Assembly: GCF_965227665.1 (NCBI RefSeq)
Contig: NZ_OZ245767.1
Span: forward strand, 1,955,638-2,019,637
Reading direction: 5' to 3'
DNA: 64,000 bases
DNA from: Reyranella sp.
GTDB taxonomy: Bacteria > Pseudomonadota > Alphaproteobacteria > Reyranellales > Reyranellaceae
In this document: positions 1-64,000 of the stretch, one piece after another
Layout of the letters: each line of letters opens with the position of its first letter
Numbering within the stretch: the first letter of the stretch is position 1
Program-made: the position numbers and the translations under genes
Notes under the pieces: model-generated
What the model was told of the DNA's origin: nothing
What the model saw: the letters and a program-made list of their open reading frames with translations, nothing else
Databases searched by the model: none

Positions 1-175
1 ACCCCCGCCCGGCGAGGGTGCCGCGTTGGAGCACCGCCGGAACGCTCAGTCGACTCGTCCGCCGAGACGATGCAACGCAAGCTCGATGCGGCCCTGTCCG
101 ACAGCTTTCCCGGGAGCGACGCAGTGTCGTTCCTGGAGCCTGCGCCGAACAAGCCCGCCAACGCGCCCTGATCCC

Positions 176-769
176 ATGCGCCCGATCTTCGCCCTGGCCG
201 CGCTGCTGGCCACCTTGTCGTCCCTGTTCGCAGCCCCGGTCCGTGCCGGTGACCCTTCCGACGAGTCCGGCATGGGCTGGCAACTCGAGCGCGATGTCGA
301 TCTGCCGAGCTATGCTTTCATCGAGCCGGCGTATACCGATCTCGCCATCGACGTCCTGGTGTTGTCGTGCGAGCAGGCCGGGCAGAAGGTCGGCCTGCAG
401 GTGAGACTCTACCCCCTGGAACCCGGCCCCCTGCGGACCGCGCACGGCCAGCGCGTCGAATTGGCCTCCGCTGCCGAGTTCGACATCGATGGACGCCGGC
501 TGAAGGTCTCGCTGCTGTTCGCCGACGCCTTCGTGGTGGTGGCGGACGCGGCCGAGGGTGCCGTCCCTCTCCTGTCGGATTCGCTGATCGCAGCGCTGGA
601 GACGGGCAAGCAGCTTACGATGAGGCTTCAACCGGTCGAGCCCTCTATGCACACCCGCTCGGGCTCCGCGCTGCAGATCGTCGCGAATCTTCAGGCGGGT
701 CTCGGCGAAACCGCCGTCAGCACGCTCCGCCGGTGCGGTGTCCGCAACGACGTCGTGGCCGCGCGTTAG
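176..769 (+). CDS. hypothetical exported protein
   Basis: The in-frame ATG at 176 inside ORF 26..769 gives a Sec-type signal peptide (MRPIFALAALLATLSSLFAAPVRA). No domain recognised. Confidence 0.5.
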   Translation: MRPIFALAALLATLSSLFAAPVRAGDPSDESGMGWQLERDVDLPSYAFIEPAYTDLAIDVLVLSCEQAGQKVGLQVRLYPLEPGPLRTAHGQRVELASAAEFDIDGRRLKVSLLFADAFVVVADAAEGAVPLLSDSLIAALETGKQLTMRLQPVEPSMHTRSGSALQIVANLQAGLGETAVSTLRRCGVRNDVVAAR

Positions 770-823
770 TCCGGATTTCTCGCAGGCCGGCCGCACGAGG
801 ATCGACAAGCCGCTCGAGCCGAA

Positions 824-833
824 TTATCTATAA
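824..833. promoter_or_regulatory. BioR operator TTATCTATAA just upstream of the regulator's own start codon
   Basis: 10/10 match to the published alphaproteobacterial BioR signal TTATMKATAA, 3 nt before ATG 837. The extended 11-mer AATTATCTATA (822..832) recurs at 1568..1578. Confidence 0.7.
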
Positions 834-836
834 TAT

Positions 837-1496
837 ATGCGCGAGAGTCCAAAAGAGACCTTGACCGCCCTGATCAGCCGGACGCTGGCCGACCGGATCA
901 TCGCTGGCCAGATCGAACCGGGGGCGCGGCTGCGGCAAGACCACGTTGCCGAGGAGTTCGGGGCAAGCCACGTTCCCGTCCGAGAAGCGTTCAGGCGTCT
1001 CGAGGCTCAGGGGTTGGCAGTGAGCGAACCGCGGCGCGGCGTCCGGGTTGCCGCATTCGACCTCTCCGAGATCAAGGAGGTCGCCGAGATGCGGGCCGCG
1101 CTCGAGGTCCTGGCGCTCCGACATGCCGCGCCTCACCTCACATCAGCCATTCTCGATGCGGCCGAGGAGGCCACCCGGGTGGGCGACAACTCGCACGACG
1201 TCCGATCATGGGAGGACGCAAACCAGCGCTTCCACCGCTTGATCATCGAGCCCTGCCGCATGCCGCGCCTGCTGGCCGCGATCGACGACCTTCACGCCGC
1301 AAGCGCTCGCTTTCTCTTCTCGACATGGCAATCGAACTGGGAGGCGAGGACCGATCACGATCACCGGGCCATTCTCGTGGCCCTGCGCAAAGGCGATCTC
1401 GAAAGCGCTTGCTCGATCTTGGCTCGGCACGTCCAGTGGATCGGCAATCGACCGCCCCTGGCCACGAAGCGGGAAAACGCACTGTCCGATCGCTAG
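837..1496 (+). CDS. bioR: GntR-family (FadR/FCD subfamily) transcriptional regulator, probable biotin regulator BioR
   Basis: N-terminal GntR wHTH (QDHVAEEFGASHVPVREAFRRLEAQGL) followed by an FCD-like helical C-terminal domain. It sits next to bioY-bioB and is flanked by BioR boxes. Confidence 0.75.
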   Translation: MRESPKETLTALISRTLADRIIAGQIEPGARLRQDHVAEEFGASHVPVREAFRRLEAQGLAVSEPRRGVRVAAFDLSEIKEVAEMRAALEVLALRHAAPHLTSAILDAAEEATRVGDNSHDVRSWEDANQRFHRLIIEPCRMPRLLAAIDDLHAASARFLFSTWQSNWEARTDHDHRAILVALRKGDLESACSILARHVQWIGNRPPLATKRENALSDR

Positions 1497-1548
1497 CGGC
1501 TCCGCATTATCGACGATTTTCCTTGAACCAGATTCAGCTCCGTGGATT

Positions 1549-1579
1549 CAATAGATAATTGTCCAGTAATTATCTATAC
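1549..1579. promoter_or_regulatory. two BioR boxes in the bioY-bioB promoter/leader
   Basis: CAATAGATAA (1549..1558) is the reverse complement of TTATCTATTG, an 8/10 match. TTATCTATAC (1570..1579) is a 9/10 match to TTATMKATAA. Both lie 13-43 nt upstream of the bioY ATG at 1592. Confidence 0.65.
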
Positions 1580-1591
1580 TTTGGAGCTCGT

Positions 1592-2158
1592 ATGACTGAG
1601 GCCATCGCCCCCGCAATGCCGGGGGTCCGCTCGGCAGTGAAGACTGCCGCAATGATCGTTCTCGGCGTGGCACTCATCACCCTTTGCGCGAAGCTGCGCG
1701 TGCCCTCCTGGCCCGTCCCGATGACGCTGCACACGCTTGCGGTCATGGCGCTTGCCGTCACGGTGGGACCCCGCCTGGCGGCTGCCACGTTCTGCACCTA
1801 TCTCGCCATCGGGGCCGCAGGCCTGCCCGTCTTCTCGGGAACGCCCGAACGCGGGATCGGACTGGCCTATATGGTCGGCCCGACGGGCGGCTATCTCCTC
1901 GGCTATCTGTCGGCGAGCTGGATCGCCGGCACGCTTGCCCGCGACCGTGGCCCGGTGGGCAGAGCTCTGGCGATGCTGGCGGGCCTTGCCGTGGTCTATG
2001 CGGCGGGCCTGTCCTGGCTCGCGCTCTACGTCCCGGCGAATCAGATCGTCGCACTCGGCTTTGCCCCGTTCATCCTGGGAGATCTCACCAACATTGCCAT
2101 CGTGGCTGTCGGCGGGGCACTGCTCCCGGCGCGCCTGCGCGGGAAGATCGTGCAATGA
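1592..2158 (+). CDS. bioY: biotin transporter BioY (ECF S-component type)
   Basis: Multi-TM protein with BioY-like motifs ([12 protein letters not shown]..., [17 protein letters not shown]). I prefer ATG 1592 (GGAG at 1583) over the TTG at 1559, which lies inside the operator region. The stop overlaps the bioB start as ATGA. Confidence 0.8.
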
Positions 2159-3168
2159 GCCGCCCCGTCGATCCGGTCGGCCCGTCCTACTGCGACCTGC
2201 GTCATGACTGGACAGAGGCTGAAGCGCGCCGCATCCACGATCTTCCCTTGCCCGAACTTCTGTTCAGCGCGCAGGAAGCCCATCGTCGGCACTTCGATCC
2301 GGCGGCGATCGAGACGGCGACCCTGCTGTCGATCAAGACCGGCGGATGTCCGGAGGATTGCGGCTATTGCTCGCAAAGCGCCAGGTGGGACACCGGCGTG
2401 AAGGCGGGCAAGCTGATGCAGGTGGAAAGCGTGCTGGCGGAAGCACGGCGCGCCAAGTCGGGCGGCGCCACGCGCTTCTGCATGGGCGCGGCCTGGCGGA
2501 GCCCGAAAGATCGCGACCTGGAGGCGGTCTGCGCGATGATCGAAGGGGTGAAGGCCCTGGGGCTGGAAACCTGCGTGACGCTCGGCATGTTGACGCCATC
2601 CCAGGTCGAGCGCCTCGCGGAAGCCGGCCTCGACTACTACAACCACAATATCGATACGTCGCGGGACTTCTACGGCGAGATCGTCACCACGCGCCGGATG
2701 GATGACCGGCTGGAGACGCTCGACAATGTACGAGCGGGCGGCATCAAGGTCTGCTGCGGTGGCATCGTCGGCATGGGCGAAACCTCGATCGATCGCATTT
2801 CCATGCTGGTGACGCTCGCGACCTTGGAACGTCACCCGGAGAGCGTGCCCTTGAACATGTGGCAGCCGATCAGCGGGACACCCGTCATGGACACCGCCCA
2901 ACCGGTCGATCCCATCGCGTTCGTCAGACTGGTTGCCCTGGCCCGAATCCTGATGCCGCAAAGCGTGGTGCGGCTGTCGGCCGGACGCGGCGCCATGAGC
3001 GACGAGGCCCAAGCGCTCTGCTTCATCGCCGGCGCCAACTCCATCTTCACGGGAAACGTGCTTCTGACCACCGGCAACCCGGATCGCGACAGAGACGCCC
3101 TTCTGCTGGAGAGACTCGGCATGCGCACGCTCGCAGCGCCTCCATCGGACCCTGCCCCAACGGCGTGA
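2155..3168 (+). CDS. bioB: biotin synthase BioB (radical SAM)
   Basis: Radical-SAM CxxxCxxC motif ([13 protein letters not shown]) and BioB-like sequence along the whole length. Start taken at ATG 2155 within ORF 1684..3168. Confidence 0.9.
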
Positions 3169-3391
3169 GGCCTCCTGCGGATGAACCGGGATGAGTTCCA
3201 TTCTCCCGCTCCATCCGCAGATCATCTCGAGGGACAGAGCATCTGATCATTCGATCGACCGTTTGCGGACGATGCCTCCCCGAGAAACGCACGATCTGGG
3301 CCGTGTTGGTGACAGTCTCCGTCCTCGCGATTGCGCTGGGTCCGACCGGCCATCGTCGCGATGGCCACGAGGTCTCAGGTGAACGCCTGGC

Positions 3392-4702
3392 TCAGAATTC
3401 CATCAGATTGTCGCGGAACAGTTTGTGCGCATAGGCCTTGCGCGTAAGGCCTCGACGCTGCAACTCGGGCACGAGGCCGTCGCAGATTTCCATGATGTAG
3501 CGTCGGTCGAAGTGGGCGTTGAACAGCAGGAAGCCGTCGCCGCCCACCTCCTGCATGATCTCCTGCATCAGGCCGGCAACGTGATCGGGCGTGCCCACCA
3601 GGTCGATGCCCTGCCGGCTGTTGAGCCCGCTCGCCAGCGAGCGCGGCGTCTTGCCGATCCACTTGGCGAGCGAGGACTGGTGCCCGTTGGTCCGCAGGTG
3701 CTCCGGCAGCGGCTCGTCGGGATCGAACTGCGCGAAGTCGATGTTGGTGAGGCGCGACATGCCCGAGAGCTGCAGGTCGAGATGCTTGCCGAAATCCTCC
3801 TGCTCGAGCCGCCGGCGATCGCGCGCGGCTTCCATCGTCGTGTCGACGATCGGATAGGCAAGGAACAGCACCTTGATGTCGTCCGGATTGCGCCCCCAGC
3901 CCGCGGCCTGGCGGCGGATGTCCTCTCGGAAGCTCTTCATGCCTTCGACGGAGACGGCGTTGGTGATGATCGTGTCGGCCCACCGGGACGCGAAGGCCTG
4001 GCCACGAGGCGAGCCGCCGGCCTGGCAGATCGGCACCCTTCCCTGGGGCGAACGCGGCGCGTTGATCGGTCCGCGCACCTTGAAATACTTGCCCTCATGG
4101 TTGATCGGACGGACCTTCCTGCCGTCGGCAAACATCGGAATGGTACGATCGAGCACGACCGCATCCTCGTCCCACGCCTCCCACAGGCGCGTGACCACGT
4201 CGGCGAATTCGTCGGCGACGTCGTATCGCTCGTCGTGCGGCCGCTGGCCGGCATTACCGTAGTTTTCGGCGGCGCCGTCATTGCTGCCGGTGACGCAGTT
4301 CCAGCCGATCCGGCCCTCGGTGACGTGATCCAGCGAGTTGACGAGGCGGGCCAGCAGGTAGGGTGGATACTCCGAAGTCGAGAGCGTCGGCACGAGGCCG
4401 AGATGCTTGGTCGCCATCGCCAGCCAGGGGACCAGCACGGCGGGATCAAGCTTGGGCGAGCTGGCGGCGTACTTGAGATAGGTGTCGTGGCTGCCCTGGT
4501 AGGTGTAGGGCACCATCGAGGAGTCCTCGATGATCATGTAGTCGAAGCAGCCGCGCTCCAGTCCCTTCGCCAGGTCGACGAAGATGTCAGGCATCATCCA
4601 GCGATGCTTGTCGTATTCGGTGCCGGGCCACATCGAGCGCCACGCCTTCGGGCCATAGCCCTGCGACAGGAACCAGGCGAGATGGAAATGATCCTTTGCC
4701 AT
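3392..4702 (-). CDS. LLM-class FMN-dependent monooxygenase, NtaA/SnaA/DszA family (copy 1)
   Basis: 436 aa. N-terminus FHLAWFL..., then CFDYMIIEDSS, GRIGWNCVTGSND and KYFKVRGPINAPRSPQGRVPICQAGGS, typical of nitrilotriacetate monooxygenase component A-like enzymes. Confidence 0.85.
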   Translation of the reverse strand: MAKDHFHLAWFLSQGYGPKAWRSMWPGTEYDKHRWMMPDIFVDLAKGLERGCFDYMIIEDSSMVPYTYQGSHDTYLKYAASSPKLDPAVLVPWLAMATKHLGLVPTLSTSEYPPYLLARLVNSLDHVTEGRIGWNCVTGSNDGAAENYGNAGQRPHDERYDVADEFADVVTRLWEAWDEDAVVLDRTIPMFADGRKVRPINHEGKYFKVRGPINAPRSPQGRVPICQAGGSPRGQAFASRWADTIITNAVSVEGMKSFREDIRRQAAGWGRNPDDIKVLFLAYPIVDTTMEAARDRRRLEQEDFGKHLDLQLSGMSRLTNIDFAQFDPDEPLPEHLRTNGHQSSLAKWIGKTPRSLASGLNSRQGIDLVGTPDHVAGLMQEIMQEVGGDGFLLFNAHFDRRYIMEICDGLVPELQRRGLTRKAYAHKLFRDNLMEF

Positions 4703-4704
4703 GT

Positions 4705-5415
4705 TCAGGCGACCGCCTTCTTCGGCAGGCTCGCGACGAACTCGGCCTGGCTCATCGCCAGGTCGGGGCGAAAGCCACGGTCGCGATAGAATTTCTCGTA
4801 GATCTTGAATTCCTCCAGCACGCGCCGCAGTTCGGTGACAGCATCGTCATGCAAGTCGACGCGCGCATCGATGTCGAAGTGATCGGGCTCGGAGGCCACG
4901 AAGATCGCGGCCGACCGTTCGGTGAGATGGCCCTCGTTGCCGACTTGCCCGCCGGCATCGCGTCCGCCTTCGAGCGCGGCCAACAGCCGGAACTCGAGGT
5001 CGGCGCCGGGATCTGCGAGAAAACCCGCAACGATGCCGTCCAGCACCTCCTGGCCCGCCAGCACATTGCCGAAAGCCACGAAGCCATCGCCCTCGTGGTG
5101 CCCCGCCCAGGCCCGGCAGCCCGGGCCGGTATGGGCGCAGGTCCTGCCCTCACGGTCGATGATAGCGATCTGGCGCCAGTCATGGTCGGGATCGCAGGCC
5201 TTGAGCGCCGCCATCACGCCGGCCGGCGCCATGCCCTGCTCCAGCAGTTCGAGCGCGATCAGGTCGTTGTCCCGCTTCACGTATGCCTGCGTCTTGCAGA
5301 CGCCCGCACCGAATCGGATGCCCTCGCAGCGGCCGCCGGCCGCGATCGAGAAGGTCGTGATGCCGAGGCCGAGACGGCCGGTGTTGGGGCAACGTGCAAT
5401 GATCGAGAAGGTCAT
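4705..5415 (-). CDS. DUF1028 family protein (Ntn-hydrolase fold), paralog 4, subtype B
   Basis: MTFSIIARCPNTGRLGLGITTFSIAAGGRCEG... with conserved RQIAIIDREG, GWAGH and LEGGRDAGGQ. Start overlaps the stop of paralog 3. A 2-nt gap separates it from the monooxygenase. Confidence 0.8.
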   Translation of the reverse strand: MTFSIIARCPNTGRLGLGITTFSIAAGGRCEGIRFGAGVCKTQAYVKRDNDLIALELLEQGMAPAGVMAALKACDPDHDWRQIAIIDREGRTCAHTGPGCRAWAGHHEGDGFVAFGNVLAGQEVLDGIVAGFLADPGADLEFRLLAALEGGRDAGGQVGNEGHLTERSAAIFVASEPDHFDIDARVDLHDDAVTELRRVLEEFKIYEKFYRDRGFRPDLAMSQAEFVASLPKKAVA

Positions 5416-6119
5416 GGCCTCGGCTCCTTCATCGAGGCGATGAACGCCTCCTGCCCGATCGCGCCGCGCGGATTGCGTCCACGGTCGGCGTAGTAGCCCT
5501 CGTACTGCTTGTAGACCGTCCAGACACGGCGCAACTCATCGACCGCCTTGTCGTGCAGGTCGACACGCAGGTCGATATCGGGATGGATATGGCGCGACGA
5601 GACCTGAAGTGCCGCCGAGCGCTCCGTCCGATGGGCCGTCGCATTGCCCTGCCCGCCCGCGTCGCGGCCATATTCCAGGGCCATCAGCAGGCGATGCTCC
5701 AGATCTGCCTCGGGTTCGGCAAGGAAGCCCTCGGCAATCGCCTCGGCGACGTGCTGGCCGCGCAACCCGTTGCCGGTGGAGATGTAGTTCTCGCCCGTGA
5801 CGTCACCCGCCCAGCCGCGCACGTTGGCGCCGGTATAGGCGGCCACCGCGCCGCTGCGGTCGATCACGCCGATCTGGCGATAGCTGTGGTAGGCGTCGTT
5901 GGCCTTGAGTTGCTCGAGGACCGCGTGCGCGCCGAGCCCCTGTGCGAGAAGGCGCAGCGCGATCGCATTGTTGTTCTCGTTGGCATTGGCCTGGCTCACC
6001 GTCACCCCGGCGTTCGATCGGGTCGAATGGGCGTAGCGGCCCACCGTGATCGAATAGGTGGCGATGCCGATACCGAGGCGACCGGTCTTGGCGCAGCGTC
6101 CAAGGATGGTGTAGGTCAT
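5412..6119 (-). CDS. DUF1028 family protein, paralog 3, subtype A
   Basis: MTYTILGRCAKTGRLGIGIATYSITVGRY..., LKANDAYHSYRQIGVIDRSG, GWAGD, LEYGRDAGGQ. 4-nt overlaps at both ends. Confidence 0.8.
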   Translation of the reverse strand: MTYTILGRCAKTGRLGIGIATYSITVGRYAHSTRSNAGVTVSQANANENNNAIALRLLAQGLGAHAVLEQLKANDAYHSYRQIGVIDRSGAVAAYTGANVRGWAGDVTGENYISTGNGLRGQHVAEAIAEGFLAEPEADLEHRLLMALEYGRDAGGQGNATAHRTERSAALQVSSRHIHPDIDLRVDLHDKAVDELRRVWTVYKQYEGYYADRGRNPRGAIGQEAFIASMKEPRP

Positions 6120-6835
6120 GCCCGCTCCTTGACGCGCCGGGCGTCGAGCTGCTTCGCGAAGACGTCCTGCGGGATGGCTTTTGACGGGTCGGTATCCCGG
6201 CCGCGATAGAATTCCTCATAGAGCTTGAATTCCTCGAGCACGCGCCGCAGCTCATCGACCGCCGCTTCATGGACGTCGACGCGAACGTCGACATCGGGAA
6301 AATCGCACCGGTCGACGACCTTGATCGCGGCCGAGCGCTCGGTACGGTGGGCGTCGGCCGGCCCCTGCCCGCCGGCATCGCGGCCGCCTTCGATGGCCCG
6401 CAGCAGGCGGTATTCCAGCGCATCGTCGGGATTCATAAGGAAGCCCGCGACCATTGCGTCGAGCACCTGCGGACCGAGGAGGCCGTTGCCGAACACGACG
6501 CAATCGGCCACCTCCTTGTGACCCGCCCAGCCACGGCAGCCGGGGCCGGTATGGCCGGCGACCTTGCCATCGCGGTCCATGATCGCAATCTGGCGGAAAC
6601 CGTGCTCGGTGTCGTTGCCGGCAAAGATCTCCATCACCCGCGTGGGCCCGTAGCCCTGCGCCAGGAGCTTGACGCCGAGCGGATCGTTGGTGCGGTTGGG
6701 AAACGCCTGCGTCTTGCAGACGCCGACATTGGCCATCACGCCTTCGCAACGTCCGCCCACCGCCAGCGAATAGGTGGCGATCCCGAGGCCCAGACGGCCC
6801 GTGCGCCGGCAACGCCCGATCACGGAGTAAGTCAT
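6116..6835 (-). CDS. DUF1028 family protein, paralog 2, subtype B
   Basis: MTYSVIGRCRRTGRLGLGIATYSLAVGGRCEG..., FRQIAIMDRDG, GWAGH, IEGGRDAGGQ. 4-nt overlaps at both ends. Confidence 0.8.
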   Translation of the reverse strand: MTYSVIGRCRRTGRLGLGIATYSLAVGGRCEGVMANVGVCKTQAFPNRTNDPLGVKLLAQGYGPTRVMEIFAGNDTEHGFRQIAIMDRDGKVAGHTGPGCRGWAGHKEVADCVVFGNGLLGPQVLDAMVAGFLMNPDDALEYRLLRAIEGGRDAGGQGPADAHRTERSAAIKVVDRCDFPDVDVRVDVHEAAVDELRRVLEEFKLYEEFYRGRDTDPSKAIPQDVFAKQLDARRVKERA

Positions 6836-7548
6836 CGCGTGCCCTCCTGCGCCTGGGCAAGCGTCTGGGCGAAGGCGTACTGCGGAACCGCGTCCTTCGG
6901 GTTCTTCGCTCTCTCCTTGTAGTAGCCGCGATAGAGTTCGTATTCCTCGAAGGCGCGTCGAAGTTCCTCGACCGCCGTGTCGTGCAGGTCGACGCGCAGA
7001 TCGAGTTCGGCGTGATCGTAGTCGCCGTAGACCATCACGGCCGCCGACCGTTCGGGGAGAGGACCATCGTTGCCCGCCTGACCGCCCGCATCCCGTCCCG
7101 CTTCGATCGCCGCGAGGAGTCGGCGCTCGAACGAGATCCCGGCTGCATCTTCATAGGCTTTCGCCATGGCATCGATGACCGCTTTACCCGCCAGCACGTT
7201 GCCCATGGCGACATAGCCGTCACCTGTGACGTGGCCCGCCCAGCCCCGGTTCTTCGGACCGCTATAGGCCGCGAGGCGGCCCAGGCGGTCGATCACCGCG
7301 ATCTGACGGAACTCGTGGTTGGCATCGTTGGCTTTCAGCTCGGTCAGCACGTGCTCGGGCGCGAAACCCTGCGCGAGCAGCCGGAGCGCCAGCGGATTGT
7401 TGCCCTGGTTCACGAACGCCTGGGTCATGGTCGCGCCGGTGTTGCCGCGCAGCCCGGTGCAGTAGAGGCCCACCGTGATCGAATAGGTCGCGATGCCGAT
7501 GCCCACCTGGCCGCTCTTCGGGCAGCGGGCGAGCAGTGTGAAGGTCAT
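6832..7548 (-). CDS. DUF1028 family protein, paralog 1, subtype A
   Basis: Start taken at Met151 of ORF 6832..7998 (MTFTLLARCPKSGQVGIGIATYSITVGLY...), which aligns with the other three paralogs. Its ATG overlaps the LysR stop as ATGA. Confidence 0.8.
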   Translation of the reverse strand: MTFTLLARCPKSGQVGIGIATYSITVGLYCTGLRGNTGATMTQAFVNQGNNPLALRLLAQGFAPEHVLTELKANDANHEFRQIAVIDRLGRLAAYSGPKNRGWAGHVTGDGYVAMGNVLAGKAVIDAMAKAYEDAAGISFERRLLAAIEAGRDAGGQAGNDGPLPERSAAVMVYGDYDHAELDLRVDLHDTAVEELRRAFEEYELYRGYYKERAKNPKDAVPQYAFAQTLAQAQEGTR

Positions 7549-8552
7549 GTGCGTCTGTCTCCCGCCGATCTCTGGGCCGATCCTTTGGCCGCCGCACGCA
7601 CGGAGCGTGCCGAACCGCCGGCCGCGGCCTCGCGCTTCACCGGCGCATAAGCAAGGTCGTGCAAATCCTGGAACTCGCCTTGCAGAAACCGCAGGAACTC
7701 TTCCGCCGCCAGCGGAAGCTGTCGCGCCGAATGCACGATCGCGTCGATGCTTGCGTTGTTCACCAGCCGGTCGCGGATCGGCACGGCGACCAGTTCGCCC
7801 GAGCGCAGATTGTCCCAGGCCGACAGGCGCGAGAGAAAGGTAATGCCATGATTCACCTTCACGAATTCGACCCTGAGCTGGAACGAATTGGTATCGAGCG
7901 ACGGTGCAATATGGATACCGGCAGCCTTGCACGCGACGTCGATCAGGATCCTGCTGCCGGTATGCTTCATCGGCGACGCGATGGGATAGGCGGCGCAATC
8001 GGCCAGCGAGACACGCGGGCGGCCGGCCAGGGGATGATCTGCCGACATTACCGCGACCAGGGGCTCCCGCATCTTGAACACCGTCTCCAGCTCGGCCTCC
8101 GCAGGCGGATAGAAGGCCAGACCGATATCGGTACGGCCCTCGCGAACCGCCGCCACCACTTGGTCGGAGCCGTCGATCGTGATTTCGAACTGAATGCCGG
8201 GATAGCGCCCGCTGAAACGGGCTACGGCGCGCGGCAGCAGGTGGGGCACCAGCGCTTCGATCGACCGTATGCTGACGGTACCGCGGCGCAGCCCCTTCAG
8301 CGCGTCGATTTCCGAGCGGACGCGTTCGACCTGGCGCAGGTTGATCTGGGCGTGGCGCAGGAAGATCTCCCCGGCCGACGTCAGTTCGACGCCGCGCGCA
8401 TGGCGATGGAACAGGGGAACGCCGAAATCCTCCTCGAGCTTCTGGACCTGCCGACTGAGCGCGGACTGGGCAATGTGCAACTCCTCCGCCGCCTCGCGAA
8501 TCGATCCGTGCCGCGCAATCACTGAGAAATAGCGCAAAGACTGGTTGATCAT
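7545..8552 (-). CDS. LysR-family transcriptional regulator with an Ala/Arg-rich C-terminal tail
   Basis: MINQSLRYFSVIARHGSIREAAEELHIAQSALSRQVQKLEEDFGVPLFHR is a LysR wHTH, followed by a substrate-binding domain. About 35 extra C-terminal residues run up to the ATGA junction with DUF1028 paralog 1. Confidence 0.85.
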   Translation of the reverse strand: MINQSLRYFSVIARHGSIREAAEELHIAQSALSRQVQKLEEDFGVPLFHRHARGVELTSAGEIFLRHAQINLRQVERVRSEIDALKGLRRGTVSIRSIEALVPHLLPRAVARFSGRYPGIQFEITIDGSDQVVAAVREGRTDIGLAFYPPAEAELETVFKMREPLVAVMSADHPLAGRPRVSLADCAAYPIASPMKHTGSRILIDVACKAAGIHIAPSLDTNSFQLRVEFVKVNHGITFLSRLSAWDNLRSGELVAVPIRDRLVNNASIDAIVHSARQLPLAAEEFLRFLQGEFQDLHDLAYAPVKREAAAGGSARSVRAAAKGSAQRSAGDRRT

Positions 8553-8579
8553 TTCATGGACTCCGACTGCCCCGAGACT

Positions 8580-8596
8580 GATGCCGCATCGGCATC
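8580..8596. promoter_or_regulatory. 17-bp perfect palindrome GATGCCGcatCGGCATC (contains T-N11-A), candidate LysR operator
   Basis: Read directly in the 131-bp divergent intergenic region, 28 nt upstream of the LysR start and 88 nt upstream of the first DUF4392 gene. Confidence 0.45.
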
Positions 8597-8683
8597 GCAT
8601 CAACGCCTAAATGGCGCTTGTCGGATCACCGGCCGAAGCGCCCAATCCGACTCTGACAGCGAGAGGGGATCGTCATTCTCGAC

Positions 8684-9694
8684 ATGGTAGGAGAGGCCGT
8701 CGACCGGCTGATCACGATCGAAGCCAAGAACCACGGCATGCCGCACGGCATCCTGCTGCCGATGTACCTCGCGGCCCGCAAGGTCGCAGGCGACAAGCCG
8801 GTCACGATGGCGGCGGCCAAAGGCCTGCAGAAGGTGCTCGGCAAGGGCGACGTCGTCTTCATCATGACCGGCGCGGGATACGAGCCCACCATGCCCAAGG
8901 GGGAGAGCGACGGCCCGCCGGGCGCCGCCTCTCTCGCGCGCATCCTCTATCGCGGCCTCGGCGCCGTCCCGGTCTTCGTGAACGAGGCCTGCCATGCCGA
9001 TCCGATCGTGGCCTCCAGCGAGGCCGCCGGCCTGATGGTGAAGCCGTTCGAGCAGGCGCGCGATCGTCATCTCGGTGCTGCCATCGAGAACGCACCGGAG
9101 GACCAGTCCAAGATCGACGCGTGGATCGCCGAGATCTACGCGAAGTACCAGCCCAAGGCGGTCGTTGCAGCGGAACGCCTCGGCGCCGGGGCCGACGGCA
9201 ACGTCCATACCGCGACCGGCCTGCCGCTTACCGGCCCGGAGTCCAAGTTCCAGGGCTGCGTCGACATCGGCGGCGTCGTCACCGAGGCCAACAAGCGCGG
9301 GATCTTCTCGGTCGGGATCGGCGACCATGGCAACGAGCTTGGCTTCGGCACGATCTACGACACGGTCGTCGAGACCATGCCCAAGGGCAAGGCGCTCGCC
9401 ACCGTCGTGAAGACCGACGTCGTGATCCCGGCGATGATGTCGAACTGGGGCTGCTACGGCATCGAGGCGTGCCTCGCCTATCTCCTGAAGAAGCCGCAGC
9501 TCATCCATTCGCCGGATATGGAAAAGCGCATCGTGCAGGCCTGCCTCGACGCCGGCGGCCTCGAGGCGATGTACTGCACGACAGAATTCCTGGTCGACGG
9601 CCTCGATGGCGAGACGTCGATGGCCTGCATGCAGTTCCTGTCCAACATCGTGCGCAAGAATCTCGAGCCGCCCGACGCGGGCCTCACGCATTGA
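8684..9694 (+). CDS. DUF4392 (D-glutamate cyclase-like) domain protein, paralog 1
   Basis: 336 aa. Carries motifs I associate with DUF4392: GESDGPPGAASLARIL, VGIGDHGNELGFG, MSNWGCYGIEA. Confidence 0.7.
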   Translation: MVGEAVDRLITIEAKNHGMPHGILLPMYLAARKVAGDKPVTMAAAKGLQKVLGKGDVVFIMTGAGYEPTMPKGESDGPPGAASLARILYRGLGAVPVFVNEACHADPIVASSEAAGLMVKPFEQARDRHLGAAIENAPEDQSKIDAWIAEIYAKYQPKAVVAAERLGAGADGNVHTATGLPLTGPESKFQGCVDIGGVVTEANKRGIFSVGIGDHGNELGFGTIYDTVVETMPKGKALATVVKTDVVIPAMMSNWGCYGIEACLAYLLKKPQLIHSPDMEKRIVQACLDAGGLEAMYCTTEFLVDGLDGETSMACMQFLSNIVRKNLEPPDAGLTH

Positions 9695-9729
9695 TCGAAA
9701 ACTTCAAACTGACTTTGTAGAGGCAAATC

Positions 9730-10758
9730 ATGGCTATCGACGAGATCGTCGGCGATTCAATCGACCGCGCCATCAACATCGAGATGCGCTTCCGCGTGGG
9801 ACTGCCGCGCGGCGTCACCTATCCGCTCTACGAGGCGGCGCGCACGAAGCAGAAGAAGCCGCTCGCGTGGCTGGCGGCCAAGCTGCTGAAGGACTCGATC
9901 AAGCCCGGCGACAACGTGTTCGTCATCACCGGCGCGGGAACGCCGCCCGGCCTGCCCGCCGGCGAGACCGATGGCCCCCCGGGTGCGGCGGCTATTGCAC
10001 GTGCGATCGAGTTCGGCCTGGGCGGCAAGCCGATCCTGATCAGCGAAGAGCGCAACATGCCGGCGGTCATCAAGTCGACCGAGGCGGCCGGCCTCGCCGT
10101 CTACGACGAGGCGCTGTTCAAGCAGCGCCGCTCCTGCGCCATGGCGATCAACTTCCCGCTTGGGGATGCTGCCGGAAAGAAGGCCGCGGCCGCACTCATC
10201 AAGAAATACAAGCCGGCCGCGATGGTGTTCATCGAGAAGGTCGGGCCCAACATCAAGGGCGTCTACCATTCGATCATGGGCACGCCCCGCACGCCGGACA
10301 AGATCGCCAGTGCCTACCATCTGGCGGACCAGGCCAAGACGGCCGGCATTCCCACGATCGGCATCGGCGATGGCGGCAACGAGATCGGATGCGGCGTCAT
10401 CAAGGAGGCGGTGGCGGCGATCCAGCCGTTCGGCAAGGACTGCGGCTGCCCCTGCCACGGCGGCGTTGGCACGGTTACTGAATGTGATGTGCTGGTCTTC
10501 GCTGCCGTGTCGAACTGGGGTGCCTACGGCATCGCGGCGGCGCTGGCCGGCCATTTGGGAGACCGCGAGATCCTGCACGACGAAGCGACGGAACTCCGGA
10601 TCGTGCAGGCGAGCGTCGATGGCGGGGCGATGGACGGGGCCTATTCCCGCCTCATCCCCTACGTCGACGGCACGTCGGACAAGATGCAGGCCGCGTTGAT
10701 CACGATGCTTCATCAGATCGTCGAGAACGGGCTGAAGGAATACGACCGAGGGTTCTGA
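9730..10758 (+). CDS. DUF4392 (D-glutamate cyclase-like) domain protein, paralog 2
   Basis: 342 aa. GETDGPPGAAAIARAI, IGIGDGGNEIGCG, VSNWGAYGIAA. Also has a CGCPCHGG cluster that paralog 1 lacks. Confidence 0.7.
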   Translation: MAIDEIVGDSIDRAINIEMRFRVGLPRGVTYPLYEAARTKQKKPLAWLAAKLLKDSIKPGDNVFVITGAGTPPGLPAGETDGPPGAAAIARAIEFGLGGKPILISEERNMPAVIKSTEAAGLAVYDEALFKQRRSCAMAINFPLGDAAGKKAAAALIKKYKPAAMVFIEKVGPNIKGVYHSIMGTPRTPDKIASAYHLADQAKTAGIPTIGIGDGGNEIGCGVIKEAVAAIQPFGKDCGCPCHGGVGTVTECDVLVFAAVSNWGAYGIAAALAGHLGDREILHDEATELRIVQASVDGGAMDGAYSRLIPYVDGTSDKMQAALITMLHQIVENGLKEYDRGF

Positions 10759-10780
10759 AATCTCATACTTGGGGGCAGCC

Positions 10781-12358
10781 ATGACCAAAGGGTTCCGGAT
10801 GACGAGCGGCCAGGGAAGCAATCGGGGCATGACGCGTCGCGGCTTCGGGGCGGGCGCTCTCGGTGCAGGCCTTATACTGGGCACAGGCCGCGCGCCTGCG
10901 CTGGCACAGGGCAGGCGCGACCTGCGCGTCGGCACCTGGGGCGGCGAGTTCGGCAATCTCAGCCCGGTGATCCGCTCGGACATCCAGGGAAGCCTGGTGA
11001 TGTACAACGTGTTCGACGGGTTGGTGAGCATCAACTACAAGGACCGCGCCATCGTACCGAACATGGCGCTGGAGTGGAGCAACCCCGATCCGCTGACCTG
11101 GCGCATCAAGATTCGCGAAGGCGTGAAGTGGCAGAAGGGCTTCGGCGAATTCACCGCCGAGGACGTCGTCTATACCTTCGAGTTCCACATGTCCTCGAAG
11201 AGCTTCCAGATGGGAACCGCGCTGTTCCCGATCGACACGGTGAAGAGCGACGGCAAGTACGTGGTCGAAATGAAGACCAAGCAGCCGTTCGGCGCCTTCC
11301 CCGGCGTCACCATGGGATACGGCGGCACGATCATCTCGTCGAAGGCGCACAAGGAGATGGGCAACGACGCCTACAGCGCCACGCCCGTCGGCAACGGCCC
11401 CTTCCAGATCGAGAGCAAGAAGGGCACGGAGATCGTGCTGGCCAGGCATCCCGACTACTGGCGGCCGGGCTTCCCCAAGCTCGACCGCGTCGTCTATCGC
11501 GCCATCCCCGACTCGACCACCCGCCTGCAGGCGCTGCAGAAGGGTGAACTCGACTTCGTGACCCATCCCGATCCCAAGGACATGAAGGCCCTGCGCAAGG
11601 ACGCGAAATACACGATCAATTCGACGCCGGGCTGGTCGTGGGACTACCAGCAGTTCAACCTCAAGGCCAAGCCGGACGCGCCCTACCAGAACAAGCTGGT
11701 GCGCCAGGCGATCTCCTATGCGATCGACCGCGAGGCGATCGTGAACGAGATCTACTACGGCGAGGCGATCCCCACCGACAACCAGATCCCCGCCGGCTAC
11801 ATGGGCCATCGTCAGCCGATGCTGAAGTACCCGAAGAACGGCGACCTCAAGAAGGCCAAGGAGTTGATGGCCCAGGCCGGCGTGAAGGGCTACGAGGTCG
11901 AGGTCATCACCTCCGACAAGGACTGGCTGCGCAAGGAGCTCGAGCTGGTCGCCGCGATGGTCAGCCAGATCGGCATCACCTACAAGATCAAGAGCATGGA
12001 CATGGGCGGCTTCAACAGCCTGTGGCTCAACAAGAAATTCGACCAGCATCTCGAAGACATCACCCTGGTCGCGCCCGACCCCGACGCGACGTCGTGGTGG
12101 TTCCTGAACAGCAAGGGAAACGCCTCAGGCTACAGCGTGGCGTCGATGGACGCGATGCTGGACGGCGCGCGCAGCGAACTCGACCCGGCCAAGCGCGAGG
12201 CCATGTACCACAAGATCGTCGACACGACGCTCGAAGAATGCCCGATCATCTATCACTGCAACACGAACAACATCCAGATCTACAACAAGAAGCTGGTGGG
12301 CTTCGAACCGGCGCCGCAGGAATACACCGAGAAACTCGACGCGGTCTCGTGGTCCTGA
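10781..12358 (+). CDS. ABC transporter substrate-binding protein, family 5 (DppA/OppA/NikA type), Tat-type signal
   Basis: The twin-arginine leader (MTRRGFGAGALGAGLILGTGRAPALA) is followed by a peptide/nickel SBP-like sequence. Start is ambiguous (10769 TTG, 10781 ATG or 10829 ATG). Confidence 0.85.
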   Translation: MTKGFRMTSGQGSNRGMTRRGFGAGALGAGLILGTGRAPALAQGRRDLRVGTWGGEFGNLSPVIRSDIQGSLVMYNVFDGLVSINYKDRAIVPNMALEWSNPDPLTWRIKIREGVKWQKGFGEFTAEDVVYTFEFHMSSKSFQMGTALFPIDTVKSDGKYVVEMKTKQPFGAFPGVTMGYGGTIISSKAHKEMGNDAYSATPVGNGPFQIESKKGTEIVLARHPDYWRPGFPKLDRVVYRAIPDSTTRLQALQKGELDFVTHPDPKDMKALRKDAKYTINSTPGWSWDYQQFNLKAKPDAPYQNKLVRQAISYAIDREAIVNEIYYGEAIPTDNQIPAGYMGHRQPMLKYPKNGDLKKAKELMAQAGVKGYEVEVITSDKDWLRKELELVAAMVSQIGITYKIKSMDMGGFNSLWLNKKFDQHLEDITLVAPDPDATSWWFLNSKGNASGYSVASMDAMLDGARSELDPAKREAMYHKIVDTTLEECPIIYHCNTNNIQIYNKKLVGFEPAPQEYTEKLDAVSWS

Positions 12359-12400
12359 CGCTGCAAACGCTCCTGACGCCGCACAAGGGATAGTCTGGCC

Positions 12401-13351
12401 ATGTGGTCCTATCTCGGACGTCGCCTGATTCAGGTGCCGCTGGTCCTGCTCGTCGTGTCGCTGATGACGTTCGCCATCACGCGCGCGACGCCGGGCGATC
12501 CGGCGACGATCATGCTGGGCATGCAGACGTCGCCCGAGGCGGTGACGGCAATGCGCGCGGAGTTCAACCTGGACCGTTCGCTGCCCGAGCAGTACGCGCT
12601 GTGGATCGCCAAGGTTGCGACCGGCGATCTCGGCCGGTCGATGCGCCTGAACGATCGCGTCACGACCCTGATCGCCGAGCGGCTGCCGATCAGCCTGCAG
12701 CTGGCCTGTGCCGGCATGCTGTTCGCGCTCGCGGTCTCGATCCCCCTGGGTGTGATTGCGGCGCTGCGGCGCAACAGCTGGATCGATTATCTCTGTACCG
12801 GCTACACGGTGATGGGCTTTGCCGTGCCGAATTTCGGCCTGGCACTGATCCTGATCTACGTCTTCTCGATCCAGCTCGATTGGCTGCCGATCACCGGCAT
12901 CGGCTCATCCGAGGCCGAGGCAGGCGGTTTGTGGAAGCGCTACAGCCCCTTCATCCTTCCCGCCGTTGCGCTGGGCGCCCTGCAGACGGCGATGCTGACC
13001 CGCCTGCTGCGCTCCAGCATGATCGACGTCCTGTCGCAGGACTACATGCGCACCGCACGCGCCAAGGGCCTGCTGCCCGCGACCATCGTGATCATTCATG
13101 CGCTCAAGAACGCGATGATCCCCTTCGTCACCATGGCCGCCGTCCAGTTCGGCTACATGATCGGCGTCCAGGTGACGATCGAGTACATCTTCGCGGTGCC
13201 CGGCATGGGCTCGGCGGTGCTGAATGCCGTGGTCAACCGCGACTTCCCGGTGATTCAGGGCTTCACGCTGGTGATCGCAGTCTTCTTCCTGCTGATGAAC
13301 ATCTTCGCGGACATGATGTACGCGCTGCTCGATCCGCGAATCCGGTACTGA
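12401..13351 (+). CDS. ABC transporter permease (DppB/OppB type)
   Basis: 316 aa, six predicted TM segments and an EAA-like loop (YMRTARAKGL). Confidence 0.85.
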   Translation: MWSYLGRRLIQVPLVLLVVSLMTFAITRATPGDPATIMLGMQTSPEAVTAMRAEFNLDRSLPEQYALWIAKVATGDLGRSMRLNDRVTTLIAERLPISLQLACAGMLFALAVSIPLGVIAALRRNSWIDYLCTGYTVMGFAVPNFGLALILIYVFSIQLDWLPITGIGSSEAEAGGLWKRYSPFILPAVALGALQTAMLTRLLRSSMIDVLSQDYMRTARAKGLLPATIVIIHALKNAMIPFVTMAAVQFGYMIGVQVTIEYIFAVPGMGSAVLNAVVNRDFPVIQGFTLVIAVFFLLMNIFADMMYALLDPRIRY

Positions 13352-13352
13352 G

Positions 13353-14252
13353 ATGGCCGACGCGCGCGCCCTGCCCCTGCAATTCCGCGGCTCGCTGGCG
13401 CTGGCCGTGCAGCAGTTTCCGCGCAACCGCGCCGCCACGGTCGGCCTGGCGATCCTGCTCACGATCTGCTTCGCCGCCGCCTTCGCTCCCTGGGTCGCGC
13501 CTTACGATCCGATCCAGATCAAGCTCTCGATGAAGCTGAAGCCGCCGTCGTTCGAGCACCTCATGGGCACCGATCATTTTGGCCGCGACGTGTTCTCGCG
13601 CATGCTCTGGGGCGGACGCACCTCGCTCTCGGTCGGCCTGCTGGTCGTGGGCTTCGCCTTCGTGCTGGGCGTGCCGCTCGGTCTTGCGTCGGGCTATTTC
13701 GGCGGCAAGGTCGACAATGCCCTGATGCGGCTGGTCGATGCCTTCCTCACCTTCCCGCCGCTGCTGCTGGCCGTGGCGCTGGTCGGCCTGCTGGGACCCG
13801 ACATCAAGAACGTGATGCTGGCGCTGGGCCTCGTGCAGGCGCCGATCCTGGCGCGCATGGTGCGCGGCAGCACCCTGGCCGTGCGCGAGGATGTCTATGT
13901 GACGGCCGCCCGCGCGCTGGGCGCCAGTCCGCTGCGCATCGTGCTCTCGCATCTGCTGCGCAACATGGTTTCGCCGATCGTCGTCCAGCTCACCGTCGTC
14001 TTCGCGGCCGCCGTCGTTTCGGAGGCATCGCTCAGCTTCCTGGGCTTCGGGACGCAGCCGCCGGCGCCCAGCTGGGGCCGCGACATGAGCGAAGCCCGCC
14101 GCTTCCTGGGCGACGCGCCGTGGATGTTCCTGGCGCCGACCTCGATCATCGCGGTCTGCGTCCTCAGCATCAACTTCATGGGCGATGGTCTGCGCGATGC
14201 GCTCGACCCGCGCGCCTGGCGCACGCGCCGCAGCGTGGGAACCGAATCATGA
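13353..14252 (+). CDS. ABC transporter permease (DppC/OppC type)
   Basis: 299 aa, N-terminal OppC-like segment and TM core (YVTAARALGASPLRIVLSHLLRN). Confidence 0.85.
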   Translation: MADARALPLQFRGSLALAVQQFPRNRAATVGLAILLTICFAAAFAPWVAPYDPIQIKLSMKLKPPSFEHLMGTDHFGRDVFSRMLWGGRTSLSVGLLVVGFAFVLGVPLGLASGYFGGKVDNALMRLVDAFLTFPPLLLAVALVGLLGPDIKNVMLALGLVQAPILARMVRGSTLAVREDVYVTAARALGASPLRIVLSHLLRNMVSPIVVQLTVVFAAAVVSEASLSFLGFGTQPPAPSWGRDMSEARRFLGDAPWMFLAPTSIIAVCVLSINFMGDGLRDALDPRAWRTRRSVGTES

Positions 14253-15231
14253 GCCTGCTGCGCGTCCGCAACCTCCACACCCGCTTCGCCACGGATCGCG
14301 GCGACGTGCGCGCGGTCAATGGCGTGTCGTTCGATCTCGAAGAGGGCGAGATCCTCGGGCTGGTGGGCGAAAGCGGCAGCGGCAAGAGCGTGACGGCGCT
14401 CTCGATCATGCGGCTCGTGCCCGAGCCGCCGGGCCACATTGCCGCCGACAGCCTGGCCTTCGACGGACGCGAGCTGCTGGGCCTCAGCGAAGCCGAGATG
14501 CGCGAGGAGCGCGGCTCGAGCATGGCGATGATCTTCCAGGACCCGATGCGCTCGCTCAATCCCGTGCTCACCATCGGACGGCAGATCACCGAGGTGCTGC
14601 GCCGCCACCAGAAGCTCGACAAGCCGGCCGCGAAGCGCCGCGCCATCGAGCTGCTGGAGACGGTCGGCATTCCCTCGGCGGAGAAGCGCCTCAGCGCCTA
14701 TCCGCACCAGTTCTCCGGCGGCATGCGCCAGCGCGTCATGATCGCGATCGCGCTGTCCTGCAATCCGCGCCTGCTGATCGCCGACGAGGCCACGACCGCG
14801 CTCGACGTCACCATCCAGGCGCAGATCGTCGACCTGGTGAAGCGCCTCACGCACGAGCGCGGCACCTCGGTGATCTGGATCAGCCACGATCTCGGCGTCG
14901 TCGCGGGCCTCTGCGACAAGGTCAACGTCATGTATGCGGGCAACGTGGTCGAGTCCGGTCCGATCCGCGAGTTGTTCCACCGCCCCAGCCATGGCTACAC
15001 GCTGGGCCTCATGGGCTCGACGCCGAGAGTCGACGGCACCGGCGTGCGCCGCCTGACTCCCATCGAAGGCATGCCGCCCAGCCTGATCGAGCCGATCCCG
15101 CTCTGCCCGTTCCTGCCGCGCTGCCGCGTCGCCGTTCCCGCGTGTCAGACGGTGCCCCCGGAACGCCGCGATTTCGGGGGGAATCACTGGGCCCGCTGCC
15201 TCGCGGATCTGGCACCGGGAGATCGGGCGTC

Positions 15232-15235
<4 letters not shown>
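14249..15235 (+). CDS. ABC transporter ATP-binding protein (DppD/OppD type)
   Basis: Walker A GESGSGKS, signature FSGGMRQR, Walker [13 protein letters not shown], and a C-terminal oligopeptide-type extension. The ATG at 14249 overlaps the permease stop. Confidence 0.9.
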
Positions 15236-16198
<963 letters not shown>

Positions 16199-16206
<8 letters not shown>

Positions 16207-17506
16207 GCCGTTTCATCTCGCCTGGTTCCTTGGCCAGAGCTTCGCCTCCAAGAACTGGCGCTCGATGTGGGCCGGCAGCGCGTCCGACGTCCAGCGGTGG
16301 ATGATGCCCGACCTCTTCATCGACCTCGCCAAGGGGATGGAGCGCGGTTGCTTCGACTACATGATCATCGAGGACTCCTCGAACGTGCCCTATACCTACA
16401 AGGGCAACCACGATACCTACCTGCAATACGCGCAGGGCACGCCCAAGCTCGACCCGCCGGTCCTCGTGCCATACCTGGCACAGCACACCACGCATCTCGG
16501 CCTCGTCCCGACGCTCTCGGTTTCGGAGTACCCGCCCTATCTCGCGGCGCGCCTCATCAATTCGCTCGACCATGTCACCGAGGGCCGTATCGGCTGGAAT
16601 TGCGTCACCGGGAGCAACGACGGCACCGCGCAGAACTACGGCCACGAAAAGCACCGGCCGCATGACGAGCGCTACGAGGTCGCCGACGAGTTCGCCGACG
16701 TCGTCACCAGGCTCTGGGAAGCCTGGGATGAGGATGCGGTCGTGCTCGATCGCGACACCCCGATGTTCGCCGACGGCAAGAAGGTCCGGCCGATCAATCA
16801 CGAGGGCAAGTATTTCAAGGTGCGCGGCCCGATCAACGCGCCGCGCTCGCCTCAGGGACGGGTGCCGATCTGCCAGGCGGGGGGCTCGGCGGCCGGCAAG
16901 ATGTTCGCGTCGAAGTGGGCCGACACCATCATCACCGAAGGCTCCAACGTCGCGAAGATGAAAGCCTATCGCCAGGAGGTGCGCAGCCATGCCGCCTCGA
17001 TCGGCCGCAATCCGGACGATATCAAGGTGCTATTCCTGTGCTCTCCGATCGTCGACACGACGATGGAAGCGGCGCGCGAGCGGCGCCGGCTGCAGCAGGA
17101 GGATTCGTTGAAGTACGTCGACATGCAGCTGGCCGGGATGTCGCGACTGACCGGCATCGACTTTTCCAAGTTCGATCTCGACGAGAACCTGCCGCTCACG
17201 CTGACGACCAACGGCCACCAGTCCTCGCTCGCCCGCTGGCTCGGCAAGCCCCTGCGCGAGATCGTGCGCGGTTACGCCGCCAAGGGCAGCCTCGATTACA
17301 CCGGCACGCCCGAGCATGTGGCGGGCGTGATGCGCGAGGTCATGGAAGAAGTGGGCGGCGACGGCTTCCTGATCTCCGATACGCCCATCGACCGCCGCGG
17401 CGTGATGGAGGTCTGCGACGGGCTGGTGCCGGAGCTGCAACGCCAGGGCCTGACCCGCAAGGCCTATGCCCACAAGCATCTGCGCGACAACCTGTTGGAA
17501 TTCTAG
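16199..17506 (+). CDS. LLM-class FMN-dependent monooxygenase, NtaA/SnaA/DszA family (copy 2)
   Basis: Aligns end to end with the protein encoded at 3392..4702, with long identical runs such as RLWEAWDEDAVVLDR and KVRPINHEGKYFKVRGPINAPRSPQGRVPICQAGGS. Start taken at MPKPFHLAWFL (16199); 16184 is also possible. Confidence 0.85.
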
Positions 17507-17764
17507 AGCGCGAGGTCACCAGGCTCGCTCCCGCGCACCTCGGCCACACGCTCCAGCGGAAATTCGGCAGCGGCCCTGAAGCCCGTGGTCGGCTCATTGC
17601 CGGTTGGGCTGTCAGGGCCGTGAGCCGTGCAGGGAACGTCGATCCGGGGGGGGGGCAAACCGGCTCTGGCCGCGTCAGGTTCCAGGCTGGATGCAGCTCG
17701 TGAGGCTTGATCGCCTTGGCGCCAATCGCTCACAACCCGCGGGGCTGCCTGCATTCTGGCGAAG

Positions 17765-17849
17765 TGGTACCCCCGGTCGGGCTCGAACCAACACTCCGTG
17801 AGGAACCTGATTTTGAGTCAGGCGCGTCTACCAATTCCGCCACGGGGGC
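17765..17849 (-). tRNA. tRNA-Leu (anticodon CAA)
   Basis: Folded by hand from the reverse complement GCCCCCGTGGCGGAATTGGTAGACGCGCCTGACTCAAAATCAGGTTCCTCACGGAGTGTTGGTTCGAGCCCGACCGGGGGTACCA. It has a 7-bp acceptor stem, anticodon loop CTCAAAA, a long variable arm, a TTCGAGC T-loop and an encoded CCA. Length 85 nt. Confidence 0.9.
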
Positions 17850-17933
17850 ACACAGTCGTGCGCCGGGAATAAAGCCGAAGGGTGGAACCGGGTCAACTGC
17901 GCTTCCTGCGTCCCCTGCCCCTGCTGGCAGAAC

Positions 17934-18782
17934 TCAGGCGCGCAGCCTCTCGGCGTGCCATCTCAGATGGTCTTCGATGAAGGTCTGGATGAACCAGTAG
18001 GAATGGTCGTAGGCCTCGTGCCGTCGCAAGATCAGCTCCTGTCCGGCGCTTGCGGCCGCCGCTTCGAGCGCGTCGGGCCGCAGCTGGGGTGCGAGGAACT
18101 GGTCCTTCAGGCCCTGGTCGACGAGGATCGGGCCTGCGAAACGGTTCCCCTGCTTCAACAGCTCGCTCGCATCCCATGCCGCCCAGCGCGCACGTTCCGG
18201 GCCGAGATAGTTGCCGAAGGCCTTTTCGCCCCAGGGCACGGCGACGGGATTGCAGATCGGCGCGAAGGCCGAGACGGACCGGTAGGCCTGCGGATTCTTC
18301 AAGGCGACCACAAGGGCGCCATGGCCGCCCATCGAGTGACCGAACACGCCGCGCCGGGCCGCATCGACCGGAAAGGTCGCCTCGACCAGTGCAGGCAGTT
18401 CGCGCGTCACATAGGAGTACATGCGATAGTTCCGCCGCCACGGCTCGGCCTCGGCATCGAGGTAGAAGCCCGCGCCCGTGCCGAAATCCCAGTCGTCCTC
18501 CTCGCCCGGCAGGCCGAGACCGCGCGGGCTCGTATCCGGCGCCACGAGCATGAGACCGAGCTCGGCGGCATATCGCAAGGCATTTGCCTTCATCATGAAG
18601 GTCTCTTCCGTACAGGTGAGACCCGCCAGGAAGTAGAGCGCCGGGAGTGGCCGCGCCGACGCGTTCGACGGAACGAACACCGAGAACCTCATCTCGACGC
18701 CGATCTCCGTCGAGGCATGGCTGTAGAAGCCGATCGTCCCGCCGAAGCAGGCCTGCTCGCTCCGCGTCGTCATCCCGGCCAT
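17934..18782 (-). CDS. fghA: S-formylglutathione hydrolase (esterase D family)
   Basis: [11 protein letters not shown]..., [35 protein letters not shown]. Start taken at [10 protein letters not shown] (18782); 18773 is an alternative. Confidence 0.85.
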
Positions 18783-18969
18783 CTGCTCACCACACTCAAC
18801 GGCTACACGGCCTTCTGAATACAGGAAGGCGGTGCCGAGCACAGCGCTTTGGAAGCCATTGTGCAAGCGAACAATCAGCTTGAAGTCCCACAGGCGCGCC
18901 GTTCATATCCGCGCCCCGGAGTGGCACCGTGTGCGCTCCCGTCTCTCTCATTCGACCCAGAGGTGTTAC

Positions 18970-21321
18970 TTGGCGGTATCCATCCAGGCGCGCATTGCCG
19001 GAGAACTCGGGGTCAAGGAACAACAGGTCCAGGCCACGGTCGAGCTGCTCGACGGCGGCGCGACGGTCCCCTTCATCGCGCGCTACAGGAAGGAAGTCAC
19101 CGGCTCGCTCGACGATGCCCAGCTCCGCACGCTCGAGGAGCGGCTGGTGTACCTGCGCGAGCTCGAGGCAAGGCGCAAGGTCATTCTCGACTCCGTGCGC
19201 GAGCAGGGAAAGCTCGATGCGACGCTCGAAGCGGCGATCCTGGCGGCCGACACCAAGGGCCGCCTCGAGGACATCTACCTTCCCTACAAGCCCAAACGCC
19301 GCACCAAGGCGGAGATCGCCAAGGAAGCGGGACTCGAGGCGTTGGCCGACCTGCTGCTCGGCGATCCGACCGTCGATCCGCTGGTCCGCGCCGAGCCCTT
19401 CGTCTCGGCCGACAAGAACGTCGCCACGGCGGCGGCGGCGCTCGAAGGCGCGCGCGCCATCCTGGTCGAGCGCTTCGCCGAGAACGCCGACTTGATCGGG
19501 GCGCTGCGCGAGGAATTCTGGGCCAACGGCCGGCTGGTTTCCAAGGTCCGCGAGGGCAAGCAGGAAGCCGGCGCCAAGTTCAGCGACTACTTCGACTTCT
19601 CCGAAGCGCTGGCCAAGATGCCCTCGCATCGCGTGCTGGCCCTGTGCCGCGGCGAGCGCGAGGAAATCCTCGGTCTCACCGTCGAGCCGGACGATCCCGC
19701 GACGCGTCCGCCCGCGGCGCAGATGGTTCCCAGCGCCTACGAGCTTCGCATCATGCGGACCTACGGCATCTCCGACCAGGGGCGGCCGGGTGACAAATGG
19801 CTGACCGACACGGTGCGCTGGGCGTGGCGCACCAAGATCACCATCATGCTGTCGATCGACCTCCGGCTGCGCCTCTGGACGGCGGCGGAGGAAGAAGCTG
19901 TGCGGGTCTTCGCCTCGAACCTGCGCGACCTGCTGCTCGCCGCGCCGGCCGGCACGCGGCCGACCCTCGGGCTCGATCCGGGATACCGCTCGGGCGTGAA
20001 GGTCGCGGTCGTCGACGCCACCGGCAAGGTGGTGGCGACCAGCACGATCTATCCGCACGAGCCGCAGCGCCGCTGGGACGAATCGCTCGCCATCCTGGCG
20101 AGGCTGGTGCGCGAGCATAAGGTCGAGCTGATCGCCATCGGCAACGGCACCGCCTCGCGAGAGACCGACAAGCTCGCCATCGAGCTGCTGAAGGGTCTCT
20201 CCGACCTCAAGCTGCAGAAGATCGTGGTCTCGGAAGCCGGAGCCTCTGTCTATTCGGCGTCGGCCTATGCGTCGGAGGAACTTCCCGGCCTCGACGTGAC
20301 CCTGCGCGGCGCCGTGTCAATCGCGCGCCGGCTCCAGGATCCGCTGGCCGAGCTGGTGAAGATCGATCCCAAGTCGATCGGCGTCGGCCAGTACCAGCAC
20401 GATCTCAGCGAGTTCAAGCTGTCGCGTTCGCTCGACGCCGTTGTCGAGGATTGCGTGAACGGCGTCGGTGTGGATCTCAACACGGCATCGGCACCGCTGC
20501 TGGCGCGCGTCTCCGGCATCGGCACGTCGCTGGCCCAGAGCATCGTCTCCCACCGCGACACCAACGGCGCCTTCCGGTCGCGCAAGGCGCTGAAGGACGT
20601 GCCGCGCCTCGGACCCAAGGCCTTCGAACAGTGCGCGGGCTTCCTGCGCATCCCCGGCGGCGAGGACCCGCTCGACGCCTCCGCGGTGCATCCCGAATCC
20701 TATCCGGTCGTCCACCGGATCCTGGAGGCGACCAAGAGCAAGATCGATGCCGTGCTGGGCAATGCCGCCGTGCTGCGCGCCCTGTCGCCGAGCGCGTTCG
20801 TCGACGAGCGGTTCGGCCTGCCCACCGTCACCGACATCCTGCGCGAGCTGGAGAAGCCGGGACGCGATCCGCGCCCGGCCTTCAAGACCGCAGAGTTCAA
20901 GGCCGGTATCGAGACGCTGAACGACCTCGAGCCCGGCATGATCCTCGAAGGCGTCGTCACCAACGTGGCCGCCTTCGGCGCCTTCGTCGATATCGGCGTC
21001 CACCAGGACGGTCTGGTGCACGTGTCGGCGCTGTCGAAGACCTTCGTGAAGGATCCGCGCAGTGTGGTGAAGCCGGGCGACATCGTGCGCGTCAAGGTTC
21101 TGGACGTGGACAAGCCGCGCAAGCGCATCGCCCTGTCGTTGCGGCTCGACGACGAGGCCGGCAGCCAATCTCCACGCTCCAACCGTCCGGAAGCCGGCGG
21201 CGCGTCCCGGCGCGATCAGGCCCGCGTTAAGTCGGCTAAGCCCAGCGCTCCCGCCAGCGCTCCCGGTAGCGCATTGGCCGACGCTTTGCGCCGGGCCGGT
21301 GTCGCCGCTGGCCGGAAGTGA
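18970..21321 (+). CDS. tex: Tex-like transcription accessory protein (YqgF/HhH/S1 domains)
   Basis: [37 protein letters not shown] at the N-terminus and a C-terminal S1 domain ([33 protein letters not shown]). No ATG lies near the conserved N-terminus, so I propose the in-frame TTG at 18970. Confidence 0.85.
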
Positions 21322-21326
21322 ACGCA

Positions 21327-21397
21327 CTCAGCCCCTAAGGAACGGCGAGCCTTCCTCACTCCTACGGAAGTGGGGACAGCTCGCCCGACGGGCTGAG
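21327..21397 (+). terminator. three-tier GC-rich stem-loop immediately after the tex stop (no U-tract)
   Basis: CTCAGCCC (21327..21334) pairs with GGGCTGAG (21390..21397), and GGCGAGC (21344..21350) pairs with GCTCGCC (21379..21385). There is also an inner CTTCC/GGAAG pair. Confidence 0.4.
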
Positions 21398-21618
21398 CCG
21401 AGCATTCGCCGCCGGTGTTGCCATCGGCGCGGCGGGGCAACGCGCGCCCGCCGATACGGCAAGACGCCCGCGTGATTGTCGCGGAGTGTGCGAATTCCCA
21501 CAGACCGCCCTTCCCCTCGAACGATAGAAGATTGCGACGGCCGGGCTCGACGGACACCAGACACTCCGATCGTGCTGGTTCCCCGGCCGGTAACGACACA
21601 CGCAATCGGGGAGCGGTC

Positions 21619-22902
21619 ATGCCCACATTCCTGCAAATCGCCCCACTCGTCAGTGTGGCGTTGCTGGCGCTCATTATGCCGGTGTGCATTTTCATCGCCC
21701 GGAACAACGTTCGGAGTTTCCGCAGCCTCATCGTCGACGATCTTTCGAAGCTTTTCAGTTTCGCGAAGGGACAGGGTGGAACACCCTTGATCGTGCCGTC
21801 GTTCGAGTTGGTGAAGTACAAATATGACGAGGCCCGCGATCCCATCTCGGTTCGGAGCTGGGCCCTGCCGGTCCTGCTGTTCGTTACGCTCTCGATTCTG
21901 GGCTTCTATTTGGCCTTCGCGCCGCTCCAATGGTCAGACTTCTACGCCCACAGCTTCTTTCTCTCAGGGGGAGCTCGCCAATCCAGCCCGCCGGAGCTCG
22001 TTGGCGTGCTCGTCTTTTGCTTCCTTGGAGGCTATGTCTGGAGCGTTCAGTATCTGATACGGCGCGTGGCCAACTTCGATCTCCGGCCACTCTCCTTTAT
22101 CCGCTGCACCCTTCACATTCTGCTCGGCAGCTTCGTCAGCGCGGCGGCCTGGCACACCGCCAGTAGCGTTGGCGGAGAGTCTCTCAAGCTGGCGGCACCC
22201 CTGGCCTTCCTGGTGGGACTCTATCCGACCCTCATGCTCGACAGGCTGATGGCTCACTTCTCTTACTTGCAGATGAGGCGTGTGAGCGAGGCGACACGGA
22301 GGCTCTGCGAGGAGGTCCCCTTGGATGCGATCCTGGGGATCGATCCCTACATCAAGTTCAGGCTGGCGGAATTCGAGATCGAGGACATCCAGAATCTCGC
22401 GACCACGAACCCGATCCAACTGTTCGTAGAGACCCCCTACGGACTGTACGAAGCGATCGACTGGGTCGCCCAGGCGCAGCTGATATTGGCCGTAGGCCCC
22501 GCGAAGACCGGGCAGCTTCGCCAGCTCGGCATCAGGACCCTGTTCGATCTCGAACGCGCTGTCTTCAACACCGCGGCGCGTGTCCGGATAGCGTCGATCC
22601 TGTTGCCGGAACTGTCGTCCGAAGAAGCTGCGGCGATCGAGAAATCCACACCGCCCTACACCCATCGAGACAAGGCGGACGAGTGCCGGAACGATCGCGC
22701 CAAGCAGCCGCCATGGTGGGCCAACCCGCTCCAATGCGGCAGCAGCGAAGTCATCCTTGATTGCCGTGAACCGCTCGAGGCCCTGGTGGCAATTCTGCGG
22801 GACGACCTGCACGTCATGCGGCTGCGGCAGATCTGGGACGTGGTCCGGGATCGCCTGGAGAAGCGGCCGCATATCTGCCCGCCCGGCGCTGCGCCAGGGT
22901 GA
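21619..22902 (+). CDS. hypothetical integral membrane protein, compositionally atypical orphan
   Basis: ATG 21619 with GGGGAG at 21608. 427 aa, with several N-terminal TM segments followed by a soluble C-terminal part. Visibly lower GC than its neighbours. No family recognised. Confidence 0.6.
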   Translation: MPTFLQIAPLVSVALLALIMPVCIFIARNNVRSFRSLIVDDLSKLFSFAKGQGGTPLIVPSFELVKYKYDEARDPISVRSWALPVLLFVTLSILGFYLAFAPLQWSDFYAHSFFLSGGARQSSPPELVGVLVFCFLGGYVWSVQYLIRRVANFDLRPLSFIRCTLHILLGSFVSAAAWHTASSVGGESLKLAAPLAFLVGLYPTLMLDRLMAHFSYLQMRRVSEATRRLCEEVPLDAILGIDPYIKFRLAEFEIEDIQNLATTNPIQLFVETPYGLYEAIDWVAQAQLILAVGPAKTGQLRQLGIRTLFDLERAVFNTAARVRIASILLPELSSEEAAAIEKSTPPYTHRDKADECRNDRAKQPPWWANPLQCGSSEVILDCREPLEALVAILRDDLHVMRLRQIWDVVRDRLEKRPHICPPGAAPG

Positions 22903-23019
22903 TGCCCTCGACGCGCGAGGCCCGTAGAGAAGGTGAACTCAGGCACGGATAGCAAGCCGACCAGCGGAACTGGCACAACGCTTGCGAGTGTTGTGCCGGT
23001 CGGCTCTTATGCGGCCGTC

Positions 23020-24561
23020 ATGCATCCCTATCATCACGCCCGCACCCATCCCGACAAGCCCGCCTACATCATGGCCGGCAGCGGCGAGACGGTGACCTAC
23101 CGCCAGCTCGACGAGCAGTCCAACCGCATCGCGCAGCTCTTCCGCTCGCTCGGCCTGCAGGCCGGCGATCATGTCGCGATCTTCCTCGAGAACAACCCGC
23201 GGTTCTTCGAGATCTGCTGGGGCGCCCAGCGCTCGGGCCTGGTCTACACGGCGATCAGTTCGCGCCTCACCGCCGCCGAGGTCGACTATATCGTCACCGA
23301 CTGCGGCGCCCGGCTGTTCGTCACCTCCAAGGCGCTGGCCGACAAGGCGGCCGACCTCGTGCCGCTGATGAAGGGCGCGCCGCACCGCTACATGATCGAC
23401 GGCACGATTCCCGGCTACGAGGCTTGGGAGGACGCGGTCGCGCGCTTCCCTGCGACTCCGATCGCCGACGAGACGGCCGGCCACGACATGCTCTATTCGT
23501 CGGGAACGACGGGCCGGCCCAAGGGCGTCATGCCGGTGGTCGAGAAGCAGCCGATCGACTTCGACAATCCGCTGCTGGCGGTCAGCCGCAGGCTCTACGG
23601 CATCGACAGCGACACGGTCTATCTGTCGCCGGCGCCGCTCTATCATGCGGCTCCGCTGCGCTTCAACATGAGCGTCATGCGGCTGGGCGGCACCTCGGTG
23701 ATCATGGAGCATTTCGATGCCGAGGAATATCTGGCGCTGATTGCCAAGCACCGGATCACGCACACCCAGGTCGTGCCGACCATGTTCGTGCGTTTCCTCA
23801 AGCTCCCGGACGAGGTGCGCGCGAAGTACGACGTCTCGTCGCTGAAGTGCGCGATCCATGCCGCCGCGCCCTGTCCGATCCCGACCAAGGAAGCGATGAT
23901 CCAATGGTGGGGCCCGATCATCTGGGAGTATTACGGCGGCACCGAAGGCAACGGCCTCACCATGTGCAACGCCCAGGAATGGATGGCGCACAAGGGCACG
24001 GTCGGCCGCGCCATCATCGGCAAGCTGAAGATCTGCGACGACGAGGGCACCGAGCTGCCGACCGGCGAATCCGGCACCGTCTATTTCGCCGAGGGTCGTC
24101 CCTTCGAGTATCACAACGACCCGAAGAAGACCGCCGAGTCGCGCCATCCCAAGGGCTGGAGCACGCTCGGCGACGTGGGCTATCTCGACGCCGACGGCTT
24201 CCTGCACCTGACCGACCGCAAGGCCTTCATGATCATCTCCGGCGGGGTGAACATCTACCCGCAGGAATGCGAGAACCTGCTGATCAACCATCCCAAGGTG
24301 ATGGACTGCGCCGTGTTCGGCGTGCCCAATCCGGACTTCGGGGAGGAAGTGAAGGCCGTCGTGCAGCCGCGCGACATGGCCGACGCCGGCCCCGCGCTGG
24401 CCGAGGAGCTGATCGCCTACTGCAAGCAGCACCTCTCCGCGATCAAGTGCCCGCGCAGCGTCGACTTCGAAGAGGAGCTGCCGCGCCATCCGACCGGCAA
24501 GCTCTACAAGCGCCTGCTGCGCGACCGCTACTGGCAGGGCATGGCCAGCAAGATCGCGTAG
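23020..24561 (+). CDS. acyl-CoA synthetase / AMP-dependent ligase
   Basis: AMP-binding motif LYSSGTTGRPKGV, plus YGGTEG and GDVGYLDADGFLHLTDRK. Start taken at MHPYHHARTHPDKPAY. The ORF extends upstream to 22933. Confidence 0.85.
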   Translation: MHPYHHARTHPDKPAYIMAGSGETVTYRQLDEQSNRIAQLFRSLGLQAGDHVAIFLENNPRFFEICWGAQRSGLVYTAISSRLTAAEVDYIVTDCGARLFVTSKALADKAADLVPLMKGAPHRYMIDGTIPGYEAWEDAVARFPATPIADETAGHDMLYSSGTTGRPKGVMPVVEKQPIDFDNPLLAVSRRLYGIDSDTVYLSPAPLYHAAPLRFNMSVMRLGGTSVIMEHFDAEEYLALIAKHRITHTQVVPTMFVRFLKLPDEVRAKYDVSSLKCAIHAAAPCPIPTKEAMIQWWGPIIWEYYGGTEGNGLTMCNAQEWMAHKGTVGRAIIGKLKICDDEGTELPTGESGTVYFAEGRPFEYHNDPKKTAESRHPKGWSTLGDVGYLDADGFLHLTDRKAFMIISGGVNIYPQECENLLINHPKVMDCAVFGVPNPDFGEEVKAVVQPRDMADAGPALAEELIAYCKQHLSAIKCPRSVDFEEELPRHPTGKLYKRLLRDRYWQGMASKIA

Positions 24562-24619
24562 ACGGTCGCCGGCCTCCGCCGATGTGCTAAGGGTATCTCC
24601 ACAGTTCAGGGAGGTCACC

Positions 24620-25591
24620 ATGAAGGCAGCCGTCGTCACCGATAAGGGCGTCCAGTTCACCGACGCCCCCAAGCCCGTGCCCAAGGCGGGCGAGATCCTG
24701 ATCAAGGTGAAGGCGGCGTCGCTGAACCGCGCCGACCTCGCGGTAGCGTCCGGCCATTCGCACGGCCGCATCGGCGGTCCCGGCACCATCGTGGGCCTCG
24801 AATGCGCCGGCGAGGTCGAGGCGGTCGGCCCTGACGTGAAGGACTTCAAGCCGGGCGACAGGGTCATGAGCGCGGCGGCGGGTGGCTTCGCCGAATACGC
24901 CGTCACCGATTCCGGCCGCGCCCACAAGATCCCCGCGAACAACATGAGCTATGAGCAGGCCGCCTGTATGCCGGTCGCCGTTCAGACCATGCACAACGCC
25001 CTGGTCGGCGCCGGGCGCCTCAAGAAGGGCGAGACCGTGTTGATCCAGGGCGCCAGCTCGGGCGTCGGCCTGCTCGGCATGCAGATCGCCAAGATCATGG
25101 GCGCCTCCGTCGTGCTCGGCAGCTCGACCAACGACGGCCGCCGCGCGCGACTGGGCGAGTTCGGCTGCGACGTGGCGATCGACACACGTGATCCGAAGTG
25201 GCCGGACAAGGTCAAGGAAGCGACCGGCGGCAAGGGCGTCGACCTGATCGTCGACCAGGTCTCCGGCGGCGTGATGAACCAGAACATGGAGGCCGCCGCC
25301 ATCCTCGGCCGCATCGTCAATGTCGGCCGGCTGGGCGGCATGAAGGGCGAGTTCAACTTCGACCTGCATGCGCTGAAGCGCATCGACTATATCGGCGTCA
25401 CCTTCCGCACCCGCAGCCCCGAGGAGGTCCGCGACATCGTGCAGGCCGCCCGCGAGGATCTCTGGCCGGCCATCGAGGACGGCAAGCTCAGCCTGCCGAT
25501 CGACAAGACCTTCCCCCTGTCCGAGGCGGCCGCCGCGCTTGCGCACATGAAGGCGAACGCTCATTTCGGCAAAATCGTCCTGGTGGTCTGA
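24620..25591 (+). CDS. NADPH:quinone oxidoreductase / MDR-family zinc-type dehydrogenase
   Basis: MKAAVVTDKG..., GEILIKVKAASLNRADL, and the Rossmann motif GASSGVGLLGMQIAK. Confidence 0.8.
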   Translation: MKAAVVTDKGVQFTDAPKPVPKAGEILIKVKAASLNRADLAVASGHSHGRIGGPGTIVGLECAGEVEAVGPDVKDFKPGDRVMSAAAGGFAEYAVTDSGRAHKIPANNMSYEQAACMPVAVQTMHNALVGAGRLKKGETVLIQGASSGVGLLGMQIAKIMGASVVLGSSTNDGRRARLGEFGCDVAIDTRDPKWPDKVKEATGGKGVDLIVDQVSGGVMNQNMEAAAILGRIVNVGRLGGMKGEFNFDLHALKRIDYIGVTFRTRSPEEVRDIVQAAREDLWPAIEDGKLSLPIDKTFPLSEAAAALAHMKANAHFGKIVLVV

Positions 25592-25601
25592 GAGGTCCGT
25601 C

Positions 25602-26525
25602 ATGAAAGCCGCATACATCGAAAAATTCGGCGGACCCGAGGTTCTGATCGTCGGTGACCTCCCCGATCCCGTCGCCGGCCCGGGCCAGATCGTCGTCGAG
25701 ACGGTGGCAGCCAGCATCAATGGCGCCGACGCGAAAGTCTGCGCCGGCGAATATCCCGGTCAGCCCCGCTTTCCCTTGAGCCTGGGACGCGACTTCTCCG
25801 GCGTCGTCGCGACGCTTGGCGATGGCGTGTCGGACTTGCGTGTCGGCGACGCGGTGTTCGGTGTCCTGGAAACCGGCCGCGACGGCACCTATGTCGAGAA
25901 GCTGGCAATTGGCGCGGCCATCGTTGCGAGGAAGCCAGAGACGCTCACGCATGTCGAAGCCGCGGCCTTGGCGCTTATTGGCCTTACGGCTTTGTGCACC
26001 ATCGAAAACGCCCTGAAGCTGCAGAAGGGCGAAACGATTCTGATCCAGGGCGGCGCTGGCGGCGTGGCGAGCTTCGCCATTCAGCTCGCCAAGCATCTCG
26101 GCGCCCATGTCATCACCACGGCAAGCGCTGCCAACGCGCCGTATCTGCGCGAGATCGGCGCCGATCAGGTCATCGATTGCAATTCGACCGACTTCACCAA
26201 GGCGGCAAGCGATTGCGATGCCGTGTTCGATACCGTGGGCGGCGACGTCGCGATGCGATCGTTTTCGGTCCTGAAGCCTGGGGGACGCGCCGCCTTCATC
26301 GCCTCGGGGGCCCAGGCCCCCAAGCCCGACCGCGGCGATGTCACCGCCTTGCGGCCCGCCGTTCCCCGCACCCGCGCGCACCTCGAGCGCATCGTGGAGC
26401 TTCATCGCATCGGCGCCGTTCGCGTACCTCCCATCACTGAATTCAGTCTGGCCCAGGCGGCGGATGCGCTGCGGGTCAGTGCCAGCCGTCACCTCAAGGG
26501 CAAGCTGGTACTCAAAACGCGGTGA
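25602..26525 (+). CDS. NADP-dependent quinone oxidoreductase-like MDR-family protein
   Basis: MKAAYIEKFGGPEVLIVGDLPDP..., GGAGGVASFAIQLAK. Confidence 0.8.
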   Translation: MKAAYIEKFGGPEVLIVGDLPDPVAGPGQIVVETVAASINGADAKVCAGEYPGQPRFPLSLGRDFSGVVATLGDGVSDLRVGDAVFGVLETGRDGTYVEKLAIGAAIVARKPETLTHVEAAALALIGLTALCTIENALKLQKGETILIQGGAGGVASFAIQLAKHLGAHVITTASAANAPYLREIGADQVIDCNSTDFTKAASDCDAVFDTVGGDVAMRSFSVLKPGGRAAFIASGAQAPKPDRGDVTALRPAVPRTRAHLERIVELHRIGAVRVPPITEFSLAQAADALRVSASRHLKGKLVLKTR

Positions 26526-26592
26526 GCGTCGCTTGCACGCAGGAACGCCAATGCCCATTTTGAAGAGATCGTATTGGTCGTATGAGGCTATT

Positions 26593-26680
26593 GTCGTCCT
26601 GAGCGCAGCGAAGGACCTAGCCTCACAACCATCGGAGTGTCTGTAGCTGGCGCTAGGTCCTTCGCTGCGCTCAGGACGAC
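26593..26680. repeat. palindromic REP-like element, variant copy (29-bp arms)
   Basis: GTCGTCCTGAGCGCAGCGAAGGACCTAGC ... GCTAGGTCCTTCGCTGCGCTCAGGACGAC. Same family as the copies at 35466 and 38561. Confidence 0.85.
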
Positions 26681-26700
26681 ATAGAGAGAAGGTGTGCCCC

Positions 26701-28146
26701 ATGAGCAAGTCGATCAACCATCTCGCCACCGCCGACGGCCTGTTCTTCGGCAAGGACGGCCTCGACAAGCGCAAGACCGAGAAGATGGTCGACGACGCGC
26801 TGGCCGGGACCGACGATGGCGAGCTGTTCCTCGAATATGTGCAGAGCGAGAGCCTGTCGTTCGACGACGGCAAGCTGAAGAGCGCGTCCTACGACACCTC
26901 GCAGGGCTTCGGCCTGCGCTCGGTGGCGGGCGACGTCACGGGCTTCGCCCACGCCTCGGCGCTCGACGAGCAGGCACTGAAGCGCGCGACCGAGACGGTG
27001 AAGACCGTTCGCTCGGGCCGCGGTGGTACGTCCGACGAGTCGCCGCGCGGCACCAATCGCCTCCTCTATGCCGACGACAATCCGATCGACGGCGTGCCCT
27101 TCGCCCAGAAGGTCGCGCTGATGCAGGAGATCGACGCCTATGTGCGGGGCAAGGAGCCCAAGGCTCGCCAGGTCTCGGTCTCGCTGTCGGGCTCGTGGCA
27201 GGTCGTGGAGATCGTGCGCGCCGGCGGCTGGCGCGCCGCAGACGTGCGTCCGCTGGTGCGGCTGAACGTCAGCGTGGTCTGCGCCGACGGCACACGCATG
27301 GAGGCCGGCAGCACCGGCAGCGGCCGCCGCGCCGCCTATGGCGACATCTTCCTGCCGTCCTATTGGCAGAAGGAGGCCGACGAGGCGATCCGCCAGTCGC
27401 TGGTCAACCTCGATTCGATCGACGCGCCGGCCGGCGAGATGCCGGTCGTGCTGGGCGCCGGCTGGTCGGGTGTACTTTGGCACGAAGCGGTCGGCCACGG
27501 GCTGGAAGGCGACTTCCACCGCAAGAAGACCTCGATGTTCAGCCACCTGATGGGCGAGATGATTGCCTCGCCCGGCGTCACCGTAGTCGACGACGGCACC
27601 CTGAACGACCGCCGCGGTTCGCTCACCATCGACGACGAGGGCACGCCGACGCAGCGAAACGTCCTGATCGAGGACGGCCGCCTGGTGGGCCTCATGCAGG
27701 ATCGCATGAACGCGCGACTGATGGGCGTGAAGCCGACCGGCAACGGCCGCCGGCAGGGCCACGCCCACGCGCCGATGCCGCGCATGACCAACACCTTCAT
27801 GCTGGGCGGCGACAAGGACCCGAAGGAGATCATCGCCTCCGTCAAGAAGGGCCTCTACTGCGCCAACTTCGGCGGCGGCCAGGTCGACATCGTCTCGGGC
27901 AAGTTCGTGTTCAGCGTGACCGAGGGCTACCTGATCGAGGACGGCAAGATCGGCCGCCCGGTCAAGGGCGCCACCTTGATCGGCGCCGGCTCCGACGCCC
28001 TGACCCGCGTCGGCATGGTCGGTAACGACATGTCGCTCGATCCGGGCATCGGCACCTGCGGCAAGGACGGCCAAGGCGTCCCCGTCGGCGTCGGCCAGCC
28101 GACCCTGCGCATCGACGCCCTCACGGTGGGCGGCACCGCGACCTGA
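26701..28146 (+). CDS. tldD: metalloprotease TldD
   Basis: TldD-like along its whole length (HEAVGHGLEGDF zinc-binding region, GNGRRQGHAHAPMPRMTNT). ATG 26701 has a GAGAGAAGG RBS. The GTG at 26692 is an alternative. Confidence 0.9.
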   Translation: MSKSINHLATADGLFFGKDGLDKRKTEKMVDDALAGTDDGELFLEYVQSESLSFDDGKLKSASYDTSQGFGLRSVAGDVTGFAHASALDEQALKRATETVKTVRSGRGGTSDESPRGTNRLLYADDNPIDGVPFAQKVALMQEIDAYVRGKEPKARQVSVSLSGSWQVVEIVRAGGWRAADVRPLVRLNVSVVCADGTRMEAGSTGSGRRAAYGDIFLPSYWQKEADEAIRQSLVNLDSIDAPAGEMPVVLGAGWSGVLWHEAVGHGLEGDFHRKKTSMFSHLMGEMIASPGVTVVDDGTLNDRRGSLTIDDEGTPTQRNVLIEDGRLVGLMQDRMNARLMGVKPTGNGRRQGHAHAPMPRMTNTFMLGGDKDPKEIIASVKKGLYCANFGGGQVDIVSGKFVFSVTEGYLIEDGKIGRPVKGATLIGAGSDALTRVGMVGNDMSLDPGIGTCGKDGQGVPVGVGQPTLRIDALTVGGTAT

Positions 28147-28167
28147 CTTGAGATTGCCCTTCAAACT

Positions 28168-28190
28168 CCTCTTCCCCGATGGGGAAGAGG
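28168..28190. terminator. 10-bp perfect hairpin between convergent tldD and panE
   Basis: CCTCTTCCCC gat GGGGAAGAGG. No clear U-tract. Confidence 0.45.
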
Positions 28191-28239
28191 GACACGAGGG
28201 GCACTCGCTACCGCTTCTACTTTTTCGCGGCGCCCCTGT

Positions 28240-29226
28240 TCAGGACCGGTATAGGCCCTTCGATTCGGCGAGGCTGACGCAGATCGATTCGATGGCGTCG
28301 AGCGTGGGCGTGTCGAGGCCGGCGCTCCGCGCAAAGGCAAGGGGCGCACGCACGATCGACTCGATTTCCATCGGCCGGCCGCCTTCGTAATCCTGCAGGA
28401 TCGAAGGCCGGTGATCGGGATAGACACGCTTGGGCCCGTAGCGGACCTCGGGCGAATCGTCGAGCACGACGCCGTTCGCGGCGGCGATGGCCAGCGCCTC
28501 GGCATGGGCGCGGCGCGCCAGGCGATTGACCATCGGCGTCGCCTGGATGGTCGTGGGCTGGCGCAGGATGAGGCAGAGCGTCGAGCCGGTGAAGTTGGCC
28601 ATCAGCTTGTGCCAGATGTCGTAGCGGATGTCGGTGGTCGAGGGCGAGGAAATGCCCGCCGCGATCAGGGTTTCGCGCAGCTTGAGGATCCGCGGCGTCT
28701 GACCGTCGTCGGGCTCGCCGACCCACAGCACGTTACGCTCTGGCGAGATGTTGCGCACCACGCCGGGCTCGATCACGTGGTTGGACGAGGTGATGACGCC
28801 GCCCAGGGTGCGGTCGAAGCCGACCGTCTTGAGCAGCGCACCGCCGGGATCGAGCCGCGACAGATCGGGCGCCGGAGGCCGGTCCTTGCCCAGCCCGTGG
28901 CCGTACCACCAGGGAATGCCGTTCTGCGCGAAAACCACCGGCGTGCCGGGACCCAGAAGCGGCGCCACCGTGTCGGCGATCGCCGAGAGGCTGGAGGCCT
29001 TCAGGGTCGAGATCACCACGTCCTGCGGGCCGAGATCGGCCGGACTGTCGCTGGCGGCGACCCTGGCGACGATCGTCTTGTCGCCGGTCAGCAGCGTCAG
29101 GCCGTTGGCGCGGATCGCCTCGAGATGCGGGCCGCGCGCCACGACCGAGACCTCGTTGCCGGCCGCCGCGAGGCGCGTCGCATAGTTGCCGCCGATCGCG
29201 CCGGCGCCGAAAACGCAGATACGCAT
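28240..29226 (-). CDS. panE: 2-dehydropantoate 2-reductase (ketopantoate reductase, ApbA/PanE family)
   Basis: MRICVFGAGAIGGNYATRLAAAGNEVSVVARG is the N-terminal Rossmann motif. A PanE-like C-terminal domain follows. Confidence 0.75.
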   Translation of the reverse strand: MRICVFGAGAIGGNYATRLAAAGNEVSVVARGPHLEAIRANGLTLLTGDKTIVARVAASDSPADLGPQDVVISTLKASSLSAIADTVAPLLGPGTPVVFAQNGIPWWYGHGLGKDRPPAPDLSRLDPGGALLKTVGFDRTLGGVITSSNHVIEPGVVRNISPERNVLWVGEPDDGQTPRILKLRETLIAAGISSPSTTDIRYDIWHKLMANFTGSTLCLILRQPTTIQATPMVNRLARRAHAEALAIAAANGVVLDDSPEVRYGPKRVYPDHRPSILQDYEGGRPMEIESIVRAPLAFARSAGLDTPTLDAIESICVSLAESKGLYRS

Positions 29227-29227
29227 C

Positions 29228-29797
29228 CTAGTTCTTTGTCTCCGCGAACCGCAGCGAGTTCAGGAAACGCGCCGCCGCGGCCTTCGTCTCCTCGTCGTTC
29301 TTCGCCGTCACCAGCAGACGGTAGAGCCGATCCTTCACGATGTAAGTGCGCATCATCACCAGCGCCCCCTGCTGGTCGGCGATGTCGAGCGCGTAGCCGT
29401 CCCAACCCTGCAGGATGACCGGCTCGTCGAGGACGTACTTGAACGTGGCACGGGGAAAGGCTTTCTCGGCCTCGCCGCGCCCCAGTTCGCGCGCCATCTC
29501 CTTGCTGTCCTTCGACGAGAACCAGCCCGGCTCGTAGTCGACAAAGTCGAAGTCGAACATCTCGTCGGCGCGCTTGGAGGCCCACGCGACCCTCTCGCCG
29601 GCATGGCCTGTTTCCTTCTCGGCCGCCGAGCTCTTGTTGACCGGTGCCGGCATCTCCAGCCGGAAGCGCAGGTCGGGTCCGACCACGGTCTGCCACTGGT
29701 CGGGCTGGGCGTAGCTGACCGTCGGGACGGCCGACAGCGCCGGAGCCGTGAAAACGAACGAACGACGGGTCATGCCAGGACTCTTGAAAAAACTCAT
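29228..29797 (-). CDS. hypothetical exported protein (Tat-like signal)
   Basis: MSFFKSPGMTRRSFVFTAPALSAVPTVSYA leader. The start at 29797 makes an ATGA overlap with the upstream gene. ATG 29773 is an alternative. Confidence 0.55.
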   Translation of the reverse strand: MSFFKSPGMTRRSFVFTAPALSAVPTVSYAQPDQWQTVVGPDLRFRLEMPAPVNKSSAAEKETGHAGERVAWASKRADEMFDFDFVDYEPGWFSSKDSKEMARELGRGEAEKAFPRATFKYVLDEPVILQGWDGYALDIADQQGALVMMRTYIVKDRLYRLLVTAKNDEETKAAAARFLNSLRFAETKN

Positions 29798-30648
29798 ACG
29801 GGGGGCACCAATTCTTCGCGGCCGGACCAGTCCCAGGCCAGCCCGGTGCGCGAGACGCCGAGCAGCACCCCGTGCAGTTCCTTCGGATGGATCCAGCCGC
29901 CGTCGGGATCCGTCACGGGATCGGATCCGCGCGGTGTGTAACGCGCACCGGCGTCGAGCAGGCGCTGGCGCACGTTCGGCCAGTCGTGGACCTCGACGTA
30001 GCACATATAGAGCGAGTCGCCGTGCTTGTGCGCGTAGCGGCCCATCGCATGGACGTTGTCGGTGACCTGGCTGAGTTCGATGCGGTCGAGCCGGTTGGGT
30101 GGATCGAACAGAGTGAGCGTGCCGATATAGCCGAAGCGCTCGCTGCCGATCTCGCTGAAGCGCGCGGGATCGAGACCGAACAGCCCGGCATAGACCGCGG
30201 CGACGCGGCGCCAGTCGCTCATCAGCGTGTTGGTGGTCTCGTAGAGGAACGATACCGGCCCGACCCTGGGGCGATAGGTACTCTCGGAAATCACCATCGG
30301 CAGGCCGAAGGTCGTCTCGGGAGACAGATAGAGCTGCTCGTTGTCGAGATCGTAGGGAATGCCGAGACCTTCCCAGCGCTTCACCATGCCGTCGAGGTCG
30401 GCGGTGCAGTAGCCGGCGGTCATCAGACCCTCGCCGCGCCGGCTCAGGAAATCCTGGGTGGAGCCTGCGCCGTCGGGCTCGCAGAGCTCGAACTCGCTCT
30501 CGCCGACGGCGAGGATGGTGCGCTTGGCCGATAGGTGCCGGCTATGGTCGTGCCGCGACACCTGGCTGCCGAGCAACTGGCCGAAGCGCTGCGCCGCCTT
30601 GGCGGCGTCGTGCACGGCGATCTGGACGCGGTCGCAACGATCGAGCAT
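29794..30648 (-). CDS. two-domain VOC (glyoxalase/dioxygenase-like) family protein
   Basis: 284 aa. Two repeats resembling VOC beta-alpha-beta-beta-beta modules (VQIAVHD..., ELCEP..., HMCYVEV...). Assignment is tentative. Confidence 0.5.
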   Translation of the reverse strand: MLDRCDRVQIAVHDAAKAAQRFGQLLGSQVSRHDHSRHLSAKRTILAVGESEFELCEPDGAGSTQDFLSRRGEGLMTAGYCTADLDGMVKRWEGLGIPYDLDNEQLYLSPETTFGLPMVISESTYRPRVGPVSFLYETTNTLMSDWRRVAAVYAGLFGLDPARFSEIGSERFGYIGTLTLFDPPNRLDRIELSQVTDNVHAMGRYAHKHGDSLYMCYVEVHDWPNVRQRLLDAGARYTPRGSDPVTDPDGGWIHPKELHGVLLGVSRTGLAWDWSGREELVPPV

Positions 30649-30662
30649 GTCGCGACCTTACC

Positions 30663-32027
30663 TCAGTAGGCACAGTCGCGGAACAGCGCCGCGAAGGACC
30701 CTTTCCATTCACCATGCCACTTGGCGAGGAGTTCGTCGGCCGGCGCCTGGCCGCTGGCCACGGCGCGGTCGAGCGGCGCGAGGTACATGGTCTCGTCGGC
30801 GCCGTCGGCATTGAGCTGCTTGCGCGCGCGCAGGCCGGCATGGGCAATCTCGACGACGTCGCGTGCCAGTTCCGACAGGACACGGCCGCGGAACATCGTG
30901 GCGAGGCCCGACTTCGGCGTCTCGGCGCGCAGGAAGTCGTGGTCTGCCGTGCTCCAGTCCTTGACCAGGTCCCACGCCGCATCGAGCGCGGCCTGGTCGT
31001 AGAGCAGTCCGACCCACAGCGCCGGCAGCGCATTGAGCGCGCCCAGCGGACCGGAGTCGGCGCCACGCATTTCGAGGTAGCGCTTCAGCCGCACCTCGGG
31101 GAAGGCCGTGGTGATGTGATCGGCCCAGTCGTTGATCGAGGGCAGTTCGCCCGGACGCGCCGGCAGCCGGCCCTTCAGGAAGTCGCGGAAGCTCTGGCCG
31201 GACGCGTCGATGTACTTGCCGTCGCGATAGACGAAGTACATCGGCACGTCGAGCATGTAGTCGACGTAGCGCTCGAAGCCGAACCCCTCCTCGAACACGA
31301 AGGGCAGCATGCCGCAGCGGTCGGGATCGGTGTCCGTCCAGATGTGGCTGCGGTAGCTCTTGAAGCCGGCCTCCTTGCCCTCCTTGAAGGGCGAGTTGGC
31401 GAACAGCGCCGTGGCGACCGGCTGCAGCGCCAGCGAGACACGGAACTTCTTCACCATGTCGGCTTCGGAGGCGAAGTCGAGGTTGGTCTGCACGGTGCAG
31501 GTGCGCAGCATCATGTCGAGACCGAGCGTGCCGACCTTCGGCATGTAGTCGCGCATGATCTTGTAGCGGCCCTTGGGCATCCAGTGCATGTCCTCGCGCG
31601 TCCACTCGGGCGCGAAACCCAGACCGATGAACGACGCGCCGATCTCGCCCGCGACCTGCTTCACCTCGTCGATATGCAGAGCGTTCTCGGCCGCCGCCTC
31701 GTGCAGGGTCTCGAGCGGCGCACCGGACAGTTCGAATTGGCCGCCCGGTTCCAGCGTGATGCTGGCCTTGTCGCGCAGGAGCGCGATCGGGTTGTTGCCC
31801 TCGATCACCGGCTCCCAGCCGAACCGCGTCAACCCTTCGAGCATGGCGCGGATGCCGTCGGGCCCGTCATAGGCCAGCGGCTTCAGGGTCTTGGTGTGGT
31901 AGCCGAATTTTTCGTGCTCGGTGCCCATGCGCCACTGGGCGCGGGGCTTGTTGCCGGCCGCGAAGTACTCGATCAGCTGCCGCCGATTTTCGATCGGCGC
32001 GCCGCCGCCCGACGGAGGTGCGGACAT
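30663..32027 (-). CDS. gshA: glutamate--cysteine ligase (plant/alphaproteobacterial GCS2 type)
   Basis: NRRQLIEYFAAGNKPRAQWRMGTEHEKFGY..., GGQFELSGAP, RYLEMRGADSGP. Start taken at MSAPPSGG (32027) within ORF 30663..32147. Confidence 0.9.
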   Translation of the reverse strand: MSAPPSGGGAPIENRRQLIEYFAAGNKPRAQWRMGTEHEKFGYHTKTLKPLAYDGPDGIRAMLEGLTRFGWEPVIEGNNPIALLRDKASITLEPGGQFELSGAPLETLHEAAAENALHIDEVKQVAGEIGASFIGLGFAPEWTREDMHWMPKGRYKIMRDYMPKVGTLGLDMMLRTCTVQTNLDFASEADMVKKFRVSLALQPVATALFANSPFKEGKEAGFKSYRSHIWTDTDPDRCGMLPFVFEEGFGFERYVDYMLDVPMYFVYRDGKYIDASGQSFRDFLKGRLPARPGELPSINDWADHITTAFPEVRLKRYLEMRGADSGPLGALNALPALWVGLLYDQAALDAAWDLVKDWSTADHDFLRAETPKSGLATMFRGRVLSELARDVVEIAHAGLRARKQLNADGADETMYLAPLDRAVASGQAPADELLAKWHGEWKGSFAALFRDCAY

Positions 32028-32171
32028 ACGATCATCTCTCCCTGATCGCTCCGCGCCTTGTGAGGGCCTCGGGAGCGGCGCGGTCGCATGAGAAAACCTC
32101 ACGCGAGCCCGCGGCTGGTTCATCCTGTTCGATTCGCTCTCTCCCACATCGCCGGGGGCCTGCGCAAGCGC

Positions 32172-32960
32172 TCAGACGGTAACCCTGGAGGCGCGATAAT
32201 CGCCGCTGAGACGCGGTGTCGGGCGCCGCCAGTCCCCGACCAGCGCCTGCCAGCATGCAAGCGCTGCCAGCGCCGCGGTGTCGGCCCGCAGGATGCGGGG
32301 ACCGAGCCCCACCGACGTTACATCCTTTATGCGACGGAGCGCCTGAAGCTCGATTTCGGCGAAGCCGCCCTCGGGACCGATCACGATGGCCCAGGGCGCC
32401 GCGCGCGCCGCTTCGTCGAGGCCCGACAGCGCCTCGGCGATCGGCGGCCCGCCGCCGGTCTCGTCGCACATCATCAGGCGCCGCCCCTCCGGCCAGCGGT
32501 CGAGCAACTTCCCGAGATCGACCGAATCGCGTACGTCGGGGACGGTGAGCCGCTCGGTCTGCTCGGCCGCCTCGATCGCATTGGCGCGCAGGCGGCCGAC
32601 ATTGACGCGCTCGACGGCCGTGTGGCGCGTCACCACCGGCTGCAGGACGGAGACGCCCAGCTCGGTCGCCTTTTCGGCGATATAGTCGATGCGGGCGCGC
32701 TTCACCGGCGCAAAGCAGAGCCAGACGTCGGGCTCGGGGGTCTGCTCGCGCGTGCGCTCGCCCAGTTCGGCGACCGCGGACTTCTTGCCACGGGACGACA
32801 GGGTGCCGCGCCATTCGCCGTCGCGGCCATTGAACAGCAGCAGCGGCGCGCCGTCGGGCCGCCGCATGACGTTGCGCAGGTAATGGACCTGCGCCTCGTC
32901 CAGCGCGACCTCGCCGCCGGCCGCCAGGTCCGCCTCGACGAAAAGACGTGCCGCACTCAT
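32172..32960 (-). CDS. rsmE: 16S rRNA (uracil1498-N3)-methyltransferase RsmE
   Basis: RLFVEADLAAGGEVALDEAQVHYLRNVMR at the N-terminus and the C-terminal SPOUT motif IVIGPEGGFAEIE. Confidence 0.85.
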   Translation of the reverse strand: MSAARLFVEADLAAGGEVALDEAQVHYLRNVMRRPDGAPLLLFNGRDGEWRGTLSSRGKKSAVAELGERTREQTPEPDVWLCFAPVKRARIDYIAEKATELGVSVLQPVVTRHTAVERVNVGRLRANAIEAAEQTERLTVPDVRDSVDLGKLLDRWPEGRRLMMCDETGGGPPIAEALSGLDEAARAAPWAIVIGPEGGFAEIELQALRRIKDVTSVGLGPRILRADTAALAALACWQALVGDWRRPTPRLSGDYRASRVTV

Positions 32961-33020
32961 CTATTTGCCTTCATGGATCATTGTCGCGCATAGCTGCATC
33001 ATGAAGCGCATGATGACGCC

Positions 33021-33944
33021 ATGACTGCCGGGCGGACAACCGGCTTCACCGATATCGACACGACGCACTGGACGTTGCGTTACCTGCCGCCCTGGGCACG
33101 ACCCTACGGGCGGCTGGCGCGCTGGGACCGGCCGATCGGCATCTGGCTGCTGCTGTTTCCCTGCTGGTGGTCGGCGGCGCTGGCGGCGGCGCCCAACTGG
33201 GCGCAGCTCGCGGGCTACATGGCCCTCTTCACGGTCGGCGCCATCGCCATGCGCGGCGCCGGCTGCACCTGGAACGACATCGTCGACCGCAAGGTCGATG
33301 CCGGCGTCGAGCGTACGCGAGGCCGGCCCCTGCCCTCGGGCGAGCTGAAGCTGCACCACGCGCTGATCTGGATGGCGCTGCAGGGCGCGGTGGGCGCGGC
33401 CGTCCTGTTCAAGCTCAACAAGTTCGCGGGGGGCGTGGCGCTGCTGTCGCTGGTGCTGGTCGCGATCTACCCGACGATGAAGAAGATCACCTCCTGGCCG
33501 CAGGTGGTGCTGGGCTTCGCCTTCAACTGGGGCGCGCTGGTGGGCTACGCCACCGTGACCGGGACGCTCTCGTGGGCCACCGTCGCGCTCTATTTCGGCG
33601 GCGTCGCCTGGACGATGGTCTACGACACGATCTACGCCATGCAGGACCAGCGCGACGATGCGGTGGTCGGCGTGCGCTCGACGGCGCGCCGCTTCGCCGC
33701 CGCACCGCGGCGCTGGCTGAGTTTCTTTGCGGTGCTGGCGATCGGGTTCTGGATCGCGACCGGCCTGCTGGCGCCGCTCGGCGTCGGCTACTTCATCCTG
33801 CTGGCCGGCATTGCCGCACACCTCTGCTGGCAGATCGCGCTGCTGAAACCGGATGATCAGGCCGACTGCCTGATGCGCTTCAAGTCCAATCGCCTCGTCG
33901 GGTGGCTCATGCTGGCGGCCCTCATCGTCGACAGGATTGCTTGA
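33021..33944 (+). CDS. ubiA: 4-hydroxybenzoate polyprenyltransferase UbiA
   Basis: RWDRPIGIWLLLFPCWW and the Asp-rich motif NDIVDRKVDAGVERTRGRPLPSG, with a second motif YDTIYAMQDQRDD. Confidence 0.9.
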   Translation: MTAGRTTGFTDIDTTHWTLRYLPPWARPYGRLARWDRPIGIWLLLFPCWWSAALAAAPNWAQLAGYMALFTVGAIAMRGAGCTWNDIVDRKVDAGVERTRGRPLPSGELKLHHALIWMALQGAVGAAVLFKLNKFAGGVALLSLVLVAIYPTMKKITSWPQVVLGFAFNWGALVGYATVTGTLSWATVALYFGGVAWTMVYDTIYAMQDQRDDAVVGVRSTARRFAAAPRRWLSFFAVLAIGFWIATGLLAPLGVGYFILLAGIAAHLCWQIALLKPDDQADCLMRFKSNRLVGWLMLAALIVDRIA

Positions 33945-34615
33945 TGTCCAAGCTGCCCAGCGACCCCGAGGGATTCATACGCGCCAACACCGCCCTCGAG
34001 GTGCCGGCGATGGTGCCCGAGTTCAGGCTGTGGCTGGCCACCGAGTATGTCCCGATCTGGCAGGCCACCGAGGCGTGGCTGGAGGAGCAGAACGTCGACC
34101 CACCCTACTGGGCCTTCTGCTGGCCGGGCGGCCAGGCGATCGCGCGCCACCTTCTCGACAATCCCGACCTGGTCACGGGAAAGCGGGTGATCGACTTTGC
34201 GGCCGGTTCCGGCGTCTCCTCGCTTGCGGCGGTGCGGGCGGGTGCCGCCTCCGTCGTGGCCAACGACATCGACCGGCTGTCGCTGGTTGCCGCAGGCCTC
34301 AACGCCACGGCCAACGGTCTTTCCATCGAGACGAGCAGTGAGGACTGGCTGGCCGGAACGCCGGGAGCCCCCGAGGCCGACGTGGTGATCGCAGGCGACG
34401 TCTGTTACGAGCGCGAGATGTCGGTGCAGGCGCTGGCCTGGTTGCGCAGCCATGCCGCCAAGGGCCGCCTGGTCCTGCTGGGCGACCCCGGCCGCAACTA
34501 TTTCAGCGCCCAGGGCCTCGAGGAACTGGGCCGCTATGAAATACCGACCTCGCTCCAGCTCGAGAACCGGGGCATGCGCGAGACCGTCGTCTGGCGGGTG
34601 CTGCCCGTTTCGTGA
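33944..34615 (+). CDS. class I SAM-dependent methyltransferase
   Basis: SAM-binding motif VIDFAAGSGVSSLAAVRAGAASVVANDID. The ATG overlaps the ubiA stop as TGATG. Confidence 0.7.
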   Translation: MSKLPSDPEGFIRANTALEVPAMVPEFRLWLATEYVPIWQATEAWLEEQNVDPPYWAFCWPGGQAIARHLLDNPDLVTGKRVIDFAAGSGVSSLAAVRAGAASVVANDIDRLSLVAAGLNATANGLSIETSSEDWLAGTPGAPEADVVIAGDVCYEREMSVQALAWLRSHAAKGRLVLLGDPGRNYFSAQGLEELGRYEIPTSLQLENRGMRETVVWRVLPVS

Positions 34616-34686
34616 AGCTATTCGGCGGCGGGCTGTTATAATTCCGTAACTGTTCTTTCACAGACGGATCGGGCTACAGCAAATAC

Positions 34687-35439
34687 ATGCCCCCTAGCAC
34701 CCAGAAATCAAAGATAAGCGCGGCCGACTTCGCGAGCCTGTACGAGGGCTTCAACGCGCCGGTCTCGCGCTTCGATTGTGGCCGCAAGTGCGCGCCGCTG
34801 AACGACGGAGAGCCGGTCTGCTGTTCGACGCAGAACGCAGTGCCCGTCGTGCACAAGGCCGAGTGGGCGCTGCTCAAGACCCGCACCGACCTGTGGTCCA
34901 AGTTCAAGCCCTACGATTATTCCACCCGGATGATCGTCGAGGAGCTGACCTCCGACTGCATGGCCATCCACTGCAAGGGCGCGCGGCACTGCGAGCGCGA
35001 CAACCGCACGATCGCCTGCCGCGGCTTCCCCTTCTTTCCCTACCTGACGCGGCAGAAGCAGTTCGTCGGCATCGGCACCTACTGGGTGTTCCAGGACCGC
35101 TGCTGGATGATGTCCAATCTCGAGGTCGTCGACCGCACGTTCGTCGAGGAGTTCATCACCGCCTACGAGGCGCTGTTCATCAAGGATCCGAGCGAGTTCG
35201 AGACCTATGTCGATTACTCGGCGACGGCGCGGCGCGTCTACTCCCGCTGGAAGCGCGAGATTCCGCTGCTCGGCCGCAAGGGCGAATTGCTGATCGTGAC
35301 GCCTTCGACCGGCGAGATCCGCCCGGGCAAGCCGCGCGACTTCCCGAAGATGGAGCCCTTCAATTCGGAGAAGAACTACAAGCAGGCCATCAAGGACGCC
35401 GGCGGCGAATACCCGAAGGACGGGCTGCGCCCGAGCTGA
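34687..35439 (+). CDS. cysteine-cluster protein, possibly YkgJ/UPF0153-like
   Basis: CGRKCAPLNDGEPVCC near the N-terminus and CMAIHCKGARHCERDNRTIACRGFPFFP later, resembling the CxxCxxCC ... C..CR.FP pattern. The remainder is unassigned. Confidence 0.45.
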   Translation: MPPSTQKSKISAADFASLYEGFNAPVSRFDCGRKCAPLNDGEPVCCSTQNAVPVVHKAEWALLKTRTDLWSKFKPYDYSTRMIVEELTSDCMAIHCKGARHCERDNRTIACRGFPFFPYLTRQKQFVGIGTYWVFQDRCWMMSNLEVVDRTFVEEFITAYEALFIKDPSEFETYVDYSATARRVYSRWKREIPLLGRKGELLIVTPSTGEIRPGKPRDFPKMEPFNSEKNYKQAIKDAGGEYPKDGLRPS

Positions 35440-35465
35440 ACCTGTCAACGCTTGCAGGCGCCGCT

Positions 35466-35564
35466 AAAGGTCCCTCGCTGCGCTCGGGATGACAATTTTG
35501 TTGGGATCTGCTCAGTGCGCCCATTAAGAAAACGGTGTCATCCCGAGCGCAGCGAGGGACCTTT
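35466..35564. repeat. palindromic REP-like element (29-bp perfect arms, 41-nt loop)
   Basis: AAAGGTCCCTCGCTGCGCTCGGGATGACA ... TGTCATCCCGAGCGCAGCGAGGGACCTTT. Confidence 0.9.
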
Positions 35565-35607
35565 CCTTCACGGGAAGATCCACGCCACGACGTGCTAGAA
35601 CACCGCC

Positions 35608-36513
35608 GTGTCGTCCCTCACCCGCCGTCGCATCGCCTGGACGCTGTTGCTGCTCACGCCCGCGATGTTCGCCGTCAACATGCTGATGGCGCGCTACGCC
35701 ACGTTCGTGCCGCCGAACGCGCTGGCACTGGGGCGGTGGTTCTTCGTGGCGGTGCTGCTGCTGCCGTTTGCGGGGCCGCGCCTCATGCGCCATCGCCATG
35801 CTCTCACGCGCGAGTGGCGCGACCTGCTGCTGCTCGGCGCGATCGGCATGTGGATCTGCGGCGCCTGGGTCTATATCGGCGCGCGCTCCGTACCGGCGCT
35901 CAACATCGGGCTGATCTATGCCGCCTCGCCGATCCTGGTCGTCGCCCTAGGCCGCCTGTTCTATCGCGAGCGGCTGACGATGGGCCGCATCGCAGGCATC
36001 GTGCTCTGCCTTGCCGGTGTCGCCGCGGTATTCGCCAAGGGCCGTCTCGCAAATCTCCTGTCGGTGCAATTCACCGAGGGCGATCTCTGGATTGCGGCCG
36101 CCTCGGCCTGCTGGGGCCTCTATTCGGTGCTGCTCAAGGCGCGTCCCAGCGCGCTCGATCCGCTGACGCGCCTCTGCGCCATCTCGTTCGCGGGCTGCCT
36201 CGTGCTGCTGCCGTTCACCGTGGGCGAGGCCCTCATCTGGCAGGCGCCGGACCTCGGCGACTGGCGCACCTGGGCGTCGTTCCTGGTGCTCGCCGTCATT
36301 CCCGGCGTCGGCGCCTACGGTGCCTTCGCCTATTGCGTGCGCGAGCTGGGACCGTCGGTCACCAGCGTCTCGATGTATCTCGGGCCGCTCTATGTCGGCA
36401 TTCTCGCCTGGATCATCCTCGGCGAAGCGCCGCAATGGTATCATCTCATCGGAACGGTGCTGGTGCTGCCTGGCCTGTTCCTCGCCACACGCTCGGCCAG
36501 CAAAGGAATCTGA
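35608..36513 (+). CDS. DMT-superfamily (EamA-like) transporter
   Basis: 301 aa, about ten TM segments and a duplicated EamA-like architecture. GTG start. Confidence 0.75.
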   Translation: MSSLTRRRIAWTLLLLTPAMFAVNMLMARYATFVPPNALALGRWFFVAVLLLPFAGPRLMRHRHALTREWRDLLLLGAIGMWICGAWVYIGARSVPALNIGLIYAASPILVVALGRLFYRERLTMGRIAGIVLCLAGVAAVFAKGRLANLLSVQFTEGDLWIAAASACWGLYSVLLKARPSALDPLTRLCAISFAGCLVLLPFTVGEALIWQAPDLGDWRTWASFLVLAVIPGVGAYGAFAYCVRELGPSVTSVSMYLGPLYVGILAWIILGEAPQWYHLIGTVLVLPGLFLATRSASKGI

Positions 36514-36514
36514 C

Positions 36515-36970
36515 ATGAAACGCGCGATCCTCGCCGTCCTCGCCCTGATGGTTGCCGTTCCCGCAGCAGCCGAAGAAATCGGCTCGGTCGGCTATCGCTT
36601 CAAGTGGCTGGGTCCCAACGACAAGATCGTGGTCGAGGCCTTCGACGATCCCGACCTCGGGGGCATCACCTGCTATCTCGCGCGCGCCCGCACCGGCGGC
36701 TTCAAGGGCATGGTCGGCCTGGCGGAGGATCCGCCCTACGCGTCGATCTCCTGCCACCAGGTCGGCCCGATCGACGGCGACAAGGCCGAGAAGCTCAAGA
36801 GCCCGCACGAAGTGTTCAGCGAGCGCGCCTCGCTGATCTTCAAGACCACGCAGGTCGTCCGCTTCTACGATCCCAAGCGCCGTGCGCTCATCTACCTCAC
36901 CTACACTGACCGCGTGATCGAAGGCAGCCCGCAGAACTCGATCAGCGTCGTGCCCGTCGGCCTGCGCTGA
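36515..36970 (+). CDS. creA: CreA family protein
   Basis: Signal peptide MKRAILAVLALMVAVPAAA followed by EEIGSVGYRFKWLGPNDKIVVEAFDDPDLGGITCYLARA, which is typical of CreA. Confidence 0.75.
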   Translation: MKRAILAVLALMVAVPAAAEEIGSVGYRFKWLGPNDKIVVEAFDDPDLGGITCYLARARTGGFKGMVGLAEDPPYASISCHQVGPIDGDKAEKLKSPHEVFSERASLIFKTTQVVRFYDPKRRALIYLTYTDRVIEGSPQNSISVVPVGLR

Positions 36971-36990
36971 CTTCTCCGGAGAATTATGAA

Positions 36991-37875
36991 ATGACCACTC
37001 GTCCCACGCCGAACTGGCGCTCGCTGATGTTCGTGCCGGTACTGGCCGAACGCTTCATCGCCAAGGCCCATACGCGCGGCGCCGATGCGCTGATCCTCGA
37101 CCTCGAGGATTCGATCATTCCGGCCAAGAAAGCCGAAGCCCGCGCCGCGATTGCCGCCGCCGTGCCGCGGGTGGCACAGAACGGCGCCGACGTCGTGGTC
37201 CGCATCAACCGGCCGCTCGAACTGGCGGTGCCCGACATCGAAGCCGCGGTGATGCCGGGTGTCTCGGCGCTGATGCTGCCCAAGGTGATGGGACCCGAGC
37301 ATGTGCGCCTGCTGGCCGAGCTGGTGACCGAGCGCGAGACGCAGCTCGGCATGGAGATCGGCCACACCCGCTTCCTTGTCCTGATCGAGACGGTGGCCGC
37401 GCTGCCGCATCTCTTTGCCATCGCCGCCGAGCCGCGCATGGCCGGCATGTCGGTCGGCGGCGAGGATTTTGCCACCGACATGGGCGCGATCCCGTCGGCC
37501 GACAGCATGTACGTCTTCGCCATGCAGGGACTGGCCGCCTGCCGCGCCGCCGGCATCCTGCCGATGGGCTCGATGGGCCAGCTCGCCAAGATCGACGATC
37601 TCGAGTCCTATCGCGCCGGCCTGAAGCGCGGCCGCGAGCTGGGCTTCACCACGGCCTCCTGCATCCACCCCGCCCACGTGCCGATCATCAACGAGGAATA
37701 CGGCGCCTCCGACGCCGAGATCGACCGCGCCCGCCGCCTGCTCGCGGCCTTCGAGGTCGCCAAGGCCAATGGCGAGGGCGCGGTCGCCTTCGAGGGCAGC
37801 ATGGTCGACCTGCCGATCGTTATCCGGGCGGAACGTTTGCTCGCGCGGGCCGCTTCGTGGAAGAAGACCGGCTGA
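36991..37875 (+). CDS. HpcH/HpaI aldolase / CitE-like (acyl-CoA lyase beta-chain) family protein
   Basis: RSLMFVPVLAERFIAKAHTRGADALILDLEDSI and FLVLIETVAAL are CitE-like motifs. Confidence 0.75.
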   Translation: MTTRPTPNWRSLMFVPVLAERFIAKAHTRGADALILDLEDSIIPAKKAEARAAIAAAVPRVAQNGADVVVRINRPLELAVPDIEAAVMPGVSALMLPKVMGPEHVRLLAELVTERETQLGMEIGHTRFLVLIETVAALPHLFAIAAEPRMAGMSVGGEDFATDMGAIPSADSMYVFAMQGLAACRAAGILPMGSMGQLAKIDDLESYRAGLKRGRELGFTTASCIHPAHVPIINEEYGASDAEIDRARRLLAAFEVAKANGEGAVAFEGSMVDLPIVIRAERLLARAASWKKTG

Positions 37876-37891
37876 ACGGGAGCCCTGGACA

Positions 37892-38551
37892 ATGTCGCTT
37901 GCGATCTACGGCCACCTCTTTTCGTCCTACACCCAGAAGGTGTTGATGGCGCTTTACGAGAACGGCACGCCGTTCGAGTTCCGCGCGCTGGGGCAGGAAA
38001 CGCCCGAGCATGTCGGCGAGTGGCTGAAGCGCTGGCCGTTGCGCAAGTTCCCCGTGCTGGTCGACGGCGATCGCACCGTCGTCGAGACCAGCATCATCAT
38101 CGAGTATCTGCAGCTCGCGCATCCGGGCGCGGTGCGCCTGATCCCGGCCGACCCGATGGCTGCGCTGGACGTGCGCTTCCTCGACCGCTTCTTCGACCTG
38201 CATGTGATGAACATGATGCAGCTCGCGGTCGACGGAGCGCTCACCGGCGATCCGATCAAGCGCAAGGACGGCCACGACGCCGCCATCGAGAAGCTCGAAC
38301 GCGCCTACGCCTGGCTCGATAGCGAACTGGCCGGCCGGAGCTGGGCCCTGGGCAGCGACTTCACGATGGCCGACTGCGCTGCCGCACCGTCGCTGTTCTA
38401 TGCCGACTGGGTGCACCGGATCCCCGAATCCTATCCGGTGCTGCGCGCCTACCGCACGCGCCTGCTCGCGAGACCGTCCTTCGCCCGCTGCGTCGACGAC
38501 GCGCGACCGTTCCGCCCCCTCTTCCCGCTGGGCGCACCGGACCGGGATTAG
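37892..38551 (+). CDS. glutathione S-transferase family protein
   Basis: The N-terminal thioredoxin-like part (FPVLVDGDRTVVETSIIIEYL) is followed by a helical C-terminal domain. ATG 37892 lies within ORF 37769..38551. Confidence 0.8.
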   Translation: MSLAIYGHLFSSYTQKVLMALYENGTPFEFRALGQETPEHVGEWLKRWPLRKFPVLVDGDRTVVETSIIIEYLQLAHPGAVRLIPADPMAALDVRFLDRFFDLHVMNMMQLAVDGALTGDPIKRKDGHDAAIEKLERAYAWLDSELAGRSWALGSDFTMADCAAAPSLFYADWVHRIPESYPVLRAYRTRLLARPSFARCVDDARPFRPLFPLGAPDRD

Positions 38552-38560
38552 CAAGACGGC

Positions 38561-38640
38561 AAAGGTCCCTTGCTACGCTCGGGATGACACAGGGTTTGTT
38601 GCCCCATCCATTGTCATCCCGAGCGTAGCGAGGGACCTTT
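38561..38640. repeat. palindromic REP-like element (29-bp arms, 1 mismatch, 22-nt loop)
   Basis: AAAGGTCCCTTGCTACGCTCGGGATGACA ... TGTCATCCCGAGCGTAGCGAGGGACCTTT, between convergent genes. Confidence 0.9.
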
Positions 38641-38653
38641 CTTAACCTTCGCC

Positions 38654-39376
38654 TCACCGATACAGGAACGTCCCCAGCAGGACCCAGCGGCCGGCCTTCG
38701 GGGCGCCGACCAGCGGCGTCGTGTAGTGCCAGAAGGGCAGGCGATAGGCGGTGACGGTCGAGGGGCCTGCCACCGAGACGATCTCGCTGAAATGGCCGGC
38801 GCGGCTGTAGACCAGCCACTGGTGCTCGACGCCGGGGGTGCACAGGCTGAGATGCAGGTCGATGTATCCGCCGATCGCCGCCTTGTTCTCGGGATGGTGA
38901 TCGTTGTGCGGGCCGGCATAGTCGCCCGGACCGTAGCGCAGCACCTGCAGGCCCCAGCCCGACTTGAGCCTGCGTCCCGCCAGCGCCTCGGCGAAGGCGC
39001 GGAAACTCTGTGACCGCATCATGCGGGCGAGGCCGATCCGTTCGGCGGCCTTCACACCGGGCTCACGGCGGCTCTCGAAATAGATCGTGCGCGCCCGGCT
39101 GCTCTTGGGCAGCAGTTCGGCATAGTCCTGCTTCATCTCGAAGATCGTGTCGGGCGGGATCGGCCGCTCGATCGCCTCCAGCACGTCCGGCAACTCCGCT
39201 TCGAGCGTTCGCCGCACGCGCGCGACCTTGGCGCGATCCAGCAGGTCCTCGGCCGCCAGGAACCGCGTGCGCGGATTGGCCAGCGCCCCGCACAGCGGAT
39301 GCGTGCCCGCCAGCACGCGCCGGCCGGCGCGGCTCAGCAGGTCCTCGAATTCAGCCGGAATGCCGTTTGATCTCAT
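38654..39376 (-). CDS. hypothetical protein, possibly 2OG-Fe(II) oxygenase-like
   Basis: 240 aa. [14 protein letters not shown] contains an HxD-type motif, followed by beta-rich sequence. Weak assignment. Confidence 0.4.
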
Positions 39377-39406
39377 CGGTCAGCCCCTCTAAACGACGTG
39401 CCTAGC

Positions 39407-40924
39407 ATGCCTTACGCCTCGCTTCGCGACTTCATCGACCGGCTGGAGAAGAGCGGCCGTCTCGTGCGCGTCACCGCGCCGGTCTCGCCGAACCTGGAGA
39501 TGACCGAGATCCAGACGCGCCTGCTGGCCGAGAAAGGCCCGGCGGTGCTGTTCGAGAACGTGGTGCGGCCCGACGGCACGCGCTCCGACATCCCGGTGCT
39601 GGTCAACCTGTTCGGCACGGTCGAGAGGGTGGCCTGGGGCATGGACCGCGAGCCCGGCCAGTTGCGCGCCGTGGGCGAGACGCTGGCTTTCCTGCGCCAG
39701 CCCGAGCCGCCGGGCGGATGGCGCGAGGCGCTCGAGATGCTGCCGATGGTGCGCACCGTCATGGCGATGAAGCCGAAGACGGTGAGTTCCGCGCCCTGCC
39801 AGGAGATCGTCCTCACCGGCGACGACATCGACCTCGGGAAACTGCCGATCCAGACCTGCTGGCCGGGCGAGCCCGCGCCGCTCATCACCTGGCCGCTGGT
39901 GGTGACGCAGGGACCCAACCCGAAAGGCGACAAGCAGGACAGTTTCAACCTCGGCATCTACCGCATGCAGGTGACGGGCAAGAACACGACGCTGATGCGC
40001 TGGCTGAAGCATCGCGGCGGCGCTCAGCATCACCAGCGCTGGCATAAGTCAGGCAAGCGCGAGCCGCTGCCGGCCGCCGTCGTGATCGGCGCCGATCCCG
40101 GCACCATCCTGGCCGCCGTGACGCCGGTGCCCGACACCTTGTCCGAGTATCAATTCGCCGGGCTCCTGCGCGGCAAGAAGGTCGAGTTGGTCGCGTGCAA
40201 GACCGTGCCGCTCAAGGTGCCGGCCGAGGCCGAGATTGTGCTCGAGGGCCATGTCAGCCTCGACGACTATGGCGACGAAGGCCCCTACGGCGACCATACC
40301 GGCTACTACAACAGCGTCGAGCCATTCCCCGTCTTCACGATCAGCGCCATCACCATGCGGCGCAAGCCGATCTACCTCTCGACCTTCACCGGCCGCCCGC
40401 CCGACGAGCCCAGCGTGCTGGGCGAGGCGCTGAACGAGGTGTTCATTCCCCTCTTCCAGCAGCAGTTCCCCGAGATCGTCGACTTCTGGCTGCCGCCCGA
40501 GGGCTGCTCCTATCGCATCGCCGTGGTGTCGATGAAGAAGGCCTATGCCGGCCACGCCAAGCGCGTGATGATGGGCGTGTGGAGCTATCTGCGGCAGTTC
40601 ATGTACACCAAGTGGGTGATCGTGGTGGACGCCGACATCGACGCCCGCAACTGGAAGGACGTGATGTGGGCGCTGTCGACCCGCATGGACCCGGCGCGCG
40701 ACATCACGGTGATCGAGAACACGCCGATCGACTATCTCGACTTCGCGAGCCCCGTCTCCGGCCTCGGCTCCAAGATCGGCCTCGATGCGACCGACAAGTT
40801 CCCGGGCGAGAGCAATCGCGAATGGGGGCGCCAGATCCGCATGGACGACGCGGTGATCGAAAAGGTCGATGCGATGTGGAGCAAGCTCGGCCTGCCGGGA
40901 TCCGGCAGGAAGATCTGGCGTTGA
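39407..40924 (+). CDS. ubiD: UbiD-family decarboxylase (4-hydroxy-3-polyprenylbenzoate decarboxylase)
   Basis: [50 protein letters not shown] prefer ATG 39407 over GTG 39398. Confidence 0.9.
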
Positions 40925-40952
40925 GTAGAGGGCATCAACAGGGACGAGACGG

Positions 40953-41531
40953 ATGGACGACTTCGACAATCTCGAGAATGCAACGGTCGATGACCTCAAG
41001 GCCATCGCCAAGGGCCAGGCCGAGATCGCCAGCAAGGTCGGCGATCACCTGATCGCGCATCTCAGCCTGCTGAAGGGCGATTTCGGCGGTTTTCCGATCG
41101 ACCGCTACGACCACTGCCTGCAAGCCGCGACGCGCGCCCATAACGACAAGCGCAGCGCCGAGTACGTCGTCTGCGCGCTGTTCCACGACATCGGCGACAC
41201 GCTGGCGCCGTACAATCATGGCGAAGTGGTTGCCGAGATGCTGCGACCCTTCATCGACGAACGGAACTATTTCATGGTGCAGCGCCACGGCGTGTTCCAG
41301 GGCTACTACTTCTGGGGCAAGCTCGGCCTCGATCGCAATGCGCGCGACAAGTACAAGGACAGCCCGTACTTCAACGATACGGTCGAGTTCTGCGAGAAGT
41401 ACGACAGCCCGTCCTTCGACAAGAACTATCCCAACCTTCCGATCGAAGCCTTCCGCCCGCTCATCGACGAGGTGCTGAAGTCCCCGAAACAGGCATCCGT
41501 CTATTCGGCGATCTTCGCGAAGACGAAATAG
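40953..41531 (+). CDS. HD domain-containing protein
   Basis: HCLQAATRA...ALFHDIGD gives an H...HD metal-binding signature. 192 aa. Confidence 0.65.
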   Translation: MDDFDNLENATVDDLKAIAKGQAEIASKVGDHLIAHLSLLKGDFGGFPIDRYDHCLQAATRAHNDKRSAEYVVCALFHDIGDTLAPYNHGEVVAEMLRPFIDERNYFMVQRHGVFQGYYFWGKLGLDRNARDKYKDSPYFNDTVEFCEKYDSPSFDKNYPNLPIEAFRPLIDEVLKSPKQASVYSAIFAKTK

Positions 41532-41635
41532 CTCGACCCACCCGCGGCTCCGCGGGGGAGTAGCGCATCTCCACGCACTCCCTGTGACAGGAGCCGTACT
41601 GCCCTTGCCGCGTTGAGGCTCGTAGAAAAGTCTCA

Positions 41636-43078
41636 ATGCGCGTCCAAGGGACCTGCGTGCCGCCCGCCCCCAACAAGCTCCTCGAAGGTCCGATCCTCCG
41701 CTCCCTGCTGACGCTCGCCGTGCCGATCGTGACGGCGAACGTGCTGCAGTCGGCCTACCAGATCATCGATGCCTTCTGGGTCGGGCGGCTGGGCGGAGCC
41801 GCGGTGGCCGCGGTGTCGATCAGCTTCCCCGTTCTGTTCCTCACCTTTGCCATCGGCTCCGGCCTGTCGCTCGCCGGATCGACCCTGATCGCGCAGTATG
41901 TCGGCGCGCGTAACGACAAGATGGTGGCGCACGTCGCGGGCCAGACGCTGCTGATGGTGATCCTGGTCTCGGTGGTGCTGGGCACGATCGGCTATTTCTG
42001 CTCGCCGGCGCTGCTGCGTCTGATGGGCGTCGGGCCCGACGTCTATCCCGGCGCGCTGGGCTTCATGCGCGTGTCGTTCGTGGGCATCGTTTTCAATTTC
42101 ACCTTCTTCGTGTTCCAGGCGATCATGCGCGGCATCGGCCGGCCGACCCTGCCGGTCTATATCGTGCTGGGCACGGTGTTCCTGAACTTCGTGCTCGACC
42201 CGCTGCTGATCTTCGGCTGGGGCCCCGTGCCGGGCTACGGCGTGATGGGCGCCGCCATCGCCACGCTGGTTACCCAGGCGATCGCCGCCATCATCGGCAT
42301 CGCCGTCCTCCGCCTGGGCCTGCACGGCATCCATGTGCGGCGACGCGACTTCATTCCCGACTTCGGCTACGTGAAGCGCGCCTTCTTCCTAGGCCTCCCC
42401 GCCTCCGTCGAACTCTCGGCGCGGGCGCTGGGCCTGATGGTGATGACGTTTCTGATTGCCAGCTTCGGCACGCTGACGCTGGCGGCCTACGGTGTCGGCT
42501 CGAACATCCTGCAGGTCGTGATGGTGCCGGCGATGGGCCTGTCGATGGCGATCTCGACCCTGGTCGGCCAGAACATCGGCGCCGGCAACATAGAGCGCGC
42601 GGCGCAGATCGGGCGCCTGGGCGGGCTGCTCGGGTTCGCGAGCCTCTCCTTCTTCGGCATCATCGTCTTCCTGTTCGCGCCCCAGCTCGTTTCCGTCTTC
42701 GTGCCGGGGGACGCCGCCGTGATCGAAGCCGGCGCGGGCTTCCTGCGCATCATGTCGCTGGCCTGGGGCTTCCTCGGCCTGCAGTTCGCGCTGACGGGCG
42801 TGTTCCGCGCCTCGGGCAACATGGTCCTGACGATGGTGCTGACTCTCGTATCGCAATGGGTCGTGCAGTTTCCGCTCGCCTACGTGCTCTCCAAGCACAC
42901 GGACCTGCACGAGCAGGGAATCTGGTGGGCGTTGCCGGTCTCCAACATCGTCACGGCGCTGATCACCCTGTGCCTCTACGCCAAGGGCGACTGGAAGAAG
43001 AAGCGCCTGATCGAGCCGGAAGAGGAACTTGCCGGCAAGGTGACCGAAGACATCCTGGTTGGCGAGGTATCGCGCTAG
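41636..43078 (+). CDS. MATE family efflux transporter
   Basis: 480 aa, 12 TM segments, with the N-terminal MATE signature LTLAVPIVTANVLQSAYQIIDAFWVGRLG. Confidence 0.85.
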   Translation: MRVQGTCVPPAPNKLLEGPILRSLLTLAVPIVTANVLQSAYQIIDAFWVGRLGGAAVAAVSISFPVLFLTFAIGSGLSLAGSTLIAQYVGARNDKMVAHVAGQTLLMVILVSVVLGTIGYFCSPALLRLMGVGPDVYPGALGFMRVSFVGIVFNFTFFVFQAIMRGIGRPTLPVYIVLGTVFLNFVLDPLLIFGWGPVPGYGVMGAAIATLVTQAIAAIIGIAVLRLGLHGIHVRRRDFIPDFGYVKRAFFLGLPASVELSARALGLMVMTFLIASFGTLTLAAYGVGSNILQVVMVPAMGLSMAISTLVGQNIGAGNIERAAQIGRLGGLLGFASLSFFGIIVFLFAPQLVSVFVPGDAAVIEAGAGFLRIMSLAWGFLGLQFALTGVFRASGNMVLTMVLTLVSQWVVQFPLAYVLSKHTDLHEQGIWWALPVSNIVTALITLCLYAKGDWKKKRLIEPEEELAGKVTEDILVGEVSR

Positions 43079-43101
43079 TTCCTGTTGCGGTGGCCCGGAT
43101 T

Positions 43102-43121
43102 AATGTAAAGTTCCTTAACAT
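43102..43121. promoter_or_regulatory. 20-bp operator-like motif AATGTAAAGTTCCTTAACAT overlapping the TetR start codon
   Basis: Imperfect dyad (ATGTwAAG...CTTwACAT). A near-identical 20-mer lies at 43800..43819. Confidence 0.5.
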
Positions 43122-43758
43122 GAGCTGGAAGCGCACCGACCGTGAGGAGCGGAAGTATCACCACGGCAGTCTGCGCGAGGCGCTGATCAAGGCTGCCCGC
43201 GAACTCATCAAGGAAAAGGGCCCGGCGGGCTTCACCTTTGCCGATGCCGCGCGCTCCGCCGGCGTGAGCCCGGCTGCGCCCTACCGCCATTTCCGTGACC
43301 GCGACGCGCTGATGGCGGACGTGGCGCGCGAGGGCTTCGAGCGTTTCGCCGCGATGCTTGCGAGCGGCTGGGCCAACGGCAAACCCGATCCCGTCACGGC
43401 CTTCCACAATATCGGCAAGGCCTACCTCACCTTCGCGCGGTCGGAGCCCGCCTACTACGCCGCCATGTTCGAATCGGGCATTTCCCCCGACACGAATCCC
43501 GAGCTGCGCACCGCCTCGGAACGGGCCTTCGCCGTGCTGCGCGCCGCGGCCGATCAACTGGTCGTCCTTCTCCCGGCCGCCACGCGCCCGCCCGCCCTGA
43601 TGATGAGCCTGCACATCTGGTCGATGTCGCACGGCATCGCCTCCCTGTTCGGGCGCGGCGATTCCGGCCGGCGGCCGCTGCCCATGACGGCCGAGGAACT
43701 GCTCGAATCCGAAGTGCTCATCTACCTGCAGGGCCTGGGCTTTCCTTCGGCGCGCTGA
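43120..43758 (+). CDS. TetR/AcrR family transcriptional regulator
   Basis: HHGSLREALIKAARELIKEKGPAGFTFADAARSAGVSPAAPYRHFRDRDAL is a TetR HTH. Confidence 0.85.
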   Translation: MSWKRTDREERKYHHGSLREALIKAARELIKEKGPAGFTFADAARSAGVSPAAPYRHFRDRDALMADVAREGFERFAAMLASGWANGKPDPVTAFHNIGKAYLTFARSEPAYYAAMFESGISPDTNPELRTASERAFAVLRAAADQLVVLLPAATRPPALMMSLHIWSMSHGIASLFGRGDSGRRPLPMTAEELLESEVLIYLQGLGFPSAR

Positions 43759-43799
43759 AAGTTTTTGCCGAGGCCTTGACTCACCGGGCTGCCAACCCC

Positions 43800-43819
43800 A
43801 ATGTAAATGTCGTTAACAT
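43800..43819. promoter_or_regulatory. second copy of the operator-like motif, AATGTAAATGTCGTTAACAT
   Basis: Shares AATGTAAA..T[C/G]..TTAACAT with 43102..43121. An extra half-site, CGTTAACAT, sits at 43825..43833. It lies 36 nt upstream of the DUF2852 start. Confidence 0.5.
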
Positions 43820-43854
43820 TCACATCGTTAACATCAGCAAAAGGGGGCTCCCAC

Positions 43855-44280
43855 ATGGGCCTGATCGAAAAAATAGACGACCTCGGCAAGCCGGCGTGGA
43901 TTGCGCTCATGGTGCTGAGCTTCATCCTGTTCTGGCCCGTCGGCCTGGCCCTTCTCATCTATCTCAAAGGGAGTGGACGCATGTTTTGCTCGAAGCGCTA
44001 CGGTCACTGGAACATGCCCGATGGCCGCTCGTGCCGTGAGGAATTCCGCGGCTGGAAGCGGCGCTCCGGCTGGGGCCGCTCGAGCAGCAGCGGCAACGTC
44101 GCCTTCGACGAGTATCGCGAGGAGACGATCAACCGCCTCGATCAGGAGCAGCGCGAGTTCCGCGACTTCCTCGACAAGCTGCGCGCCGCCAAGGATCGCG
44201 CCGAGTTCGACCAGTTCATGGCCGAACGACGCAATCGCCCGGCCGCCAGCGAGCCGCCACCGGCGCCCAGCGCCGCCTGA
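43855..44280 (+). CDS. DUF2852-like small membrane protein
   Basis: An N-terminal TM segment (WIALMVLSFILFWPVGLALLIYL) is followed by NVAFDEYREETINRLDQEQREFRDFLDKLRAAKDRAEFDQFM. Confidence 0.6.
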   Translation: MGLIEKIDDLGKPAWIALMVLSFILFWPVGLALLIYLKGSGRMFCSKRYGHWNMPDGRSCREEFRGWKRRSGWGRSSSSGNVAFDEYREETINRLDQEQREFRDFLDKLRAAKDRAEFDQFMAERRNRPAASEPPPAPSAA

Positions 44281-44307
44281 CACTTCGGAGGCAGATATTC
44301 CACGACG

Positions 44308-44335
44308 CGCCCGCGGCTCACGCCGCGGGCGTTTT
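44308..44335 (+). terminator. rho-independent terminator
   Basis: CGCCCGCGGC tcac GCCGCGGGCG is a 10-bp perfect stem with a 4-nt loop, followed by TTTT. It starts 28 nt after the DUF2852 stop. Confidence 0.75.
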
Positions 44336-44337
44336 CG

Positions 44338-45042
44338 TCAGTGATCGAGTTTCATCGGCAGACGTTCGGCCTCGGCGCGCCGGGAAAGGTCGGAAAGGAT
44401 CGCGAAGGCGTAGCGCGCGCATCTTTCCACGGTGCGCTCCTCGGGCGGCACCCGGCCCCAGGCGGAAATGTCGACGGCAGGAGCCTTCCAGGTTGCAGCG
44501 TTCAGGTCCGCGAGCTGGCGGCGCAGCGTGGCCACCGAGCCCATCACCACACGGCTCCCCGCGACATCCTCCCCTTCGAACGTGATCTCGAAGGCGACCG
44601 GGAGCCACAGCTCCACATTCCGTACGAGATGCGAATAGCGCGACCGGAAACCCTCGGCGGTGGAGCGGGCGAGCGCGATGTCGTCGTCCCAATCTTCCGC
44701 CAGGACGGCAGGCATGCGCAGGGATGGATTCTCGGCGTAGGCGGCCCACAGCACCAGGGAGCCGAATCCGTCCCAGCCCGGCCGAGCAGTGAACCAAGCC
44801 GCGGCTTCGCTCTCGTCCCAGTCGAGCGGAATCTCGATCCGTTCGCCGAGCGCCTTTGCCAGCATCGCGCGCCAGGCGAGCACCTTGGGGCGAATTCGAT
44901 CCTGGCTCCGGGCGGTGCCGGTCGCTTTACCGGCTCCAGCCGGACGCGGCGCTCCGCGTTTGCGCGCCGCGGTTTCGGCCACGCTTTCCCAGGCACCCGC
45001 ATAATAGCGCGTGAGCGGCCCCACATAGACGTCTAGGGCCAT
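44338..45042 (-). CDS. hypothetical protein
   Basis: 234-aa ORF with coding-like composition. No motif recognised. Confidence 0.5.
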   Translation of the reverse strand: MALDVYVGPLTRYYAGAWESVAETAARKRGAPRPAGAGKATGTARSQDRIRPKVLAWRAMLAKALGERIEIPLDWDESEAAAWFTARPGWDGFGSLVLWAAYAENPSLRMPAVLAEDWDDDIALARSTAEGFRSRYSHLVRNVELWLPVAFEITFEGEDVAGSRVVMGSVATLRRQLADLNAATWKAPAVDISAWGRVPPEERTVERCARYAFAILSDLSRRAEAERLPMKLDH

Positions 45043-45190
45043 GAAAGACTCGGTCCCTTCGGTTCGATTTCTGACTGGCGGTCGCTTCTTGCACCTTCGC
45101 TACACGTACAATCGGAACGAGCAGATGCGCAATCGCGAATCGCCGGCCAGGCCTCGGTTTTCGCGCGGACCGATCAGACCACGTCGGCTG

Positions 45191-46183
45191 CTACTGCGGC
45201 TCGAGGTTCAAGCCCTTCACCAGCTCGATCCAGATCGGCCCCTCCTCGGCGACGATCTTCTCGAAGAAGACGTGATCGCGCGCCGCATTGTCGATGCCGA
45301 AGGTGGCGAGGATCTTCTGGATGCGCTCGCTCTTGCCGCCTTCGACCATGAGGTCCGAGAGTTTCTGCACGATCTCCTTCGGCATGCCGGCGGGACCCAC
45401 CAGCCCGATCCAGCCCTGCACCTGGAAGGCCTTGTCGGTGACGCCCTGCTCGAAGAAGGTCGGCACGTCAGGCAGCTTGGCCATCCGCTTCATGGTCGGC
45501 ACGGCGATCGGCCGGCCGTTACCCGACTGCAGCACCCCGGAGGCGGCGGCGACGCTGCCGCTGCCGCCCTGGACCGCGCCGGAGGCCACGTCCTGCCACA
45601 TAGGCGCCTCGCCGCGGTAGTGCACGGCCTCCATGCCGAGCTTGTAATGGCGGTTCAGCGCCTCGACGACGACGTGGCTGTAAGAACCGGCGCCATAAGT
45701 GCCGAGGCTGGTCTTGTTGGCGCGCGCATGGTCGGCGAGCTCGGCCAGGTTCTTCACCGGCAGCTTGCTGTTCACGATCAGCGGCAGATGCCCCGCATCC
45801 ATCCACGAGATCAGGACGAAGTCCTTGTCCGGATCGTAGGGCAGTTTCTTGAACAGGACCTTGTTCATGATCATCGTCGTGGAGATCGTCCACATCAGCG
45901 TGTAGCCGTCGGGCGCAGCGGCCTTCACCTGCTCGGCCGCGATCGCGCCGCTGGCGCCGGTCTTGTTCTCGACAGACACCGGCTGACCGGTTTTCTGGGA
46001 GATGTACTCGCCATAGGCACGGGCGAAGGTGTCGGTCAGACCGCCCGCCGGGTAACCGCAGATGATGCGGATGGGTTTGTTGGGCCAGGCTCCCTGGGAA
46101 ATCGCGGGAGCCGGCAGAGCAGCGGCAACGGCAGCGGCCGAGCCATAACGCAGCACATCACGTCGCGACGCACGCACGATCAT
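45191..46183 (-). CDS. Bug-family (TctC-like) tripartite tricarboxylate transporter substrate-binding protein
   Basis: Tat-like leader RRDVLRYGSAAAVAAALPAPAIS, then PNKPIRIICGYPAGGLTDTFAR and VENKTGASG. Confidence 0.85.
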   Translation of the reverse strand: MIVRASRRDVLRYGSAAAVAAALPAPAISQGAWPNKPIRIICGYPAGGLTDTFARAYGEYISQKTGQPVSVENKTGASGAIAAEQVKAAAPDGYTLMWTISTTMIMNKVLFKKLPYDPDKDFVLISWMDAGHLPLIVNSKLPVKNLAELADHARANKTSLGTYGAGSYSHVVVEALNRHYKLGMEAVHYRGEAPMWQDVASGAVQGGSGSVAAASGVLQSGNGRPIAVPTMKRMAKLPDVPTFFEQGVTDKAFQVQGWIGLVGPAGMPKEIVQKLSDLMVEGGKSERIQKILATFGIDNAARDHVFFEKIVAEEGPIWIELVKGLNLEPQ

Positions 46184-46299
46184 CGATTGCCTCCCTGCGG
46201 CGCGGAATTTTTTTGACGGTCAGGCCGTCTCGGGCGCGCCTGGGACGAGCATGGCGGCGATTTCGCAGGGCGTAAAGACCGCACCGCAATGCGGTAGAC

Positions 46300-47289
46300 C
46301 TACTGGGGCTCGATCCCCAGGCTCCTGATGACCTCGATCGAGACCGGGCCCTCCTCGTCGAGGACCTGACGGAAATAGGCGGCGTCCCGCGCACCCTCGT
46401 CGATCGCGAAGGTGTCGTTGATCTTCTGAACCCGTTCGGTCCGGCCGGCCTCGACCATCAGCCTCGAGAGCTTCTGCACCACCTCGGGCGGCGTCCCGGC
46501 CGGGGCGGCGCAGCCGACCCAGCCGCGGATCTGGAACGCCTTTTCCGTCAGCCCCTGCTCGTAGAAGGTCGCGACGTCGGGCAGCTTCTTCATGCGCACC
46601 ATGGTCGGCACCGCAATCGGCTTGACGCTGCCCGCCTGCAGCACCGCCGCGCCCGAGGCATAGCTGCCGGTGGCGCCCTGCACGGCGCCCGAGGCCACGT
46701 CCTGCCACATCGCCGACTCGCCGCGATAGTGCACGGCCTCCATCTGCAGTCCGTAGTGACGGTTCAACGTCTCGGTGACGATATGGGCGAACGAGCCGAT
46801 GCCGTAGGTGGCAAGCGAGACTTTGCGGCCCTTCGCCCAGGCGGCGAATTCCGGAATGTTCCTGACCGGAACATCCTTGTTCACCATCGTCGGCAGGTGC
46901 CCGGTGTTGAACCAGGCGACCAGGGCGAAATCCTTGTCGGGATCGTAGGGCAGCTTTTTGAACAGCGCCTTGTTCTGCACCATCGTCGTGGAATTGGTGA
47001 ACATCAGCGTGTAGCCGTCGGGCGGCGATTGCTTGACGATCTCCGCGCCGATCGCGCCCGCCGCACCGGCCTTGTTCTCGACGATCACCGGGTGGCCGGT
47101 CTTCTCGGCCACGTACTCGCCGTAGGCGCGGGCGAAGATGTCGGTGAGCCCACCTGCCGGATAGGTGCAGACGATCTTGATCGGCCTGGCCGGCCACGCC
47201 TGCGCAATGGCCGGCGCCGGCAGTGACGCCGCAAGCGCCGAGAGTGAGCCGTAGCGCAACAGGTCGCGCCGCGTCGTCCGCAGGATCAT
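46300..47289 (-). CDS. Bug-family (TctC-like) substrate-binding protein, tandem paralog
   Basis: RRDLLRYGSLSALAASLPAPAIA, PARPIKIVCTYPAGGLTDIFAR, VENKAGAAG. Confidence 0.85.
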   Translation of the reverse strand: MILRTTRRDLLRYGSLSALAASLPAPAIAQAWPARPIKIVCTYPAGGLTDIFARAYGEYVAEKTGHPVIVENKAGAAGAIGAEIVKQSPPDGYTLMFTNSTTMVQNKALFKKLPYDPDKDFALVAWFNTGHLPTMVNKDVPVRNIPEFAAWAKGRKVSLATYGIGSFAHIVTETLNRHYGLQMEAVHYRGESAMWQDVASGAVQGATGSYASGAAVLQAGSVKPIAVPTMVRMKKLPDVATFYEQGLTEKAFQIRGWVGCAAPAGTPPEVVQKLSRLMVEAGRTERVQKINDTFAIDEGARDAAYFRQVLDEEGPVSIEVIRSLGIEPQ

Positions 47290-47336
47290 GGTCGCCTCCC
47301 CCTATGGGCGGCGACTCGTTGTGGGACGGCCTGTTG

Positions 47337-48533
47337 TTAGGGGGCCGTCCTGGTCGCGCCCGACTTGAGCATGGCGTCGATCTCGCCCTGCGTAAACCCG
47401 GCCTCCTGCAGGACCTCGACACTATGCTCGCCCAGCCGGGGCTGCAGGCGCGTGATCTCCGGCTTGGTCTTGCTGAAGCGCGGCGGGATGTCGGTCATGC
47501 GCAACTTGCCCTCGGTCGGATGATCGACATGCTTCCAGAAGCCGGTCGCCTCGAGCTGCGGATCGACGAACAGGTCGTCGAGTGTGTTCACCGGCCCGTG
47601 CGGCACGTTGGAGTTCTTCAGCAGCTCCACCCATTCGGCGTTGGTGCGCTCGGCGCACAGGCCGGCCAGGGTCGCGTAGTATTGCTCGACGTTCTTCAGA
47701 CGGTTGGCCATGCCCTGGAACCGCTCGTCCTGCGCGAGGTCCTCGCGGCCGACCAGGGTGCAGAACTCCCGCCAGTGACCGTCGGTGTACGGCAGCAGCG
47801 CGAAGTAGCCGTCCTTCGACGGATAGGGACGGCGCTCCTTGTTGAGCACGCGCTTGTAGCCGGCCGTGTCGAGCGCCGGCTCGAAGGTCTCGCCGTAGAG
47901 ATGCTCGACCATCACGAAGGAGACCAGTGTCTCGTACATCGGCACCTCGACCGACTGGCCCTTGCCGGTGCGCTCGCGCGCGAACAGGGCAGCGAGCAGG
48001 GCCGAGACGACGCCGTTGGAACTCGTCTTGTCGGCCACGATCGTCGGCAGGAAGCGCGGCTGGCCCGCGACCACGGTCTGCAACGCGGCCAGGCCGGAGC
48101 CGGCCTGGATGATGTCGTCATACGCGGCCTTGGCGCCCATCGGACCGGCGGCGCGATAGCCGTAAGTGGCCAGATAGACGAGGCGCGGATTGATCTTCTC
48201 GAAGGCTTCGTATTCGACGCCGAGGCGCTTGGCGGGACCGGGGCGATAATTGTGCATCAGCACATCGGCGGTCTCGGCCAGCTTGAACAGGGCGGCGCGG
48301 CCGGCCTCCTGCTTGAGGTCGAGCACGATCGACCGCTTGGAACGATTGCAGCCGAGATAGAAGGCCGACATGCCGGGATTGCGCGCCGGTCCCAGCACGC
48401 GCGTCGTGTCGCCTTCGGGCGGTTCGATCTTGATGACGTCCGCCCCGAGATCGCCCAATTGCTGCGCCGCCCACGGACCCAGCACGACGGTCGTGCAGTC
48501 GAGAATGCGAACGCCGTCCAACGGACCTGCCAT
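47337..48533 (-). CDS. CaiB/BaiF family (class III) CoA-transferase
   Basis: GPLDGVRILDCTTVVLGPWAAQQLGDLGADVIKIEPPEGD is the typical N-terminus. Confidence 0.85.
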   Translation of the reverse strand: MAGPLDGVRILDCTTVVLGPWAAQQLGDLGADVIKIEPPEGDTTRVLGPARNPGMSAFYLGCNRSKRSIVLDLKQEAGRAALFKLAETADVLMHNYRPGPAKRLGVEYEAFEKINPRLVYLATYGYRAAGPMGAKAAYDDIIQAGSGLAALQTVVAGQPRFLPTIVADKTSSNGVVSALLAALFARERTGKGQSVEVPMYETLVSFVMVEHLYGETFEPALDTAGYKRVLNKERRPYPSKDGYFALLPYTDGHWREFCTLVGREDLAQDERFQGMANRLKNVEQYYATLAGLCAERTNAEWVELLKNSNVPHGPVNTLDDLFVDPQLEATGFWKHVDHPTEGKLRMTDIPPRFSKTKPEITRLQPRLGEHSVEVLQEAGFTQGEIDAMLKSGATRTAP

Positions 48534-48656
48534 CTGATGATTCCTCCGATTATTCGATCCCGCTTACCACAAGTTGGTCACCATCCCAGGGCGAATTCAC
48601 AGGCAACATCCGGCTGGTGCAGGACGTTTCATCCTGCAGCAAAGGAGACCGCAAAA

Positions 48657-48962
48657 ATGAATATCGAGGTCCTGCGTCTTGCCGGTTCGCTCGCTGTGGC
48701 GGGCACCGTCATGCTCACCGCCTCCGCAGCGATGGCCGGCGACTGGAAGAAGGGCCGGGGGCACCACAAGCATCATCACCATCACCACTATGATCGCGAG
48801 GTCGTGGTCGTGCAGCCGCCGCCCCGCGTCTACTACGCGCCTCGCCCCGTGGCCGTTTACCCGGCGCCCGTCTATGCCCCGCCGGTGGCCTACGCCCCTG
48901 CCTACGGGCCTGCCTATCCCGGCGGCAATCTCAGCATCGGCGTGAACGTCCCGCTGCGTTAA
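48657..48962 (+). CDS. small secreted His-rich / Pro-Tyr-Ala-rich protein
   Basis: ATG 48657 with AAAGGAGA 9 nt upstream. It has a signal peptide (…LTASAAMA), then GHHKHHHHHHYD, then repeated (V)YAP-type low complexity. 101 aa. It is the last 101 codons of ORF 47223..48962. Confidence 0.6.
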   Translation: MNIEVLRLAGSLAVAGTVMLTASAAMAGDWKKGRGHHKHHHHHHYDREVVVVQPPPRVYYAPRPVAVYPAPVYAPPVAYAPAYGPAYPGGNLSIGVNVPLR

Positions 48963-50957
<1,995 letters not shown>

Positions 50958-51093
50958 CGGTACCGCCGCTTCAAGGCGGGCGATAGCATCGGGGCGTGCG
51001 GGAGACCTTCCGCGCGCCCCGCAACGACCATGGACTGAAGAAGTGGCGCTTCCCGATCCTGTTGCGACACGCCGGCGGGCCGAAGGCCCGTTC

Positions 51094-51312
51094 ATGCGCG
51101 GCGCCCGTCACGTCTGGAACGCCGCGATTTCCCTCACGCTGGGCGCGATGATCGGCATCCTCGGCCACCAGTTCGTGGGCGATGCGGTGACCCGCCTGTG
51201 GCCCGACCAGGCGATGATCGCCGATCTCGTGCGTGCCACATTCTGGACACTCGGTATCGCTGCGACCGGCGTGTTGTTCTTCTCCTACTATCTCGACGAC
51301 ACGGGCCGATAG
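51094..51312 (+). CDS. possible small two-TM membrane protein
   Basis: MRGARHVWNAAISLTLGAMIGILGHQF...TFWTLGIAATGVLFFSYY. A short ORF in high-GC DNA, so weakly supported. Confidence 0.3.
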   Translation: MRGARHVWNAAISLTLGAMIGILGHQFVGDAVTRLWPDQAMIADLVRATFWTLGIAATGVLFFSYYLDDTGR

Positions 51313-51328
51313 CGCGTAGAACGGCCTC

Positions 51329-52978
51329 ATGGCCAAAGCGAAAAAGACCGCCCCCAAATCCTCCCCGAAGAAGCCGGCTGCGAAGAAGTCGGCAAAGCCC
51401 GCCACCCGGAAGGTGGTGAAGAAGGCCGCGCCCAAGAAGGCAGCGCCTGAGAAGCTAGTGCCTAAGAAGGTCGCGCCGAAGAAGGCTGCTCCAAAGAAAG
51501 CCGCTCCGAAGAAGATCGAGAAGGTGGCTCCGAAGGTCGCCAAGCGCCCGGCGCCAAAGATCGCGAAATCGCCCGCGCGCAAGCCTGTGCCGAAACCCGT
51601 CACCAAGGCGGCCGTGAAGATCGCGCGCAACACGCACCCAGCCGGCGCACTCGACCCCAATCTCCTGTCCGACCTGCTGAAGTGGGCGAAGGACTTCGGC
51701 GCGGACGCGGCCGACGCGCTCTACGTCAACGGCGAGTCGATCTCGGTCGCGCAGCGGCTGGGCAAGCGCGAGAAGCTCGAAAGCAGCGAGGGCCGCGACC
51801 TCGGCCTGCGCGTGTTCGTGGGCAAGCGCCAGGCCTTCGTCTCCTCGACCGACTTCGCGCCGGCCTCGCTGCGGGAACTGGCGAGCCGCGCGGTCGACAT
51901 GGCGCGCGCCGTGCCGGAAGACCCGGTCTGCGGCCTCGCGCCCGAGGAATTGCTGGCCCGCTCGTGGCCCGACCTCGACCTCGACGACAGGACGCGCCCG
52001 ACGGCCAAGAAGCTGATCGCCATGGCCTCCGAGGCCGAGGATGCGGCACGCGCCGTGAAGGGCGTGACCAATTCCGAAGGCGCCGAGGCCGGCTGGGGCC
52101 GCACCTCGGTGATGCTGGCGGCCAGCAACGGCTTCTCGGGCGGCTACAGCCGCAGCGGCTTCTCGCTGTCCTGCTCGGTGCTGGGCGGCGAAGGCACAGG
52201 CATGGAGCGCGACTATGAATGGACCAGCGCGGTCCATCTCGAGGACCTGATGTCGGCCGCCAAGGTCGGCCGCAACGCCGGCAAGTTCGTGGTGCGCCGC
52301 CTCAACCCGCGCAAGGCGCAGAGCGCGCGCGTGCCGGTGATCTACGATCGCCGCGTCTCGGGCGGCCTGATCGGCCATCTCGCCGGCGCCATCAACGGTC
52401 GCGCCGTGGCGCGCGGCACCTCGTTCCTGAAGGACAAGATGGGCGAGCGCGTGTTCGCCGAGGGCATCCGCATCCTGGACAATCCCCTGCGCAAGCGCGG
52501 GCTGGGCAGCCGCCCGTTCGACGCCGAGGGCCTGGCGACCTCGCGCCGCGCGGTGATCGACGACGGCGTGCTGACCACCTGGCTGCTCGACCTCGCGGCC
52601 GCACGCCAGCTCAACCTCAAGCCGACCGGCCACGCCTCGCGCGGCGTCTCCGGTCCGCCCTCGCCCACGACCTCGAATTTCTATCTCGAGAAGGGCAAGC
52701 TGTCGGTGAAGGAGCTGATCGGCGACATCAAGAGCGGCCTCTACATCACCGACATGATCGGCTTCGGTGTCAACGGCGTGACCGGCGACTACAGCCGCGG
52801 CGCCTCGGGCTTCTGGATCGAGAACGGCGAGCTTGCCTGGCCGGTGAGCGGCATCACCGTCGCCGGCAATCTGAAGGACATGTTCCTCAACATGACGGCC
52901 GCCAACGACCTCGAATTCAAGAGCTCGACCAACGCCCCGACCGTGAGAATTGAAGGGCTGACCGTCGCCGGCTCGTGA
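51329..52978 (+). CDS. pmbA: PmbA/TldE-family metalloprotease, in frame with a ~105-aa Lys/Ala/Pro-rich N-terminal extension
   Basis: From about residue 108 (LDPNLLSDLLKWAKDFGADAADALYV...) the sequence is PmbA-like to the end. Residues 1-105 are KKAAPKK-type repeats in the same frame. An alternative start at GTG 51614 (AAGG upstream) would remove the extension. Confidence 0.8.
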   Translation: MAKAKKTAPKSSPKKPAAKKSAKPATRKVVKKAAPKKAAPEKLVPKKVAPKKAAPKKAAPKKIEKVAPKVAKRPAPKIAKSPARKPVPKPVTKAAVKIARNTHPAGALDPNLLSDLLKWAKDFGADAADALYVNGESISVAQRLGKREKLESSEGRDLGLRVFVGKRQAFVSSTDFAPASLRELASRAVDMARAVPEDPVCGLAPEELLARSWPDLDLDDRTRPTAKKLIAMASEAEDAARAVKGVTNSEGAEAGWGRTSVMLAASNGFSGGYSRSGFSLSCSVLGGEGTGMERDYEWTSAVHLEDLMSAAKVGRNAGKFVVRRLNPRKAQSARVPVIYDRRVSGGLIGHLAGAINGRAVARGTSFLKDKMGERVFAEGIRILDNPLRKRGLGSRPFDAEGLATSRRAVIDDGVLTTWLLDLAAARQLNLKPTGHASRGVSGPPSPTTSNFYLEKGKLSVKELIGDIKSGLYITDMIGFGVNGVTGDYSRGASGFWIENGELAWPVSGITVAGNLKDMFLNMTAANDLEFKSSTNAPTVRIEGLTVAGS

Positions 52979-52991
52979 TAAACTGTCGGGC

Positions 52992-54212
52992 ATGACCTTC
53001 ATGCCCAATGCACGAATTCTCGCCGCAACGACGGCGCTTATCTGCAGCCCCGCCTTCCTCGGGGCTGCGCCCGCGCAAGCCCAGGATGGCGGCTTCCGCG
53101 ACTGCCTGGCCGGCATCAAGGCCGATGCGCTGAAGCAGGGCGTACCGGCATCGGTCATCGATGGCGCCTTCCAGGGACTGACGCCCGACCAGAAGGTCGT
53201 CGATCTCGACAACCGCCAGCCCGAATTCTCGCTGACCTATGCCAAGTATGTCGGCGGCACGGTTTCGCTCGATCGCATCCAGAAGGGTCAGCAGAAGATG
53301 GCGCAGCACCGCGCCCTGCTCGACCAGCTGCAGGCCGAATACGGTATCCCGCCGCAATACATCATGGCCTTCTGGGGCATCGAGACCAACTACGGCACCT
53401 ATATGGGCGACTTCCGTGTGGTGCGGTCCGTCGCAACGCTGGCCTGCATGACCAAGCGCCGCGAGTTCTTCAGCAACGAGACGGTCCAGGCGCTGCGCAT
53501 CCTCAACAGCAACCACATGACCAGCGACCAGATGCGCGGCTCGTGGGCCGGCGCCATGGGCAACATGCAGTTCATGCCTTCGACCTTTACCCGGTGGGCG
53601 GTCGACCGCGACGGCAACGGCCGGATCGACATCTGGAACAGCCTGCCCGACGCCTTCGCCTCGGCGTCCAACTACCTGCGCGGCGTCGGCTTCAAGCCCG
53701 GCCTCCCCTCGAGCGAGGAGGTAATGCTGCCCCAGGGATTCCCGCTCGACCAGGCCGACACGACGGTCGAGAAGCCGGTGAAGACCTGGGCGTCGATGGG
53801 CGTCAAGAAGATGAACGGCGGTGCGCTGCCCGCGGTCGACGACGCCGCCTCGATCCTGCTGCCTGCCGGCTTCCGCGGCCCCGCCTTCATCATCTATCCG
53901 AACTTCAAGGCGGTGATGAACTGGAACCGCTCGACGCTCTACGCCCTGTCAGTCGGCATCCTGGCCCGCCAGATCGCCGGCGGCCCGCCGGTGCAACAGC
54001 AGGCCCCGGCGGACGATGCGCCGATCTCGCGCAACACGGTGATCGACATGCAGATGCGCCTGGCGCGTCTCGGCCTCTACAAGGACGAGGCCGACGGGCT
54101 GTTGGGCCCCAAGACCCGTTCGGCCCTGCGCCTGTTCCAGCAGCAGCAGGCGCTGCCGGCCGACGGCCATCCGACGCAGGAGTCGGTACGCCGCCTGCAG
54201 GCCGTCCAGTAA
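52992..54212 (+). CDS. lytic murein transglycosylase (MltB-like) with C-terminal peptidoglycan-binding domain
   Basis: A signal peptide is followed by QPEFSLTYAKY, FWGIETNYG and GAMGNMQFMPSTF. The C-terminus carries a PG_binding-type repeat (LGLYKDEADGLLGPKTRSALRLFQ). Confidence 0.85.
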   Translation: MTFMPNARILAATTALICSPAFLGAAPAQAQDGGFRDCLAGIKADALKQGVPASVIDGAFQGLTPDQKVVDLDNRQPEFSLTYAKYVGGTVSLDRIQKGQQKMAQHRALLDQLQAEYGIPPQYIMAFWGIETNYGTYMGDFRVVRSVATLACMTKRREFFSNETVQALRILNSNHMTSDQMRGSWAGAMGNMQFMPSTFTRWAVDRDGNGRIDIWNSLPDAFASASNYLRGVGFKPGLPSSEEVMLPQGFPLDQADTTVEKPVKTWASMGVKKMNGGALPAVDDAASILLPAGFRGPAFIIYPNFKAVMNWNRSTLYALSVGILARQIAGGPPVQQQAPADDAPISRNTVIDMQMRLARLGLYKDEADGLLGPKTRSALRLFQQQQALPADGHPTQESVRRLQAVQ

Positions 54213-54219
54213 CGGCGCC

Positions 54220-55155
54220 TTAGGCCGGCCTCAGCAGACGCACCGTTTCGGTCGAGAGACCGATCGACACGGGCAGGGTCAGCGCGTCGTCGCCGTCGAT
54301 CTGGACCGGCTGGCGACGCCGTTCGCCGGCATCGTTCAGGACCGAGATCCTGACCTCGCGCCCGGCGACGACACGATAACCGGGTGTCTTCGGCAGCGTG
54401 CCAAGCACCAGTGCCGCGCCGAAGCGCAGAGCGTGCACCCAGCCCCAGCGCTCGAACAGGCAAACATGCAACAGCGGGGCATCGAGCGACGCTTCCGGCG
54501 CCACGACATAGGGGCCGGCATAGTGGCGGGCGTGCGTCACGATCACTGACGCGGCCTCGTGACGAACACCGTCGATCTCGACGGCATAGCGCACCGGCCG
54601 GTAGCGCCTGGCCTCGATCAGCGAGCGCCAGACATAGGCGATCTTGCCCCAGCGGCGTTTCAGCGGCGCAGTGACGCCCGCCACCACCTTGGCATCGAAG
54701 CCTGCGCCGGCCATCAGGGAGAAGCAACGCGGGCGGCCGACGCCACTGGCCTGGCCCGGATGCATCAGCACCTCGCGGCCGGCCGTGATGGCCTGGGCGA
54801 GCGCTGAGGCGGTCGAGCCCAGTCCCAGCTCGTGCGCCAGCACGTTGGCGGTCCCCAGCGGCACGAGGGCGAGCGGCGGCGCCGTGGCGGCGCGGGCGGC
54901 GAGGCCGTTCACCACCTCGTTGATCGTCCCGTCGCCGCCCGCGACCGCGATCACACCATAGCGTCCGGCATCGCACTGTTCGGCAAGGCGGCGCGCATCG
55001 CCCGGCGCCGCCGTCTCGACGACATCGACCGTCCAGCCCAGGGATCTGACGTGGCGCACGACCGCATCGACCAGCCCGCGGCGGCGCCGGCCAGCCGTCG
55101 GATTGAAAATGAGAAGCACCGATGGGGCAGCGCCGGTGATTGAGGCGAATGTCAT
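54220..55155 (-). CDS. diacylglycerol/lipid kinase family protein (YegS/BmrU-like)
   Basis: LLIFNPTAGRRRRG and VIAVAGGDGTINEV are motifs of the DAGK catalytic domain. Start taken at MTFASITG (55155). Confidence 0.8.
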   Translation of the reverse strand: MTFASITGAAPSVLLIFNPTAGRRRRGLVDAVVRHVRSLGWTVDVVETAAPGDARRLAEQCDAGRYGVIAVAGGDGTINEVVNGLAARAATAPPLALVPLGTANVLAHELGLGSTASALAQAITAGREVLMHPGQASGVGRPRCFSLMAGAGFDAKVVAGVTAPLKRRWGKIAYVWRSLIEARRYRPVRYAVEIDGVRHEAASVIVTHARHYAGPYVVAPEASLDAPLLHVCLFERWGWVHALRFGAALVLGTLPKTPGYRVVAGREVRISVLNDAGERRRQPVQIDGDDALTLPVSIGLSTETVRLLRPA

Positions 55156-55279
55156 CGAACAGTCACAACCGATACACCTCCACGCAACGGCTCCCTTACA
55201 CAATCCCATGCGTACCGTGCAATCTCGCACAACAGATTTAGTGCCGGCCCGACACTATCCACATGACCGTGCCTGTATC

Positions 55280-56092
55280 ATGACGCTCCACGAGCGAAAC
55301 CAGCCCGCCCGTCACAGGGCGATCTTCCTGTCCGACATCCATCTCGGCACGCGCGGCTGCCAGGCCGACTTGCTGCTCGACTTCCTGCGGAAGAACGAGA
55401 GCGAGCATCTCTACCTGGTGGGCGACATCGTCGACGGCTGGCGCCTCAAGCGCTGGTGGTACTGGCCGCAGAGCCACAACGACGTGGTTCAGAAGATCAT
55501 GCGCAAGGCCCGCAAGGGCACCAACGTGGTCTATATCCCCGGCAACCACGACGAAGCCGCCCGGCAATATTGCCAGCTCACCTTCGGCGACGTGCGGGTC
55601 GAGGACGAGGCGATCCACGAGACGCCCGACGGCAGGAAACTGCTGGTGATCCATGGCGATCAGTTCGACGGCATCGTGCGCTACGCGCGCTGGCTCGCCA
55701 TCCTCGGCGACTGGGCCTATGCCGCGGCCCTGCGCCTCAACACGATCTTCAACTGGGGACGGCGCAAGCTCGGCCTGCCCTACTGGTCGCTCTCGGCGTT
55801 CCTGAAGCACCGGGTGAAGAACGCGGTGCAGTTCATCAACGACTACGAGAAGGCGGTGGCAAGCGAAGCCCGGCGCCGCGGCGTCGATGGCGTCGTATGC
55901 GGGCACATCCATCACGCCGAGATGCGCATGATCGACGGCGTGCTCTACTGCAACGATGGCGACTGGGTCGAGAGCTGCACCGCGCTGGTCGAGGATTTCG
56001 ACGGCCGCCTGCGCATCGTCCACTGGGCCGACGAGATGGCCCGCCGCGCCTCGCGCCTGCCGCTGTCCCAAGTTCGACTCGCCGCGGAGTAG
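55280..56092 (+). CDS. LpxH-like metallophosphoesterase (UDP-2,3-diacylglucosamine diphosphatase family)
   Basis: FLSDIHLG, LVGDIVDGW, IPGNHD and CGHIH are calcineurin-like phosphoesterase motifs in the LpxH arrangement. Start taken at MTLHERN (55280). Confidence 0.75.
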   Translation: MTLHERNQPARHRAIFLSDIHLGTRGCQADLLLDFLRKNESEHLYLVGDIVDGWRLKRWWYWPQSHNDVVQKIMRKARKGTNVVYIPGNHDEAARQYCQLTFGDVRVEDEAIHETPDGRKLLVIHGDQFDGIVRYARWLAILGDWAYAAALRLNTIFNWGRRKLGLPYWSLSAFLKHRVKNAVQFINDYEKAVASEARRRGVDGVVCGHIHHAEMRMIDGVLYCNDGDWVESCTALVEDFDGRLRIVHWADEMARRASRLPLSQVRLAAE

Positions 56093-56096
56093 ACGC

Positions 56097-57149
56097 TTGC
56101 GCATCGCCATCGTTTCAGACGCCTGGCGGCCCCAGATCAACGGCGTCGTCCGCACGCTCGAGACGGTGGCGCGCATTCTTCGCGCCGAAGGCCACGAGGT
56201 CGAGGTGTTCGGCCCCGACCGCTTCCGCACCCTGCCCTGTCCGACCTATCCCGAGATCAGGCTGTCGCTGTTTCCGTCCTCGCGGCTCAGCCACATGCTG
56301 CAGCTGTTCGCGCCCGATGCCATCCATATCGTCACCGAGGGGCCGCTCGGCTGGGCAGCGCGCGGCTTCTGCCGGCGCCGCGGCATTCCCTTCACGACCG
56401 CCTATCACACGCGCTTTCCCGAATATGTCCGCGCCCGCATCCGGGTGCCGCTCGCGTGGAGCTACGCCTTCGTGCGCTGGTTCCACGCGCCTTCCGCCGG
56501 GGTGCTGGTCGTGTCGCCGGCGATTCGCGACGAACTGAGCGCGCGCGGCTTCAGGAACCTCGTGCCGTGGTCGCGCGGCGTCGACATCACCGCGTTCAAG
56601 CCGCAGCCGCATGAGGATATCGGCGATCCCCGCCCGATCTGGCTCTACGCCGGCCGCGTCGCCATCGAGAAGAACATCGAGGCCTTCCTCGACCTCGACC
56701 TACCCGGCACCAAATGGGTGGTGGGCGGCGGGCCGCAGCTCAAGTCGCTGCAGCGCCGCTACGCGAATGCACGGTTCTTCGGCTCAGTCGACTCCGCCGA
56801 GCTCTCATATCGCTATGCACAGGCAGACTGCTTCGTCTTCCCGAGCATCACGGACACGTTCGGCCTCGTGATGGTCGAGGCGCTGGCCTCCGGCGTGCCG
56901 GTCGCCGGATATCCCGTGCCCGGACCGCTCGATGTCGTGACCGATTCCAGGGTCGGTGCGCTCGACAAGGATCTGCGCACAGCCTGCCTCGCCGCGGTGT
57001 CGCGCGATCCCAAGGATTGCCGCCGCCATGCGGAAACCTTCACCTGGGAACGCTGTGCGCGGCAGTTCCTGGAGGCGCTGCAGGTCATTCCGCGTCGTCA
57101 CTGGCAGCCCTTGCGCAATCGCGTGCTGCCCGACGCCGCCGCCCCCTGA
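56097..57149 (+). CDS. glycosyltransferase family 4 (GT-B, GT1-like)
   Basis: RIAIVSDAWRPQINGVVRTL at the N-terminus and FVFPSITDTFGLVMVEALASGVPV (E-x7-E region). I propose the in-frame TTG at 56097, 5 nt after the previous stop. Confidence 0.8.
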   Translation: MRIAIVSDAWRPQINGVVRTLETVARILRAEGHEVEVFGPDRFRTLPCPTYPEIRLSLFPSSRLSHMLQLFAPDAIHIVTEGPLGWAARGFCRRRGIPFTTAYHTRFPEYVRARIRVPLAWSYAFVRWFHAPSAGVLVVSPAIRDELSARGFRNLVPWSRGVDITAFKPQPHEDIGDPRPIWLYAGRVAIEKNIEAFLDLDLPGTKWVVGGGPQLKSLQRRYANARFFGSVDSAELSYRYAQADCFVFPSITDTFGLVMVEALASGVPVAGYPVPGPLDVVTDSRVGALDKDLRTACLAAVSRDPKDCRRHAETFTWERCARQFLEALQVIPRRHWQPLRNRVLPDAAAP

Positions 57150-57237
57150 GCGACATATTGCCCCCGTTCATTGTGGGTTGCGGCCCACCCCCGAGGAAGA
57201 GTAGATGCGGCGTCCGCATTCCTGAGGGCAGACCGGC

Positions 57238-57498
57238 ATGGCCATCCAGTACTTCGCCAAAGTGACCGCATCCGACCACGAGGTGCTGCAGCGCATCGTG
57301 AAACACTATCCGCTCAGCTCCTATGCCGACTGGCATCTGAAGGAGATGAGCCGCATGTCCGACTGGCGCAGCCGTCGTCACGCCATCAAGATGGTGCCGG
57401 TGACGCCGCAGGAATTCGAGGAATACTGCAAGGAGAAGGGTGTCCCCAGCGACATCATCACCTTCAAGGCCTTCGTCTGCGAGAAGGGCGGCGGCTGA
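57238..57498 (+). CDS. hypothetical small protein
   Basis: 86-aa ORF with balanced, non-low-complexity composition (MAIQYFAKVTASDHEVLQRIVKHYPLSSYADWHLKEM...). Confidence 0.45.
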   Translation: MAIQYFAKVTASDHEVLQRIVKHYPLSSYADWHLKEMSRMSDWRSRRHAIKMVPVTPQEFEEYCKEKGVPSDIITFKAFVCEKGGG

Positions 57499-57579
57499 TC
57501 GCTCCGCCGATCACCGGCGCGTAACCGGTTGAAGTCATCCGCGGCCTGCCTACGTTCAGGACACCGCAGGAGGACTTCG

Positions 57580-57960
57580 ATGCCAGCCCTCAATCACCTG
57601 ATCGTCCACGCGAAGGACAAGGATGCGTCGGCCGAGTTCCTGGCCGGCATCCTGGGCGTCGAAGCCGGCCCGCAATGGGGTCCGTTCCGCCCGGTGCAGA
57701 TGTCGAACGGCGTTACCCTCGACTTCATCGGCACGCCCCATCCCAGCACGACCCACTACGCCTTCCTCGTCGACGACGCGGAATTCGATGCCTCGTTTGC
57801 GCGGATCCGGCACGCCGGCATCCCCTACTACGCCCATCCCAACAAGAGCGGCCCGGGGGAGATCAACCATCTCTACGGGGGCCGGGGTGTCTATTTCGAG
57901 GATCCCTGCGGCCACATGCTCGAACTCATCACCACACCCTACGGCGATTCTCCGGCTTAG
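57580..57960 (+). CDS. VOC (glyoxalase/bleomycin-resistance) family protein
   Basis: LNHLIVHAKDKDASAEFLAGILG, HYAFLVDDAEFD, YFEDPCGHMLELI. Confidence 0.75.
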   Translation: MPALNHLIVHAKDKDASAEFLAGILGVEAGPQWGPFRPVQMSNGVTLDFIGTPHPSTTHYAFLVDDAEFDASFARIRHAGIPYYAHPNKSGPGEINHLYGGRGVYFEDPCGHMLELITTPYGDSPA

Positions 57961-57981
57961 GGCTTCAAAAGGATTTACGAC

Positions 57982-58386
57982 ATGGGCAAACGCGACGCGG
58001 TCTTCCCGGCGAACGGCCGGCACGCCCTCTACAACGCTCACAAATATTCCCCGGCCATCCGCTCGGGCGATCTTCTCTTCGTGTCGGGGCAGGTCGGCAG
58101 CCGCGACGACGGATCGCCAGAACCGGTCTTCGAGAATCAGGTCCGGCGGGCCTTCACCAATCTGCGCGCGGTGCTGGCGGCCGCCGGCTGCACGTTCGAC
58201 GACGTGGTGGACGTCACCTCCTTCCACACCAACCCCGAAGCGCAATTCGAGACGGTGATGAAGGTGCGCGACGAGGAGATCGGTGAGGCGCCCTATCCGA
58301 ACTGGACGGCGGTCGGCGTCACCTGGCTGGCGGGCTTCGACTTCGAGCTCAAGGTCATCGCCCGCATTCCCTCGGCGGCGGCCTAG
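57982..58386 (+). CDS. RidA/YjgF family protein
   Basis: YSPAIRSGDLLFVSGQVG, VVDVTSFH and NWTAVGVTWL are RidA-like. Confidence 0.8.
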   Translation: MGKRDAVFPANGRHALYNAHKYSPAIRSGDLLFVSGQVGSRDDGSPEPVFENQVRRAFTNLRAVLAAAGCTFDDVVDVTSFHTNPEAQFETVMKVRDEEIGEAPYPNWTAVGVTWLAGFDFELKVIARIPSAAA

Positions 58387-58817
58387 TACTGCGCCGCGCG
58401 GCTACCGCTCATCACGCCCGCCTGCCCCGAGCCCGGGTCGGTCTCGCGAATGCTGCAGACATACTGGCCGGGCAGCATCTGCACATCGACGTAGCGGATG
58501 TTGCCGGGCGCGATCTCGATGTTCATCGCATTGGCCGAACCGCCACCGCGGCAGCGTAGCGTGTAGGGGCCCGCGGCCAGTTCCGTGCGCATCCAGGTCT
58601 GCGTGCCGAGACGCCCGATCTCCTGGCCGTTCGCCGTGACGTTGAGCACCGGGCTTGCCGTCGACGGATTGAAGAAATAGACCGCACCCATGCCGGGCGG
58701 CGGCGGCGCGAACTGCTTGCCGGCAATGTCCTGGCCCGGCGGCGCCATCGCCACGTTCGAGCCTTCGCAAGCGGCCAGGCCGAGCATCAGCAGCACGGCG
58801 ATCGATGAAACACGCAT
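58383..58817 (-). CDS. lipoprotein (DUF2846-like)
   Basis: Lipobox MRVSSIAVLLMLGLAAC and a strong GAGGAGG RBS. 144 aa. Its stop overlaps the RidA stop convergently (CTAG). Confidence 0.65.
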   Translation of the reverse strand: MRVSSIAVLLMLGLAACEGSNVAMAPPGQDIAGKQFAPPPPGMGAVYFFNPSTASPVLNVTANGQEIGRLGTQTWMRTELAAGPYTLRCRGGGSANAMNIEIAPGNIRYVDVQMLPGQYVCSIRETDPGSGQAGVMSGSRAAQY

Positions 58818-58827
58818 TAGAACCTCC

Positions 58828-59559
58828 TCACCCGCCGGCAGGCTCACCGGCCTTGATCCAAGCCTGATAGAGTTTCTTCGTCTCGTCGTTCGGCGGATAG
58901 GTGCCGGCGATGGGATGGCCCTGCCCCACCCGGATCGCGACGAACTTCTCCAGCCGTTCCTGCTCGAAGGAATCGCGCGCCACCTCGTCGGCGAGATGGC
59001 GGGGCACGACGATGGCGCCGTCCTCGTCGGCCACAATGACGTCGCCGGGATAGACGGGGACGCCGCGGATGCCGACCGGCACCTGCACTTCCACGGGCCG
59101 CAGGTTGGCCATGCTGGGCGGCGCGGCGGCGGCACGGCAATAGACCGGAAAGTCGAACGTGCCGATCACCGGCGAATCGCGCATCGCCCCGTCGCTCAGC
59201 ACGCCCGCGAGCCCGCGCACCTTGAGCCGCAGCGCCAGGATGTCGCCCAGCGTGCCGGAGCGCGTGTTGCCCTCGGTGCCGATCACCAGCACGGAACCCG
59301 GCGGCGATTCCTCGATCGCCGTGCGTTGCGCATTCGGCGGATCGCTGGGGCTCGGCGCCTTGTCGATATCCTCGCGGCTGGGAATGTAGCGCAGCGTATA
59401 GGCCGGCCCGACGATCCGCGCCGCCGCCGGATTAAGCGGCTTGACCCCGTTCACCGCGACGTTGCGAAAGCCCCGCTTCAACATCTGCATCGAGACGGTC
59501 GCCGTGCTCGCATACAGGAAGTTCTTGATCGTCTCGGCCGAAAGCGGTTCAGCGGTCAT
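58828..59559 (-). CDS. RraA family protein (RraA / 4-hydroxy-4-methyl-2-oxoglutarate aldolase-like)
   Basis: GSVLVIGTEGNTRSGTLGDILALRLKVRGLAGVLSDGAMRD and GDVIVADEDGAIVVP. Confidence 0.75.
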   Translation of the reverse strand: MTAEPLSAETIKNFLYASTATVSMQMLKRGFRNVAVNGVKPLNPAAARIVGPAYTLRYIPSREDIDKAPSPSDPPNAQRTAIEESPPGSVLVIGTEGNTRSGTLGDILALRLKVRGLAGVLSDGAMRDSPVIGTFDFPVYCRAAAAPPSMANLRPVEVQVPVGIRGVPVYPGDVIVADEDGAIVVPRHLADEVARDSFEQERLEKFVAIRVGQGHPIAGTYPPNDETKKLYQAWIKAGEPAGG

Positions 59560-59592
59560 TGGCGCCCTCTCCTCGATTCATCGAGGAAAACT

Positions 59593-59943
59593 TCAATCGA
59601 AGCGCCCCTCCATCTCGGGACGATACAGCGCCTCGAAAATCGTTTCGACCACGGAGTCGGTGCGGGACAGCACGTCGCCATTCCAGAAGCGCAGCACGCG
59701 AAAACCGGTCGACCGCAGGAAGGCATCGCGGTTGGCGTCGTACCGTACGTCCGTCACGTGCTGGCTGCCATCGAGTTCGACGACGACCGCAGCCTCGAGG
59801 CAGACGAAATCGCAGATGTAGCGGCCGATTGGGTGCTGGCGGCGGAACCTGAAGCCGTTGAGTTGACGACGTCGGAGGCGGTTCCACAGGACACGCTCGG
59901 GTTCGGTGGCGTTGTTGCGGAGGTCCTGGGCGTAGCTCTTCAT
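59593..59943 (-). CDS. DUF559 (Vsr-like) endonuclease domain protein
   Basis: ATEPERVLWNRLRRRQLNGFRFRRQHPIGRYICDFVCLEAAVVVELDGSQH...RVLRFWN is canonical DUF559. Confidence 0.85.
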   Translation of the reverse strand: MKSYAQDLRNNATEPERVLWNRLRRRQLNGFRFRRQHPIGRYICDFVCLEAAVVVELDGSQHVTDVRYDANRDAFLRSTGFRVLRFWNGDVLSRTDSVVETIFEALYRPEMEGRFD

Positions 59944-60004
59944 CTCGTCAGTGAAACGCTACGAATGGACGAAATTATGACGAGTAGACAATCATGGGTT
60001 GCTC

Positions 60005-60096
60005 TCCCCCTCCCTAGCCCTCCCCCGTATGACGGGGGCGGGAATAAGAGTTCATGTCCCCGCCCCCGTCATACGGGGGAGGGCTAGGGAGGGGGA
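60005..60096. repeat. 92-bp nested palindrome (38-bp perfect arms, 16-nt spacer; each arm contains its own CCCCCGT-nnn-ACGGGGG hairpin)
   Basis: The left arm (60005..60042) is TCCCCCTCCCTAGCCCTCCCCCGTATGACGGGGGCGGG. The right arm (60059..60096) is its exact reverse complement. It lies between the xseA stop and the DUF559 start. Confidence 0.9.
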
Positions 60097-60099
60097 AGG

Positions 60100-61623
60100 C
60101 TACAGCAAGGACCCTTGATTGCCAGTGCCGCCGTCGCGCCGCTTGGGCGGTGCGGGCGGAGTCGCAACCGGCTTCGGCGCACCGGCGCCATCGGTAACAC
60201 GGGCGCCGACGCGGCCGTCGTTGAATTCGATGCTGATCGTCTGGCCGGCGCTGGTGCCGGCGGCCGCGAGGACGGGTTGGCCGTCCTGGTCGCGCACCAG
60301 GGCGAAGCCGCGGTTGAGCACGGAGTGGAAGGAGTAGCTTTCCAGGAGCTTGGCTGCCTGGTCGACCTGACGCTGGCCGTTCAGCAGCAGCTCGTTGCCG
60401 TGACGCTTCAGCCGGTCGCCCAGCTGATCCAGCCGGTCGAAGGCGCGCGCGTACTTCTGCAGCGCGTCGCTCTTGAAGCGATCGACGGCGCGGGTGAGCG
60501 CGCGGCCTTCGGCGACCAGCGCCTGTTCCTTGGCGGCGATCACCGCCTGCGGGCTCACCAGGCGGGCGGCCGAGAGCTGATGCGCGCGCCGCTCGACCAG
60601 CTGGCGCGCCGCGAGCGCCAGCCGCTCGCCACTGACATCGACCCGCTGCTGCCGCTCCTCGATCAGACGGCGCGGATCTCCGAGGCCGCGGGCGAGGCCG
60701 GCCAGTTCCATCGACTGCTCGCGCAGCAGGCGCGTCATGCCGCCGACCAGGCGCTTTGCATAGTCGAGCGTCTCGGTCATCAGGTCGGCGCGCACCGGCA
60801 CCGCCATCTCGGCGGCGGCGCTCGGCGTGGGCGCGCGGCGGTCCGAGGCGAAGTCGATCAGGGTCGTGTCGGTCTCGTGGCCGACGGCGGAGATCAGTGG
60901 AATCCCGGAACTCGCGGCGGCGCGCACCACGATCTCCTCGTTGAAGGCCCACAGGTCCTCGAGCGAGCCGCCGCCGCGCGCCACGATCAGCACGTCGGGC
61001 CGCGGCACGGGACCGTCTTCGGGCAGTGCGTTGAAGCCGGCGATGGCGCGGGCCACCTCGCCCGCCGCCTTCTCGCCCTGGACCGCCACCGGCCAGACCA
61101 GCACGTGGCAGGGAAAGCGGTCGCTGAGGCGATGCAGGATGTCGCGGATGACGGCACCGGACGGCGAGGTCACGACGCCCACCGTCTGCGGCAGGTAGGG
61201 CAGCGGGCGTTTGCGCTCGGCGTCGAACAGGCCCTCGGCCTGCAGCTTCTTGCGGCGGTCCTCCAGCAGCTTGAGCAGCGCGCCTTCGCCGGCCAGTTCC
61301 AGCCGCTCGACGATGATCTGGTAGCGCGAGGAGCCGGCATAGGTGGTGAGCTTGCCGGTCGCGATGACCTCCAGCCCTTCCTCGATCTTGATGCCGAGCC
61401 GCGGGATCGAGCCCTTCCAGCAGACGCCGTCGATCACGGCATTCTCGTCCTTGAGGCGGAAGTAGCAGTGGCCCGAGCGCGGGAAGGAGGGCTGGCTGAT
61501 CTCGCCGCGCACCCGCACCCGCGGAAACGCGGTTTCGATCTCGCGTTTCAGGGCGAAGGACAGCTCGGAAACCGAGAATTCCGGGACGTTCGAGGGGGCT
61601 GCCGGGGCGTCGAGGTTATCCAT
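60100..61623 (-). CDS. xseA: exodeoxyribonuclease VII large subunit
   Basis: FSVSELSFALKREIETAFPRVRVRGEISQ (OB-fold N-terminus), ARGGGSLEDLWAFNEE, and a coiled-coil C-terminus. Start taken at MDNLDAP (61623). Confidence 0.9.
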   Translation of the reverse strand: MDNLDAPAAPSNVPEFSVSELSFALKREIETAFPRVRVRGEISQPSFPRSGHCYFRLKDENAVIDGVCWKGSIPRLGIKIEEGLEVIATGKLTTYAGSSRYQIIVERLELAGEGALLKLLEDRRKKLQAEGLFDAERKRPLPYLPQTVGVVTSPSGAVIRDILHRLSDRFPCHVLVWPVAVQGEKAAGEVARAIAGFNALPEDGPVPRPDVLIVARGGGSLEDLWAFNEEIVVRAAASSGIPLISAVGHETDTTLIDFASDRRAPTPSAAAEMAVPVRADLMTETLDYAKRLVGGMTRLLREQSMELAGLARGLGDPRRLIEERQQRVDVSGERLALAARQLVERRAHQLSAARLVSPQAVIAAKEQALVAEGRALTRAVDRFKSDALQKYARAFDRLDQLGDRLKRHGNELLLNGQRQVDQAAKLLESYSFHSVLNRGFALVRDQDGQPVLAAAGTSAGQTISIEFNDGRVGARVTDGAGAPKPVATPPAPPKRRDGGTGNQGSLL

Positions 61624-61679
61624 GTCGGCCGAACCTAGCCGCTTGTGCCGCCGGCGCAAACTGTGGTCAAAGCCTCGCC

Positions 61680-62957
61680 ATGCGAATCCTCGTGGTAGGC
61701 GGCGGCGGCCGCGAACATGCGCTGTGCTGGGCGATTTCGGCCTCCCCGCTCTGCACGAAGCTCTACTGCGCGCCGGGCAATGCCGGCATCGCGCAGGTGG
61801 CCGAATGCATCGAGGTCGGCGCCGAGGACATCCCGGGCCAGGTGGCGCTGGCGCAGCGCCTGAAGATCGACTTCGTGGTGATCGCCCCCGACGCGCCGCT
61901 GGTGGCCGGCATGGCCGACGCCTTCGCCGCAGCCGGCATCAAGGCCTGGGGCCCGTCCAAGGCGGCGGCGCGCATCGAGGGCTCCAAGAGCTTCACCAAG
62001 GAACTCTGCCGCGCCAACAACATCCCGACGGCCGCCTACGAACGCTTCACCGAGGTCGGACCGGCCGAGGCCTATGTCAGGTCCCAGCCCCTGCCGATCG
62101 TGATCAAGGCCGACGGACTGGCGGCCGGCAAGGGCGTGATCATCGCCGAGACGGTCGAGCAGGCGGTCGAGGCGGTGCGCGACATGCTCTCGGGCAACCG
62201 CTTCGGCGCCGCCGGCGCCTCGGTGGTGATCGAGGAATTCATGCAGGGCGAGGAAGCGAGCTTCTTCGCCCTGACCGACGGCGAACATGTGTTGCCGCTG
62301 GTCGGTGCGCAGGATCACAAGCGCGCCTTCGACGGCGACACGGGCCCCAACACCGGCGGCATGGGCGCCTACTCGCCCGCGCCGATCTTCGACGCCGCCA
62401 TGCAGCAGCGCACGATGGACGAGATCGTGCTGCCTACCGTGCGGGCGCTCGCCAAGGCCGGCACGCCGTTCAAGGGTGTGCTCTATGCCGGCCTGATGAT
62501 CGACGCCAAGGGCCCGCGCCTGGTCGAATACAATTGCCGCTTCGGCGATCCCGAGACGCAGGTCCTGATGATGCGTCTGAAATCCGATCTCGTGCCGGCG
62601 CTGCTGGCCAGCACCGAGGGCGGGCTGAAACATCTCGACCTGCGCTGGTCGCCGGATGCCGCCGTCACCGTGATCATGGCGACCAGGGGCTATCCCGACT
62701 CCTACCCCAAGGGCAGCGAGATCCGCGGGCTCGCCGAGGCCGCCAGGGTCGAGGGTGTGCAGATCTTCCACGCCGGCACCAAGGCCGGCCCGGACGGGAA
62801 GATCCTGGCCAATGGCGGCCGCGTCCTGAACGTCAGCGCCATGGCCCCCACGGTCGAGGAGGCCCGCGCCCGCGCCTACCGCGCCGTCGACCTGATCGAC
62901 TGGCCCGAGGGCTTCTACCGCAAGGACATCGCCTGGCGGGCGCTCAAACCCTCGTAA
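61680..62957 (+). CDS. purD: phosphoribosylamine--glycine ligase
   Basis: MRILVVGGGGREHALCWAI, PIVIKADGLAAGKGV, YNCRFGDPETQ. Confidence 0.95.
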   Translation: MRILVVGGGGREHALCWAISASPLCTKLYCAPGNAGIAQVAECIEVGAEDIPGQVALAQRLKIDFVVIAPDAPLVAGMADAFAAAGIKAWGPSKAAARIEGSKSFTKELCRANNIPTAAYERFTEVGPAEAYVRSQPLPIVIKADGLAAGKGVIIAETVEQAVEAVRDMLSGNRFGAAGASVVIEEFMQGEEASFFALTDGEHVLPLVGAQDHKRAFDGDTGPNTGGMGAYSPAPIFDAAMQQRTMDEIVLPTVRALAKAGTPFKGVLYAGLMIDAKGPRLVEYNCRFGDPETQVLMMRLKSDLVPALLASTEGGLKHLDLRWSPDAAVTVIMATRGYPDSYPKGSEIRGLAEAARVEGVQIFHAGTKAGPDGKILANGGRVLNVSAMAPTVEEARARAYRAVDLIDWPEGFYRKDIAWRALKPS

Positions 62958-63014
62958 GGCTGGCATGCGCCCTCCCCCGGAGACGGGAGCGGGAGAATCC
63001 TTTAGTTTCCGCCC

Positions 63015-64000
63015 ATGCCTGACGCCCTCTCCGAGTCCCAGCGCCTGCTGGCTCAGCTCCGCTTTCCCTGCGGCGACGTGCCCGAACCCGGCGACATCAA
63101 GAACGTCGCCCCCGGGATCTACTGGCTGCGCATGCCGCTGCCCTTCCAGCTCAACCACATCAACCTGTGGCTGATCGAGGAGAAGGACGGCTGGACGATC
63201 GTCGACACCGGGATCAATTCGCAGGACACGCGAACCCTGTGGGAGAAGATCTTCGCGGAGAAACTCCAGGGCAAGCCAGTCGTGCGCGTGATCGGCACGC
63301 ATCTCCATCCCGACCATATCGGCCTCGCCGGCTGGCTGTGCGAGAAGTGGAACGCGCCGCTCTACATGACGCTGGGCGAGTACATGAGCGCGCAGGCCGC
63401 GCGCAACGACTTCGTCGAAAGCGAGGAGACGCGGGCCGCGCATGTCGCGCGCAACGGCGTGCCGGCCGACCGCATCGCCAACTTCCACCGCCACAAGGGC
63501 GGCTACGCCAAGGGCGTGGTGCCGCTACCGACCGCCTTCCGGCGCATGATCCATGCGCATCCCATCACGATCGGCGGCCATCGCTGGGACGTCATCGTGG
63601 GCCGCGGCCATGCGCCCGAGCATGCCTCGCTGTGGTGCCCCGAACTCAACGTGATGATCGCGGGCGACCAGGTGCTGCCCAAGATCAGCACCAATGTCGG
63701 CGTGTGGCCCAACGAGCCGCTGGCCGACGCCCTGACCTGGTTCCTCGACGGCTTCTCGCGCTTCCGCCGCCTGCCGGCCGATGCCCTCGTGCTGCCGAGC
63801 CACGGCTTCCCCTTCATCGGCCTGCACACGCGGCTCGACCAGCTCGTCGCCCATCACGATGCGCGGCTCAACGACATGGAAGTGGCGATCGCCCGCATGG
63901 GGCCGCAGGGCGCCACCGGCTGGGACATGGTGCCGATCCTGTTCCCGCGCCATCTCGACAATAACCAGATCGTCTTCGCCTTCGGCGAGACCCTGGCGCA
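63015..64000 (+). CDS. MBL-fold metallo-hydrolase (3' end beyond the window)
   Basis: Hand translation from ATG 63015 stays open to the window end. It contains the HxHxDH motif (GTHLHPDHIG). It is missing from the ORF track because no stop falls in the window. Confidence 0.75.
   Translation, partial: MPDALSESQRLLAQLRFPCGDVPEPGDIKNVAPGIYWLRMPLPFQLNHINLWLIEEKDGWTIVDTGINSQDTRTLWEKIFAEKLQGKPVVRVIGTHLHPDHIGLAGWLCEKWNAPLYMTLGEYMSAQAARNDFVESEETRAAHVARNGVPADRIANFHRHKGGYAKGVVPLPTAFRRMIHAHPITIGGHRWDVIVGRGHAPEHASLWCPELNVMIAGDQVLPKISTNVGVWPNEPLADALTWFLDGFSRFRRLPADALVLPSHGFPFIGLHTRLDQLVAHHDARLNDMEVAIARMGPQGATGWDMVPILFPRHLDNNQIVFAFGETLA

Follow-up and report, generated by a model that had tools for sequence, protein, structure and literature searches.

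Two tandem A-B modules of DUF1028 genes encoding putative mixed-subunit Ntn-hydrolases in Reyranella

Gene content and surroundings of the locus

The window, a 64,000-nucleotide stretch of Reyranella sp. contig NZ_OZ245767.1, contains four consecutive DUF1028 genes (P1–P4) on the reverse strand. They lie between a LysR-type regulator gene and a flavin monooxygenase gene, and a second operon diverges from the regulator. P1–P4 are the window's members of four orthologue groups, Q1–Q4, for which quartets from about 22 other loci were collected. In coordinate order, the genes are as follows.

3392..4702 (−), LLM1, FMN-dependent luciferase-like monooxygenase of the NtaA/DmoA family (PF00296, E = 7e-41; TIGR03860, E = 1.7e-119)
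4705..5415 (−), P4 (Q4), B-type DUF1028 protein, 236 aa, N-terminus MTFSII (PF06267, E = 1e-50)
5412..6119 (−), P3 (Q3), A-like DUF1028 protein, 235 aa, N-terminus MTYTIL (PF06267, E = 3e-48)
6116..6835 (−), P2 (Q2), B-type DUF1028 protein, 239 aa, N-terminus MTYSVI (PF06267, E = 4e-49)
6832..7548 (−), P1 (Q1), A-type DUF1028 protein, 238 aa, N-terminus MTFTLL (PF06267, E = 4e-55)
7545..8552 (−), LysR-type regulator (HTH_1, E = 9e-25; LysR_substrate, E = 1e-46)
8684..9694 (+), GLUCM-like_C (DUF4392, D-glutamate-cyclase-like) protein 1 (PF14336, E = 5.6e-57)
9730..10758 (+), GLUCM-like_C protein 2, 36% identical to protein 1 (PF14336, E = 1e-60)
10769..12358 (+), family-5 (Dpp/Opp/GsiB/opine-type) ABC substrate-binding protein (NCBIfam and PDB matches)
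12401–13351 and 13353–14252 (+), two ABC permeases, syntenic with BPD_transp_1/OppC_N genes in the related loci L001 and L002
about 14249–15235 and about 15232–16206 (+), two ABC ATPases with inferred start sites, syntenic with ABC_tran plus oligo_HPY genes in L001 and L002
16196..17506 (+), LLM2, NtaA/DmoA-family monooxygenase, which closes the transporter operon (TIGR03860, E = 1.6e-118)

The initial annotation recognized four DUF1028 paralogues here, and the profile searches agree: each protein matches PF06267 from end to end (profile positions 1–193 of 193) with 165–187 bits against a cut-off of 26.2 (E = 3e-48 to 4e-55). The open reading frames likewise confirm that all four proteins start with M-T-(F/Y) and that all three internal junctions are ATGA stop/start overlaps, and the sequence motifs quoted for P1–P4 are present as described. 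A GGAG-type Shine-Dalgarno sequence precedes each of the three junctions. The Cys-containing GPGC motif is limited to the window's own subclade. Downstream, the P4 stop codon is separated by 2 nt from the start of LLM1, the final gene of the DUF1028 operon, which lies beside the quartet in most related loci and whose nearest solved relatives are DszA, DmoA, LadA, YtnJ/MoxC and the NTA/EDTA monooxygenases. Upstream, an ATGA overlap also joins LysR to P1: the regulator is extended by about 30 aa at its C-terminus, and its TGA stop overlaps the P1 ATG. This extension and overlap are kept within the window's subclade, and gaps of 53–287 nt occur in other relatives. For the regulator itself, a TTG start at 8603 is possible, and the HTH profile agrees with the ATG at 8552. 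Scanning positions 3100–8800 for promoters and terminators yielded none, and neither the DUF1028 nor the GLUCM-like proteins have an NCBIfam model.

GLUCM-like_C protein 1 opens the divergent operon and is transcribed away from LysR in all quartet loci with flanking sequence; the PDB relative of protein 2 is TON_0340. The substrate-binding protein matches the NCBIfam models of NikA, GsiB, Opp4A and DppA, all below their equivalog cut-offs, and its PDB matches include AapF, YliB/GsiB, AgaA, DppA and HbpA. Assignment of a substrate from this homology was rejected as too unspecific, the E-values for GsiB, AgaA, DppA, AapF and HbpA being similar. The ATPase genes were identified from the Walker sequence in their translations together with synteny, and homologues of one permease, PermB, co-occur with quartets. 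LLM2 is identical to LLM1 at 318 of 431 positions (74%, BLASTP).

All quartets have the same conserved surroundings of LysR, two LLM genes, two to three GLUCM-like genes and the SBP_bac_5 ABC importer. Among the annotated neighbours in related loci, no gene for an AAA+ partner was noted. This combination of a LysR regulator, monooxygenases, D-glutamate-cyclase-like proteins and a Dpp-type importer points to small-molecule amide catabolism rather than proteolysis. The quartet is conserved in Reyranella-like soil bacteria, with the module fixed in Reyranellaceae-like Alphaproteobacteria. DUF1028, a known but uncharacterised family, is large: clustering at 50% identity gives about 6,000 clusters (E ≤ 1e-3). 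It includes a solved structure, but is without known activity or literature; no functional or biochemical study of any member was found in the searchable literature.

Fold and conserved residues

An AlphaFold2 (AF2) model was obtained for P1, the only paralogue modelled, with a pLDDT of 88.7. Its best Foldseek match is chain B of 2IMH, the only DUF1028 member with a solved structure (E = 2e-16, TM-scores of 0.73 and 0.80, rmsd 2.0 Å), which is also found by sequence (E = 1.6e-21, about 32% identity). The 2IMH protein, SPO2555, is placed in SCOPe as a Thr Ntn-hydrolase (d.153.1.7) and is uncharacterised (PMC9140057). The next-best matches are proteasome β subunits and HslV, with a probability of about 1.0, TM-scores of 0.37–0.53 and an rmsd of about 7 Å; glycosylasparaginase and an acyltransferase precursor are also matched. 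The order of secondary-structure elements, with strand 1 predicted at residues 2–8, is consistent, together with these matches, with a four-layer α-β-β-α core. At E ≤ 0.01, DUF1028 is the only Pfam match of P1–P4, and the Pfam Proteasome family (PF00227) gives none. The modelled fold of P1 is Ntn-hydrolase-like, in line with the arrangement proposed from the N-termini.

Thr2 had been suggested to be the exposed N-terminal residue, and its conservation across the family agrees with this: it is kept in 86 of 94 diverse DUF1028 representatives and in 100% of the Q1–Q4, singleton and B-type (D2) sequences. It belongs to a set of 16 core residues (T2, G16, G27, Q43, D75, R81, Q82, G116, N117, R143, G155, G156, S168, D183, R185 and D187) that is 100% conserved in the Q1–Q4 orthologues and at least 85% conserved in the 94 representatives. 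The cytoplasmic members have no propeptide; their open reading frames begin with M-T, which does not fit maturation of a precursor by autoproteolysis. Judging from methionine aminopeptidase specificity, Met1 would be removed from P1–P4.

Subtypes, history and partner decay

The initial annotation sorted the four proteins by eye into two subtypes in the order A-B-A-B. Within the window, P1 and P3 are 51.5% identical and P2 and P4 55.9%, compared with 45.8–50.6% for the remaining pairs; 14 parsimony-informative sites support the split 13|24, three support 12|34 and seven support 14|23 (binomial p = 0.010). The A/B signal from these four sequences alone is thus modest. The relationships were analysed further with bootstrapped neighbour-joining trees and four-point tests. 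Besides the Q1–Q4 orthologues, the sequences compared were the first (D1, A-type) and second (D2, B-type) genes of a widespread simple DUF1028 pair, and singletons (S). With the orthologues from the approximately 22 other loci, (Q1,Q3|Q2,Q4) was obtained in 20,000 of 20,000 sampled quartets. At the sequence level, the A-B-A-B typing is then unambiguous, and the proposed order holds.

The B lineage is well delimited. Q2, Q4 and D2 form a clade with 98% bootstrap support, in which Q2 and Q4 are sisters (84%), and they share Lys41 and Gly150. Lys41 occurs in all 124 B sequences (24/24 in Q2 and 23/23 in Q4) and in zero A-type or singleton sequences; it lies on strand β3, two positions away from Gln43, which is invariant in the family. 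On the A side, the Q1 and Q3 orthologue clades each reach 100%, but their union receives 29%, Q3 groups with B in 27%, and neither the trees nor the four-point tests settle whether Q1 and Q3 are sisters or how the A lineage stands to D1. HMM scores follow the same pattern: Q1 prefers D1 over D2 by 69 bits on average, Q2 and Q4 prefer D2 by 45 and 30 bits, and Q3 prefers D1 by 15 bits (minimum 0.4). Of the four paralogues, P3 has the least distinct type. The quartet was initially attributed to duplication of an ancestral two-gene module. This history fits the B lineage but is unproven on the A side, because of the 29% for Q1 with Q3 and the occasional placement of Q3 with B. A DNA repeat search found 60–79% identity among the four genes, and recent gene conversion or duplication was therefore rejected.

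The junctions fit two modules, Q1-Q2 and Q3-Q4. The Q1/Q2 junction is a 4-nt overlap in 22 of 22 quartets, while spacing varies from −4 to +6 nt at Q3/Q4 and from −4 to +204 nt at Q2/Q3. All four orthologue groups are kept in every quartet locus with intact flanks. The free-standing A-B module is itself widespread. In metagenome loci seeded with B sequences, an A gene lies directly upstream of 71 of 72 assessable D2 genes, and in 68 of these pairs the two genes overlap by 4 nt; both P1/P2 and P3/P4 conform to this arrangement of A directly upstream of B (K41, G150) with a 4-nt overlap. These simple pairs adjoin TctC, TauD, PrpD, RidA and M24/creatinase genes.

The partners of the simple pairs differ in the catalytic-core residues scored (T2, Q43, N117 and R143). 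At least one is lost in 68 of 72 A sequences but in only one of 77 B sequences, and residue 2 is not Thr in 13/72 A compared with 0/77 B sequences (Fisher p = 4e-5). An independent coupled pair, R1-R2, exhibits a parallel asymmetry, with a Q43M substitution in R1. Since the degenerate A paralogue stays strictly adjacent to an intact B, a heteromer is the best explanation. Co-occurrence and asymmetric decay of A are suggestive of mixed A/B oligomers. In the quartet, all four core residues are retained in Q1 (23/23) and Q3 (22/22) as well as in Q2 and Q4, and conservation within the A and B groups is similar (73–82%). A search for A-B fusion proteins as a "Rosetta stone" found none; the only fusions are secreted tandems of near-identical halves.

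Proposed function and comparison with known systems

We propose, at about even probability, that the locus encodes two tandem A-B modules of SPO2555-like Ntn-hydrolases that act as mixed-subunit amidases on an imported peptide-like compound. The DUF1028 proteins would be produced in the cytoplasm without a propeptide, and methionine aminopeptidase would strip Met1, exposing a Thr that may, like that of HslV, act as nucleophile and general base at once. Q1 would pair with Q2 and Q3 with Q4, generating as many as four active sites, related yet distinct, with the B-type sites contributing the additional Lys41 near Gln43. A compound brought in by the divergently encoded Dpp-type ABC transporter would be cleaved at an amide bond; the substrate class is possibly a small di- or tripeptide, a γ-glutamyl compound or an opine/lactam-type compound. 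The two D-glutamate-cyclase-like proteins and the two NtaA-type flavin monooxygenases may act further on it, and the co-encoded LysR protein probably governs the locus.

The four proteins could instead be independent homomeric isozymes for different members of one substrate family, co-transcribed for a single pathway and forming no mixed complex. We regard this as possible but less probable. Every quartet protein has the complete catalytic core and would not depend on a partner for catalysis, and paralogue expansion at the locus is general, extending to the two LLM proteins (74% identity) and the two or three GLUCM-like proteins. Some related genomes (L042, L048, L052 and L064) have singleton DUF1028 genes in the equivalent GLUCM/ABC setting, where a single homomeric enzyme is apparently enough. 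ATGA overlaps also tie the quartet to LysR or, in some loci, Q1 to an ABC ATPase gene; overlapping genes are thus a usual feature of operons here, and such coupling is weak evidence for complexes. Isozymes would nevertheless leave unexplained the strict order of A upstream of B and the invariant Q1/Q2 overlap, and they do not account for the retention of all four orthologue groups wherever the flanks are intact or for the homologous simple pairs, in which A is degenerate and the two partners seem to be obligately associated.

That degeneration would also suit a heteromer whose catalysis is left entirely to the B-type subunits (Q2 and Q4), with the A-type subunits (Q1 and Q3) as scaffold or regulator, comparable to proteasome α or inactive β subunits; the Q43M substitution in R1 agrees with this. 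We consider such a division of labour unlikely for the quartet, since the core residues kept in Q1 and Q3 and the similar conservation of A and B argue that the A subunits are under catalytic constraint. Less probable still is a proteasome- or HslV-like protease in which four different subunits form a self-compartmentalising ring that degrades proteins or peptides. Proteasome β and HslV are the nearest folds after 2IMH, the Thr comes directly after the initiator Met, as it does in HslV, and the presence of several paralogous subunits is reminiscent of the eukaryotic proteasome. Against this, the TM-scores and rmsd of these matches indicate distant folds, a Pfam Proteasome match at E ≤ 0.01 is missing, as is an AAA+ unfoldase among the annotated neighbours in related loci, and the conserved neighbours are all genes of small-molecule transport or oxidation. 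Furthermore, the Asp17/Lys33 pair known from proteasomes was not found, and a Lys on strand 3 (Lys41) is present in B types only.

Three general findings emerge: coupled DUF1028 gene pairs arise repeatedly in the family; the A member of simple pairs loses catalytic-core residues while B gains Lys41; and one lineage has doubled the A-B module with all four subunits intact. The A and B patterns provide testable hypotheses on subunit composition and residues to mutate, and the conserved neighbourhood of LysR, Dpp-type importer, DUF4392 proteins and NtaA-type monooxygenases offers a route to the functions of DUF1028 and DUF4392. If mixed A/B oligomers do form, they would provide a compact bacterial model of paralogous Ntn-hydrolase subunit diversification. 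More speculatively, and with considerable doubt, DUF1028 may represent a second, independent proteasome-style trajectory within the Ntn-hydrolase superfamily, in which the quartet forms a single defined cytoplasmic amidase of four subunits (A-B-A'-B') whose four Thr active sites are not equivalent. Such a trajectory would start from a homomer, pass through an A/B heteromer that is obligate and has one catalytically decaying partner, and end in an assembly of multiple paralogues, and the amidase would act on an imported metabolite together with the uncharacterised DUF4392 proteins.

Of the systems that come closest, SPO2555 from Ruegeria (Silicibacter) pomeroyi shares family membership, the Thr after Met and a C-terminal helical extension. 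It is a single protein from a structural-genomics deposit without a peer-reviewed paper (PMC9140057), unlike the differentiated A and B types found here in pairs and a quartet. The α-β-β-α Ntn fold and the mature N-terminal Thr of HslV and the 20S proteasome β subunits are also predicted for the DUF1028 proteins. In Escherichia coli HslV, the Thr nucleophile is exposed through Met removal; in proteasomes, gene duplication has led to hetero-oligomers mixing active and inactive paralogues, and the one-sided decay of A in DUF1028 pairs is reminiscent of this. The structural similarity is nevertheless weak, and the DUF1028 neighbourhood is one of small-molecule catabolism and ABC import.

The secreted tandem-domain proteins P0129, P0173 and P0228 carry two DUF1028 domains in one polypeptide, which suggests that the family works at least as dimers. 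They differ in their signal peptides, their TPR-like or peptidoglycan-binding-like linkers and their internal Thr/Ser nucleophile positions, which would need proteolytic exposure, and their two halves are recent duplicates rather than A and B types. In the E. coli iaaA-gsiABCD operon, the isoaspartyl peptidase/asparaginase IaaA is encoded with a glutathione ABC importer. A Thr-type Ntn-hydrolase, putative in the case of DUF1028, accompanies a family-5 (Dpp-like) importer in both systems, and the window's binding protein matches GsiB/YliB. IaaA belongs to Asparaginase_2 and becomes an α/β heterodimer through autoproteolysis of one precursor, whereas the DUF1028 subunits are encoded by separate genes without a propeptide; counterparts of the GLUCM-like and NtaA-type proteins are absent from the E. 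coli operon. By analogy with iaaA-gsiABCD, import followed by cytoplasmic amide hydrolysis is a plausible scheme for the Reyranella locus.

Four coupled DUF1028 genes and their flanks

The window contains four consecutive open reading frames on the minus strand, P1–P4, each matching the whole Pfam DUF1028 profile (PF06267; E = 3e-48 to 4e-55). They lie between a LysR gene and LLM1, a luciferase-like monooxygenase of the NtaA/DmoA family:

8552..7545, minus strand, LysR gene
7548..6832, minus strand, P1, DUF1028 (PF06267), 238 aa, start MTFTLL
6835..6116, minus strand, P2, DUF1028 (PF06267), 239 aa, start MTYSVI
6119..5412, minus strand, P3, DUF1028 (PF06267), 235 aa, start MTYTIL
5415..4705, minus strand, P4, DUF1028 (PF06267), 236 aa, start MTFSII
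4702..3392, minus strand, LLM1, beginning 2 nt after P4

Three ATGA overlaps join P1–P4 to one another, and a GGAG-like ribosome-binding site precedes each of them within the upstream gene. An HMM built from the four proteins found no further DUF1028 copies in the 64-kb window. The reading frames, profile matches and junctions agree with the initial annotation of four DUF1028 genes with Met-Thr starts and internal stop/start overlaps, and the motifs it quoted are found in P1–P4.

Two features go unmentioned in the initial annotation: the start of LLM1 2 nt after P4, and an ATGA overlap of the LysR gene with the P1 start. The overlapping stop ends a low-complexity stretch of about 30 aa that extends the LysR C-terminus (7545-7640, minus strand; ...REAAAGGSARSVRAAAKGS..GDRR[ST]). 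This extension is a conserved feature of the window's subclade (around position 10001 of the related loci L004–L010, L022 and L029); in other Reyranellaceae, LysR is 305 aa long and a gap of 53–287 nt precedes the quartet. In the window's subclade, transcription of the quartet must therefore come from lysR by read-through or start at a promoter located within lysR. Around position 10001 of L012 and L021, an ABC-transporter ATPase (C-terminal ...CRFRTRCP... motif), not LysR, overlaps the start of the P1 orthologue by 4 nt, joining the quartet directly onto a transporter operon. Farther out in the window, by-eye calls from translations gave a GntR-like regulator, a BioY-like membrane protein and a biotin-synthase-like radical-SAM frame (CxxxCxxC motif) downstream of LLM1 (837-3168, plus strand), and an esterase-D-like frame and a long Tex-like frame beyond the second monooxygenase, LLM2 (17934-21321). 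Both flanks look unrelated to the DUF1028 locus.

Fold and predicted nucleophile

P1 matches SPO2555 (2IMH), the only solved DUF1028 structure, with E = 1.6e-21, and its AF2 model (pLDDT 88.7, pTM 0.85) superposes on 2IMH with TM 0.73–0.80. The membership of P1–P4 among the DUF1028, SPO2555-like Ntn-hydrolases is established. In the P1 model, strand 1 is predicted at residues 2–8, so that Thr2 would occupy the Ntn nucleophile position. Methionine aminopeptidase prefers small second residues, and would thereby expose Thr2, as in HslV. SPO2555 is listed in SCOPe as a seventh Thr-type Ntn-hydrolase family, 'so far uncharacterized' and with 'no peer-reviewed data' (PMC9140057); our literature searches found no functional work on DUF1028. 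Three secreted proteins with two tandem DUF1028 domains (P0129, P0173 and P0228; 648–676 aa) carry TPR-like or peptidoglycan-binding-like regions between their domains. Their nucleophile position, Thr or, in P0228, Ser, is internal, so signal-peptide or autoproteolytic cleavage would be needed, unlike in the cytoplasmic Met-Thr forms.

A and B types and the paired module

Within the window, P1 and P3 share 51.5% identity, P2 and P4 55.9%, and the remaining pairs 45.8–50.6%. Informative sites divide 14 : 3 : 7, the largest class supporting (1,3 | 2,4) (binomial p = 0.010). Since this window-only signal is modest, related loci were gathered, comprising 78 loci from species-representative genomes, together with contigs that carry P1 orthologues. 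An HMM scan for DUF1028 genes revealed singletons, coupled pairs (D1–D2), quartets (Q1–Q4, orthologous to P1–P4) and a divergent pair (R1–R2). D1–D2 pairs turned up in contigs labelled Streptomyces as well as in Burkholderiales and various Alphaproteobacteria. Quartets occupy about 22 distinct loci with labels such as Reyranella, Reyranellaceae and 'Enhydrobacter'; the nearest P1 orthologues reach 91–93% identity, which assigns the window to a Reyranella-like alphaproteobacterium.

Four-point tests recovered the (Q1,Q3 | Q2,Q4) split in 20,000/20,000 sampled quartets. Each of Q1–Q4 forms a robust orthologue clade (bootstrap 93–100%); the duplications are therefore older than the sampled Reyranellaceae. 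Q2 and Q4 cluster together (84%), and both form a clade with D2, which comes second in the simple pairs (Q2+Q4+D2, 98%); all three share Gly150, and H95 and P122 also rank among the A/B-specific residues. Lys41 is present in 124/124 of these B-type (D2-like) sequences and in no A-type (D1-like) or singleton sequence. It sits on predicted strand 3, two residues away from the invariant Gln43, and should therefore face the same side, a strand geometry that suggests a modified active site in the B type. Typing by D1-versus-D2 HMMs gave Q1 +69, Q2 −45, Q3 +15 and Q4 −30 bits. Because the four-point split, the grouping of Q2 and Q4 with D2 and the HMM typing coincide, the A-B-A-B order proposed in the initial annotation is confirmed, with 'A' resting largely on retained ancestral states. 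Of the two paired lineages it envisaged, the B side fits, and the A side is poorly supported, Q3 being weakly typed and Q1+Q3 monophyly reaching a bootstrap of just 29%. Recent gene conversion among the P1–P4 copies was ruled out, since their DNA identity is only 60–79%.

Spacing at DUF1028 gene junctions across related loci
Q1/Q2: −4 nt in 22/22 loci
Q2/Q3: −4 nt in 11 and +8 to +204 nt in 11 of 22 loci
Q3/Q4: −4 to +6 nt in all quartet loci
Simple D pair: −4 nt in 18/20
R pair: −4 nt in 6/6

These junction lengths support a (Q1Q2)(Q3Q4) organisation. The earlier suggestion that an ancestral two-gene module was duplicated fits them, and is less well supported on the side of A-type ancestry, given the low Q1+Q3 value. 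In some Reyranella genomes, the very divergent, translationally coupled R1–R2 pair, about 35–40% identical to Q1–Q4 and accompanied by a separate SBP_bac_5 ABC transporter, is situated a few kb away from the quartet (L001 16241-17664; L002 14907-16327; also L013, L014, L017 and L020); the window lacks it. R1 and R2 are most closely related to one another (98% bootstrap); pairing therefore arose more than once. The only loci found to break the A-then-B overlap rule are the rare cases L050 (1072-4795), L067 (3035-6921) and L117 (4001-7824), in which the B-type gene precedes an A-type gene situated 2–3 kb downstream.

Possible assembly, likely role and relation to known enzymes

An independent B-type-seeded sample of 80 metagenome contigs contained 72 B genes with sufficient upstream sequence. 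An A-type gene lies directly upstream in 71 of the 72, with a 4-nt overlap in 68 of these; for the remaining B gene it is 2.4 kb off. Family-core positions, T2, Q43, N117 and R143 among them, were set using 94 diverse sequences that represent about 6,000 clusters. D2 keeps these four in 76/77 sequences, whereas at least one is changed in 68/72 D1 sequences, with N117 kept in just 8%. Residue 2 is non-Thr in 13/72 D1 (Ser in 9, Asp in 2, Ala and Gly in 1 each) versus 0/77 D2 sequences (Fisher p = 4e-5). The independently originated R pair has a like asymmetry, R1 carrying Q43M. That a catalytically decaying A nevertheless keeps its place immediately before an intact B in every case is hard to explain unless both act as a complex, and this combination provides the strongest, still indirect, support for an A–B complex. 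The secreted two-domain proteins suggest that DUF1028 proteins may operate at least as dimers.

The quartet proteins themselves keep every core residue (Q1 23/23, Q2 24/24, Q3 22/22 and Q4 23/23), and by this measure none is a pseudo-subunit. Such completeness makes four independent isozymes a serious rival. The initial annotation took the stop/start overlaps to favour stoichiometric co-production, as part of its case for a hetero-oligomer; they are not diagnostic here, because ATGA also joins LysR to Q1 in the window's subclade and the ABC ATPase gene to Q1 in L012 and L021. We give the hetero-oligomer about even chances.

The operon divergent from LysR encodes two GLUCM-like (D-glutamate-cyclase-like) proteins, a family-5 substrate-binding protein, two permeases, two ATPases and LLM2:

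8684-9694, plus strand, GLUCM-like (PF14336/DUF4392)
9730-10758, plus strand, tandem GLUCM-like paralogue (PF14336/DUF4392), 36% identical to the first
10769-12358, plus strand, family-5 substrate-binding protein
16196-17506, plus strand, LLM2, 74% identical to LLM1

LLM1 and LLM2, both FMN-dependent and of the NtaA/DmoA family, each occupy the distal end of their operon; their nearest relatives are DszA, DmoA, LadA, YtnJ and NTA/EDTA monooxygenases. Of the genes examined in window 1-21,000, none was identified as a flavin reductase gene. The GLUCM-like proteins resemble TON_0340 and are invariably found with DUF1028 and a Dpp-type ABC importer; several relatives have three tandem copies (L001 5786-8901), and L056 has up to 6–7 matching segments. 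The set of LysR, two to three GLUCM-like genes and the Dpp-type ABC importer is present with every quartet having flanking sequence, and also with a singleton DUF1028 clade (L042, L048, L052, L064 and L056). Simple pairs adjoin TctC receptors, TauD, PrpD, RidA, CobW and an M24/creatinase-type peptidase. From this gene content we conclude that the DUF1028 proteins are probably cytoplasmic amidohydrolases catabolising an imported small peptide-like compound. GsiB, AgaA (agropinic acid), DppA, AapF and HbpA all resemble the binding protein to about the same degree, too unspecific a likeness for a substrate to be assigned from it. The GLUCM-like family is also uncharacterised, and its function may be solved jointly with that of DUF1028.

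Relative to the existing record, what is new is the differentiation of DUF1028 into A and B types, the obligate coupling of the two types in pairs that lose catalytic residues asymmetrically, and a doubled module in Reyranellaceae whose four subunits are all intact; this makes a useful and testable lead but is not surprising. Among the annotated genes that neighbour the related loci, none was noted as an AAA+ unfoldase gene. After 2IMH, the folds closest to the P1 model are proteasome beta subunits and HslV, followed by glycosylasparaginase and an acyltransferase precursor. That the proteins belong to the proteasome/HslV family is not established, as there is no profile match and the structural likeness is weak (TM 0.37–0.53).

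Follow-up and report, generated by a model that had tools for sequence, protein, structure and literature searches.

Two tandem DUF4392 genes, here called A and B, lead an ABC importer operon in Reyranella sp., and their recurrent pairing with the importer and with DUF1028 genes would mark an uncharacterised nutrient-breakdown pathway. The window analysed here is a stretch of 64,000 nucleotides of contig NZ_OZ245767.1, and all coordinates refer to positions within it. Our preferred reading, held tentatively and somewhat short of probable, is that A and B are metal-dependent enzymes acting on C-N bonds in a LysR-controlled cassette for the breakdown of an imported compound derived from amino acids. 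DUF4392 occurs in bacteria, archaea and vertebrates and has a solved structure, yet lacks an agreed reaction. A literature on its association with human disease also exists.

Paralog A (8684..9694, plus strand, 336 aa) and paralog B, the Cys-motif type (9730..10758, plus strand, 342 aa), have exactly the boundaries and lengths given in an earlier sequence-only reading of this DNA, and a profile search confirms the family it assigned to both. PF14336 (GLUCM-like_C, equivalent to DUF4392) scores 193.9 bits for A (E 5.6e-57) and 206.2 bits for B (E 9.9e-61), far over the cut-off of 27.9 bits, and is the sole Pfam match of either protein at E <= 0.01, both being single-domain. NCBIfam profiles gave zero matches for A or B. 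The pair is as diverged as had been supposed, with 36% identity over the full length (BLASTP E 3e-60). A carries the motifs GESDGPPGA, VGIGDHGNELGFG and SNWGCYGI, while B carries GETDGPPGA, IGIGDGGNEIGCG and SNWGAYGI; GE(S/T)DGPPGA and SNWG.YGI are shared as described, whereas the IGIGD once ascribed to both proteins reads VGIGD in A. The A-type signatures seen in A comprise GDHGNE, ER after the ligand glutamate and SNWGCYG, along with the absence of the Cys motif.

Both proteins retain the metal site of TON_0340 from Thermococcus onnurineus, whose metal ligands are E59, D61, E115, D157, E161 and D246 (PMC5132392). In B the same six ligands are E79, D81, E169, D214, E218 and D313, and A keeps the aligned residues; this EDEDED pattern is invariant in A, in B and in all 121 DUF4392 copies aligned from 83 loci. 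A degenerate pseudoenzyme paralog is ruled out, each ligand being kept in every copy, and judged by their sequences A and B both look intact, though diverged. Ligand conservation points to Mn2+/Mg2+ binding and metal-dependent hydrolysis as predicted properties of the two proteins. The AF2 models have pLDDT values of 96.5 for A and 96.8 for B. A fold search with the B model retrieved the TON_0340 chains at E 9e-21 to 7e-17, with TM scores of 0.88-0.90 on the target, and everything after these chains at E > 1e-3. By sequence, B matches TON_0340 in the PDB at E 8e-28, and sequence searches of the PDB, like the fold search with the B model, returned TON_0340 as the sole relative. Full-text literature searches on DUF4392, DUF1028, DUF1445, TON_0340, MJ0158 and D-glutamate cyclase yielded PMC5132392 and PMC5339696 as the only relevant papers. 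The proposal of an unexplored substrate context stands, because NCBIfam, PDB and full-text searches turned up no characterised bacterial homolog or known substrate.

The cysteine cluster of B, CGCPCHGG (residues 238-245; 10441..10464, plus strand), is an insert of eight residues that the alignment shows to be missing from A and TON_0340. Its restriction to the second protein holds within the pair; across the family, however, it is no peculiarity, with CxCPC present in 88 of 106 B-type relatives vs 0 of 105 A-type relatives, and CxCxC in 54 of 117 unique DUF4392 copies from bacteria and archaea. The cluster is thus no special feature of the second copy, since deep groups of bacteria and archaea commonly have it. 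Elsewhere the alignment shows no conserved His or Cys that could serve as the missing member of a four-ligand site, the three Cys and the Pro alone distinguishing both forms. From this distribution among sequences, the cluster is a widespread, probably ancestral state of the family that the A type has lost.

Sequence comparison resolves the A type and the B type as separate conserved clades. The A-type clade shows 60-96% identity across Alphaproteobacteria, and every A-type locus compared has an orthologous family-5 SBP (SBP5) at 61-94% identity. The more widely distributed form is the B type, which Bacillota, Chloroflexota and archaea often carry as a single copy. A-type genes adjoin another paralog with two exceptions (L048 and L090), the gaps being 11-50 bp and the order A then partner being conserved. 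The partner differs by locus: a B-type gene, one of a third type, or the two together. In L090 A stands alone. Fixed differences between the types adjoin the ligands, with H215 in A vs G215 in B, R165 vs K170, and C257 vs A265.

A and B do lead the transporter operon, as had been proposed, with short gaps or overlaps throughout. On the plus strand they are followed by the SBP5 gene, two permease genes, two ATPase genes and an NtaA-like monooxygenase gene. The A-B gap is 35 bp, with GAGG upstream, and the gap between B and the SBP gene is 22 bp; subsequent genes lie 42 bp apart or in overlaps of 1-8 bp, up to the monooxygenase. A scan of this high-GC DNA found no convincing terminator between A and the monooxygenase gene. 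The family-5 SBP (10781..12358, plus strand; PF00496, E 2.5e-83) has a twin-arginine-like signal beginning MTRRGFGAG, its ORF being open from TTG 10769. It precedes ABC permeases of the DppB/OppB type (12401..13351) and the DppC/OppC type (13353..14252), ABC ATPase 1 (14249..15235, with a 4-bp overlap with the permease gene) and ABC ATPase 2 (15232..16206, with a 4-bp overlap with ATPase 1), all on the plus strand. The domains of these four ORFs are taken from Pfam hits of the collinear L001 orthologs, not of the window ORFs themselves, giving PF19300 and PF00528 for the first permease, PF12911 and PF00528 for the second, PF00005 and PF08352 for ATPase 1, and the domains of the corresponding ortholog for ATPase 2. 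SBP5, two BPD_transp_1 permeases (one with OppC_N) and two oligo_HPY ATPases identify a Dpp/Opp-type importer. As to SBP specificity, all NCBIfam equivalogs (DppA, OppA, NikA, GsiB, opine binders) fall far below cut-off, the best at 153 vs 600 bits; the best sub-threshold matches are NikA/Opp5A and GsiB, and the PDB relatives are mixed, including an unnamed SBP, AapF, GsiB/YliB, AgaA and DppA. The last gene of the operon encodes NtaA/DmoA-family FMN-dependent monooxygenase 2 (16199..17506, plus strand; TIGR03860, 396 bits), overlapping ATPase 2 by 8 bp, with DszA, DmoA and YtnJ as its best solved relatives.

Opposite A and B lies a minus-strand unit of lysR, four DUF1028 genes and an NtaA-like gene. 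The LysR-family regulator (7545..8552, minus strand; PF00126 and PF03466) is divergent from A and B across a control region of about 130 bp (8553..8683), in which a promoter scan of this high-GC DNA found no match to the sigma-70 consensus. The unit continues on the minus strand with DUF1028 paralog 4, beginning MTF (6832..7548; PF06267 E 2e-53; overlapping the lysR stop codon by 4 bp), paralog 3 (6116..6835; E 4e-49), paralog 2 (5412..6119; E 3e-48) and paralog 1 (4705..5415; E 1e-50; PDB 2IMH E 4e-11), ending with NtaA/DmoA-family FMN-dependent monooxygenase 1 (3392..4702; TIGR03860, 399 bits). Both monooxygenases exceed the TIGR03860 cut-off of 279.7 bits, and the four DUF1028 paralogs score 165-182 bits vs a PF06267 cut-off of 26.2. 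All four share the N-terminus M-T-(F/Y)-(S/T), placing the predicted nucleophile right after Met, and we take DUF1028 to have an Ntn fold by way of PDB 2IMH. The sequence-only reading had missed both this tandem of four opposite-strand genes and the NtaA-like monooxygenases on either flank. No mobility genes lie near the cluster within the window. Separately, DUF4392 homologs are present on rhizobial symbiosis plasmids in a plasmid collection.

The combination of DUF4392, DUF1028, a Dpp-type ABC importer and LysR recurs across bacteria, with a LysR gene at the equivalent position in most related loci. The same order, LysR, then A (with or without the third type) and B, the SBP5 ABC genes and one to six DUF1028 genes, is found in L001, L002, L008-L012, L041 and L054. 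Further variants hold four DUF4392 genes with DUF1028 (L091), seven DUF4392 and six DUF1028 genes with two to three SBP5 systems (L092, Falsiroseomonas), or the arrangement M24-DUF1028-SBP5-2xDUF4392 in an Anaerolineae locus. NtaA-like monooxygenases are limited to Reyranella-type loci and are missing from most DUF4392/DUF1028/SBP5 cassettes. In a neighbour census of 80 loci picked by similarity, with ORFs called by length, 21 of 79 loci have an SBP5 gene no further than 3 kb from DUF4392, bearing out a recurrence beside family-5 SBP importers, and some transporter gene is found in 42 of 79. Among same-strand neighbours (n=135), the families outside transport are led by PALP (7), RidA (6) and M24 with Creatinase_N (4), accompanied by Hydantoinase_B (3), Amidohydro_3 (3), Asp/Glu-racemase-like (3) and creatininase (2); DUF1445 is absent from the top neighbour families of this set. 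The PLP partners belong to four different beta-eliminating lyase families. Elsewhere DUF4392 adjoins other importers, PLP ammonia-lyases, RidA and amide/lactam hydrolases (M24, PxpABC, HyuAB, creatininase), with PxpBCA 5-oxoprolinase following it in L087, HyuAB preceding it in L042, and S. meliloti pSymA carrying LysR alongside DUF4392-TctCBA-RidA. Agrobacterium and Paraburkholderia provide a further arrangement, HIBADH-ALDH-DUF4392-PLP-DUF4392.

In the preferred reading, A and B would be cytoplasmic metalloenzymes with the DUF4392/TON_0340 fold, neither redundant with the other, the intact six-carboxylate site of each being expected to hold two Mn2+ or Mg2+ ions. The Dpp/Opp-type importer would take up a small peptide-like or amino-acid-derived nitrogen compound, which would be processed by four Ntn-type amidohydrolases of the DUF1028 family together with both DUF4392 enzymes, with the two NtaA-like flavin monooxygenases lengthening the putative route in Reyranella. 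The DUF4392 chemistry would most likely be a metal-activated attack at a carboxyl or amide carbon, by which an amide, lactam or amidine-type C-N bond would be opened, closed or cleaved. Its product could be a free alpha-amino acid, deaminated by other enzymes, namely PLP beta-eliminating lyases and RidA in other genomes; the window cluster itself has neither a PLP lyase nor RidA, so this logic is borrowed from other loci. A and B, which differ at conserved positions adjoining three ligand motifs, may act on different substrates or at successive steps. Given the dimeric state of TON_0340, an A-B association such as the heterodimer suggested in the sequence-only reading is possible. The CxCPC insert of B may form an accessory metal or redox site that would not be strictly needed for catalysis. 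Many loci already encode other amide/lactam hydrolases, so DUF4392 might instead perform, for example, epimerisation or dehydration. Precedents for the proposed C-N bond chemistry are lactam formation from D-Glu by a two-domain mouse protein (PMC5339696) and the Mn-dependent hydrolysis by TON_0340, for which E59 and D157 are required (PMC5132392).

Direct biochemistry on a stand-alone DUF4392 protein consists solely of phosphate release by TON_0340, a weak Mn-dependent phosphatase (kcat/KM about 190 M-1 s-1; the only activity measured) whose Mn/Mg-dependent hydrolysis is abolished in E59Q and D157L (PMC5132392). This corrects the sequence-only reading, which gave D-glutamate cyclisation as the only activity of the domain, and it raises the possibility that A and B dephosphorylate a small pathway metabolite, made or imported, as Mn-dependent phosphatases. 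All-carboxylate two-metal sites are indeed common among phosphoryl-transfer enzymes, and in L056 and L072 DUF4392 is found with an FGGY kinase and a lyase of the DgaE family, the characterised member of which uses a 6-phosphate. The TON_0340 activity is, however, very low and unspecific over 20 compounds (PMC5132392), a kinase is missing from the window cassette and most related loci, ABC/TRAP/TTT importers carry unphosphorylated solutes, and dephosphorylation would have little purpose at a point between uptake and the amide hydrolases, leaving this explanation improbable. A metal-dependent racemase or epimerase, forming an enolate on the two-metal site, with A and B serving different stereocentres or substrates, is likewise quite unlikely, although generic stereo-inversion would suit many different contexts and several partners are D-themed: a D-Cys-desulfhydrase family (closest to D-cysteate sulfo-lyase), D-aminoacylase-like Amidohydro_3 and the DgaE family, which acts on the D-2-amino acid D-glucosaminate. 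The use of D-Glu by the mammalian enzyme agrees with this theme, but the mouse protein showed no racemase activity on glutamate (PMC5339696). Several loci hold a separate Asp/Glu-racemase-like gene, L-specific enzymes (for instance threo-3-hydroxy-L-aspartate ammonia-lyase) are the nearest relatives of some PLP partners, and a catalytic acid/base pair is not evident.

The organisation of the pair could also reflect a single enzyme, an obligate A-B heteromer in which one copy is catalytic and the other structural or regulatory. TON_0340 is a homodimer (PMC5132392), the A type nearly always adjoins a paralog at 11-50 bp with the order kept, and the B type is found alone. Metal ligands and cavity motifs are nevertheless present in A, in B and in all 121 copies, so that neither looks dead, and the varying partner of A and its solitary occurrence in L090 speak against an obligate complex, which we regard as unlikely. 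Highly improbable, finally, is a cassette for metal or sulfur acquisition that imports a chelate or sulfur conjugate, in which the monooxygenases would cut C-S or C-N bonds while DUF4392 dealt with the imported metal or conjugate. TON_0340 binds Mn, Mg, Ca and Zn tightly (PMC5132392), B has the Cys cluster, the monooxygenases' best solved relatives belong to sulfur-scavenging routes, and the best SBP matches are nickel/NikA-type and glutathione GsiB binders. Those SBP matches all lie far below equivalog cut-offs, though, the monooxygenases occur only in Reyranella-type loci, sulfur- or metal-regulon genes are not adjacent, and in other loci the partner enzymes are those typical of amino-acid catabolism.

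The LysR-linked operon, with its conserved dedicated SBP and one to seven paralogs per locus, offers a tractable handle on DUF4392 and DUF1028. Identification of the cassette ligand would provide a function for two widespread families and could settle the roles of the mammalian DGLUCY domains. A bolder and rather doubtful proposal holds that DUF4392 and DUF1028 form an unrecognised two-family route for peptide-like or lactam-type imports, with differently specialised paralogs (A type, B type and others) acting as hetero-oligomers and an ancestral CxCPC insert binding an additional metal or an Fe-S cofactor. If it is true, the cassette ligand would reveal the true reaction of TON_0340 and of the mammalian DUF4392 half. 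Should nothing unusual come to light, the locus would simply add to the substrate-specific catabolic operons of soil alphaproteobacteria.

Several known systems resemble parts of this arrangement. The D-glucosaminate route is represented by DgaE/DgaF of Salmonella. In Paenibacillus and a Clostridiales MAG, DUF4392 lies amid an SBP5 ABC importer, a DgaE-family PLP lyase (just under the subfamily cut-off, at 361 vs 385 bits), a KDGP aldolase and an FGGY kinase, suggesting that DUF4392 feeds a PLP beta-elimination route there. The window lacks this arrangement, and the SBP of these loci is 25% identical to the window SBP. Ectoine and hydroxyectoine clusters combine Ehu/Ueh transporters with the racemase-like EutA, the dehydratase EutB and the M24 hydrolase EutD/DoeA, and in several phyla DUF4392 occurs with a similar toolkit of importer, M24 with Creatinase_N, EutB-like PALP, Asp/Glu-racemase-like protein and RidA, which suggests breakdown of a cyclic amino-acid derivative. 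Matches of these neighbours to ectoine equivalogs are, however, well below cut-off, and the window cassette has an SBP5 system and Ntn-type hydrolases instead. Ectoine clusters are not known to contain DUF4392 or DUF1028.

Mammalian DGLUCY (C14orf159, 9030617O03Rik; EC 4.2.1.48) has a DUF4392 C-terminal half reported to be 36% identical to TON_0340, and its substrate, an acidic D-amino acid, is in keeping with the amino-acid-type surroundings of the genes in bacteria. It differs in being a two-domain mitochondrial protein, A and B having no DUF1445 and the bacterial genes lying in importer-linked catabolic operons. Cyclisation of D-Glu to 5-oxo-D-proline was measured on the full-length mouse DUF1445 and DUF4392 protein and never mapped to DUF4392 (PMC5339696), the domain with which the sequence-only reading had linked it; the activity may sit in the DUF1445 domain. 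The closest known protein is TON_0340 (PDB 4FC5, 4DWZ, 5GKX, 5GL2-4), designated a 'probable Mn-dependent phosphatase'. It has no reported operon context and lacks the CxCPC insert of B. A and B each exceed it by about 70 residues and have a helical extension at the N-terminus as well as internal inserts. The likeness extends to the Pfam family, the fold (Foldseek E 9e-21, TM about 0.9 on target), the six acidic ligands and the cavity motifs ETDGPPGA, GDGGNEIG and SNWGAYG.

The two open reading frames at the head of the plus-strand unit, A (8684-9694, 336 aa) and B (9730-10758, 342 aa), lie exactly where the sequence-only reading placed them, and its DUF4392 assignment is upheld by matches to Pfam PF14336 (GLUCM-like_C, formerly DUF4392) with E-values of 5.6e-57 and 9.9e-61, respectively. 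PF14336 is the sole domain matched in either protein in the Pfam search, and the NCBIfam search returned no family for A or B. Over their full length the two proteins share 36% identity (BLASTP E 3e-60). The motifs quoted as common to both are present, except that A carries VGIGD where IGIGD was quoted, and the CGCPCHGG cluster is, as claimed, confined to B of the pair, at residues 238-245.

On the plus strand, A and B are separated by 35 bp, B and the gene for the family-5 solute-binding protein (SBP5, 10781-12358) by 22 bp, the latter and the first permease gene by 42 bp, and the two permease genes by 1 bp, with 4-bp overlaps between permease and ATPase1 and between ATPase1 and ATPase2. An NtaA/DmoA-family FMN monooxygenase gene (16199-17506, +), overlapping ATPase2 by 8 bp, closes the unit, which is taken to comprise eight genes because of these short gaps and overlaps. 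In a close relative (locus L001), a 50-aa ORF was called between the A-type and B-type genes (5707-5859); it is probably spurious or lineage-specific, since the corresponding gap in the window is only 35 bp.

The divergent minus-strand unit opens with lysR (8552 to 7545), which starts some 130 bp upstream of A, continues with four tandem DUF1028 (PF06267) genes (7548 to 4705) joined by 4-bp overlaps with each other and with the lysR stop codon, and ends with a second NtaA/DmoA-family FMN monooxygenase gene (4702 to 3392). The DUF1028 paralogs are 49-56% identical to the first copy, and all four start M-T-(F/Y)-(S/T), placing Thr at the N-terminus after Met; DUF1028 is an Ntn-type family, with this Thr as putative nucleophile. 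Conservation of four copies suggests that they may form a hetero-oligomer or serve four specificities. The best solved relatives of both monooxygenases are DszA, DmoA, and YtnJ, and no gene for a flavin reductase came to light within the window cluster. Such monooxygenases are confined to cassettes of the Reyranella type; they are probably an extension of the pathway and do not define it. To the left, the cluster is flanked by genes for a GntR-type regulator, BioY, and BioB (837-3168), and to the right by tRNA-Leu(CAA) (17765-17849), beyond which lie an esterase-D/S-formylglutathione-hydrolase-like ORF (17934-18866, -) and a Tex-like ORF (18832-21321, +), both named from reading the translation only.

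Relatives were sought with one genome per species; at least 564 were found, and 80 loci were fetched, with their ORFs clustered and mapped. Two or more DUF4392 genes occur in 24 of 79 non-redundant loci, with directly adjacent tandem copies in 14. A transporter gene lies within 3 kb of DUF4392 in 42/79 and an SBP5 gene within that distance in 21/79. The recurrence of paired DUF4392 genes beside family-5 importers, which the sequence-only reading proposed to check, is borne out, for example, by nine loci (L001, L002, L008-L012, L041, and the Reyranella-like L054) with the window-type arrangement (i), in the order LysR, A (plus a third type) and B, the SBP5 ABC importer, and one to six DUF1028 genes. 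A metagenome contig combines four DUF4392 genes with DUF1028 and SBP5, and an Anaerolineae MAG has the order M24-DUF1028-SBP5-2xDUF4392-permeases. Falsiroseomonas sp. HW251 (L092, GCA_050563545.1, 1-21023) is an extreme expansion of the cassette within 21 kb, with DUF4392 in seven copies and DUF1028 in six, alongside two or three ABC systems of the SBP5 type. The nearest genomes to the window are Reyranella/Reyranellaceae MAGs, with B 97% identical in L054. A partial protein (P0052), "hypothetical protein OSTOST_09749 [Ostertagia ostertagi]", is 95% identical to B; this nematode entry is most likely bacterial (Reyranella-like) contamination of that assembly.

A and B belong to two distinct DUF4392 subfamilies, each conserved in its own right. 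The relatives of A make up a compact alphaproteobacterial clade (60-96% identity), and every A-type locus among those compared encodes an SBP 61-94% identical to that of the window, so the A type and the window-type SBP are inherited together. B-type relatives, down to 51% identity, occur in Alphaproteobacteria, Bacillota, Armatimonadota, and others. Fixed differences between the types adjoin three ligand motifs: GD-H-GNE in A versus GD-G-GNE in B, E-R versus E-K after the ligand Glu, and SNWG-C-YG versus SNWG-A-YG. Their position points to different substrates or steps, and not to redundancy, as the probable role of the pair. CxCPC is found in 88 of 106 B-type relatives versus 0 of 105 A-type; the cysteine cluster is not special to the second copy, since CxCxC is carried by 54 of 117 unique DUF4392 copies, which come from numerous deep groups of bacteria and archaea. 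The motif is a widespread and probably ancestral state lost in several lineages. Its His is not conserved, most relatives having CQCPCGA, and no conserved extra Cys or His that might act as fourth ligand accompanies CxCxC among the collected copies. Some B-type proteins lack the motif, which argues that it would not be essential for catalysis.

The sole solved relative is TON_0340 of Thermococcus (sequence match E 8e-28). With the AF2 model of B (pLDDT 96.8) as query, the fold search returns TON_0340 at E 9e-21 and TM ~0.9 on the target, followed only by noise; the model of A is equally good (pLDDT 96.5). TON_0340 is a dimer in which six acidic residues hold two Mn2+ or Mg2+ ions (three Zn2+) (PMC5132392). 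All six ligands are kept in A and B (E79, D81, E169, D214, E218, and D313 in B) and are invariant in 121 of 121 DUF4392 copies from 83 loci; PF14336 membership is thus supported by profile, ligands, and fold. A dead paralog within the pair is ruled out, because the six ligands are intact in both copies.

Other arrangements broaden the context. Arrangement (ii) comprises, in this order, LysR, a HIBADH-like dehydrogenase, an aldehyde dehydrogenase, DUF4392, an MJ0158/SelA-like PLP enzyme (annotated "selenocysteine synthase"), a further DUF4392, and an SBP3 amino-acid ABC importer, in Rhizobium, Bradyrhizobium, Paraburkholderia, Caballeronia, Trinickia, Pantoea, and Pseudorhodoferax (L024-L027, L032, L035, L045, L046; L089, 9492-18431). 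It also lies on a Sinorhizobium plasmid, and tblastn matches, two places in each record, suggest that Bradyrhizobium plasmids have it too. Arrangement (iii), in Clostridia-like genomes, has the order of a PAS_6/HTH_22 regulator, RidA, a single B-type DUF4392 (its protein on ~195 contigs), TAXI-TRAP, and M24 + Creatinase_N. In arrangement (iv), TctC-type systems are accompanied by DUF4392 and by either M24 or RidA, as on S. meliloti pSymA (LysR / DUF4392-TctC-TctB-TctA-RidA).

Among 135 same-strand neighbours from loci outside arrangements (i) and (ii), the Pfam families ranking after transport components are PALP (7), RidA (6), M24 + Creatinase_N (4), Hydantoinase_B, Amidohydro_3, 2,4-diaminopentanoate-dehydrogenase-like, and Asp/Glu-racemase/Amdase-like (3 each), and Creatininase, KDGP aldolase, and FGGY kinase (2 each). 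The PLP partners belong to four distinct lyase families, all under equivalog cut-offs: a Ser/Thr-dehydratase type (nearest threo-3-hydroxy-L-aspartate ammonia-lyase, BhcB, or EutB), the D-Cys-desulfhydrase family (nearest D-cysteate sulfo-lyase), the DgaE family, and MJ0158-like. Characterised relatives of these families, MJ0158-like excluded, catalyse beta-elimination. In Komagataeibacter nataicola (L087, 4243-9378), the order PALP (Ser/Thr-dehydratase-like)-DUF4392-YjgF/RidA-PxpB-PxpC-PxpA is a bacterial genomic link of DUF4392 with lactam metabolism, PxpB-PxpC-PxpA being the ATP-dependent 5-oxoprolinase. A Methylomirabilota locus reads HyuA-HyuB-unknown-DUF4392. Paenibacillus thalictri (L056, 6238-14344) and a Clostridiales MAG (L072) share SBP5 ABC-DUF4392-DgaE-like PLP ammonia-lyase-KDGP aldolase-FGGY kinase, which resembles a route of the D-glucosaminate type plus one additional, unexplained DUF4392 step.

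We firmly conclude that DUF4392 proteins of bacteria act as enzymes in catabolic operons that are coupled to importers and handle small amino-acid-like nitrogen compounds, and that, in the window lineage, they cooperate with DUF1028. The cassette is an ordinary-looking catabolic operon, unsurprising in form, built from two enzyme families without an assigned reaction; the literature search found no description of a DUF4392-DUF1028-SBP5 cassette or of any bacterial DUF4392 function. The DUF4392 step is tentatively assigned to a binuclear-metal C-N hydrolase or cyclase whose target would be an amide, a lactam, or an amidine group, a reading that we favour yet place somewhat short of probable. 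It is favoured because lactam/cyclic-amide openers and amide hydrolases recur as neighbours, as do PLP lyases plus RidA, which require a free alpha-amino group. Further grounds are that the two metals of TON_0340 occupy a hydrolytic centre open to solvent, where a Glu serves as general base (PMC5132392), and that reversible lactam formation from D-Glu is the only whole-protein activity tied to DUF4392 in animals (PMC5339696).

DUF4392 may instead be a phosphatase: TON_0340 has Mn-dependent phosphatase activity, abolished by E59Q and by D157L and very weak (kcat/KM ~190 M-1 s-1 on AMP) (PMC5132392). It may also be an epimerase, or A and B may form an obligate heteromer; A-type genes adjoin another paralog, except in L048 and one Mesorhizobium locus (an IS fragment follows), and the B type is often the sole DUF4392 copy of its locus. 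The cassette makes the long-open substrate question of DUF4392, TON_0340, and mammalian DGLUCY directly testable by SBP ligand screening and LysR induction.

The NCBI label "glutamate cyclase domain-containing protein" should not be taken as a function. D-glutamate cyclase (DGLUCY) is defined by a two-domain architecture, DUF1445 + DUF4392, whereas A and B are single-domain proteins, and its activity was never mapped to its DUF4392 domain; for both reasons A and B are not members of "D-glutamate cyclase".
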